Part shown: positions 1-25,403 of the stretch, piece after piece
Position numbering within the stretch: position 1 is the stretch's first letter
Layout: each line of letters begins with the position of its first letter
NCBI GenBank assembly: GCA_050261255.1
Contig: JBLNDC010000349.1
Location: 1-25,403 of the forward strand
Source of the DNA: Bacteroidota bacterium
Lineage (GTDB): Bacteria; Bacillota; UBA4882; UBA8346
DNA length: 25,403 nucleotides
Direction: 5' to 3'
The notes under the pieces: model-generated
Told to the model about the DNA's origin: nothing
Databases searched by the model: none
The model's input: the letters and a program-made list of their open reading frames with translations, nothing else
Position numbers and translations under genes: made by a program

Positions 1-2
1 AG

Positions 3-62
3 TTGGAGGCGGAATACGGCCAACTGGAAGAGATGGCCTCCGAAGCCCGGAAAATAGTTTAG
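3..62 (+). CDS. 3' end of an unidentified CDS entering the window (LEAEYGQLEEMASEARKIV*), possibly continuing past the TAG to 116
   Basis: Frame 3 is open from the window edge, has G/C-rich third positions and reads as a helical protein. The frame stays coding-like after TAG 60-62 (LEMPQESWKEFGIQAKR, TAA 114-116). The fragment is too short to identify. Confidence 0.35.
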   Translation: MEAEYGQLEEMASEARKIV

Positions 63-151
63 CTGGAGATGCCGCAGGAGTCGTGGAAGGAATTCGGGAT
101 TCAGGCAAAGCGGTAAATAAGATAAGCAGAGGCCGGTTTGAAAATAATCAA

Positions 152-181
152 TTATTGTTAATTCTGTTATTGTTAATTCTG
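152..181. repeat. Perfect 15-bp tandem duplication (TTATTGTTAATTCTG x2)
   Basis: Read directly at 152-166 and 167-181. Confidence 0.85.
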
Positions 182-184
182 TCC

Positions 185-217
185 GCCCAGGGCTCAAACC
201 CCTGGGCTAAGTTTTTT
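185..217 (+). terminator. Probable intrinsic terminator
   Basis: GCCCAGGG (185-192) / CCCTGGGC (200-207) stem, with a T run at 212-217, downstream of the partial CDS. Confidence 0.55.
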
Positions 218-330
218 AAAATCTTTCTCAACCCCGGCAAAGCCGGGCTAGGTTATGCTTCGAAGCTTTTGCCGAGCCCCGAAGGGGGTTAAGAATGTTT
301 TTCATATACCTAACTATGTTCCAGGACGGA

Positions 331-430
331 ACGAAGTCGTGAAGAACACGGACTTCGCTTTTCACCATCCTGGCTGCTACGTCCTGTGTCATCCGGGCAC
401 TACGGATGTCCGGGAACGACCAGTCGTTTC
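331..430. repeat. GC-rich multi-hairpin REP/MITE-like element, copy A
   Basis: Hairpins CGAAGTC/GACTTCG, ATCCG/CGGAT and GAACGAC/GTCGTTTC. It shares three modules in inverted orientation with 1076-1133. Confidence 0.6.
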
Positions 431-448
431 AGGGCTGGGTGGAGATTC

Positions 449-925
449 CTACAACCTCCCCTTTTCAGCCAAGTACCGGTAATGCTTGGCCGCTCCGTAA
501 AACCAAGCCAAGGCCAGCAGGAAACGGTAAAACGGGTTCCAGTGGATGTATTCCAAGAGACCGATATTGTTAAAAATTCGATCCAAAGCCGCGCTGGCTA
601 ATGAAAACGCGAATAAGTAAGCGGGAAAAGAATACCATTCCTTAGTTTTAGGCAGAAAGTAAAAATAAAGCATCAAAGTAAAAGCCCAGCCTAAGACCAG
701 CCAGTGTGGCGCTCCCAGAAATTCGAACGGCATAGCTTGTTTCCAGCGATAAAGATGAAGGAGATTAATGAAAATAACTGCAAAAGTTTTGTTTCCCAGA
801 TAGCCCCATAAGAAACTGAGCCAAAAAAGTGTGCGGATTTCTTCTTTAGGGATGAAAGACAAGACTAAAGCCCATAATAAAAAGGCTAAAGCGGGATAAT
901 ATAACTGGATTGGCAATTCTGGCAT
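449..925 (-). CDS. Small multi-pass membrane protein (158 aa), resembles CBO0543-family proteins
   Basis: ATG preceded by AAGGAG. Several hydrophobic aromatic-rich segments. The family resemblance is from recall only. Confidence 0.7.
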   Translation of the reverse strand: MPELPIQLYYPALAFLLWALVLSFIPKEEIRTLFWLSFLWGYLGNKTFAVIFINLLHLYRWKQAMPFEFLGAPHWLVLGWAFTLMLYFYFLPKTKEWYSFPAYLFAFSLASAALDRIFNNIGLLEYIHWNPFYRFLLALAWFYGAAKHYRYLAEKGRL

Positions 926-1067
926 GGTAATCTCCTTTTAATTCTCTAAATAACTAAATTTATAACTACAATAATTTTTCGAAATTAATATTCCACCGTC
1001 TAAAAAAAATATTTTCAAGCTGACTTTTGCGCCGATACGGGTGATTGCGATAGTGTTCAGGATCTTT

Positions 1068-1217
1068 ACCACGAAGGTCGCTCCCGGACATCCGTGTCCT
1101 CCGCGACTTCGTCCCTTCTTGGAACACAGGACGCGAAGACTTGGGAAAAGAAGTATTTTTGTATAATTTAAGTTGATTGTTTTGATCTTCCTTCGTGTTC
1201 TTCGCGCTCTTCGTGGT
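1068..1217. repeat. Palindromic REP/MITE-like element, copy B (ACCACGAAG ... CTTCGTGGT ends)
   Basis: Terminal inverted 9-mer at 1068-1076 / 1209-1217. The right arm CTTCGTGTTCTTCGCGCTCTTCGTGG is internally repetitive. Modules shared with 331-421. Confidence 0.6.
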
Positions 1218-1276
1218 TGATAATGTTCTTTGTTGAAAATGAATATTTCCAATGCTTTCCGGCAATAATCACAGTT

Positions 1277-2254
1277 ATGGATGAACCATCAAGCAAGATC
1301 AGAATCGGTATCCCCGGAACGCTTTTTGCATCGTATCATTTTGCCTACTGGCAGCGATTGATAACCCTTTCCGGCATGGAAGCGGTATTCTCCGATGCCA
1401 GCGACCGGCAAACCGCCGACCGGGGCGGCAGGCGTTTGCCGCATGAATTCTGCATTCCCGTCAAGGTATTTATCGGGCATGTTTTAAATCTCCTGGAAAA
1501 AGGGGCCGATCAAATCCTGTTGCCCAGGATGACCGCTCAAGGCAAGGCAAATTTTTTTTGTCCGAAATTAATCGGGTTGCCGGAGATCGTCCGCTACACT
1601 ACCGGCCTCGGGGCGGAGCGGACGTTTGCGCCGGAGATTGTTTGTAATGGTTTGGATCTTAGGGTGACCAAATTCCCGGAGCTGGGCCGGGCTATGGTGC
1701 GGCGAATGAAGGCTGCGACGGGTCAGGCGGATAAAGCTTGGCAAAGCATATTGGCCCAATGCAGATCGGAGCGAATCACGCTTTGGGAAGCGACAGTTGG
1801 GGAGAAAATGGGGCGGCCGGCAGGCGGCCTTAATATCGGGCTACTGGGTTATGCCTATAGTCTGTACGATCCTTTCATCAGTAAGGGAATCCTAGAGAAA
1901 CTCCATCAATTGGGAGCCGCCGTAACCACCTGGGAAATGCTTGATCCCCTCCTGATTGAACAAAACCTGGCCGGGTTAAAAAGGCCGTTGTTTTGGAACT
2001 TCGGCAAGATGCTTCTGGGAGCGGGTCTTAGTTTTATCAACGATTCCAAAATCGACGGCCTGATTTACGTCACTACCTTCGGATGCGGGCCGGATTCGGT
2101 GGCGATGAAGATTTTAAGTATTGAAGCCAGCCAAAAAGAAAAACCGTTATTACTGATTAATCTGGACGATCACCAAGAAGACGGGCATTTACGGACCCGT
2201 TTGGAGGCGTTCACCGATATGCTGGCTGCTATAAAGGAGGAGCGGGCGATTTGA
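1277..2254 (+). CDS. DUF2229 / acyl-CoA dehydratase activase-related protein (reductase/dehydratase-type subunit)
   Basis: Motifs IGIPGTL, FCIPVKVFIGHV, FCPKLIGLP, FGCGPDS and DDH...GHLRTRLEAF. The start is uncertain (TTG 1217, ATG 1223 or ATG 1277; the family-like sequence begins just after 1277). Confidence 0.85.
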   Translation: MDEPSSKIRIGIPGTLFASYHFAYWQRLITLSGMEAVFSDASDRQTADRGGRRLPHEFCIPVKVFIGHVLNLLEKGADQILLPRMTAQGKANFFCPKLIGLPEIVRYTTGLGAERTFAPEIVCNGLDLRVTKFPELGRAMVRRMKAATGQADKAWQSILAQCRSERITLWEATVGEKMGRPAGGLNIGLLGYAYSLYDPFISKGILEKLHQLGAAVTTWEMLDPLLIEQNLAGLKRPLFWNFGKMLLGAGLSFINDSKIDGLIYVTTFGCGPDSVAMKILSIEASQKEKPLLLINLDDHQEDGHLRTRLEAFTDMLAAIKEERAI

Positions 2255-3345
2255 AGATAACCTTCCCCTACCTGGGACCGGTTTTGATTTACAAAAAACT
2301 CTTTGAACGTTTGGGGCACGAAGTGATCATGCCGCCCCGGCCCAGTCAAAGAACGATTGAGTTGGGCGCCAAATACAGCCCGGAGTTTATCTGCTTCCCT
2401 TTTAAGATCATTTTAGGCAGTTACCTGGAAGCGTTGGAACTGGGAGCGGAAGTCATTGTCACTACCGGTTTTATCGGCGCTTGCCGGGCGGTTTATTACG
2501 GCGATTTAAGCGAACGGATCTTGAACCAATTAGGCTATCGGGTCAAGGTGATCGTCTTTGATTCGCCCTTCGAAGATTGGCAAGGCTTTTTACGGCATTG
2601 CCGGGAAATTGGCAACGGCCGGCCGCTGCCCGAGGCAGCCAATACTTTAAATCTGGTGATTCGGCTGATCTATGCCAGCGATTACTTTCAAAAACAGATT
2701 AATCATTTACGCCCCTATGAAAAGATCCCGGGGACTTGTAGCCGGAAGTGGCCGGAAATACAGAGTTTGCTGGAAAGCTGCGACAATCTTAAACAGCTTC
2801 GGAAGGCTGTCAAGGAAGCCGGAGAAATCATCGCCGCCATACCGGTTGACCAAAACAGGGACATTCTCAAAGTGGGCCTGGTCGGCGAGATTTACTTAGT
2901 AATGGAAGGCTGCTCCAATAATGAAATCGAGGAAAAGATGGCCCGGTTGGGTGTGGAAGTCGTCCGGAACCAATACATCTCCAACTGGTTCAAGCACTGC
3001 ATTTTTCCGCCCCGGAAATTATTGCGCGGGGCCGATGCTTACCTCAAAAATGCCGTTGGGGGCCATGAAAAAGAAAATATCGGCTACATTCTGGATTTTA
3101 AGAGACAGGGTTTCGATGGAATCATCCATCTACTGCCCTTCGGCTGTATGCCGGAGTTGGTGACTCAGACAATTATCCCGGCTTTAGCCACGGATTTGGA
3201 TCTGCCTATCCTTTCCCTTTCCTTAGACGAACAAATGGGCTGGGTCAACAACATGATCCGGTTGGAGGCTTTCGTGGAATTGCTCCGGACCCGGCATGAA
3301 ATTTTAAAGGAGGGGTATGATGTCCAGGCTATTTGTGGGGGTTGA
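2251..3345 (+). CDS. 2-hydroxyacyl-CoA dehydratase D-component-like protein (CoA protein activase partner)
   Basis: Motifs MKITFPYLG, SPEFICFPFK, GACR, LKVGLVGEIY, PFGCMPE and DEQMG...RLEAF. TTG start with AAGGAGG-like SD, overlapping the upstream stop. Confidence 0.85.
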   Translation: MKITFPYLGPVLIYKKLFERLGHEVIMPPRPSQRTIELGAKYSPEFICFPFKIILGSYLEALELGAEVIVTTGFIGACRAVYYGDLSERILNQLGYRVKVIVFDSPFEDWQGFLRHCREIGNGRPLPEAANTLNLVIRLIYASDYFQKQINHLRPYEKIPGTCSRKWPEIQSLLESCDNLKQLRKAVKEAGEIIAAIPVDQNRDILKVGLVGEIYLVMEGCSNNEIEEKMARLGVEVVRNQYISNWFKHCIFPPRKLLRGADAYLKNAVGGHEKENIGYILDFKRQGFDGIIHLLPFGCMPELVTQTIIPALATDLDLPILSLSLDEQMGWVNNMIRLEAFVELLRTRHEILKEGYDVQAICGG

Positions 3346-4285
3346 TGTCGGTTCGGTCAGCACCAACATTGTGCTCCTGGCTGAAGATGGAGCGCTGCTC
3401 TTTGATAAATATTACCGCAATGACGGCCAGCCATTACGGATTATCCAAGCGGGCATGGTTGAAATCCGGGATTTATTTAAAAACTCGGTAATTGGCGGCG
3501 TGGGAGCGACCGGCAGCGGCAGATTATTAGCGGGGGCTGTATTAGGTGCCGATGTGGTCAAAAACGAGATTACGGCTCACGCCACCGCTGCCATTCATTA
3601 TTACCCCGAGGTCCGTACGATCATAGAAATAGGCGGGCAGGACTCGAAGATAATTCTGGTTAGAAATCGGGTCGTCAGCGATTTCGCCATGAATACGGTT
3701 TGCGCCGCGGGGACCGGATCCTTCCTGGATCATCAGGCGGAACGGTTGAAGGTGCCGATTGAACAGTTCGGCGATCTGGCGCTAACCGCGGTCAACCGAG
3801 TAAAGATTGCCGGAAGGTGTACCGTTTTCGCGGAATCGGACATGATCGCCAAACAACAATTAGGTTTTTCCAAGGCGGAGATTATCAACGGGCTTTGCGA
3901 AGCATTGGTAAGAAATTATTTAACCAATCTGGCCCGGGACAAACATTTGGAGGGACCGGTCATCTTTCAAGGAGGGGTCGCGGCGAACCGGGGCATCCGG
4001 GCCGCCTTTGAACGGGAGTTAAAGCTGGAGATCACCGTTCCCCGCTATTATAATGTGATGGGGGCCATTGGCGCGGCGCTGTTAGCCAGGAACCATTGGC
4101 AAAAAACCGGGAGCGGAACCAGGTTTCGCGGCTTCCATCAGTTAAACCTGGAACTTACGCCTTCCGTTTTCGAATGCAAAGGATGCAGCAACGGTTGCGA
4201 GGTGATCCGGGTGGAACAAGACCGGAACACGATTGCGGTTTGGGGGGATAAATGCGGCAGGTACAGCAATGAGATTTCGGCATGA
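3317..4285 (+). CDS. Acyl-CoA dehydratase activase (HgdC / BadF-BadG-BcrA-BcrD ATPase family)
   Basis: Motifs GVDVGSVSTN, ATGSGR, NEITAH, EIGGQDSK, MNTVCAAGTGSFLD, RCTVFAESD and QGGVAAN. C-terminal CKGCSNGC...WGDKC. SD AGGAGG. Confidence 0.93.
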   Translation: MMSRLFVGVDVGSVSTNIVLLAEDGALLFDKYYRNDGQPLRIIQAGMVEIRDLFKNSVIGGVGATGSGRLLAGAVLGADVVKNEITAHATAAIHYYPEVRTIIEIGGQDSKIILVRNRVVSDFAMNTVCAAGTGSFLDHQAERLKVPIEQFGDLALTAVNRVKIAGRCTVFAESDMIAKQQLGFSKAEIINGLCEALVRNYLTNLARDKHLEGPVIFQGGVAANRGIRAAFERELKLEITVPRYYNVMGAIGAALLARNHWQKTGSGTRFRGFHQLNLELTPSVFECKGCSNGCEVIRVEQDRNTIAVWGDKCGRYSNEISA

Positions 4286-4322
4286 GAAAGCGGGTGATGG
4301 GCTGCAAGCCCATCCTCCTATT

Positions 4323-5976
4323 ATGATGAGGGGCAAATTATTAAAGGCCGCCTTATTTCCAGCCATTCTGCTATTGATGATGCTTGTTATCACTCCCGCG
4401 ACGGAAAGTTTCGCTGCGGGCAAGAAACAAGTGATCATTTTAGATCTTAGCGATCTTCAATGGTCGCAAATCTCCGCCAACCACCCTAATTTATTAAATT
4501 TTCTGGGGACAGGATCGGCAGGATTAGTAAGATTTCCGGCCGCCTCCAAAAATTGGCCGTTAAACCTTCCCGTATTCAAAGAAAGCTATCCGAAGCGGCC
4601 GGTCCAATTTTATGAGGATCTGGTTTCGCGGATTGGCGCTGAAACCGATTTTAATAACACACTGCTTCTAGCATACACCCGTAGTTCGTTCAAAACTGAT
4701 CTTGGATTAACACCGGTACTGCTAAAGGGGGCCGGGTTTAACGGAGGAGTCCTTTACTCCCCCAGTACCCGAAAACGGGGAATTGTGACCTATAATGATC
4801 TACGGTCCACTCTGTCAAGATTTTTGAACCTCGAAAAAAACGATATGGTTTTTCATCTCCGGCCTAAACCTGGTGACTGGCGTCAAATACTTCAAAGCCG
4901 GGCTAATTTGGAACAGAATTATGCCATTCGTTGGCCGCTGTTGACGGGCTACTTTTATCTATTCTTAGGAATGATTATATTATTTTTGATCTGTTTTTTC
5001 TTTCGTTTCAGCCGAAAGCTAATTACCAAGCTGGCTTGGGGTTATTTATTTTTAATTGCCGCTCCGGCTGCTTTTTTGCTGGAAGCCTTAATAGACCCGG
5101 TAGAATGGCCTGCCGTTCTCGCTTGGGCCGCCGGGATTAGCGGGGCTATCTTTTTTGGCGCTTACTTTATTTCGGAAAAGGATTTTGATCGGGCGTTATT
5201 TTTGATCGCTATTCTTACTGCAGGTTAGTAGCTGGTAACTGCTTAACAAACGGGGGAAGTCGTTCTTAGGGTACTCGGTGGTCACCGGAGCCAGATATTA
5301 CGGCGTCGGAAACGAGTATATGGGTATCTTGCTGGGCTCGTCGTTAGTCGGTTTGTCGCTATCGATTAAAGGTTTTAAAAACCGGGGCGGGCTGGTACCA
5401 TTTATTGCATTTCTGCTGAGCTTGATCTTGATCCATCCCAACTTCGGAGCGGATGTAGGCGGGGGGATCACCGCTTTGACGGGGTTGGGGATAACCAATT
5501 ACTTATGGCTGAAACAGCCGATCCGCCTTAGGGAGATTATCCGGCTTGGCTTGATGACGCTGGCTGCCCTGGTTTTGGCGGGGGCATGGGACTTGTTTCT
5601 CAATCGCGACTCCCTGAGCCATTTGGGCCAATTGTTGCTGGCGATCGGAGAACGCGGCCCCATGGTTTTTTACGCTATGGTCATCCGCAAGCTCTCACTT
5701 AACTTGCGCTTGCTCAGTAGTACTCCCCTGACCCTAGTTTTAATCGGAATCTTGTTGGCAATGCCGTTGCTTTACCGGTTCCCCCCGGCGCGCCTCCAAA
5801 AATTAAAGGAGAAGCATCCGGAAGCGGTGGCGGGTTTGACGGGTATCGCCGTTACGGCTTTAATCGGCTTTATGGTCAATGACTCAGGGATTGTGTCAGC
5901 GGCGATGATCTTTATGTTCGGGATCGGTTTGGGATTGACGGTCGGGATTAAGGAGTTGGAGGGAGTGAAGGATTAA
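4323..5976 (+). pseudogene. Large conserved membrane protein (GARYYGxGNEYMG-type), interrupted by two frameshifts near 5225-5257
   Basis: The ORFs 4233-5228 and 5278-5976 are bridged by coding-like sequence in two other frames (LVAGNCLTNGG, then KSFLGYSVVTGARYYG). The second ORF has no SD and starts inside a motif. The start at 4323 is uncertain. Confidence 0.7.
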
Positions 5977-6101
5977 AAATTTTAGGCTTCAAAGAGATCC
6001 GAGCTTTTTATCTCCCGCAGAGGCGCCAAGGCGCAGAGGAAACATTGTTGTTTCGCAATTTAATTTTCTTTAATTCATTTAAATTTTAGAAGTGAAAAGT
6101 C

Positions 6102-6132
6102 AGGCCTCCGCCCTTTCTGGGACTAGAGGCCT
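6102..6132. terminator. Hairpin between convergent genes, probable terminator
   Basis: AGGCCTC/GAGGCCT outer stem with inner CCC/GGG pairing, located between the 5976 and 6165 stops. Confidence 0.45.
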
Positions 6133-6164
6133 TTAATATTAGCCCGAATTATAACTAATCCAAA

Positions 6165-6659
6165 TTAGTTTAACGGGTCCTCGATCAAGCTGGCGAATTG
6201 GAACTCGTGAAAATGTCCATCGTCGACAGTGGTGATGAATTTTGCAAAATGAACATGTTTTCCATCACCCACTTCAATGGCTGGTCCTGAAACTGCGGCA
6301 ATTTCATGGAGATGTTCATCGAAAAAGTCGGTATTAACGAACACACCATGGACATGGCTATTACCAAAGGGTATTACTTCACTGCTCACTCCGGCAAAAC
6401 GGTGATTATGCCGGTCCTCACCAGCCTCGGCCAGCTTGGTGCTTCCCTGAAATTCGTGCACATGGGTCTGGGAAGGACCAACTTGAGGAGGCTTGGGATG
6501 ATCCGGTTTTTTGGGGCATTCCGGATCTTTTGGCCATTCCGGTTTTTTGGGCCATTCCGGTTTTTTCGCTGATGAATCGATTGGACTCCCGCAAGATTGG
6601 GATATTGTTCCCGGGTGGGATTCGGAACCTATTTGGATGATATTGTCCTTGGAGTTCAT
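6165..6659 (-). CDS. YmaF-family His-rich protein with a Pro/Lys repeat N-terminal extension
   Basis: Motifs THVHEFQGST, RHNHRFAGVS, SHVHG, HLHEI, KHVHF and GHFHEF. ATG 6659 has SD AAAGGAGG (the ORF-track start 6683 lacks an SD). Confidence 0.88.
   Translation of the reverse strand: MNSKDNIIQIGSESHPGTISQSCGSPIDSSAKKPEWPKKPEWPKDPECPKKPDHPKPPQVGPSQTHVHEFQGSTKLAEAGEDRHNHRFAGVSSEVIPFGNSHVHGVFVNTDFFDEHLHEIAAVSGPAIEVGDGKHVHFAKFITTVDDGHFHEFQFASLIEDPLN
6502..6573. repeat. About four imperfect 18-bp coding tandem repeats (KKPEWP/KDPECP units)
   Basis: Units TCCGGTTTTTTGGG(G/C)CAT-like at 6502, 6520, 6538 and 6556. Confidence 0.85.
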
Positions 6660-6747
6660 GCGCCATCCTCCTTTCGGAACCATTTTATGTTGAATATCGC
6701 TGAATGTAACATGCGGATTGCACTATCGGCTATTGAAACTTTAAATG

Positions 6748-6768
6748 AAAAAAGCCCGAAACCCGGGC
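6748..6768 (-). terminator. Intrinsic terminator after the response regulator
   Basis: Minus strand reads GCCCGGGTTTCGGGCTTTTTT, just past the stop at 6777. Confidence 0.75.
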
Positions 6769-6776
6769 ATATCACA

Positions 6777-8396
6777 CTACTTTCGTAAATCAGTAGGCGT
6801 TACATTAAAATATTGACGGAAAACGCGGCCGAAATAGGCCGGGTCGGTATAACCAACCGCCATCGCAACCTCATAAACTTTTTGATTGCCTTCCTCCAAT
6901 AAACGCCGGGCAACTTCCATTTTCCGCCTGGTAACATATTCGGAGAAACTCTCCCCGGTTTGTTCCCGGAAGAGGCGGCTCAGATATGAAGGGCTCATGT
7001 AAACCCAATTTGCCGCCTTGGATAGGGTAATCGACTCAGCCAGATTTTGTTCGATATATTCTTTGACCTGAAGGATACAAGTCCGCTGAGAATTGTTATA
7101 TAACTTTTGAATGGCATGGCCCAGCCGGCCAAACTGGGTTTCCCACCACCGGGTCACAGCCTCGGCGCTTCCGCTCGGGCCGCCTTGCATCAGTAAAGCA
7201 TAATCTTCCGCCTCCATTACATCCCTAACTGTCAAACCGGCTCTTTGGGAGAGCCGGACCAAGGTCCCCGTTAACATCCAACCGGTTTCCCGTTGTTGAT
7301 CCGAAGTTTGGGAGGGGTCGTGTTTTGAAAGGGCTGATCCTAATAGATTTTCAAGGGTTGCCTTGATTAACCCGGCGGAGTTACCCCTTTCCAAGCTGGC
7401 CTTTAACTTCTCCTCATCAATCGGTAAAAATACCGGAAGGGGTTTTTCACCGGAGAAACAATTGGAATGAGCGACGATGGTTTCCACCCCGAACTGAGAA
7501 TGGTATTTCAGGGCTTGTTTTGCCTGCTCAAAGGAATCCCTAACTTGAGTTAGATTTGGCGCAATTCCTCCGATACCGATCACCAAAGCGCATGAAAGGT
7601 GTAGCCGGGCCTGGTCCAATATGGAACGGCCCATCCGGTTGGCCGACTCTATTAATTCCTTATTTGCGCAATCAACCGAGCCAAATAACACTGCACCAAC
7701 CCCGCCCCGCTCCAACCGGGCGGTAAATCCCCGATCTCCTATATCAGTTTGCGCGATCCGGTTCATCAGAAACCAGATTAGTTGCCGCTCCCGCTCATCA
7801 TAATTCAGGTAAAACCCGGTATTATCTTCAATTTCCAAAATCAAAGCAATGCAGGGCTGCTCCGGTTGGAACGGCAGTTTTAAAAAGCAAAGACGTTCCG
7901 GCAGGTCCTTTTCCTCAATCTCCCCGTATAACAAATCCCGGAGAAAATGTTCCCGTAAGATGGGGATGCTATTTTCCAACTGAGATTGGAATAATTTCCT
8001 AGTTGCTTCATCATTTCTTTTGTTAAGGAGCAGGTCGCGCTCTTTGAGTACCGCCTGTAAAATTTCCTCCGGGGGGGTGGGTTTGAGAATGTATCCCGTA
8101 ACTCCTAATTCAAGACATTTTTTCGCGTAGGCGAACTCATCATAACCGCTGATCACCAAAACTCTAGTATGTGGGTTCAGGTTCAAAGCGGAACGGGCCA
8201 ATTCGATCCCGTCCATGCCGGGCATCCTGATATCGGTGAGGATGATTTCGGGTCTTTCATCTTGAACCATCCGCCAAGCCTCGCTCCCGTCAACGGCCGG
8301 ACCAACGAGGCAAATCTCATGTTGTTCCCATGGGATCTCCTGCGCCAGCCACTCGCGGGAACCGGCTTCATCGTCAGCTATTAGAAGTTTAAACAT
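6777..8396 (-). CDS. YesN-type response regulator (REC + AraC HTH)
   Basis: REC motifs IADDE, ILTDIRMPGMDG, ISGYDEF and ILKP. C-terminal MSPSYLSRLFRE...GYTDPAYFGRVFRQYFNVTP. ATG 8396 has SD AGGAGG. Confidence 0.93.
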   Translation of the reverse strand: MFKLLIADDEAGSREWLAQEIPWEQHEICLVGPAVDGSEAWRMVQDERPEIILTDIRMPGMDGIELARSALNLNPHTRVLVISGYDEFAYAKKCLELGVTGYILKPTPPEEILQAVLKERDLLLNKRNDEATRKLFQSQLENSIPILREHFLRDLLYGEIEEKDLPERLCFLKLPFQPEQPCIALILEIEDNTGFYLNYDERERQLIWFLMNRIAQTDIGDRGFTARLERGGVGAVLFGSVDCANKELIESANRMGRSILDQARLHLSCALVIGIGGIAPNLTQVRDSFEQAKQALKYHSQFGVETIVAHSNCFSGEKPLPVFLPIDEEKLKASLERGNSAGLIKATLENLLGSALSKHDPSQTSDQQRETGWMLTGTLVRLSQRAGLTVRDVMEAEDYALLMQGGPSGSAEAVTRWWETQFGRLGHAIQKLYNNSQRTCILQVKEYIEQNLAESITLSKAANWVYMSPSYLSRLFREQTGESFSEYVTRRKMEVARRLLEEGNQKVYEVAMAVGYTDPAYFGRVFRQYFNVTPTDLRK

Positions 8397-8425
8397 CTTA
8401 ACCACCTCCTTGATAATCCCCTAAT

Positions 8426-8544
8426 TTAAGGAATAGCCTAATTGTTGACTTAAGCTTTGGCTCACAATATGTGATAAATACATCTGGGCTTATCATTATA
8501 TAATAGTGGCCAAAGGGTTTATTAAGGTAATTTTGCAATTTCCT
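8426..8544. repeat. ~119-bp self-complementary element, copy 1 (kinase/regulator gap)
   Basis: Direct repeat of 10393-10511 (20 differences in about 120 columns by hand alignment). Nested stems CTTTGGC/GCCAAAG and TGATAA/TTATCA. Confidence 0.85.
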
Positions 8545-10366
8545 AATTAACAGGATTGGCGGGCCAACGAATATCAACTATCAGTCCTCCGCCCGGGTTG
8601 GGTGAGAGCGAGACTCCCCATTTTTCACCATAAGCCAGGATCAACCTCCGGTGCGCATTAGCTAAACCATGGGAACTGGGAACCGTCGGATCGGCTAAAG
8701 CTTCCTTCACCGTTCGGAGTTGCTCTTCACTTAGACCGACGCCATTATCGACCACCTTAAAATGAATGGCATCGCCTTCATGCATCCCGGTAATTTCAAG
8801 CATTCCACTACCAGGTTTGGGCTCAAGGCCATGAACGAATGCGTTCTCCACCACCGGTTGGAGTAATAGTTTGGGTATTTGATATTTCAGGATCGCGGGC
8901 GCAACCTGGATTTCCACTGTAATCCGGTCGCCATGGCGCAATCTTTGCAATTCCAGATAGTGATTTAACTGTTCCAGGGCTTCCGAGATAGTGACGATGG
9001 ACGGTCCCCGGCCCAGGCTTAAACGAAACAGCTTTGACAAATTAAGGATGGCCCGGGAGCCTTCTTTGCCGTCCCCGCTTAAGACTAACCGATAGATACA
9101 ATCAAGAGTATTATAAAGAAAATGCGGGTTAATCTGCGCTTGTAAAAATTCCAACTCCGATTGGCGACGGGCCAGCCTTTCAACATAAGCCACCTGAATC
9201 TGTTGTTCCAGTTGTTCGGCGGTAGCGTTAAATTGCTGGAATAGTTCTCCGAATTCATCCTGGCGATTCTCGGAGATTCTGGTATTCAACTTACCGGCGC
9301 CGAGTTGATCCATGGCTTGGCCCAGCTGATGCACGGGATGGACTACATCGTGCAATAGAAACCAAGTTAATAGTAGCGCGGCCGCGATTGCAACCAGTAA
9401 ACTCAACCAAATAACATAAGAGGCCTCCTGATTTACCGGTCCATAAACCTGATCCAGGGGTTTCTCCTTGATATAAATAAACCCCATCGCTCCCCGAAGA
9501 TACATACCTAACACTTTAATCCCCTTGTCATTGGTATAAATTAAAGAACCGTACGGAGTATCGGGGCCTTCGGCTATCGCTTTGGCCAAGAGAGGTTTTT
9601 TTTGGGAATTATCGGAGAAGAGCTTATACTTCTCGGGGCTATGCCCGCCGGAGGTGGGAAGCGCCAACAACAGGCCGTTGGGGTCATAAAGTTCACCGTA
9701 TAATCCGTCAATGGGAAAAGTAGAACCGGTGGGAGTTTCGGATAAATCAGCGGAGCAATCCATTCCAATGATTACGGTTTCGCTGGTTTCGTTCGAAACC
9801 CAATAAATCGGCATCGTGGCCGGTCCGGGAGTCAACCGGACGTCTCCGATAAAACTGCGGGTAATCAAGATATTATTATTGGCAAAGGATGTTCCCAGCG
9901 GTTCGGTGGGCTCGATCCCTTGTAAAACCTGCCGCCACCAGGGGCGCTGCTTCAAATCGGCCACCGTCCAGTTTTGACCGGAACAGATGAATTGGCCGGT
10001 TTTGGGATAGATTAAATAGGCGGCCTGAATATACGGCAGGCCGTTAATTTGAGGCAGGTGGAGGATGGCCAGGTAGTTGGCGATCATTCGGCGAATCGCC
10101 GCATTGTCTTTATTGCGCAAGATAAAGGTCTGGGTAGCCAAATTACTGGTGATTTCAGCCCTACGCGCCAACTCGCCTAACACTTTTCCTTCGGATAAAT
10201 GCAATGAACTTAACATGCTATCGCGGGTGGCATCGGTAATCCGGTTTTTCAACCGGTTAGCCAATAATAGCGCGGTCAATGAGGCATACAAAAAGACCAC
10301 GAGGAACACGACTAGTAATATTTTAATTTGCAGGCTGGCTGGTTGCAGCTTTAAAATGCGGTTCAT
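8543..10366 (-). CDS. YesM-type sensor histidine kinase (2 TM, HAMP, His_kinase, HATPase_c)
   Basis: H-box LQAQINPHFLYNTLD, LLQPVVENAFVHG, DNGVG and HGLANAHRRL. TM segments near the N-terminus and before the HAMP domain. Confidence 0.93.
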   Translation of the reverse strand: MNRILKLQPASLQIKILLVVFLVVFLYASLTALLLANRLKNRITDATRDSMLSSLHLSEGKVLGELARRAEITSNLATQTFILRNKDNAAIRRMIANYLAILHLPQINGLPYIQAAYLIYPKTGQFICSGQNWTVADLKQRPWWRQVLQGIEPTEPLGTSFANNNILITRSFIGDVRLTPGPATMPIYWVSNETSETVIIGMDCSADLSETPTGSTFPIDGLYGELYDPNGLLLALPTSGGHSPEKYKLFSDNSQKKPLLAKAIAEGPDTPYGSLIYTNDKGIKVLGMYLRGAMGFIYIKEKPLDQVYGPVNQEASYVIWLSLLVAIAAALLLTWFLLHDVVHPVHQLGQAMDQLGAGKLNTRISENRQDEFGELFQQFNATAEQLEQQIQVAYVERLARRQSELEFLQAQINPHFLYNTLDCIYRLVLSGDGKEGSRAILNLSKLFRLSLGRGPSIVTISEALEQLNHYLELQRLRHGDRITVEIQVAPAILKYQIPKLLLQPVVENAFVHGLEPKPGSGMLEITGMHEGDAIHFKVVDNGVGLSEEQLRTVKEALADPTVPSSHGLANAHRRLILAYGEKWGVSLSPNPGGGLIVDIRWPANPVN

Positions 10367-10392
10367 TCCATTTTTCCTTAACTGTTTTTATA

Positions 10393-10511
10393 TTAAGGAA
10401 TTGCATAATTCATGATTTAAGCTTTGGCTCACAATATATTGATAGATACATCCGAGCTAGTCACTATATATTGTGGACAAAGGGTTTATTAAGGCAATTA
10501 TGTAATTCCCT
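10393..10511. repeat. ~119-bp self-complementary element, copy 2 (permease/kinase gap)
   Basis: Ends AAGGAATTGCATAATT / AATTATGTAATTCCCT are inverted repeats (14/16). Inner stem CACAATATAT/ATATATTGTG. Confidence 0.85.
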
Positions 10512-10573
10512 CATATAATTATGTTACAACATCTGACAATAAGTTCCTGCTATTTAACAAATAACTTTATTGC

Positions 10574-11437
10574 TTATTCCTTCAGGCCGGTGGTGGCTAA
10601 ACTCTGCATGAAGTAACGCTGGGCGATGAAGAACATTATCAGTAGAGGCAGCGTAAATAATACTCCCACCGTCATCTGGTAAGGGATCTGCGGCAGGGGG
10701 AGCGTAAATGAGACTCCCGGAATCTTCACATTGGAGATCATCTGCACCGCCAAGGTTTGGTTTTCATTAGCCAGGAAGATCAAAGGCTTAATATAATCCG
10801 AATAGAGCCATTGCAGAGAAAAAATACAAGTTGTCGTAATCGCCGGTCCTGCCAGCGGGAAGAAGATCTGCCAAAATGTTCTGAGCCGCCCGCAACCGTC
10901 AATCAGTGCGGCATCCTCCAATTCCTTCGGCAGGCTGGCGAAGAACTGCCGGTAGTAAAAGATAAAAATCGCCCATCCCGGAGCGGCATCCAGCCACCAG
11001 GGGAGAAAGCAGAAAGGATACGATAAAGTTAACAAACCCAGCTTGGCGAAGACGATATATTGGGGGATTAAAATTACTAGTTGCGGTAACATCATGGTTG
11101 AGAGCAACACCCCAAACAGAAAATTCTTTCCCGGAGCCTTGTAACGGGCAAAACCAAAACCCGCCAAGGCGCTGGATATGGTGACGATTACGGTAGTCGA
11201 AAGGCAGAGCGTAACCGAGTTGCGCATCGCCAGCCAAAAGTCGGTAACCTCGGTCCCCATTAACACCTGCTTGAAATGAATCCATTGGGGAGCCGGCGGG
11301 AAGATGGAGATGGGATAGGTAGCCAGTTCTTCGGGGCGTTTTAAAGCGGTGACCACCATCCAAAAGAGGGGAAATAAAAATATTAAACTCATCACAGTTA
11401 AAGTAATGATTAACGATACTTTTCTGGTATTATTCAT
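10574..11437 (-). CDS. Carbohydrate ABC transporter permease (MalG-type)
   Basis: FLFPLFWMVVTALK and the EAA loop LPKELEDAALIDGCG. Six or so TM segments. ATG overlaps the upstream stop. Confidence 0.93.
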   Translation of the reverse strand: MNNTRKVSLIITLTVMSLIFLFPLFWMVVTALKRPEELATYPISIFPPAPQWIHFKQVLMGTEVTDFWLAMRNSVTLCLSTTVIVTISSALAGFGFARYKAPGKNFLFGVLLSTMMLPQLVILIPQYIVFAKLGLLTLSYPFCFLPWWLDAAPGWAIFIFYYRQFFASLPKELEDAALIDGCGRLRTFWQIFFPLAGPAITTTCIFSLQWLYSDYIKPLIFLANENQTLAVQMISNVKIPGVSFTLPLPQIPYQMTVGVLFTLPLLIMFFIAQRYFMQSLATTGLKE

Positions 11438-12420
11438 TGCTTACCGGACCTCCCTTCCTGTTCTACCGCATAATGGACCCATGATGTGCTGGTTTTACGG
11501 ACAATCAACGCTATAGCCAAGATTATGACAAACAGGATCCACAACAGGGCGGTCCCATAGCCAAATCGCTGAAACGAGAGTATTTGTTGCAAAGCATAAC
11601 CGGGAAACACGAACATGGAATACCAAGGATTCCAGAAACTATTCGGATCATGGGCTTGAGCCATGACTGAGGCCGGGAGAAACATTTGTAAGGCATTGAT
11701 AATAGCCAGCATAATTTGGAAATAAGTGATTGGAGTAAGTAAAGGCCAGGTAATATGGAGAAAGATTTGCCCTTTGTTTGCTCCGTCAATCTCGGCGGCT
11801 TCCAATAGTTCCTCGGGAATGTTTTGCAGACCGGCTAAAAAGATGATCATCATCGTGCCGCAGCCCCAGACCGCAATCGCCACCAAACAATATAAACCGT
11901 AATTGTTAATCCAGTTTATCACCGTCCCTTTGCGGAACAGACTGATGAAGAGGTTGAGAAATCCGAAATTACCGTCTAAGATCGACTTAAAAACAAGAGC
12001 CGTGGCGCCGATCGGGATCATGGTCGGCAAATAAAAAGCCGTCCGGAAGGCTCCGCGGCCGGGGATTTTCTTATTGAGCAATATTGCTAAACCTAAGGCT
12101 ACCACTATGCTTAAAGGGATTGAGAGCAAGGTATAAATGAAAGTCTGACGCATGGTATACCAGGCGTCGGGACTTTGAAACGCCTCGCGATAGTTGGATA
12201 ACCCGATAAAAGCGGTACTGGAAAGGTCGAATCCGTTATAATTGGTAAAACTGGCAACCAAGGTGGCGACCATCGGGAAAACTTGCAAGAAAACGAAACC
12301 CAACAACCAGAGGCTGATAAAACCGTAAAAGGCGGTTGCTTCCCGTTGGATGAACCTTTGGAACCAGTGAGTTTGCTTTGGTCCAATTTCAATTGGCGCG
12401 GTTTTAATGGTTGTCATCAT
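11434..12420 (-). CDS. Carbohydrate ABC transporter permease (MalF-type)
   Basis: FLAGLQNIPEELLEAAEIDGA EAA loop and RTAFYLP. ATG 12420 has SD AAGGAG (the track start 12492 runs through a hairpin). Confidence 0.93.
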   Translation of the reverse strand: MMTTIKTAPIEIGPKQTHWFQRFIQREATAFYGFISLWLLGFVFLQVFPMVATLVASFTNYNGFDLSSTAFIGLSNYREAFQSPDAWYTMRQTFIYTLLSIPLSIVVALGLAILLNKKIPGRGAFRTAFYLPTMIPIGATALVFKSILDGNFGFLNLFISLFRKGTVINWINNYGLYCLVAIAVWGCGTMMIIFLAGLQNIPEELLEAAEIDGANKGQIFLHITWPLLTPITYFQIMLAIINALQMFLPASVMAQAHDPNSFWNPWYSMFVFPGYALQQILSFQRFGYGTALLWILFVIILAIALIVRKTSTSWVHYAVEQEGRSGKQ

Positions 12421-12449
12421 GATACTCCTTTCTCTTTTAATCCGGATGG

Positions 12450-12484
12450 AAAAGCGGGGCGGAGTGATCCGTCCCGCTTTTTTA
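12450..12484 (-). terminator. Stem-loop between SBP and permease (partial terminator / mRNA stabiliser)
   Basis: AAAGCGGGGCGGA / TCCGTCCCGCTTT inverted repeat with flanking A/T runs. Confidence 0.7.
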
Positions 12485-12495
12485 GTTAACATAAT

Positions 12496-13773
12496 TTATT
12501 TCATCGAAGCTTTATTGTCGGCAATGGCTTTGTTAACCTCTTTCTCCACATTGATTAAAAATTGGTCGAAAGAAATTTCGCCTTTCAGGGCCAGCTCAAA
12601 GTTTTTCCGCATCGAGTTCTCGTAGATCTCAGGCATGATATAGGGTGATGAATTTCCAATTTTAACGTACTTTAACTCAGTTTCTAAATTTAAGGCGCGT
12701 TCCTTGCCGTAAGCAGTCTCAGTGGAAACCAGGCCTAACAATGATTTCTGGCAGGGAACCCCCCAACCGCTGGTAGCCCGGTCTCGAGCGGGCGGGCCGC
12801 CGAAGAACCAATCGAAAACCCGGAAGGTGGCGTCGGGGTTCTTGGTTTTACTGGAGATGAAACCGCCGACGATGTTGAAGGACGGACTGATCCTAGGCTG
12901 TTTGGCATCCCAAACCGGAGCGGCGATCACCCCGACTTTACCTTTGGTTTTTTCACCCTCGGCCATGGCCCCATACCAGTAGCCATAGAAGATCATCCCG
13001 ATCCGGCCGCCGGAAAACATCGAACCTTCCCAGGCTTCGGAGGGAGAAATCGGGCTGGGAATGATTTTATCCTTGGCCAAGTCATAGAAGAATTTGCAGA
13101 TCTCCTTTACTTTGGGATTGCTGGTCAAGACAATCTTGGAACCGTCTTTGTTATACAGATTTTGACCGATACCGATCAATGTCTGCTCTAATTGGGCGTT
13201 AATATCCAAGGGCCAGAAAGCGAGGCCGCGTCGGATAATCCGGTCGCCTTCGGTTTTTTGCAACTTACGGGCGATCTCGGCCATCTTGGCATAAGTCATC
13301 GGCTGGGTGGGGCTTGGCACTGGAATTCCGGCTTCGGCAAAAGCCTCTTTGTTGCAATAACCAATCAGGGTCGGGCTCCAGTCTTTAACGAAGCCATAAA
13401 GTTTACCTTTGTATTTAAAATTTTCGACTACGGGTAAGAAGTCTTCTTTCTTTAAATACTTGGCTTTTTTCAGTAAAGTGTCAATCGGCATAGCCATTTT
13501 ATGCGCGGCCAGGTAGGGAATTCCGGCGCCATTGACCCGCATGATGTCCGGCGGGTTTCCGGCGGCGTTCATGGCCATGAAGCGGGCCATATCGGTTTCG
13601 AGCATGACCAGTTTGATGTCGGGGTTCTCAGCCATAAAAGCCTTGGCATACTCCACCGGAAATTCATTGGCATTGTACATTACGGTGACTGTGACTTGGC
13701 TGGCGGCAAAAATATTCATTCCCGCCAATCCGAAAACCGCAATCAGTAATAAGGCAATTAAAAACCTTTTCAA
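12496..13773 (-). CDS. Sugar ABC transporter solute-binding protein (family 1), Sec signal peptide without lipobox
   Basis: Motifs AGNPPDIM, YKGKLYGF, YCNKEAFAEAGI and FSGGRIGM. N-terminus MKRFLIALLLIAVFGLAGMNIFAA has no Cys. TTG start. Confidence 0.9.
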   Translation of the reverse strand: MKRFLIALLLIAVFGLAGMNIFAASQVTVTVMYNANEFPVEYAKAFMAENPDIKLVMLETDMARFMAMNAAGNPPDIMRVNGAGIPYLAAHKMAMPIDTLLKKAKYLKKEDFLPVVENFKYKGKLYGFVKDWSPTLIGYCNKEAFAEAGIPVPSPTQPMTYAKMAEIARKLQKTEGDRIIRRGLAFWPLDINAQLEQTLIGIGQNLYNKDGSKIVLTSNPKVKEICKFFYDLAKDKIIPSPISPSEAWEGSMFSGGRIGMIFYGYWYGAMAEGEKTKGKVGVIAAPVWDAKQPRISPSFNIVGGFISSKTKNPDATFRVFDWFFGGPPARDRATSGWGVPCQKSLLGLVSTETAYGKERALNLETELKYVKIGNSSPYIMPEIYENSMRKNFELALKGEISFDQFLINVEKEVNKAIADNKASMK

Positions 13774-13956
13774 TTGAATTTCATCTCCTTTTCCTTTATT
13801 GGTTTCGCGAGGCCGTCCCTATCGATTCCAATTAAACAAAGTCAATTATTAAATTTAGTAGGTTTGAATCGACAAGCAGTTGTTAGCCACTACGTGGCAA
13901 CAATGGTCGGTAGCATTTTCTAGGTAGTAAGAGGATTCGAGTTTAGGGGGATCCGG

Positions 13957-13997
13957 ATACTTGTACAAGTATTGTTACATCCATGTAAATTATAACA
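13957..13997 (-). promoter_or_regulatory. Putative sigma-A extended -10 of the ABC operon with two adjacent palindromes
   Basis: Minus-strand TGTTATAAT (13989-13997). Palindromes TTACAT-CC-ATGTAA (13975-13988) and ATACTTGTACAAGTAT (13957-13972). Confidence 0.5.
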
Positions 13998-14376
13998 AGA
14001 AACTTCTTAGTTCAATATACGAAAAGTTTACAATTTTCCGGATTATTTTGACCTGTTGATAGGAATCAGTGAGGTTTATACGGACAAGCTGCGGTTTTGG
14101 ATTGGAAGGTATATCAAGAGCTTTATCTGAAGCAGTATTCAAAAATCGAAATTAATAGAGCGTATAGTTATATTGATCCGGCCCCTCCCTGTTTCGACCC
14201 TATTTCTGAATGTCTTTTCAACAAAGAGGGGCACGGACCAGGTTTTCAAATTCCCGTCTTGTTTAACCTTACCTCTCTATTGACACGGCTTTCAGAATTA
14301 ATCCACTGTTCTGGGGTTTAAAAAACTGTTTCAGGTAAAAATATTAGCATACTAACTGAGGTAACAATTTTTTAAT

Positions 14377-15726
14377 ATGGATAATTTTTTACTGGTTCTA
14401 ATTGGTGTAATCTGCGGTCTAGCTTTAAGCACCGGATTTTTTGCCGGGATGGTGCTTATCTTCTGGCCGAAACTCCTTCCCCAAAGGGAGCTGCTGATTG
14501 AGTGGCTCACCCTACTCCGGAAAATCTCCTGGCACGAATATTTTGAAGCCAACCTCCGGGCTCAAACCGGCAAACCCCTTGACCGTCCTTACGGAACGAA
14601 GCGGGGGATCTTGAGCTTGGAAAAATTGCAGTTTAATCCGGTCTATCTAGCTAAAAAACCCATCAATAATTATACCGAAGTCGATACTTCCGTCGTTTTA
14701 GGGCCCCTGGCTAAAAAACCGCTTCAGCTCAAGATCCCGATTCTGATTGGAGGAATGGCCTATGGGAGCGGTTATAGTTTAGCTGCCAAAATCGCTTTAG
14801 CCAAAGCTGCGACTATGGCCGGAACCGCAGCCGACTCAGGTAACGGCCCCTTTTTGCATGAGGAGCGTTTCTTTGCCGAAAAATTTATTCTGCAGTTTCC
14901 CCGCGGATTCTGGAACCGGACCGAAACTATCCTAAAACAAGCCGATATGATTGAGATCGCTTTGGGCCACTCAGCCCGGGGTTCCGCTCCGGTAAGGATT
15001 AACGGCAAAAAACTAACCCCGGAGGTAGCCGCAAGGTACGGCTCCATTCCCGGACTGGACGTATTGATGGAAGCCAGGCTCCCTGAAGTTGAAACCTTTG
15101 AGCAGTGGAAATATTTGATTCAATATCTGAAAGAACTCACCGGAGGCGTTCCCATCGGAGTTAAGTTCGGTGCCAGCCATTCCCTGGAGCAAGAGCTAGA
15201 GATCTATATCAAAGGCGGCATTGATGTCTTGACCTTTGACGCAACCGAAGGTGGCACTCATGGCGGAGCCCCAATATTAATGGATGATTCGGGAGTGCCC
15301 CTGCTCCCGGCTTTATGCCGTGCGGCCAAATTTATCCGTGACCGAGGATTAAAAAATAAGGTCTCTTTGATAGTCGGGGGCGGTTTGGTTACTCCGGGCG
15401 ACTTTGCTAAATGCTTGGCTTTAGGGGCCGATGCGGTAATCATTGGGACTATTACGGCGTTAGCCCAGTCTCATACCCAAACTACCAAAACCATACCTTG
15501 GGAACCACCCACCGGTCTGCTTTACAACGATGGTAAAGAAAAGCAGAAATATAATCCAGATCAAGGAGCAAAACATTTAAACCACTTTTTCCAAAGTTGC
15601 GTTGCGGAGATGAAGTTGTTGGCCGGCGCATTGGGGAAAAGTAGCTTAAGGGAACTGGAACCCGGCGACCTGGTGACTGGAGACCCGCTTTATGCGAAAA
15701 TTACCGGGGTAGAGTATCTGTTATGA
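14377..15726 (+). CDS. Stand-alone FMN-binding glutamate synthase family protein with N-terminal TM helix
   Basis: Motifs IPILIGGMAYGS, MIEIALG, GVPIGVKFGA, DATEGGTHG and VGGGLVTPGDFAKCLALGADAVIIG. Confidence 0.88.
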   Translation: MDNFLLVLIGVICGLALSTGFFAGMVLIFWPKLLPQRELLIEWLTLLRKISWHEYFEANLRAQTGKPLDRPYGTKRGILSLEKLQFNPVYLAKKPINNYTEVDTSVVLGPLAKKPLQLKIPILIGGMAYGSGYSLAAKIALAKAATMAGTAADSGNGPFLHEERFFAEKFILQFPRGFWNRTETILKQADMIEIALGHSARGSAPVRINGKKLTPEVAARYGSIPGLDVLMEARLPEVETFEQWKYLIQYLKELTGGVPIGVKFGASHSLEQELEIYIKGGIDVLTFDATEGGTHGGAPILMDDSGVPLLPALCRAAKFIRDRGLKNKVSLIVGGGLVTPGDFAKCLALGADAVIIGTITALAQSHTQTTKTIPWEPPTGLLYNDGKEKQKYNPDQGAKHLNHFFQSCVAEMKLLAGALGKSSLRELEPGDLVTGDPLYAKITGVEYLL

Positions 15727-15955
15727 TCCTTTCCGAAATACATCTGTCACACGTTGAAAGTCGCCCTTTTAAAGACTCAAACTCGGAAGCTAAAGACCCA
15801 AACTCCGCCCAACAGATTATCTGATTAGTTTATCCCTTCTCAAGTGCATTTCTTTCATATTCCATTGTCTGATTTCGAAGCAACCTCATATCATGAACCG
15901 AGACCGGCAATCTCTGAAAAACCGGTTTCAATTCAATGTAATGGAGGAAGCCCAG

Positions 15956-16657
15956 ATGTCTGTGAATGAACCCCAAATTCCCTGCCCGGGAGGAACTGTG
16001 TACACAATCAGGCCGGGAGATGCCTTTTATCTTTTGGCAAGGCGTTTTAATACAACTATCGCCGCTCTCCAAGCGGCTAATCCCGGTGTAGATCCGACCA
16101 ACTTACGTCTCGGCCAGCAGATTTGCATCCCGGTTCCGAGCGTGCCGGGCCCTTGCCCCGGAGGCTTTTTCTATACTGTCCTGGCTGGAGAAACTTTTTT
16201 CAGCCTAGCCCAGCGTTACGGTATTTCCGTAGCAGCGCTGCTGGCCGCCAATCCTGGTGTCGACCCCAACCGGTTACAGGTCGGACAACGGATCTGTATT
16301 CCGGCTCCGCCCCGGCCGGAACCTTGCCCGGGAACACTCTATACTATTCAACCGGGTGATACCTTCATCGGAATCGCGCGCCGTTTCGGCTATACACTTG
16401 ACGCTCTGTTGGCGATTAACCCAGGGGTTGACCCCGATCGCCTCCGGATTGGCCAACAAATTTGCCTGCCGCCTTCCCCCGGAGGAGGTCCCTTCCCTTG
16501 CTTTGGCGGGACCATTTACCGGGTTCAAGCGGGAGAAACCTTGTATTCAATCGCCCGGCGATTCGGCTTGACCCTACAGCAATTGTTAAACGCTAATCCC
16601 GATATAACCAACCCCAATGCGATCCAAATCGGCCAGCCGGTTTGCATCCCAAGATAA
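15956..16657 (+). CDS. Four-LysM-domain protein, SafA/ExsA-like spore-associated
   Basis: Four repeats of CP-x-G-x-x-Y-T/R-I/V-x-x-G-D/E-T...NP-x-x-D/N-P-x-x-L/I-x-x-GQ-x-I/V-C-I/L-P. ATG 15956 has SD GGAGG. No signal peptide. Confidence 0.9.
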   Translation: MSVNEPQIPCPGGTVYTIRPGDAFYLLARRFNTTIAALQAANPGVDPTNLRLGQQICIPVPSVPGPCPGGFFYTVLAGETFFSLAQRYGISVAALLAANPGVDPNRLQVGQRICIPAPPRPEPCPGTLYTIQPGDTFIGIARRFGYTLDALLAINPGVDPDRLRIGQQICLPPSPGGGPFPCFGGTIYRVQAGETLYSIARRFGLTLQQLLNANPDITNPNAIQIGQPVCIPR

Positions 16658-16677
16658 ATCATTTTTCTTTACCACAC

Positions 16678-16702
16678 AACCCCCCAATGACGGGGGTTTT
16701 TT
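16678..16702 (+). terminator. Intrinsic terminator after the LysM gene
   Basis: AACCCCC-AATGAC-GGGGGTT followed by T run. Confidence 0.75.
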
Positions 16703-17126
16703 CATTTCAGCGCTGAGATGTTGCTTTAGGAAATCAAATTTACATCTTAACTCAGCTCTGTTATTAATAATAGTTAATTTGATACCCCTATTTTCTTCTC
16801 GCGCAGAGACCCCCCTCTGCTACTACTATTTTTATAGCTCTAAAATCATTTTACTGTATAAGGCGCGAAGGCACCGAGAAGTTTAGAAACATATTTCAAT
16901 CAACCTTTCTTAAGAACATAGCAAAATATATAGTAATTACCCCTGATGCACCTATCGATATATTGTTAGCCAAAGCTAAAATGAGAATAGTGCAATTTCT
17001 TAACTTAATTTTGATACTAAAAAATCACTCTAAAAACGATCGTAAATCATGTTCCATTTTAAAAAATAAAACATACATTGGATTAAGGGGAAGTCCCGCT
17101 AACCCCGGTGGAAAGGGGGTGAAACC

Positions 17127-17204
17127 ATGGCTGATTCCAAAGCCGCTTTCTTTGGTTTTCCGTGGTTCTTATTTCTATTCTTGATACCTTTATTCGGCAT
17201 TTAA
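17127..17204 (+). CDS. 25-aa hydrophobic peptide MADSKAAFFGFPWFLFLFLIPLFGI (not in ORF track)
   Basis: SD AAAGGGGGTG ahead of the ATG. Followed by a strong terminator. Resembles the 20.5-21.4 kb peptides (MAD start, FFG, P-W-x-L-F-L). Confidence 0.7.
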   Translation: MADSKAAFFGFPWFLFLFLIPLFGI

Positions 17205-17212
17205 TCACTAAT

Positions 17213-17246
17213 AAGATCTGATCTAATATCTTAGGTCAGATCTTTT
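17213..17246 (+). terminator. Intrinsic terminator after the 25-aa ORF
   Basis: AAGATCTGATCTA / TAGGTCAGATCTT 13-bp stem (one G-U) followed by T run. Confidence 0.75.
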
Positions 17247-17515
17247 CATGTCGGATAAAGTTTAACCATTCATTAGAAGTGCTCGGTGTAGCGGCGCTCC
17301 TAAGCGCAATTATTTTTTCGATAACCTAAACTTAAATTAATTATTTTTCGATTACGATTACATGCGCCTTTTGCTTATCTATCGACTTTTTCTTTCTAAA
17401 CAAGCAGCGCTTGCCTGTGATAATCGCTCATTTGAATAGTCGTGCTTTTTCCCCAGAAATCTTACAATCTGATGTAATATAATATATTATCTTTTGATCG
17501 AAAGGGGGTTAAGCG

Positions 17516-18859
17516 ATGACGCCCAAAAACTTTTGGGTGCGGAAACTCTCGCTGCCACTTCGGACTGATGAAGTTTTCGGTAAGTCCGACTCTCCACGCC
17601 GGTTAATCGTGGAGGTCATGAACAACCGAAGCTTGGATCGGATAGCAGCGTTGATTGACTCCAACCAAGGGAAAATCCATAAAGAGATCCGGATGATCCC
17701 GTCGCTGGTTGCGGATTTGCCTTTCTCGTCCCTTGAAGAACTGGCGCGTTCCAGATATGTTTATAAAATTTGGCAGGACTCTCCGGTATATACTCAGCTA
17801 GACGTGGCGGTACCCTCCTCCGGCGGTCTAATCCCATACCAGGCGGGGCTGACCGGTAAAGGTGTCGTAGTTGCGGTTTTGGATACAGGAATCGATCCTC
17901 ACGAGGACTTGACTGAGCCGACCAATCGGATTTTGGCTTGGAAAGACTTAGTGAACCAAAAGAATTCCCCATATGACGATAACGGGCATGGCACTCATGT
18001 AGCCGGGATTATCGCCGGCAATGGCCGTTACTCCAATGGAAAATACCGGGGAATTGCCCCTGAGGCTATGCTGGTCGGGGTAAAAATTTTAGATGAAGAA
18101 GGCAGCGGCAGGTTATCTGATGTTATCTCCGGTATTGAATGGTGCATTAATAGTTTGTCGGCCTTGAATATCAGGGCGATCAATCTCTCGATCGGATCCG
18201 AAGTCCAGGAATCTTATCGGGCTGATCCGTTATGTCGGATAACTTCCGTAGCTTGGGAAAAAGGGATTACCGTATGCGCCGCCGCGGGAAACAGCGGACC
18301 AAGATTTGGAACTATCAACACGCCCGGCATCAATCCGGTAATTATAACCGTAGGTAATCTTGATGATCAAAACACCCTCACCAACATCGATGATATCCTC
18401 GCACCTAGTTCCAGCAGGGGGCCGACCCCGGACAGACTGATTAAGCCGGACTTAGTAGCGCCCGGCACTAATATTACTTCGCTAAAAGTTGGAGGTGGCT
18501 ATACCACTCTGAGCGGTACTTCAATGGCGACTCCATTGGTAAGCGGCGCGGTTGCCCTAATCCTCCAAAAGTGGTCTAACCTTAAACCAGATCAGCTCAA
18601 AACTCTTTTAATGCAGAGCGCCCGGAATGTTGGCGTCGGGCCTAATCTACAGGGAGCAGGAGCTTTAGATCTAGAGGCTATTTTTAAGCATGAAATTGAG
18701 TCACCAAAACCAAAAAAAAACGAACCCGAGCCAAGTCTCGGTGGAATCTTACTTAAAACCATTCTCAAAATGGTAGTCTCTAATCTTTCCTCCGGTCAAC
18801 AGTTTAAAGGGACTGATCTCCTAAAAATGGCCTTAAATTTCATGGGAAATTTAAAATGA
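17516..18859 (+). CDS. S8 subtilase (AprX-like), paralogue 1
   Basis: Triad VLDTG / NGHGTHVAG / SGTSMATP and oxyanion AAGNSG. I9-like propeptide, no signal peptide. Confidence 0.93.
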   Translation: MTPKNFWVRKLSLPLRTDEVFGKSDSPRRLIVEVMNNRSLDRIAALIDSNQGKIHKEIRMIPSLVADLPFSSLEELARSRYVYKIWQDSPVYTQLDVAVPSSGGLIPYQAGLTGKGVVVAVLDTGIDPHEDLTEPTNRILAWKDLVNQKNSPYDDNGHGTHVAGIIAGNGRYSNGKYRGIAPEAMLVGVKILDEEGSGRLSDVISGIEWCINSLSALNIRAINLSIGSEVQESYRADPLCRITSVAWEKGITVCAAAGNSGPRFGTINTPGINPVIITVGNLDDQNTLTNIDDILAPSSSRGPTPDRLIKPDLVAPGTNITSLKVGGGYTTLSGTSMATPLVSGAVALILQKWSNLKPDQLKTLLMQSARNVGVGPNLQGAGALDLEAIFKHEIESPKPKKNEPEPSLGGILLKTILKMVVSNLSSGQQFKGTDLLKMALNFMGNLK

Positions 18860-18872
18860 AAACCAAAATGAT

Positions 18873-18900
18873 AAAACCCGAATCCTAGGTTCGGGTTTTT
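18873..18900 (+). terminator. Intrinsic (likely bidirectional) terminator
   Basis: AAAACCCGAA-TCCTAGG-TTCGGGTTTT. Confidence 0.8.
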
Positions 18901-19113
18901 AAATTATACTTATTCTTTCCTGCGCATCCGCGTCTTGGCGGAAGATTATTCTTTAGGCTTTAATCTATTATCTTATAGGTTTTCCCTTACCAAGCTTTGC
19001 AGGAGTATATGAATGGATGAATATGGCTATGGAACATTTTGAGCTGAAATAGAAACAACGATAATATCAGTGAGTATAATATTTTATTCGGATCCGAATG
19101 GAGGTGATACATT

Positions 19114-20376
19114 TTGCCTCAGGCCTTATTGCATAAACTCTGCCCGGAGTTGCGCAAAACGGAGTATAACGAGAACCCAGAACAACCTCGCCGCATAATT
19201 GTGGAAATGAATCAATCGGTTACCGGGCGTGTCACCGATTTTGTCAATCACTCTCAGGGCAAAGTCCACCGGAAAGTGAATGTTTTTCCAGGGTTGGTCG
19301 TGGAATTGCCCTTCTCCCATATTCAAGAGATGACTTGGTTCCCTTATATCAAAAAAATATGGCATGACACCCAAGTTCAAGCCTTGATGGATATCGCCGC
19401 CCCGACAGTGGGCGGATATACCGCTCAAGAATCCGGCTTTACAGGTAAAGATATGGTAGCGGCGGTGATCGATACCGGGATCTACCCCCATACCGACTTG
19501 ATCTACCCGGAAAACCGGATCATCGGTTGGTATGATTTGGTCAATGAAAGAGATAACCCCTATGACGACAATGGGCACGGTACTCACATCGCCGGGATTA
19601 TTGCCGGAAACGGTGCTATCTCTCGAGGCAGGTTTCGTGGGATGGCGCCCGAAGCGAAACTAGTAGGAGTCAAAGCCCTTGATCGCAATGGTTCGGGAAA
19701 TACGTCCGATGTGATCGCCGCTATTGAGTGGTGTATTAAAAACCGGGAGCAATATAAGATCAATGCGATTAACCTCTCTTTAGGTTCAATTGCTCAGGAC
19801 TCTTGCCGGAACGATCCCCTCTGCCGGGCGGCTACTGCTGCCTGGAAAAACGGGATTGTGGTTTGTGTCGCTGCCGGTAATGACGGACCGGAAGCAGGAA
19901 CAATCAATACTCCGGGAATCAATTCATTCGTAATTACAGTTGGCAATCTCGATGACAACGCCACCATCGAGTGGGACGACGATCAATTAAACCCATCCTC
20001 TAGTCGTGGCCCGACCATCGACAATATCAACAAACCTGATCTCTTAGCGCCGGGAACTACAATTAATTCATTGCGGGTTCCTCGCGGTTACCGCGCCTTC
20101 AGCGGTACCTCGATGGCTACCGGGGTAGTTACTGGCGCGGTCCTCCAAATACTCCAGAAAAACCCGGACTTAGCCCCGGATGAAGTCAAACGTCTCTTGG
20201 TAAACCATACCCGCTTTCTGGATCTTGACACTAACCAACAGGGAGCAGGAGTAATTAATCTCAACGGCATTTTTGAAGAAGCCAAACAAAACCGATTAGA
20301 AAACAATATATTCACCCGGGCATTACCGCTGACTATGTTCGCTTTAGCTCCTTTTGCCTTTAGTATCCTATTGTAA
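19114..20376 (+). CDS. S8 subtilase (AprX-like), paralogue 2
   Basis: Triad VIDTG / NGHGTHIAG / SGTSMAT and AAGNDG. TTG start with SD GGAGGTG. Hydrophobic C-terminal tail. Confidence 0.93.
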   Translation: MPQALLHKLCPELRKTEYNENPEQPRRIIVEMNQSVTGRVTDFVNHSQGKVHRKVNVFPGLVVELPFSHIQEMTWFPYIKKIWHDTQVQALMDIAAPTVGGYTAQESGFTGKDMVAAVIDTGIYPHTDLIYPENRIIGWYDLVNERDNPYDDNGHGTHIAGIIAGNGAISRGRFRGMAPEAKLVGVKALDRNGSGNTSDVIAAIEWCIKNREQYKINAINLSLGSIAQDSCRNDPLCRAATAAWKNGIVVCVAAGNDGPEAGTINTPGINSFVITVGNLDDNATIEWDDDQLNPSSSRGPTIDNINKPDLLAPGTTINSLRVPRGYRAFSGTSMATGVVTGAVLQILQKNPDLAPDEVKRLLVNHTRFLDLDTNQQGAGVINLNGIFEEAKQNRLENNIFTRALPLTMFALAPFAFSILL

Positions 20377-20396
20377 CTCTACCTCTTCAGTCTGTT

Positions 20397-20422
20397 AAAC
20401 CCGGCTTTTAGTCCGGGTTTTT
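20397..20422 (+). terminator. Intrinsic terminator after S8 paralogue 2
   Basis: AAACCCGG ... CCGGGTTT followed by T run. Confidence 0.75.
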
Positions 20423-20535
20423 TCTGCTTAAGTAACGACTTTGATAAAAGGTTTATAGCCTAATACCATCAAAAGTTAAAACACATAAAATGTAACAGAA
20501 AGGACGGTTAAGTCCGCATAATAAAAGGAGTGAAA

Positions 20536-20652
20536 ATGATGGCTGATAATGTAAAATCATTATTTGACGGTATTTTTGGTTGTTGTAACCCATTTTGGCT
20601 TTTCTTAATTCTAATCTTGTTAACAGCCGGTTGTTGCGGCGGCTTCCGGTAA
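20536..20652 (+). CDS. 38-aa Cys-rich hydrophobic peptide 1, MMADNVKSLFDGIFGCCNPFWLFLILILLTAGCCGGFR
   Basis: SD AAAGGAGTG. Paralogous to the next two ORFs with many synonymous differences. The start could be 20539. Confidence 0.88.
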   Translation: MMADNVKSLFDGIFGCCNPFWLFLILILLTAGCCGGFR

Positions 20653-20750
20653 AATGTCACAGTAAAACGAAACCCATTCTCTTTTACTCTTAAATATAAA
20701 TCTGGGCAGAAACGACTAGCAATGTCATTAATTTTAAGGAGTGAAAACCA

Positions 20751-20861
20751 ATGGCCGACAATTGTTCCAGGGGCTTACTTGGCGGCATCTTCGGTTGTTG
20801 CAACCCGTTTTGGCTGTTTTTAATCTTAATATTACTAACAGCCGGTTGTTGCGGTCGGTAG
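20751..20861 (+). CDS. 36-aa Cys-rich hydrophobic peptide 2, MADNCSRGLLGGIFGCCNPFWLFLILILLTAGCCGR
   Basis: SD AAGGAGTG. Identical protein core with divergent codons. Confidence 0.88.
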   Translation: MADNCSRGLLGGIFGCCNPFWLFLILILLTAGCCGR

Positions 20862-20994
20862 TTCAACCTGCTGAAGGTGCTGAAGAAATGTTTCGGTAAA
20901 CATCAATTAGCATAATATCAACACTTGAGGAATCTCATATAATATAAAGGAGGACGAACGAAGTCCTTGACTATAGTCAAAGGAGTGATTAAGT

Positions 20995-21111
20995 ATGGCG
21001 GATAACCCAATCAAATCCATGTTTGACGGTTTCTTTGGCTGCTGCAATCCGTTTTGGTTATTCCTAATTCTGATACTCTTAGTAGCCGGTTGTTGCGGTG
21101 GCGGTTTCTAA
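20995..21111 (+). CDS. 38-aa Cys-rich hydrophobic peptide 3, MADNPIKSMFDGFFGCCNPFWLFLILILLVAGCCGGGF
   Basis: SD AAAGGAGTG. Same core. Followed by a terminator. Confidence 0.88.
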   Translation: MADNPIKSMFDGFFGCCNPFWLFLILILLVAGCCGGGF

Positions 21112-21137
21112 TAGATAATAAACCCCAAGTAAGTATC

Positions 21138-21160
21138 AGCCCGGTTAAACCGGGCTTTTT
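21138..21160 (+). terminator. Intrinsic terminator after peptide 3
   Basis: AGCCCGG-TTAAA-CCGGGCT followed by T run. Confidence 0.8.
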
Positions 21161-21276
21161 ATCTTATATCTTTTAGGCTTCTTCAAAGTTCTTTCGTCAC
21201 ATTCCGTTTAGCGTATCAAAATCATATTATAAAACCAAGAAAGAACCCTTATCCTGAACTGAAGGAGGTGTAAAGA

Positions 21277-21381
21277 ATGTCTGATGCCAAATTCGACGGA
21301 ATCTTCGGCAACAATTGTTTGTGGATCATCTTGTTGATACTTCTCTTCTGTTGCTTATGCGGTGGTGGCGGATTGTTCTAA
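21277..21381 (+). CDS. 34-aa Cys-rich hydrophobic peptide 4, MSDAKFDGIFGNNCLWIILLILLFCCLCGGGGLF
   Basis: SD AAGGAGGTG. Shares FDGIFG, W-I/L-x-L-x-I-L-L, CC and a Gly-rich end with peptides 1-3. Has its own terminator. Confidence 0.85.
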   Translation: MSDAKFDGIFGNNCLWIILLILLFCCLCGGGGLF

Positions 21382-21411
21382 GCGATAGGATGAAGTTATA
21401 AATAAGGACCC

Positions 21412-21435
21412 AGCCCGGATTACCGGGCTTTTTTT
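21412..21435 (+). terminator. Intrinsic terminator after peptide 4
   Basis: AGCCCGG-ATTA-CCGGGCT followed by T run; same stem as 21138-21160. Confidence 0.8.
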
Positions 21436-21663
21436 ATTGATTGAGGGCGCAAAGTAAAACGTGTTCTCCAAGTCCGCTGCGTTTTCGTCCTTGGATTAAC
21501 CAACAAGCTGCTTTTATCCTTCGATTCCCCAGAAAACCGGGGTGAAAGATAATAGTCAAATGGAACAAAGGATAAAAAAAGCGATACAAAATGCTTTTCT
21601 CAGCGAAACAGGGGGATTATACTCCATATAATGAACTGACCGGTAAATATGGAGGTGATTCCT

Positions 21664-23076
21664 TTGGCCCAAAATAGGATTTCGGGAAAACTCTCTCCCC
21701 TACTCCAGCAGGTCGAACATTCCAAAGATCAATTATGCAAAGTGATTGTTGAACTATCAAGCGGGCGGACGGACCAGATCGACGCTTTGGTCCGGGCCAA
21801 TAACGGAAAAATTCATCACAAAATTGGAATAGTGCCCTCTCTGGTAGTGGAACTTCCCTATGATTCAATCCCGGAACTTGCTAAATCCAGGCAAGTTAAG
21901 CGGATTTGGTATGACGCCCAGGTTAAACAATTACTAAATACCGTAGTCCCAACAGTCTGCGGATTTGGGGTAAAAAAAAGCAGTTTTACAGGGAAAAAGA
22001 TAACTATCGCCGTTCTTGATACCGGAGTCTATCCGCATCACGATTTGGTTTACCCTGTTAACAGGATAATCGCCTGGGCTGACTTTATTAACTTTCAAAA
22101 AGCCCCATACGATGATAATGGTCACGGGACTCATGTGGCTGGAATAATAGCCGGAAATGGCGCCAGCTCATTCGGGAAATATTGCGGAATTGCACCCGAG
22201 GCCAACTTGGCCATAGTCAAGGTCTTGGATAAAAACGGCAATGGCTCTTTATCGGCCATCATCGAAGGGATCGATTGGTGTATTAAAAATAAAGCCGAGT
22301 ATAATATTAAAATTATTAATCTATCTTTTGGCGCGGTTGCCCAGGATTCATATAGGACCGACTTATTATGCCGGGCCACATCTATAGCTTGGAAAAACGG
22401 AATCGTTGTCTGCACCGCCGCGGGTAATGACGGTCCTAGGGCCGGAACAATCAATACTCCGGGGATTAATCCAAAAGTTATTACCGTCGGCAACTTAGAC
22501 CATCGGAGAACGGTTATTTTTGATGATGATCGAGTTCATCCTACTTCCAGCCGGGGACCGACCCGGGACAAAATAAAAAAGCCTGATTTACTTGCGCCTG
22601 GTACTAATATTATTTCGTTAAGGCCGGGGGGTGGATATCGGTCTCTGACTGGAACTTCAATGGCCGCATCAATAGTTTCGGGAGCAATTGCTTTGATTTT
22701 GGAGAAAAATCCAAAACTCCGGCCGGATCAAGTCAAACGCATGCTGCTCAAAAATGCCCGGGAAATAGGGCTAGACCCATATGAGCAGGGAGCAGGAGTT
22801 ATTAATCTTCAAAAAATTTTCGCCGGTTCTGGTCGGGCGCCCCGAACTCAAATTCTAGGGGTCGAACCATTAACGGAAAAGGCCCAATTAAGGGCTTGCT
22901 ACATTGATAATTATCTTGAATACAATAATTTGCTCAACCCTTATTTATTATTCTTGATCTTAATTTTATTAATTTCAGCTTCCCCCGGTTATTATTACAG
23001 CGCGAATCCCTATTTTCTCTTTTTGATTTTGCTCCTCTTAATCCTTACTAATGAACCGAGGCTGTTATACAAGTAG
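21664..23076 (+). CDS. S8 subtilase (AprX-like), paralogue 3, with double hydrophobic C-terminal tail
   Basis: Triad VLDTG / NGHGTHVAG / TGTSMAAS. GGAGGTG at 21651 is the SD for TTG 21664 (the track start 21649 overlaps it). Tail NPYLLFLILILL ... NPYFLFLILLLLIL. Confidence 0.92.
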   Translation: MAQNRISGKLSPLLQQVEHSKDQLCKVIVELSSGRTDQIDALVRANNGKIHHKIGIVPSLVVELPYDSIPELAKSRQVKRIWYDAQVKQLLNTVVPTVCGFGVKKSSFTGKKITIAVLDTGVYPHHDLVYPVNRIIAWADFINFQKAPYDDNGHGTHVAGIIAGNGASSFGKYCGIAPEANLAIVKVLDKNGNGSLSAIIEGIDWCIKNKAEYNIKIINLSFGAVAQDSYRTDLLCRATSIAWKNGIVVCTAAGNDGPRAGTINTPGINPKVITVGNLDHRRTVIFDDDRVHPTSSRGPTRDKIKKPDLLAPGTNIISLRPGGGYRSLTGTSMAASIVSGAIALILEKNPKLRPDQVKRMLLKNAREIGLDPYEQGAGVINLQKIFAGSGRAPRTQILGVEPLTEKAQLRACYIDNYLEYNNLLNPYLLFLILILLISASPGYYYSANPYFLFLILLLLILTNEPRLLYK

Positions 23077-23200
23077 GCATCTAGAATGAATTTAGGCCGC
23101 TGAATAGAACAGTGGCCTTTAACGCTTTAATCAATAAGATAAAAACGAAACCAGGATTTGTTGGTTTCTGGTTTGAAGATCGTTTGAGGGAGGGAATACT

Positions 23201-23329
23201 TTGGCGATCCGGGTAGATATCGAGCACGATATCCTATTAATCATTACCACTGTTTTATTTATTCTCTTTGCCACCGGCCTGGCGGTACCTTCGGAAATTC
23301 CGACCACGCCGATAATTTTACCACCATAA
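23201..23329 (+). CDS. 42-aa single-TM peptide MAIRVDIEHDILLIITTVLFILFATGLAVPSEIPTTPIILPP (not in ORF track)
   Basis: SD GGGAGGG ahead of TTG. One clear TM segment. The stop abuts the SD (AAGGAG) of the next gene. Confidence 0.7.
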   Translation: MAIRVDIEHDILLIITTVLFILFATGLAVPSEIPTTPIILPP

Positions 23330-23343
23330 AAGGAGAGATACCC

Positions 23344-23685
23344 GTGTTTTCTACGGAGGATTTGGAGAAGATCAAAGAACAAATCTACCAGTATAAAGTA
23401 GGAGCAACTAGAAACAATATCAGAAATGAAAAAGAAAAACCTGGAGATAATAAAAATAACACCAAGTGCGGACCTAGCCTAAATCCACCGGAGATTTTAG
23501 TCATCGCCGGGTTATTAAGCGGCGCCTTGGAAGTAAGCTCAGTCTCGTTAAGTAGAGATCAAATAGTCCAGGTGTCGCTTGAAGGTTCCCTCCGGCGCCA
23601 AACTCAGTTGGAGCAGGTTATGGAACAAGTCGGTAAATGCACCTTTGAAGAGGTAATGCGGGCAATGCTAAAGGGCATGAATTAA
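23344..23685 (+). CDS. Conserved hypothetical protein, probably sporulation-associated
   Basis: GTG with SD AAAGGAG. The C-terminal half PPEILVIAGLLSGALEV...LEGSLRRQTQLEQVM...FEEVMRAM resembles small clostridial hypothetical proteins (recall). The spore link is inferred from context. Confidence 0.75.
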   Translation: MFSTEDLEKIKEQIYQYKVGATRNNIRNEKEKPGDNKNNTKCGPSLNPPEILVIAGLLSGALEVSSVSLSRDQIVQVSLEGSLRRQTQLEQVMEQVGKCTFEEVMRAMLKGMN

Positions 23686-23709
23686 AAGGGATTTTACTTA
23701 AACTTTCAT

Positions 23710-23739
23710 GAATTGTTCCCCTTGTGATTAAGCAAAATA
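23710..23739 (+). promoter_or_regulatory. Possible sigma-G-type promoter for spoVA
   Basis: GAATT - 18 bp - CAAAATA versus consensus GHATR-N18-CATWHTA. spoVA operons are known to be sigma-G controlled. Imperfect match. Confidence 0.35.
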
Positions 23740-23764
23740 AAATTAAAAATTAGGGAAGAAGCAT

Positions 23765-24223
23765 TTGGCGAAGAAGCAAAAACTAAACACAACCCAACAA
23801 AAATATCAAAAAATAATACAAGAGACTAATCCTAAACCAAATATTCGGCAAAACGCTTTGATGGCCTTTGTCAGCGGCGGCTTAGTATGCGTCTTAGGCC
23901 AATGTCTCATTGACTTTTATGCTTGGATTATGAAACTCCCACCGGAAAAAGCCAGCAATCCGGCAGTGGTTACCATGATCCTAATCGGAGCGCTTTTAAC
24001 CGGATTCGGCCTCTTTGATAAATTGGCCCATTATGCCGGCGCCGGTTTGGCAGTCCCGGTGACCGGATTTGCCAACTCGATTGTCTCCGCGGCTCTGGAA
24101 TTTAAACGGGAAGGATACATTATGGGGATCGGCAGTAAAATGTTCCTGCTGGCCGGTTCGGTGATTACCTATGGGGTGGTGACCGCGTTTTTTGTCGGGC
24201 TAATTAGGGCAATCTTTAAATAA
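23765..24223 (+). CDS. spoVAC: Stage V sporulation protein AC
   Basis: Motifs AFVSGGLVCVLGQ, FDKLAHYAGAGLAVPVTGFANSIVSAALEFKREG and GIGSKMFLLAGSVITYG. Confidence 0.95.
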   Translation: MAKKQKLNTTQQKYQKIIQETNPKPNIRQNALMAFVSGGLVCVLGQCLIDFYAWIMKLPPEKASNPAVVTMILIGALLTGFGLFDKLAHYAGAGLAVPVTGFANSIVSAALEFKREGYIMGIGSKMFLLAGSVITYGVVTAFFVGLIRAIFK

Positions 24224-24263
24224 ATCAATAAAATTATTAACCAGGAACTGCAAGGAGTAACAA

Positions 24264-25277
24264 TTGACCAAAAAACTTGGCAAACAATCTTTTTATTTCG
24301 AAACCCCCCCGGTAATTATCAGTACCGGAACCGTAGTCGGACCCTTTGAAGCAAATAGCCCTTTTAAGGATGATTTTGATTTTATCTATAACGATACCCT
24401 AGCCGGACAAGAGAGCTTTGAAAAAGCGGAACGGGCTCTGTTACTCAATGCCTGTTATACCGCTTTAAATAAAATAAATACTCCTCCGGAAAATATCGAA
24501 TACTTTTTCGCTGGGGATTTGTTAAACCAAATCATCTCAGCCGGTTTTACCGCTTTAAAATTGAAGATCCCGTTTTTTGGAATCTATGGGGCCTGTTCGA
24601 CTGCTGCCGAAGGGTTGATCCTTGCTTCGGTAATGATTGACGGCGGTTTTGGTAATCTAGCGATGGCTGCCACCTCCAGTCATAACAGCTCAGCCGAAAG
24701 GCAGTACCGTTATCCGACTGAATATGGCAATCAGCGGAAGCCTTTTTCCCAATGGACAGTAACCGGCGCCGGAGCTGCCGTAATCTCAGTTTCAGGTTCC
24801 GGGCCGGTGATCACTCACGCAACAGTCGGGAAGATCAACGATCTAGCTTGCAAGGATCCCTTAAATATGGGAGCAGCCATGGCCCCAGCAGCGGCTGATA
24901 CCATTATCCAACACTTCGCCGATACCGGCAGGAGTCCTAAGGATTATGACCTAATTCTTACCGGCGACTTAGGCAAGGTTGGATGGGATTTAGCTATCAA
25001 ATGGACAGCGGAAAGCGGCGGCTTCGACCTTTCCCGGAATTACCAAGATTGCGGAGTATTAATTTACGAGCAAGCTGACGAAAAGGTTCACGCCGGTGGT
25101 AGCGGTTGCGCTTGCTCGGCGGTTGTAACCTATGGAAATATTTATCGCCGTTTAAAGCAAGGCGAGTTGAAGAGGGTATTGTTGGTTGCAACAGGCGCGC
25201 TGCACAGCCCGACCTCATTCCAACAAGGTGAAAATATACCTTGTATCGCTCATGCAGTTTGTATTGAAGCGAGGTAG
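24264..25277 (+). CDS. spoVAD: Stage V sporulation protein AD
   Basis: Motifs GDLLNQ, GIYGACST, SAERQYRYPTEYG, WTVTGAGA, DYDLILTGDLG, GGSGCACS and TGALHSPTS. Confidence 0.96.
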   Translation: MTKKLGKQSFYFETPPVIISTGTVVGPFEANSPFKDDFDFIYNDTLAGQESFEKAERALLLNACYTALNKINTPPENIEYFFAGDLLNQIISAGFTALKLKIPFFGIYGACSTAAEGLILASVMIDGGFGNLAMAATSSHNSSAERQYRYPTEYGNQRKPFSQWTVTGAGAAVISVSGSGPVITHATVGKINDLACKDPLNMGAAMAPAAADTIIQHFADTGRSPKDYDLILTGDLGKVGWDLAIKWTAESGGFDLSRNYQDCGVLIYEQADEKVHAGGSGCACSAVVTYGNIYRRLKQGELKRVLLVATGALHSPTSFQQGENIPCIAHAVCIEAR

Positions 25278-25283
25278 CGAAAA

Positions 25284-25403
25284 ATGGACCCAATAATGTA
25301 TTTGAAAGCTTTTTTAGTAGGTGGACTCTTCTGTTTAATTGGACAAGTTATTTATGACACCACCAAATTTACCATGGGGCATATCCTGACCGGAATGGTA
25401 ATC
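25284..25403 (+). CDS. spoVAE: Stage V sporulation protein AE (SpoVAEb type), 5' part only
   Basis: MDPIMYLKAFLVGGLFCLIGQVIYDTTKFTMGHILTGMVI, directly after spoVAD. Runs off the window. The start could be 25296. Confidence 0.9.
   Translation, partial: MDPIMYLKAFLVGGLFCLIGQVIYDTTKFTMGHILTGMVI

Follow-up and report, generated by a model that had tools for sequence, protein, structure and literature searches.

Three S8 protease paralogues and four tandem tiny genes, all on the + strand and near spoVAC, spoVAD, and spoVAE, form a cluster that is conserved and lineage-specific in a class of spore-forming Bacillota. The window, the whole 25,403-nucleotide stretch that we analyzed, comes from an uncultured spore-forming soil bacterium, and the cluster is kept across its relatives; the nearest named relative of the class, by protein matches, is Hydrogenispora. 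Judged by their sequences, the peptides are a new family of membrane type, about 35 residues long. The interpretation that we favor, with a chance of being right that we place at about even, is that the cluster encodes sporulation-associated, membrane-tethered AprX-type proteases with partner micro-proteins, which would act through the mechanism that we infer below. The preliminary description of this DNA knew of no account of such a pairing, and our literature search likewise found no description of S8 proteases paired with tiny membrane peptides.

Conservation and linkage of S8 proteases and peptides

The survey set comprised 58 genomes of the class, and linkage was defined as a distance of at most 5 kb from an S8 paralogue. 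The peptide profile matches 28 of the 58 genomes, and approximately 77 of 107 free-standing peptide matches are linked to an S8 paralogue (45/45 for the best 45). In family f1, peptides occur in each of the 24 genomes that have at least two S8 copies, and the six genomes of this family with one S8 copy have either no peptides or weak unlinked matches only. Rearrangements notwithstanding, the pairing recurs in at least nine genera, from two families, and in 401 Bacillota genomes the profile gave no convincing match beyond this class. The association is more than chance, as the counts of conservation and linkage show. The dedicated protease-peptide pairing proposed in the preliminary description is borne out as a conserved one by this linkage, with peptide copies mostly beside S8 genes rather than mostly unlinked.

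Approximately 30 of the 107 peptide copies are not beside an S8 gene, including one in this genome (C208). They would fit a different explanation, in which the peptides are independent YjcZ-like sporulation membrane proteins that lie near S8 genes through a common late mother-cell regulon or island and do not interact with the proteases directly. The separate transcription units, with their own promoters and terminators, are consistent with this, as is the existence outside the class of "FGG-helix-CC" micro-proteins whose flanks, over about 1.5 kb each way, contain no S8 gene, and yjcZ itself is a sigma-K gene of the same architecture. We nevertheless consider independence unlikely: peptides occur in every multi-S8 genome of the family and are lacking, or weak and unlinked, in one-copy genomes, linkage outlasts extensive rearrangement across genera, and S8-3 itself carries a fused helix resembling that of the peptides.

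The three S8 genes, four of the six peptides originally listed, and the conserved pairing stand, but the first and last listed peptides fall outside the family. The first (17127..17204, +) is a Cys-free hydrophobic ORF of 25 aa with a strong Shine-Dalgarno sequence, a CATACATT box upstream at 17072-17079, and a profile E value of 5.3. It sits in an AT-rich, non-conserved stretch, and the corresponding site in each of three sister species (G001-G003) has neither an orthologue nor conserved DNA; it is a doubtful, lineage-specific look-alike. The last (23201..23329, +) encodes a 42-aa single-pass membrane protein of a separate conserved family, with tblastn matches in L031, L032, L034, L036, L041, and L046, where a homologue of the neighboring 113-aa protein (23344..23685, +) always lies directly downstream. 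The 113-aa protein, whose place beside the S8 cluster is conserved in three or more genera, has no Pfam or NCBIfam match and in the Atlas is found only in unnamed Bacillota clusters. The spoVA genes (spoVAC, spoVAD, and the start of spoVAE, 23765..25403, +; PF03862 and PF07451) lie downstream in the window, as first described, but this adjacency is not general, being limited to the window's genus and to one S8 copy in the single genome of a second family. A forespore-type (sigma-G-like) promoter was read by eye upstream of spoVAC.

Coding evidence and promoters of the peptide genes

The four peptide genes are on the + strand. Peptide 1 (20539..20652, 37 aa) has a MADN head, an FDGIFG motif, a CC pair, an NP-capped Leu/Ile helix, and a CCGG end; peptide 2 (20751..20861, 36 aa) shares its core, and peptide 3 (20995..21111) is 38 aa long. 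Peptide 4 (21277..21381, 34 aa) represents a second subtype, with FDGIFGNNC, a helix, and a CC..CGGGG end, and copies resembling this subtype exist away from S8 genes too. Family members share a conserved head, MAD...FDGxFG, and a Leu/Ile/Phe helix capped by Asn-Pro, most often with a Cys/Gly-rich end, and are predicted to be single-pass membrane micro-proteins. Cysteines are not family-wide: the S8-linked members L040, L041:8572, and L038:9615 have none, which weakens the earlier idea of a disulfide-linked scaffold.

A strong Shine-Dalgarno sequence precedes each of the four genes. Codon differences in the 22-codon peptide core are 10-11 synonymous versus 0-2 non-synonymous, and this pattern indicates that the genes are coding and under protein-level selection. 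Small ORFs below the usual gene-calling size, for which database searches matched one protein, might be taken for chance frames, with the protease paralogues alone being real. We give this practically no credence, since it is contradicted by the codon pattern and by profile matches across many genomes, down to E 1e-20, with Shine-Dalgarno sequences and promoters conserved; conservation rules it out. A 154-nt soil metatranscriptome contig, 100% identical to the window, also speaks against it, covering exactly 21253-21406 (peptide 4 only). In a mixed-culture metatranscriptome, the peptides and S8-3 of a relative lie on a contig whose depth is about tenfold that of the S8-1 pieces; for both datasets, DNA may be present in an RNA library, and a contig does not reveal the strand.

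The peptide genes are small units with strong ribosome-binding sites, most of them also having a promoter of mother-cell type, a short hairpin at the 5′ end, and a terminator. The promoter motif, CATAnnnT(A/G), is a mother-cell-type −10 box. Of 42 peptide genes, 30 have it at a distance of 43-63 nt upstream, versus 9.7% of 978 control genes. A second box lies upstream of the −10 box at a fixed distance of 23 nt, and no consistent −35 element was found; the putative mother-cell sigma assignment is based on the −10 motif. The −10 box of peptide 1 is CATAAAAT (20484..20491, +), with a short hairpin behind it in the 5′ UTR, and those of peptides 3 and 4 are CATATAAT (20936..20943, +) and CATATTAT (21223..21230, +); no CATA box of its own was found for peptide 2. 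Both CATATTAT and CATATAAT are canonical mother-cell −10 boxes (PMC3789822). A CATATAAT box also lies upstream of S8-3 (21625..21632, +) and is kept in three of four sister species; G005 has a single substitution, and in G001 the box is absent. S8-1 and S8-2 have no CATA box and have GAAA(C/T)-N16-17-TATAAT instead.

Intrinsic terminators follow S8-2 (20397..20420, +), peptide 3 (21138..21156, +), and peptide 4 (21412..21429, +), and a GC-rich hairpin flanked on either side by runs of T and A (18873..18899) is a likely bidirectional terminator after S8-1. The separately terminated units noted previously are therefore S8-1, S8-2, peptide 3, and peptide 4, but not peptide 1, peptide 2, or S8-3, after which the search found no terminator.

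S8 proteases and their C-terminal tails

S8-1 (17516..18859, 447 aa; PF00082, E 4e-57), S8-2 (19114..20376, 420 aa; E 9e-52), and S8-3 (21649..23076; E 4e-53), all on the + strand, are AprX-type pro-subtilases with a mutual identity of 52-56%. The probable start of S8-3 is the TTG at 21664, giving a protein of 470 aa, the length also of the database gene call. The Asp/His/Ser triad and oxyanion Asn are invariant in all three, and no hydrophobic signal was found at their N-termini, in agreement with the intact triads and missing signal peptides reported initially. S8-3 comprises a prodomain, a catalytic domain, a disordered linker, and two C-terminal helices. In its AlphaFold2 model (pLDDT 77), the N-domain is beta-alpha-beta-beta-alpha-beta, and the top structural matches are the pro-forms (zymogens) 3afg and 3whi. 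The S8 proteases have the architecture of zymogens, with an I9-like prodomain and without a signal peptide, and would be made in the cytoplasm.

The tails of S8-1, S8-2, and S8-3 are, as observed before, unrelated to each other, and tail classes stay constant within S8 clades. S8-1 has an amphipathic two-helix tail that is kept in its orthologues, and S8-2 a hydrophobic, tail-anchor-like end that its orthologues also keep, often with Asn-Pro just before it. In the window's genus, the Asn-Pro-capped peptide helix occurs twice in the S8-3 tail (22936..23046, +). Both copies are of NPY-(L/F)LFLIL type, have no flanking Cys pairs, and were modeled by AlphaFold2 as helices 426-446 and 449-462. Each protease class has its own conserved membrane-type tail, with a predicted role in membrane association. 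That one tail copies the peptide core was confirmed in sister species, where searches per genome matched orthologous S8-3 tails to the peptide profile with E values of 1.1e-6 (G005) and 4.3e-5 (G003); the window's own S8-3 tail reaches only E 0.3-1.2. The likeness could be convergence of short hydrophobic segments.

Tandem, diversified, Cys-rich peptide genes beside subtilases might also be read as a RiPP or bacteriocin-like locus, in which the head would be a leader cut by LanP-like S8 proteases and a methyltransferase would modify the peptides in some genera. Lanthipeptide clusters with LanP-type leader peptidases likewise encode an S8 protease next to genes for small Cys-containing peptides. 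The conserved head finishes in FG-G/C, three genomes from two genera have a SAM methyltransferase within the cluster, and the S8 proteins have weak similarity to NCBIfam PatA/PatG-type proteases, all far below cut-off. We find this origin improbable, however. Neither the window nor the set of conserved neighbors includes a conserved enzyme for modification, an exporter, or an immunity gene, and, in contrast to LanP clusters, genes for LanB/C/M, a transporter, or immunity are missing from the locus; the proteases lack a signal peptide and are not secreted, and the promoters are of sporulation type in appearance. The "core" is a membrane-length Leu/Ile/Phe helix, resembling a membrane anchor and not a Ser/Thr-containing core, and the same segment is used as a protease tail.

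Sporulation context and known systems

SpoVAD is present in 57 of the 58 class genomes, and neighbors of the cluster include LysM-Hydrolase_2 and a CotJC-like catalase, both in other genera, as well as NlpC/P60 and spoVA. In the window, a gene at 15893..16657 (+) encodes four LysM domains (Pfam, E 9e-64) without a catalytic domain; in other genera (L036, L039, L042), the neighboring LysM protein also has a SleB/CwlJ-type Hydrolase_2 domain. A list of core sporulation genes in the sigma-K regulon includes aprX (PMC3416734), Bacillus subtilis spore extracts contained AprX (PMC13553755), and yjcZ, encoding a tiny membrane protein, belongs to the sigma-K regulon (PMC517825). A review describes B. 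subtilis AprX as dispensable for sporulation and LexA/SigA-controlled (PMC8767453). The spore module envisaged in the preliminary description is accordingly retained as a plausible sporulation context, given the −10 boxes, the spore-gene neighbors in several genera, and the AprX literature, but without a general link to spoVA.

B. subtilis AprX reaches the medium, presumably through cell lysis (PMC8767453), and the peptides might instead be membrane-damaging, holin-like or type I toxin-like, helping mother-cell lysis and the release of intracellular proteases. They are very hydrophobic and single-pass, and the layout suggests strong, separately terminated late-development units. No antisense RNA or antitoxin feature was noticed in analyses directed at other features. 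Tandem arrays with strong Shine-Dalgarno sequences are untypical of type I toxins, though, and the fused helices and class-specific protease tails would be left unexplained; we regard a lytic role as very unlikely.

The S8 proteins resemble B. subtilis AprX in having an S8 domain, a length of about 420-475 aa, and an N-terminal pro-region without a signal peptide, and their homologues are named AprX by JGI and, for Hydrogenispora ethanolica, by NCBI; the likeness is one of domain, architecture, and database names. Unlike AprX, they occur as three to five paralogues per genome, with class-specific membrane-type tails and clustered micro-protein genes, and no such pairing was found in the AprX literature. 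Clostridial CspA/CspB/CspC, which act on pro-SleC, are likewise a set of S8 paralogues that keep their prodomains and lack a signal peptide. The mother cell makes them, they are stored in the spore, and they compare with the clusters of other genera that lie near a cortex-lytic-type hydrolase. The window S8 proteins lack the Csp-specific inserted domain, however, scoring 59-101 bits with the NCBIfam CspBA/CspC models against cut-offs of 675-1250, and, unlike SleC, the neighboring hydrolase is LysM-Hydrolase_2, with an apparent signal peptide in the one N-terminus read (L039). We know of no Csp locus that carries such peptides.

The peptides share with YjcZ (TIGR01732, "tiny_TM_bacill") a Gly/Cys-rich head, one Leu/Ile/Val helix, a short Cys/Gly end, and multiple copies per genome. 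The MAD..FDGxFG head and Asn-Pro helix cap set them apart: they do not match the TIGR01732 model, the profile-profile probability is 2%, and the YjcZ genes examined have no S8 gene within about 1.5 kb. CmpA, with ClpXP, is a small sporulation protein that partners a protease. SpoVM is a mother-cell micro-protein of the forespore membrane that binds or modulates the protease FtsH (PMC10730256), although it is an amphipathic surface helix and not transmembrane. Both partner proteases are ATP-dependent and not subtilases, and neither pair has gene linkage or a segment common to peptide and protease.

For the membrane-tethered AprX-type proteases and partner micro-proteins that we favor, we infer that the peptides would be produced abundantly by the mother cell during sporulation and would insert with the proteases in the same membrane, most likely the outer forespore membrane. 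The proteases would be anchored by their tails, an amphipathic helix pair in S8-1, a hydrophobic tail anchor in S8-2, and two Asn-Pro-capped helices in S8-3. The peptides may act via the helix common to the protease anchors and via their conserved cytoplasmic head, and could tether, cluster, or gate the proteases, or be clipped by them. The cluster probably has a role in spore building, and its activity would fall in spore-envelope maturation or in preparation for germination.

Signal-less subtilase zymogens of the cluster

The cluster region of the window (17.1-23.7 kb) contains three subtilase genes, all on the + strand: S8-1 (17516-18859), S8-2 (19114-20376) and S8-3 (21649-23076), the likely true start of S8-3 being a TTG at 21664, in agreement with a 470-aa database gene call. 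The encoded proteins match PF00082 with E values of 1e-52 to 1e-57 and share 52-56% pairwise identity. The Asp-His-Ser triad and the oxyanion Asn (D123, H161, S336 and N259 in S8-1 numbering) are invariant among the three. Every N-terminus read, among paralogues and orthologues alike, is polar and free of hydrophobic stretches, and the proteins of the window are predicted to be synthesized in the cytoplasm without a signal peptide. Intact triads and the absence of a signal peptide, both asserted in the preliminary description of this DNA, are thereby borne out.

Pfam detects the S8 domain alone in the three proteases, and the I9 propeptide domain is not detected. An AlphaFold2 model of S8-3 (mean pLDDT 77) consists of a beta-alpha-beta-beta-alpha-beta domain (residues 24-89, pLDDT about 90), a disordered junction (residues 92-102), the catalytic domain from the junction to about residue 388, a disordered linker (residues 389-423), and two C-terminal helices (residues 426-446 and 449-462). 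The top Foldseek matches of the model, over 390-405 columns, are ProN-Tk-SP (3afg) and pro-subtilisin E (3whi), which are unprocessed or propeptide-bound subtilases. Because the N-terminal domain and the structural matches to pro-forms coincide with the absence of a signal, the S8 proteins are, as judged from the model, zymogens with an I9-like propeptide that are made without a secretion signal.

Close homologues are called "serine protease AprX" by JGI and, for the Hydrogenispora ethanolica protein (54% identity), by NCBI; the AprX label used here rests on these names given to homologues by the sources, without reciprocal comparison to the B. subtilis protein. The NCBIfam scores with models for mycosins, Csp and PatA-type proteases all lie far under the respective cut-offs, and Csp membership was rejected. 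For the Csp germination proteases, the window's S8 proteins (420-475 aa) score 84-101 bits with NF040809 against a cut-off of 1250, and 59-83 bits with NF040808 against a cut-off of 675, matching only as fragments of the S8 core; neither the family models nor the Csp-specific insertion places them with CspBA or CspC. The S8 proteases could nevertheless work comparably to Csp, as stored, signal-less subtilase zymogens. As regards a link to a cortex-lytic zymogen of the SleC kind, what is seen is LysM-Hydrolase_2 genes 4-8 kb from S8 clusters in three genera.

A transmembrane micro-protein family paired with the proteases

Four tiny genes with strong Shine-Dalgarno sequences lie on the + strand between S8-2 and S8-3: peptide 1 (20539-20652), peptide 2 (20751-20861), peptide 3 (20995-21111), and peptide 4 (21277-21381). 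Three of them have the core FGCCNPFWLFLILILL-x-AGCC in common, and the fourth represents a second subtype. Across the 22-codon core, the three copies differ by 10-11 synonymous and 0-2 non-synonymous codon changes, and this synonymous excess indicates protein-level selection to retain the genes. A terminator was found after each of S8-1, S8-2, peptide 3, and peptide 4, and the terminator search gave none after peptide 1, peptide 2, or S8-3, so separate termination, first described for most of the units, holds for these four genes. S8-1 and S8-2 are separated in the window by 254 nt containing a terminator, whereas in the sister species G003 they abut or overlap (L032:11950-11975), and operon structure therefore varies within the genus.

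Two further ORFs had been assigned to the peptide family, which is thus narrower than first thought: the four tandem peptides are coding, and the 25-aa and 42-aa ORFs fall outside. The 25-aa ORF at 17127 matches the profile only at E 5 and has no orthologue in three sister species; it is a doubtful, lineage-specific copy. It is held in an AT-rich stretch upstream of S8-1 (16660-17415, GC 0.38) with no counterpart in sister species, which may be an insertion or a decayed remnant. The 42-aa ORF (23201-23329) belongs to a separate conserved single-pass family, always directly upstream of homologues of the 113-aa protein p113 (23344-23685) in at least three genera. Neither p113 nor the 42-aa protein matches a described family in Pfam or NCBIfam, and Atlas matches of p113 are to unnamed clusters only.

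Searches of Pfam and NCBIfam with the peptides, the protease tails and p113 gave nothing meaningful. A protein database search with a 40-aa form of the peptide returned one match only, because such small ORFs are rarely called, and a narrow-alignment pattern search of genome contigs gave matches at only two loci. With a profile of the four peptides, tandem copies were detected in relatives, every strong match lying beside S8 paralogues. A broader 41-peptide profile has matches in 28 of the 58 species genomes of the class, comprising 25 of the 30 genomes of the window's family and the sole genome of a second family, and the S8 profile has matches in 51 of the 58. Among 401 genomes across the phylum, the peptide profile matches only this class and three weak, unlinked look-alikes.

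The class contains 109 peptide matches, two of which are S8-3 tails. In a hand comparison of the peptide and S8 match lists, which makes the counts approximate, roughly 77 of the matches share a contig with an S8 paralogue no more than 5 kb away, against roughly 30 without such a neighbour; the best 45 are all S8-linked. In the window's family, peptides are present in 24/24 genomes with at least two S8 copies, and the six genomes with a single S8 copy (three of them 98-99% complete) have no peptides or only weak unlinked matches, the related genomes in these counts not being independent samples. The pairing extends over at least nine genera with differing gene orders. On the test of co-occurrence and synteny proposed in the preliminary description, AprX-type pro-subtilases and an unannotated transmembrane micro-protein family form a real, conserved pairing, of which no description was found in the literature searched. 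Dispersed solo copies of the peptide also exist. One in the genome of the window (contig C208, 2940-3035, - strand) encodes MADAQFDGIFGG followed by a Trp-rich helix, has sbcCD-like genes and no S8 gene nearby, and is orthologous to a copy on contig C62 of the sister species G001.

In a tree of 44 S8 paralogues, the C-terminal tail classes are conserved within clades. Proteins of the S8-1 clade end in a pair of amphipathic helices, those of the S8-2 clade have a hydrophobic C-terminal segment like a tail anchor, preceded by Asn-Pro in several genera, and an additional divergent S8 clade of other genera has an amphipathic tail. The S8-3 duplicate, whose tail consists of two Asn-Pro-Tyr-capped Leu/Ile/Phe helices, was seen in the window's genus alone. 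On the earlier claim that one tail copies the peptide core, the S8-3 tail helices of the window match the peptide profile only at E 0.3-1.2; for the orthologous tails of two sister species the per-genome E values are 1.1e-6 and 4.3e-5. The match takes in the Asn-Pro cap as well as the LFLIL(I/V)LL run. We read the S8-3 tail as a peptide-like module fused to one protease, although short hydrophobic segments could also have become alike by convergence. Such a fused module would argue that peptides and proteases sit together.

Clusters of other genera contain free-standing prodomain-only genes encoding 92-124 aa that match only the prodomain part of the S8 profile (L033:5748-6041, L036:12413-12691, L038:9123-9428, L039:8928-9212, L040:8378-8752, and L041:7653-7943); these are possible trans-acting protease chaperones or inhibitors. 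In one relative, an S8-2-type gene is in two overlapping frames (L038:10389-11655), through a frameshift or an assembly error. In another, a type 2A encapsulin shell gene (SrpI-like) and a cysteine desulfurase lie between two S8 paralogues (L036:4223-6713).

Promoters and sporulation context

In 30 of 42 peptide genes from 15 genomes, CATAnnnT(A/G) is present 43-63 nt before the start codon, with a -10 consensus of tTCATATAATa; the same motif occurs in the same interval in only 9.7% of 978 control genes of the window's genome. In PMC3789822 both CATATTAT and CATATAAT are given as canonical -10 boxes, recognized by the sigma factors E and K of the mother cell. A consistent -35 element was not found, and the spacings do not consistently obey either the ATA (sigma-E) or the AC (sigma-K) rule, which gives no choice between E and K and leaves the assignment at "mother-cell type". 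Among the window's three S8 genes, only S8-3 has an upstream CATATAAT box, kept in three of four sister species (G005 has a single substitution, and G001 is without the box). The conserved promoter of S8-1 and S8-2 differs, being GAAA(C/T)-N16-17-TATAAT.

In 28 aligned promoters the CATA box is preceded, at a constant distance of 23 nt, by another conserved box (consensus acATTtGCcTA.T; about 20453-20466 in the window), which may be a regulator site; its GCCTA core may be the reverse of the GerE-type TRGGY core. When the genome was scanned with a regular expression combining this box and CATA, no genuine site emerged, and even those of the window went undetected. A weight-matrix scan recovered the three peptide promoters and defined no wider regulon; it gave a single additional good site, which is the genome's best match outside the peptides (contig C295, - strand, offset 695 of the reverse strand). 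It is upstream of a Cys-rich LysM-domain protein, possibly a co-regulated spore-envelope protein. Subtype-1 peptide genes have a hairpin of 4-6 bp whose position between -10 box and ribosome-binding site is constant, at 20492-20535 and 20944-20990 in the window and in the leaders of L030, L031, L032, L034, L041, and L046. Its stem varies by genus (GGAC/GUCC vs AGCC/GGCU), and it may be a 5'-terminal mRNA stabiliser.

Two metatranscriptome matches were found, for both of which DNA carry-over is possible: a 154-nt soil contig that is 100% identical to 21253-21406 only, that is, peptide 4 from 5' leader to terminator, and, from a mixed culture, a relative's contig spanning peptides and S8-3, with a depth about tenfold that of the S8-1 pieces.

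SpoVAD is encoded in 57/58 genomes of the class, which is therefore a spore-forming one, with few cultured members; at that frequency its presence is uninformative as a discriminator. In the window, spoVAC, spoVAD, and the start of spoVAE lie downstream of the cluster, spoVAC having, to judge by eye, an apparent forespore-type promoter of its own, and a four-LysM protein is encoded upstream. The spoVA adjacency first described was observed solely in the window's genus and, with one S8 copy, the sole genome of the second family, and is not general across the class. Neighbours in other genera include a LysM and SleB/CwlJ-type Hydrolase_2 protein, a small NlpC/P60 protein, a CotJC-like manganese catalase, a large TPR membrane protein, and a SAM methyltransferase (three genomes, two genera). 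The genes for proteins with three or four LysM domains and Hydrolase_2 (L036:18501-19616, L039:2169-3302, and L042:835-1851) lie at distances of 1-8 kb from the S8 clusters of three genera. A hydrolase domain is absent from the LysM protein of the window (15893-16657).

The window also encodes a sugar ABC system, a two-component system, an HgdC-type trio, and a YmaF-family protein (6165-6683, - strand). The table of the sigma-K regulon of C. difficile includes a YmaF-like gene (PMC3789822), and in an unrelated genome (L057) a His-rich protein of YmaF-like look is encoded beside a tiny FGG-helix-CC peptide. The aprX gene is listed as a sigma-K member in a core sporulation set of 147 genes (PMC3416734), and AprX has been found in B. 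subtilis spore extracts (PMC13553755, PMC12029333); in a review, AprX is presented as an intracellular protein under LexA/SigA control that sporulation can do without (PMC8767453). A sporulation, mother-cell reading of the cluster is moderately supported.

Possible roles of the micro-proteins

The peptides resemble in build the YjcZ-type tiny sporulation proteins, of which YjcZ is sigma-K dependent in B. subtilis (PMC517825). The TIGR01732 (tiny_TM_bacill) model gave no peptide match at E values up to 1 and none in the whole genome at E values up to 10, and it does find true members elsewhere in the phylum; hhalign of the peptide and YjcZ profiles gave a probability of 2% over 4 aligned columns. 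The peptides are therefore a separate family of similar architecture, and YjcZ membership was rejected. Among the conserved neighbours and in the window, no gene for modification, export, or immunity was seen to accompany the cluster repeatedly, the recurrent neighbours being p113, the 42-aa protein, and the NlpC/P60, LysM, TPR membrane, and SAM methyltransferase proteins. This argues against a RiPP locus or lanthipeptide-type cluster, in which a conserved modification enzyme and exporter would stand beside the precursor genes. Several S8-linked family members are without cysteine, so the disulfide-linked scaffold originally proposed cannot be the common function of the family.

We infer that peptides and proteases may co-reside in the outer forespore membrane, where the peptides would tether or gate the proteases or, as the other candidate, be cleaved by them. 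The head of the peptide (S-L-F-D-G-I-F) resembles by eye the prodomain end of the proteases (A-L-M-D-I-A-A), in a pattern of x-L-hydrophobic-D/N followed by hydrophobic residues, which would fit a substrate or pseudo-substrate role. A more specific model, which we consider unlikely, is that the micro-proteins are membrane-bound partners controlling the subtilases: the helix would dock to the related protease anchors and the head would fill the active-site cleft as a substrate or pseudo-substrate, so that the proteases would be kept from acting at the forespore surface until a set point in spore maturation or germination. If true, subtilases gated in this way by a small protein would form a system of a new kind.

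Endospore formers have AprX-type proteases as a conserved feature. The cluster, with its tail-distinct paralogues and dedicated micro-proteins, offers a handle on their role, the distinct membrane tails and the micro-proteins together suggesting action at a membrane and supplying candidate partners or substrates. The cluster also adds an unannotated small-protein family, overlooked by gene callers, that is clearly under selection and has a conserved promoter. Should the interaction prove real, control or positioning of subtilases by transmembrane micro-proteins would be a rarity, and would provide a testable model for the placing of signal-less proteases in the spore envelope.

Follow-up and report, generated by a model that had tools for sequence, protein, structure and literature searches.

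In the stretch of DNA analysed here (the window, 25,403 nucleotides), which comes from an uncultured relative of the spore-former Hydrogenispora, four tiny genes stand in tandem on the + strand at 20539-21381, among genes for S8 subtilases. Their ORFs, of 37, 36, 38 and 34 aa, each have a GGAG-type Shine-Dalgarno (SD) sequence 6-8 nt upstream, in agreement with the initial annotation, which had proposed four small ORFs with strong SD sequences. The genes and signals of the locus are the following:

17128-17205, + strand: possible degenerate fifth member of the peptide family (25 aa, Cys-free, MAD..FFG.PW.LFLFL), with CATACATT 56 nt upstream
17516-18859, + strand: S8 subtilase 1 (447 aa; PF00082, E = 3.7e-57; D/H/N/S motifs intact)
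19114-20376, + strand: S8 subtilase 2 (420 aa; from Pfam match, hydropathy and D/H/N/S motifs)
20397-20420, + strand: predicted terminator after S8 subtilase 2
20484-20492, + strand: CATA-type -10 box of peptide 1 (CATAAAATG; the conserved block upstream of it ends near 20460)
20502-20515, + strand: leader stem-loop of peptide 1 (GGAC..GTCC)
20539-20652, + strand: peptide 1 (37 aa, type A, MADN..CCNPFWLFLILILL..CCGG..; SD GGAG at 20527-20530)
20751-20861, + strand: peptide 2 (36 aa, type A; from ORF and SD)
20936-20944, + strand: CATA-type -10 box of peptide 3 (CATATAATA; followed by a stem-loop at 20951-20967)
20995-21111, + strand: peptide 3 (38 aa, type A; from ORF, SD, core comparison and family profile)
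21138-21156, + strand: intrinsic terminator after peptide 3 (8 pairs, T-run)
21223-21231, + strand: CATA-type -10 box of peptide 4 (CATATTATA; matrix score 34.3, the best genome-wide)
21277-21381, + strand: peptide 4 (34 aa, type B; from orthologues and profile, E = 4.9e-10)
21412-21429, + strand: predicted intrinsic terminator after peptide 4
21649-23076, + strand: S8 subtilase 3 (475 aa; two copies of the peptide core at its C-terminus)

Peptide 1 matches the family profile with E of about 1e-18 to 1e-21 and has an alternative start, a second ATG at 20536 that would add one Met. Peptide 2 has no CATA box of its own, which makes its co-transcription with peptide 1 probable. Peptide 4, with the pattern M-S/A-D-A-K-F-D-G-I-F-G-N-N-C-L-W-I-I-L-L.. 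followed by a Cys/Gly tail, is a distinct subtype and a separate orthogroup, whose members in sister species hold the same position. The ORF at 17128-17205 is missed by the family profile, so that its membership of the family is unproven.

Our investigations demonstrate that the four ORFs are genuine, conserved genes under purifying selection. Copies 1-3 share G-C-C-N-P-F-W-L-F-L-I-L-I-L-L-(T/V)-A-G-C-C-G while their codons diverge, as had been claimed. Over 24 core codons, pairwise comparison of these copies gives 12-14 synonymous against 0-5 non-synonymous differences (pS 0.74-0.86, pN 0-0.09), with 13 synonymous and no non-synonymous differences between copies 1 and 2, and the protein-level selection first read from the codons is borne out by this count. 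When related strains are compared, length differences within the ORFs are multiples of 3 nt, and those between the ORFs are 1-2 nt. A profile built from other genomes returned the array ORFs as its top matches in the window's own genome, and the signal of the array is far beyond chance.

Using six-frame searches, we found the family in a small class of spore-forming Bacillota, where 42 of 58 species genomes have it, the cultured Hydrogenispora ethanolica among them; up to nine copies per genome are present, in line with the proposal that the family expanded by duplication. In H. ethanolica LX-B (GCA_004340685.1) the locus lies on SLUN01000008.1. Outside this class the family is almost unseen. 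An exhaustive profile search of 1.84 billion representative proteins gave only eight relatives, all unnamed, a word-indexed protein search gave one relative of 40 aa, and the ESM Atlas gave solely unnamed clusters with scores below 0.9. Scans of the four peptides against Pfam and NCBIfam yielded only sub-threshold noise (BPSS1780, DUF5840, Pelovaterin). The family is undescribed so far and without coverage in either collection. Eight relatives among 1.84 billion proteins, against 42 genomes by six-frame search, illustrate how systematically gene callers miss tiny hydrophobic proteins. The family is a clean case of such proteins, under strong selection and with intracellular subtilases as its conserved partner. 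As a separate observation, P0011, a relative with a Y-P-Y-L-L-F-L-I-L-I-L-L core, adjoins a thioredoxin-domain gene and not an S8 gene.

Members of the family are 31-47 aa long and follow a three-part plan: an acidic N-terminus M-A-D-x-x-K-G/S-L-F-D-G (50 of 55 distinct members start with M-[A/S]-[D/E]), a Gly-rich linker, and a hydrophobic helix whose core reads (F/L)-L-I-L-(I/V)-L-L and behind which comes a short Gly-rich tail, in most cases with Cys. Useful tryptic sites are lacking in the peptides. Conservation is highest in the hydrophobic core, and both ends vary, as the initial annotation had it. Its description of a membrane-length helix holds in part: there is a single hydrophobic helix, in an uncharged stretch of about 25 residues, but the strictly hydrophobic core has a median of 12 residues, which is short for a bilayer. 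The claim that CC pairs bracket the helix is right for copies 1-3 but does not extend to the whole family, in which Cys occurs before the core in 29 and after it in 44 of the 55 distinct members; the pair ahead of the helix is a trait of the window's genus only. Since nine of the 55 members, including ones from H. ethanolica, have no Cys at all, cross-linking or S-acylation finds no support as a general mechanism and would be at most a lineage-specific refinement.

The strongest clue, to which the initial annotation of the array gave no weight, is the conserved pairing with S8 subtilases that lack a signal peptide. An N-terminal hydrophobic signal is present in none of the S8 proteins, and hydrophobic or amphipathic tails are found on most of them. 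Subtilases 1 and 2 have no signal peptide; hydropathy shows the C-terminal tail of the first to be amphipathic, and that of the second is hydrophobic, as it also is in 6 of 10 full-length orthologue frames from other genera. In subtilase 3 the peptide core appears twice at the C-terminus (NPYLLFLILILL at 22936-22971 and NPYFLFLILLLL at 23005-23040), a double-core tail that recurs in H. ethanolica. The peptides are thus linked to the proteases both by genome position and by fusion. In at least eight genera (g1, g3, g6, g9, g11, g12 and g21 among them) the peptide genes are interleaved with two to four signal-less AprX-like S8 paralogues, relatives of which are named 'serine protease AprX' in source records. 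With their N-terminal propeptide, D-H-S motifs and lack of a signal peptide, the array proteases resemble the AprX-type intracellular subtilases (PF00082, MEROPS S8A), from which they differ in that one locus holds two to four of them and that their C-terminal tails are hydrophobic or amphipathic; to our knowledge, no peptide partner of AprX has been described.

The only conserved neighbours of the arrays are S8 genes, small ORFs and an unassigned protein of 113 aa. Within 6 kb, no S8 gene was found at the second loci of two genomes (G019 and G054), nor at the loci outside family f1. Other genera hold degenerate S8 paralogues, as judged from the catalytic motifs, together with free propeptide-like proteins. 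Modelling of subtilase 3 together with peptide 3 (score 0.00, mark 0.32, run without controls) speaks neither for nor against a complex, and a literature search on tiny peptides partnered with subtilases in sporulation returned nothing relevant.

A CATA-type promoter-like motif is common to about 38 of 57 family genes, in at least seven genera. Most copies come with a -10 box of this type, a stem-loop in the 5' leader and a terminator. With a matrix trained without the window, the three boxes of the array rank first (peptide 4), second (peptide 1) and joint sixth genome-wide; 24 matches score above 14, against 16 in a shuffled genome, so that only the top few are meaningful and, the MAG being fragmented, no regulon can be defined. 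The best match outside the family precedes a gene for a LysM and W/G/P-rich coat-like protein. A leader hairpin occurs in 28 of the 38 leaders, with stem sequences that vary between copies, and it leaves the SD free. Sigma-70-like sites are no more frequent than expected by chance. We also compared the promoters with the B. subtilis consensus and with the spoIVA and dpaA promoters of the lineage, and assign no sigma factor: the -10 box fits the mother-cell type and resembles the lineage's own dpaA promoter (CTTCACC-N16-GAATATACTA), but the -35 region and the spacing do not fit. The conserved upstream block lies about 5 nt farther from the -10 box than the sigma-E/sigma-K -35 element of B. subtilis, only some copies have a dpaA-type -35 (AC at N17), and the spoIVA promoter region of the class looks unlike the peptide promoters.

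The RNA evidence consists of assembled contigs, in which transcript ends are invisible and to which DNA in the RNA library may have contributed: a contig of 2092 nt (depth 67.5, about 91% identity) from a mixed-culture metatranscriptome spans 20518-22614, and a contig of 154 nt, 100% identical, from a soil metatranscriptome spans 21253-21406, exactly the unit of peptide 4. Both derive from bulk communities of unrecorded cell state. Parts of the locus, including subtilase 2, are left uncovered, and this gap is not counted as evidence.

As for sporulation, SpoIVA is present in 55 of the 58 genomes of the class, and in the window's genus the array neighbours spoVAC/AD and a SafA-like LysM gene, the spoVA adjacency being confined to that genus. 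The location in a membrane or coat suggested by the initial annotation is plausible in a spore-former. Based on these results, we propose, with a probability of roughly one half, that the four genes encode tail-anchored membrane peptides that are made in the mother cell and work with the tail-bearing subtilases. They would be expressed from strong units of their own (CATA-type -10 box, 5' stabiliser hairpin, strong SD and terminator), most likely in the mother cell during sporulation. As they have no signal peptide, insertion would occur from the cytoplasm, with the N-terminus inside. The probable site of action would be the membrane or a hydrophobic inner layer around the forespore, and the AprX-like subtilases with which they act would be brought to that surface by hydrophobic or amphipathic tails at their own C-termini, one of them by its two fused peptide cores. 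Pairs of cysteines may provide additional cross-links in the window's genus. In this proposal the topology in the membrane, the time of expression, a physical contact with the proteases and a role of the cysteines, if any, are all predictions.

The proposed topology is that of tail-anchored proteins, with no signal, an acidic or polar N-terminus and, at the very C-terminal end, a lone hydrophobic segment (the core is followed by a median of 8 residues), although these form a topological class and not a family, and the peptide core is short and its insertion a prediction. There is also a likeness to SpoVM and CmpA of B. subtilis, which have fewer than 40 aa, are made in the mother cell and organise envelope assembly at the forespore surface, a timing and site that we infer for the peptides; CmpA is moreover tied to proteolytic quality control. 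These two proteins share no sequence likeness with the peptides, are single-copy and have no known subtilase partners, and SpoVM has an amphipathic surface helix in place of the predicted hydrophobic tail anchor. If our proposal is true, the small endospore morphogenetic peptides (SpoVM, CmpA, SscA/YjcZ) would be extended to a deep, little-studied branch of the Bacillota. The conserved subtilase partner, one copy of which is fused to the core, provides a concrete hypothesis of how such peptides work, and this hypothesis is testable because H. ethanolica is cultured and carries the family.

A bolder version, which we regard as tentative and somewhat unlikely, is that the helix (N-P-aromatic)-x-L-F-L-I-L-x-L-L is a dedicated assembly tag, by which a single hetero-oligomeric proteolytic platform would be put together at the forespore-facing membrane from the peptides and several subtilases that lack a signal. 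The helix does recur in three settings: on its own in tiny peptides, in mini-proteins of two units, and in a subtilase, where it forms the C-terminal tail. The subtilase components of such a platform would be the active, degenerate and free-propeptide forms, and the peptides could set its stoichiometry or activity, or serve as substrates. The result, a protease machine organised by peptides and serving germination or the maturation of the spore envelope, would have no described counterpart.

Another explanation, which we consider unlikely, is that the peptides are a very divergent branch of YjcZ/SscA that serves coat assembly alone, their protease neighbourhood being incidental co-regulation. 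In B. subtilis, yjcZ belongs to the sigma-K regulon (PMC517825), and SscA is a hydrophobic inner-coat peptide of 28 aa that depends on SafA and is required for normal levels of CotB/G/H (PMC13417171). The two families share their design, at about 28-60 aa, with one hydrophobic helix whose Leu/Ile/Val core closes with Gly (L-F-I-L-L-I-I-V-G in YjcZ, L-I-L-V-L-L-V-x-G in the peptides), Gly-rich flanks, notably on the N-terminal side, and a tail in which Cys, Gly and aromatic residues are frequent. Both also have genes in several copies and are confined to endospore-formers. True YjcZ genes were found in none of eight class genomes sampled, nor in the window's genome, nor in four more, so that the peptide family could fill that niche. 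However, the YjcZ/SscA-like kinship put forward by the initial annotation failed every profile test. TIGR01732 and PF09680 gave no match, at E up to 10, with the four peptides, the array in the whole genome, Hydrogenispora or three relatives; the YjcZ HMM gives the peptides -1.5 to -5 bits, when random hydrophobic frames of the same genome reach 7.4, true YjcZ genes in other genomes of the phylum score 34-49, and the curated cut-offs are 21.35 and 21 bits (TIGR01732 and PF09680, respectively). The hhalign probability is 9% over 9 columns. YjcZ also lacks the acidic N-terminal motif M-A-D-x-x-K-G-L-F-D-G, and the subtilase linkage belongs to the peptide family; the fused core and the synteny across genera argue against an incidental neighbourhood. 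Judged from sequence, the peptides are like YjcZ/SscA in design, not membership.

Just as unlikely, in our opinion, is that these are small membrane proteins outside sporulation, which might be modulators induced by stress or might anchor intracellular proteases while cells are vegetative or stationary. The AprX name of the subtilases would suit this, AprX of B. subtilis being a stationary-phase protease, as would the -35 region and spacing, which depart from the mother-cell type, and the origin of the RNA contigs in bulk communities. Against it, the -10 box is of the CATA type and not TATAAT, with sigma-70-like sites at chance level, the whole class sporulates, sporulation genes adjoin the array in the window's genus, and the best promoter match outside the family leads to the coat-like protein.

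The peptides could also be precursors or substrates of the adjoining subtilases, which we judge quite unlikely. The N-terminal part M-A-D-x-x-K-G-L-F-D-G would then be a leader, and its removal would free a hydrophobic product rich in Cys and Gly, perhaps a signal, an antimicrobial or a coat peptide in its mature form. The S8 genes adjoin the peptide genes tightly and repeatedly, the N-terminus is conserved, the degenerate paralogues and propeptide-like proteins elsewhere suggest regulated proteolysis, and subtilases cleave leaders in the lanthipeptide and cyanobactin pathways. Yet an export signal is missing from the proteases, conservation peaks in the hydrophobic 'core', which is not so in RiPPs, and no conserved modifying enzyme, transporter or immunity gene was seen at the loci scanned; near the H. 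ethanolica locus there is a radical-SAM pair, accompanied by NirD/L-like regulators, that occurs at 0 of 23 other loci, in scans that queried only the window's neighbour proteins.

Finally, tandem type I toxin-like membrane peptides, each restrained by an antisense RNA, are very improbable, even though small hydrophobic multi-copy peptides with a promoter, a structured 5' leader and a terminator would suit such a system: no minus-strand promoter above chance was seen at the locus, the leader hairpin does not sequester the SD, the conserved subtilase link and fusion have no known parallel in toxin-antitoxin loci, and the layout of the peptides, with the charge N-terminal and the hydrophobic segment C-terminal, is the reverse of that of most type I toxins.

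We found that the four small ORFs of the array belong to a family of tiny hydrophobic peptides that had not been described before and that occurs in a deep-branching group of spore-forming Bacillota. Each of them was confirmed with a GGAG-type ribosome-binding site 6-8 nt 5' of its start (4/4), as the initial annotation had read them. Peptide 1 has an additional in-frame ATG at 20536, which would add one Met, and the start at 20539 is preferred because the family consensus begins M-A-D.

Peptide genes, S8 subtilase genes and strong intrinsic terminators in the window
17516-18859, subtilase 1
19114-20376, subtilase 2
20397-20420, terminator 3' of subtilase 2
20539-20652, + strand, peptide 1, 37 aa
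20751-20861, + strand, peptide 2, 36 aa
20995-21111, + strand, peptide 3, 38 aa
21138-21156, terminator 3' of peptide 3
21277-21381, + strand, peptide 4, 34 aa
21412-21429, terminator 3' of peptide 4
21649-23076, subtilase 3

Peptides 1-3 have in common G-C-C-N-P-F-W-L-F-L-I-L-I-L-L-(T/V)-A-G-C-C-G, which is exactly the identical core followed by x-A-G-C-C-G first noticed in three copies. By a Nei-Gojobori count over the 24 shared core codons, peptides 1 and 2 differ by 13 synonymous and 0 non-synonymous changes, peptides 1 and 3 by 12 and 5, and peptides 2 and 3 by 14 and 4. With pS at 0.74-0.86 (saturated) and pN at 0-0.09, the counts mark the copies as old duplicates under strong protein-level selection, and the selection suspected from the codon differences is borne out. 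Compared with the window, related strains in public runs show 3-nt deletions within the ORFs (at 20762, 21361 and 21363), and indels of 1-2 nt between them. Peptide 4 represents a second subtype (…F-G-N-N-C-L-W-I-I-L-L… plus a C-C-C-G-G-G tail) and each sister species has an orthologue of it in the corresponding position.

Using six-frame searches, we recovered the same peptides in tandem arrays in related genomes, with several subtypes side by side within one locus; the view that the family grew by duplication is upheld. Profile A1 (19 sequences) matched 31 of the 58 species genomes of the class, and the broader profile A3 (55 sequences) matched 42 of these (26/30 genomes in family f1, 13/20 in f2, 1/1 in f6 and 1/3 in f4), the highest copy number per genome being 9. 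Outside the class, a phylum-wide sample of 401 genomes gave only 3 weak matches, and when 1.84 billion representative proteins were searched exhaustively with a profile, only 8 matched at E up to 0.001, 0 of them named; these ORFs are usually passed over by gene callers. The consensus runs from M-A-D-x-x-K-G/S-L-F-D-G through a Gly-rich linker to a core of approximately F-L-I-L-(I/V)-L-L-V-x-G and a short Gly-rich tail, usually with Cys.

The peptides are engaged in a conserved genomic partnership with intracellular subtilases, one gene fusion included. The three S8 subtilases that flank them in the window all have intact Asp, His, oxyanion Asn and Ser motifs, and a search for an N-terminal hydrophobic signal found none in any of the three. 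Synteny was read in 20 further loci (6-7 kb each side of family matches), in the Hydrogenispora locus and in three sister loci; in genera g1, g3, g6, g9, g11, g12 and g21, 2-4 signal-less subtilase genes are interspersed among the peptide genes of the arrays. In most genera read (6/10 full-length frames), proteins of the subtilase 2 orthogroup end in a hydrophobic C-terminal tail (for example …F-N-P-L-S-L-A-L-L-A-L-I-P-L-A-I-V), and the subtilase 1 type has an amphipathic one. The C-terminus of subtilase 3 is the peptide core twice over, N-P-Y-L-L-F-L-I-L-I-L-L (22936-22971) and N-P-Y-F-L-F-L-I-L-L-L-L (23005-23040), a double tail also present in the sister species and in Hydrogenispora; the unit occurs as well in a 64-aa two-unit mini-protein from a metagenome (protein match P0006). 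Gene fusion and synteny over many genera are good evidence of a functional link, which does not imply physical binding. The genes spoVAC/spoVAD (23765-25277) and a SafA-like LysM gene (15893-16657) adjoin the array in the window's genus only.

The window comes from a metagenome-assembled genome (78% complete, 649 contigs), and the subtilase beside the peptides is 60% identical to a homologue in the cultured Hydrogenispora ethanolica, where the same peptide-subtilase module is present on contig SLUN01000008.1 (G016:C8). The whole module occupies 6297-12910 of the fetched locus L143 (GCA_004340685.1, SLUN01000008.1:55179-70441), with peptides of 36, 55, 39, 41 and 34 aa interleaved with three signal-less S8 subtilases, the third with two N-P-F..L-F-L-I-L-I-L-L units at its end. 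That record includes the small genes as called genes, and several of the peptides are Cys-free. Peptide function can thus be tested in a cultured organism. SpoIVA was found in 55 of the 58 genomes, so that the whole class forms endospores.

A conserved block lies 50-62 nt 5' of the ATG in ~38 of 57 family genes, from at least 7 genera, and reads (a-a-C-A-t-T-T-g-C-C-t-a), ~22 nt, t-C-A-T-A-t-a-a-T-(a/g). A weight matrix trained only on genomes other than the window's ranked, across the window's whole genome, the peptide 4 box 1st, the peptide 1 box 2nd and the peptide 3 box joint 6th; peptide 2 has neither box nor preceding terminator and is therefore probably co-transcribed with peptide 1. 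Right behind the box, 28 of 38 leaders form a short hairpin (z below -1.5; averaged over the full set of 38, z is -2.3) whose stem varies among copies (GGAC/GTCC, AGCCT/AGGCT, GACCT/AGGTT) and which looks like a 5' stabiliser of abundant mRNA. Sigma-70-like sites at the locus are no more frequent than in shuffled sequence. The -10 type C-A-T-A-n-n-n-T-A/G belongs to the mother-cell factors sigma-E and sigma-K in B. subtilis, where dpaA is sigma-K dependent. In the class, C-T-T-C-A-C-C, 16 nt, G-A-A-T-A-T-A-C-T-A stands upstream of dpaA in 12 of 14 genomes read (loci among L121-L137), and this -10 is close to the peptides' C-A-T-A-T-A-C-T-G, although their upstream block is ~5 nt more distant than a canonical -35 element; A-C at N17 is found in only some copies, peptide 1 among them. 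Consensus logos for sigma-E and sigma-K of B. subtilis are available (PMC517825). Judged by these motifs, the peptide promoter would be of mother-cell type, and probably late. It looks different from the spoIVA upstream region of the class (L109-L120), in which C-C-A-A-T-A-T-A-T-A-T-A-T-A-T-T-G-T-T is conserved, then A-A-G-G-G-G-G-G-A-T-G-A..A-A-T-T-C-C-C; the spoIVA and dpaA elements are candidate reference promoters for mother-cell sigma factors of the class. The top non-family match of the matrix, around 3101 (-) on contig C295 of the window's genome, precedes a 113-aa LysM protein with a W/G/P/F-rich tail, plausibly a coat protein under the same control.

Two RNA libraries contain contigs of the locus. 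A mixed-culture metatranscriptome contig (2092 nt, depth 67.5, ~91% identical) spans 20518-22614 and takes in the four peptide genes and the greater part of subtilase 3, and a soil metatranscriptome contig (154 nt, 100% identical) spans 21253-21406, from just past the predicted peptide 4 transcript start to just short of its terminator. As contigs do not prove transcript ends and an RNA library may contain DNA, we count this as weak support for transcription.

Based on these patterns, we give about even odds (roughly 0.5) to the following reading. The peptides would be tail-anchored membrane peptides, as suggested by the absence of a signal peptide, an acidic N-terminus and one C-terminal hydrophobic segment with a median of 8 residues beyond it. 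They would be produced in large amounts from stabilised transcripts of their own, probably at a late stage in the mother cell. They and the signal-less subtilases with their tails would meet at one surface, for which the membrane or a hydrophobic inner layer enclosing the forespore is the most plausible candidate. Their role there could be to organise the proteases or to tether or modulate them, or else the proteases could trim the peptides.

A first alternative, that they are divergent YjcZ-like coat peptides whose protease neighbourhood is incidental, we consider unlikely. YjcZ/SscA peptides are alike in architecture, and the initial annotation had suggested such kinship, which no test run supported. 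TIGR01732 and PF09680 gave no match at E up to 10 in the peptides, the window locus or the Hydrogenispora locus. True YjcZ genes were found in 4 of 251 genomes of the phylum (34-49 bits, 1-12 copies, 6-12 in three of the four); of the 8 sampled genomes that belong to the window's class, none has one. Comparison of profiles (55 family members, 22 true YjcZ proteins) gave a probability of 9% over 9 columns. Scored with the YjcZ profile, the peptides get -1.5 to -5 bits, and random hydrophobic frames from the same genome get as much as 7.4. Remote homology may exist, given such short hydrophobic sequences, but none of the available tests places the family in YjcZ; by kind, its members would be tiny sporulation-type membrane peptides. 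Small membrane proteins without a sporulation role are just as improbable. Slightly less probable still are substrates or RiPP-like precursors of the adjacent subtilases, since no modifying or export genes are conserved in the loci and the supposed core is the most conserved part. Type I toxins are very improbable.

Within the favoured reading of tail-anchored mother-cell peptides, the cysteines require a separate comment. The first description, of a cross-linkable membrane or coat family expanded by duplication with CC pairs bracketing the helix, holds for the real genes, the selected family and the pairs in the window, but not for the Cys pairs as a general mechanism. Among 55 distinct members, Cys occurs before the core in 29, after it in 44 and on both sides in 27, and is absent from 9, two Hydrogenispora peptides among them; sister species mostly have G-C, not C-C, before the helix. 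As the pairs are not family-wide, cross-linking cannot be the core mechanism, though it may be relevant in the window's genus. To our knowledge, S-acylation of such peptides has no bacterial precedent.

Some further observations concern the neighbourhood. In other genera, the motifs of the catalytic Ser and the oxyanion Asn are degenerate in the subtilase beside the peptides (for example S-G-A-S-I-A-T, S-G-N-T-I-A-A, A-V-E-N-Q), which recalls the pseudoproteases among the clostridial Csp germination proteases. Other genera also have free ~95-aa proteins that match residues 3-93, the propeptide, of the locus subtilases. These proteins, which the window lacks, may act in trans as propeptide inhibitors or chaperones.

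Degenerate subtilases and free propeptide-like proteins in fetched loci
L056:7094-8452, degenerate subtilase
L063:4331-5722, degenerate subtilase
L075:1566-2942, degenerate subtilase
L062:6041-7378, degenerate subtilase
L061:1223-2920, degenerate subtilase
L058:4146-5609, degenerate subtilase
L063:3106-3399(-), free propeptide-like protein
L075:3802-4095, free propeptide-like protein
L072:5742-6038, free propeptide-like protein
L056:8874-9188, free propeptide-like protein
L065:3656-3949(-), free propeptide-like protein

In the window, subtilase 3 is followed by a 42-aa ORF with one hydrophobic helix, a TTG start and a GGAGGG site (23201-23329), and by a 113-aa protein (23344-23685) that has no match in Pfam or NCBIfam and recurs beside these subtilases in g1, g6 and Hydrogenispora. 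A 25-aa Cys-free ORF at 17128-17205, M-A-D-S-K-A-A-F-F-G-F-P-W-F-L-F-L-F-L-I-P-L-F-G-I, is preceded at 56 nt by CATACATT (a CATA box), has one hairpin in its leader and another downstream, and looks like a minimal family member; the family profile search of the window's genome did not recover it. On another contig of this genome lies a sixth family member of 30 aa (C208:2940-3035, -), M-A-D-A-Q-F-D-G-I-F-G-G-W-W-W-I-F-L-I-F-I-F-F-C-F-C-N-R-R-F, with its own SD and terminator.

Follow-up and report, generated by a model that had tools for sequence, protein, structure and literature searches.

Organization of the locus

The stretch of DNA analyzed here, referred to as the window, spans 25,403 nucleotides from the 3.49 Mb assembly of an uncultured, spore-forming soil bacterium. 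The sequencing runs that hold this DNA best are soil metagenomes, which do not count as independent because they may be the source sample; runs with a small share were kept out of the habitat reading. The window harbors a module, encoded on the forward strand, of S8 family serine proteases (subtilases) and tiny hydrophobic peptides. Protease 1 (17516..18859) and protease 2 (19114..20376) are paralogous S8 proteins; the tail of the former is amphipathic and non-hydrophobic, and the latter has one hydrophobic C-terminal segment (ALPLTMFALAPFAFSILL). Protease 3 (21664..23076), the subject of this analysis, is a signal-less S8 subtilase with a C-terminal tail that contains two copies of the peptide core.

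The peptide genes lie between proteases 2 and 3. Peptide A1 (20536..20652, with a probable start at ATG 20539) consists of a MAD head followed by CC-NPFWLFLILILL-TAGCC, the core being encoded at 20587-20622. Peptides A2 (20751..20861; core 20802-20837) and A3 (20995..21111; core 21046-21081) carry the identical core, which in all three A-type peptides sits between Cys pairs, and a terminator (21138-21156) follows A3. Peptide B (21277..21381), with a NNCLWIILLILLF core and a Cys-rich end, also has a terminator after it (21412-21429). A conserved N-terminal head, MAD...FDGxFG, precedes the Cys-flanked core in all peptides. A Cys-free family member of 25 residues is encoded upstream of protease 1 (17127..17204) with a CATACATT box at -55.

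Directly 3' of protease 3 lies the gene for a conserved 42-residue, single-helix mini-protein (23201..23329), and downstream of it one for a 113-residue protein without a family match (23344-23685). Both come after protease 3 in most loci, where the usual order is two S8 genes, A-type peptides, one B-type peptide, the tailed S8 gene, the 42-residue mini-protein and the 113-residue protein; the last is also present in locus L004 (6819-7214). Each of the nine tail-bearing loci examined has between two and four peptide genes immediately ahead of protease 3. The wider context is one of sporulation, with a LysM protein that resembles SafA encoded upstream and spoVAC/D/Eb lying on the downstream side. 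The genes ahead of the module in the window encode a membrane-anchored protein with a glutamate-synthase-like FMN domain (14377-15726) and the SafA-type protein with four LysM repeats (15893-16657), and both are also found ahead of the module in locus L082.

Protease 3 and its catalytic domain

The longest reading frame of protease 3 starts at an ATG at 21649 that has no ribosome site and would give a protein of 475 residues. The protein is probably 470 residues long, because the TTG start codon at 21664 follows a ribosome-binding site, GGAGGTGAT, as it does in the orthologs. Residue numbers refer by default to the 470-residue form, and some of the domain and hydropathy figures refer to the 475-residue frame.

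The Peptidase_S8 catalytic domain (Pfam PF00082; 21991..22797) covers residues 115-383 of the 475-residue frame, with an E-value of 3.5e-53 and a score of 181.2 bits against a gathering score of 21.8. Membership of the S8 family is evident from the catalytic triad D119/H154/S332 and the oxyanion residue N255, all invariant across 15 orthologs. The PDB structures 3afg and 9ues align to residues 111-389 of the 475-residue frame and to nothing beyond. No N-terminal signal peptide was detected in protease 3, the maximum KD(10) over the first 45 residues being 1.4. Downstream of the catalytic serine the protein continues for 135 residues, including the double repeat.

Anatomy of the tail

The region that follows the catalytic domain (22816..22935) comprises a variable linker (residues 385-407) and a semi-conserved pre-repeat segment, LKACYIxNYLxY (residues 408-424), with pairwise identities among orthologs of 0.30 and 0.51, respectively. 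Tail repeat 1, NPYLLFLILILL (residues 425-436; 22936..22971; identity 0.94), and tail repeat 2, NPYFLFLILLLL (residues 448-459; 23005..23040; identity 0.89), are joined by an 11-residue, uncharged, Tyr-rich loop, ISASPGYYYSA (22972..23004; identity 0.45). The protein ends with ILTNEPRLLYK (23041..23073), followed by the stop codon. Because the orthologs read ILSFxPxL at this position, a proline appears to bound the helix at the end of the tail. The consensus of the unit common to tail and peptides is NP[YF]x[LF]FLIL[IV]LLIL[SG]F, then 0-1 residue and a proline, a pattern that seems to describe a hydrophobic helix of fixed length held between prolines.

The initial annotation of this DNA, made from the sequence alone, had scored the two repeats as 10/12 and 9/12 matches to the peptide core. 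Comparison of the reading frame with the peptide cores bears out both counts, since NPFWLFLILILL is the exact core of all three peptides encoded upstream. The tail is likewise in frame with the catalytic domain, as had been proposed, a single reading frame running through the S8 domain to the stop at 23076. The proposed absence of flanking Cys pairs from the tail holds in the window, and some orthologs have a single Cys after repeat 2. The linker between the repeats had been given as SASPGYYYSA; it is indeed short, but its first residue, an isoleucine, had been missed.

A sequence unit common to tail and peptides

A match between two segments rich in leucine and isoleucine may be of little value if such segments are frequent, and the initial annotation had raised the worry that the motif is too common in helices of this kind to be informative. 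A census of 12-mers across the whole assembly (6,925,966 six-frame windows) detected three non-self windows at least 9/12 identical to the peptide core, of which two are the tail repeats and the third, on contig C579, contains a lysine. The octamer LFLIL[ILV]LL occurs five times in the genome, in every case at the locus of protease 3 and the peptides. This worry is thus refuted, as both the census and the octamer point to the one locus despite the presence in the genome of 154 runs of at least nine Leu, Ile, Val or Phe residues.

Profile methods agree with the census. A profile built from tails alone retrieves the three A-type peptides with per-genome E-values of 2.8e-5 to 5.5e-4, and an hhalign comparison of 21 peptides with 15 tails gives a probability of 95.6% and an E-value of 1e-8; composition may inflate such statistics on Leu/Ile-rich segments, and the 12-mer census is independent of them. 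The tail profile also retrieves similar small reading frames in five other genera. Together with the conservation among orthologs described below, these comparisons establish that tail and peptides share one specific, selected sequence unit, and that the observation is correct and not due to chance.

The coupling between the tail and NP-type peptides is not strict: two genera (g7 and g12) have peptides with the NP core and no tail, and in the second tail-bearing genus (g4) the peptides lack NP and cysteines while the tail retains NP. Scans of the peptides, of the relatives of the tail and of the 113-residue neighbor against Pfam, NCBIfam and PF09680 gave nothing meaningful. In the ESM Atlas, peptide A1 matched unnamed clusters alone, at 0.82-0.85, which is below the useful level. 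A word-index protein search with A1 returned a single relative, of 40 residues, a result attributable to the fact that genes of this kind are rarely called.

Conservation and age of the tail

A protein search with the C-terminal region identified 14 further proteins of 464-478 residues, all of which have both repeats, with N, P and LFLILILL invariant in their tails. In six-frame translations of 31 species genomes of the same order, the double tail is present in all six genomes of the genus of the window (g1) and in both genomes of a second genus (g4); a search across 58 genomes of the class yielded no additional ones. All orthologs therefore keep the tail in frame, the point that the initial annotation had singled out for checking, and the recurrence of the same in-frame tail in independent assemblies and in two genera contradicts the objection it had foreseen, that orthologs stop before the tail because of recent read-through or an assembly error.

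Mean pairwise identity among orthologs is 0.94 and 0.89 in the two repeats, higher than in the catalytic domain (0.82) and far above the loop (0.45) and the linker (0.30). When the two genera are compared, identity over the whole protein is 40%, and the repeats agree at 18 of 24 positions. The codons of the five core copies in the window agree no more than codon usage predicts, and synonymous sites are saturated. From the orthologs, the identities and the saturated codons it follows that the tail is old and under selection at the protein level. Lost-stop read-through, a frameshift, mis-assembly or a chance match of Leu/Ile-rich helices has a negligible probability, given the tails in independent assemblies of two genera and an empirical chance of about one unrelated window per 6.9 million.

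Peptide-gene fusion by loss of a stop codon had been put forward as one origin of the tail. A modular or fusion origin is plausible, because the double repeat also exists in free-standing genes of 60-69 residues, but a recent loss of the stop codon is contradicted by the chance-level codon agreement and by the presence of the tail in two genera.

Free-standing repeats and divergent proteases

Queried with the tail profile, a set of 1.8 billion representative proteins gave only nine matches; these include free-standing mini-proteins of 69 and 64 residues with two repeats and of 57-83 residues with one. Free-standing double repeats encoded by genes of 60-69 residues are present in L095, P0018 and P0020, the 60-residue protein of L095 being encoded next to groES. 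In locus L098 (4599-5499), a 69-residue double repeat occupies the position of protease 3, between a peptide gene and the 42-residue gene. Three S8 fragments lie on the opposite strand of that locus (7730-9097), beyond a patatin gene. Locus L102 (442-982) contains a 91-residue prodomain fragment and a 70-residue reading frame with a single NPYLLFLILILL unit at its end, and the 113-residue gene comes next; the arrangement looks like protease 3 minus its catalytic domain. In L099 (GCA_002207765.1; 5001-6301), an array of four Cys-free peptides of 26-57 residues with the core FALFLILILLLF is accompanied by a 64-residue NPF double repeat and a 79-residue relative, with no protease nearby; this array is part of a wider superfamily of LFLILILL micro-proteins.

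Some S8 members have diverged at catalytic positions. In the tail-bearing S8 protein of the second genus (L103:8665-10086), the AAGND oxyanion motif is gone and the catalytic domain is some 27 residues shorter; the third S8 protein of L004 (11244-12677) has lost the GTSMA serine motif. Some members of the family may be pseudoproteases.

The genes downstream of the module vary. In L081 (8467-9369) and L103 (11043-11930), the gene immediately downstream of the tailed protease encodes a patatin-like phospholipase, and such a gene also follows the free-standing double repeat in L098 (5660-6538). These three loci belong to different lineages, and the genus of the window has spoVAC/D/Eb and DUF1657 at this place. 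A functional link to spoVA was dropped, because spoVAC/D/Eb follow the module in genus g1 only, with the patatin gene elsewhere.

Promoters and hints of expression

A promoter-like element, AC-N-CCATATAATG (21608..21633), stands ahead of protease 3. The same box, AC...CCATATAAT, is conserved in loci L001, L082 and L083. Peptide A1 has a -10-like box, CATAAAAT, at 20484..20491, with matching boxes for A3 (20936-20943), peptide B (21223-21230) and the 25-residue peptide (17072-17079). The general form of the box, CATAnnnT, is found at a fixed distance, -51 to -63 from the start codon, ahead of 20 of the 24 peptide genes in seven loci, against a background of 0.75 per kb, and it also precedes protease 3; GTCA[CT]ATT often lies about 20 nt further upstream. 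The box shared by the peptides and protease 3 is missing before proteases 1 and 2, the 42-residue gene, the 113-residue gene and spoVAC. From the consensus of B. subtilis, a different organism from that of the window, we take the box to be of the mother-cell sigma-E/K type, and expression in the mother cell would be the probable timing. The mother-cell regulons of B. subtilis have been described (PMC517825).

Two contigs are weak hints of expression, with the proviso that contigs from RNA libraries cannot prove transcription. A soil metatranscriptome contig of 154 nt (X16) is identical to 21253-21406, the gene of peptide B; it begins shortly ahead of the ribosome site and ends a little short of the terminator. 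The other, a contig of 2092 nt from an RNA library (X15), is about 91% identical to 20518-22614, a span that takes in the peptides and protease 3.

Predicted topology of the tail

The tail is hydrophobic enough for membrane insertion. KD(19) reaches 2.05 at residues 425-434 and 448-456 of the 475-residue frame, and the two repeats are the only windows above a Kyte-Doolittle value of 1.6 outside the catalytic core, in which the buried helix at the catalytic serine is the other strongly hydrophobic part of protease 3. Charges are present on both flanks of the putative hairpin and the loop is uncharged. With C-terminal hydrophobic helices and no signal peptide, protease 3 has the features of the hairpin or tail-anchored class of proteins. 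A membrane anchor is disfavored by the length of the hydrophobic run in each repeat, only about 13-15 residues, which is short for spanning a bilayer.

An AlphaFold2 model of full-length protease 3, from an alignment of 15 sequences, has a mean pLDDT of 45 and places low-confidence helices at residues 426-439 and 449-462 of the tail; from this weak model the secondary structure of the tail alone was used, with caution. A complex prediction of the tail (residues 400-475) with peptide A1 scored 0.00, with a fold pLDDT below 50, and carries no weight in either direction on binding.

Proposed function of the tail

The reading we favor, with a rough probability of 0.55, is that the tail anchors protease 3 in the membrane through two helices built from the unit of the peptides, and places the enzyme in their membrane site by packing of like with like. 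Two short, proline-capped and very hydrophobic helices, with the uncharged Tyr-rich loop between them, would form a C-terminal helical hairpin, each helix being a copy of the membrane unit of the MAD...LFLILILL peptides. Because protease 3 has a flexible linker and no signal peptide, the hairpin would attach to a membrane a subtilase that is otherwise cytoplasmic, with the catalytic domain on the cytoplasmic side at the end of a linker of 25-40 residues. The enzyme would then share the membrane site of the peptides, probably one that surrounds the developing spore, a placement suggested by the shared mother-cell-type box and by a core conserved far beyond what a generic anchor would require. 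Packing of like with like, and thus contact with the peptides, is favored because peptides and tails retain the same octamer in genera whose flanking sequences differ. The initial annotation had likewise proposed an address motif that would co-assemble the protease with the peptides. If this packing is true, protease 3 would be a clear bacterial case of an enzyme targeted by mimicry of its micro-protein partner.

A more specific form of this idea, possible and held only tentatively, is that the peptides form a sequence-specific oligomer in a spore-associated membrane, which protease 3 joins through its two built-in subunit copies; the free-standing double repeats would then serve as an adaptor without the enzyme. 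Such subunit mimicry would amount to both a new mode of enzyme targeting in bacteria and a new family of structural spore micro-proteins.

The best surviving alternative, rather doubtful in our view, is that the tail serves purely as a generic membrane anchor, its likeness to the peptides reflecting one duplicated ancestral unit under the same constraints of insertion and lipid environment, with no physical interaction. Paralogs and distant relatives do have unrelated hydrophobic tails, and the phyletic uncoupling of the tail from NP-type peptides fits this account. Generic anchors, however, tolerate most hydrophobic substitutions, whereas LFLILILL is invariant in the orthologs and better kept than the active-site domain, and the octamer is common to peptides and tails in genera with different flanks.

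It is unlikely that the tail is instead a peptide precursor, cut within the variable linker by protease 3 itself or by a paralog, which would make protease 3 both enzyme and cargo. The linker ahead of the tail is long and poorly conserved, as such processing would allow, and cleavage would release a two-unit mini-protein resembling the free-standing genes of 60-69 residues, one of which holds the same syntenic position in L098. The tail-only reading frame of L102, which outlives the lost catalytic domain, fits as well. The linker, however, has no conserved cleavage motif that could be seen, and the standalone forms may be mere decay products.

An improbable option is that the proteases act on the peptides as substrates or are regulated by them, and that the tail acts as a pseudo-substrate, a docking segment or a competitor, for example with the MAD...FDGxFG head being trimmed at the membrane. 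S8 leader peptidases of the LanP type are known to trim precursors; the peptides all have a conserved head ahead of the Cys-flanked core, and S8 and peptide genes are interleaved in every locus. The tail, however, has neither the head nor the Cys pairs, and a conserved Ser/Thr partner for thioether formation is missing. RiPP-type modification enzyme genes, including LanB/C/M and radical SAM enzymes, were not found among the conserved neighbors in five syntenic loci, nor were such enzymes found among the window reading frames scanned.

Returning to the anchor made from the peptides' unit, its significance lies in the two groups of proteins that it connects. Tiny hydrophobic proteins of sporulation are widespread, most of them lack annotation and their functions are obscure; nor do we know of roles for the signal-less subtilases of spore-formers. 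The presence of the peptide core as the enzyme's own tail ties both groups together and suggests a hypothesis of the same membrane, the same assembly and possibly an enzyme-substrate relationship. NP[YF]xLFLILILL offers a short motif for finding and studying the system.

Relation to known systems

No description of a module of peptides and tailed subtilase was found in the literature searched (YjcZ, AprX and sporulation, tail-anchored subtilisin, small sporulation proteins). One of the closest parallels to the peptides is YjcZ (PF09680 YjcZ_2; TIGR01732), whose gene in B. subtilis encodes a tiny hydrophobic protein and belongs to the sigma-K regulon (PMC517825). Both kinds of protein have 25-45 residues, a variable Gly-rich head, a very hydrophobic Leu/Ile/Phe core, multiple paralogs and a distribution in spore-formers. 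A promoter box of similar type, assigned by consensus, is seen in the window and hints at late mother-cell expression of its peptides too. What sets the peptide family of the window apart from YjcZ is its NP cap, its Cys pairs and its MAD...FDG head. The YjcZ models (PF09680 and TIGR01732) gave no matches to the peptides or the tail at E-values up to 0.1-10, and the best E-value in a six-frame scan of the whole genome was 3.3, on another contig. To our knowledge, fusion of a YjcZ-like unit to an enzyme has not been reported. A small-protein family of C. difficile (PMC13724677) was set aside as different, being species-specific and of 58 residues.

Among tiny mother-cell peptides, SpoVM binds the membrane protease FtsH (PMC10730256). 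SpoVM and CmpA of B. subtilis act at the forespore membrane, and SpoVM with FtsH provides a functional precedent for a mother-cell peptide of tiny size that meets a membrane protease. SpoVM is an amphipathic surface helix, whereas the window peptides would have a buried hydrophobic core, and they show no sequence similarity to it. Its partner FtsH belongs to another class of protease and does not copy the peptide, as protease 3 does.

Mycosins, the S8 proteases of type VII secretion systems, are held in the membrane by one C-terminal helix, and a mycosin model (TIGR03921) is the best NCBIfam match of protease 3, at 140.1 bits, well below its cut-off of 278.75. Mycosins have an N-terminal signal peptide, a single helix and an ESX context, in contrast with the two putative helices and sporulation context of protease 3; because protease 3 has no N-terminal signal peptide, its topology would be opposite to theirs. 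The Csp germination proteases were rejected, as their models scored below the cut-offs (NF040809, 101 bits against 1250; NF040808, 74 against 675). A sorting signal of the LPXTG or PEP-CTERM type was also rejected, given the lack of a signal peptide, the duplication of the motif and an end that is not a basic cluster. Protease 3 resembles tail- or hairpin-anchored proteins in its cytoplasmic domain, flexible linker, C-terminal hydrophobic helices and lack of a signal peptide, but unlike generic tail anchors its putative anchor has a strictly conserved sequence that is common to separately encoded micro-proteins.

The enzyme itself is closest to the signal-less subtilases of Bacillota, a group that we take to be AprX-like. 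Protease 3 shares with AprX-like S8 proteins a prodomain-like N-terminal region and the absence of a signal peptide, and its catalytic domain is 42-51% identical to homologs from Bacillaceae, Paenibacillaceae and Clostridia. Most relatives stop about 57-70 residues after the catalytic serine without a hydrophobic tail, in contrast with the 135 residues of protease 3. Distant AprX-like subtilases from Tissierellia (L011, L021, L022, L038, L057 and L064) end with a short hydrophobic stretch followed by D-S/K-K/R-I/V, which may be a separate instance of a C-terminal membrane tail within this family of enzymes.
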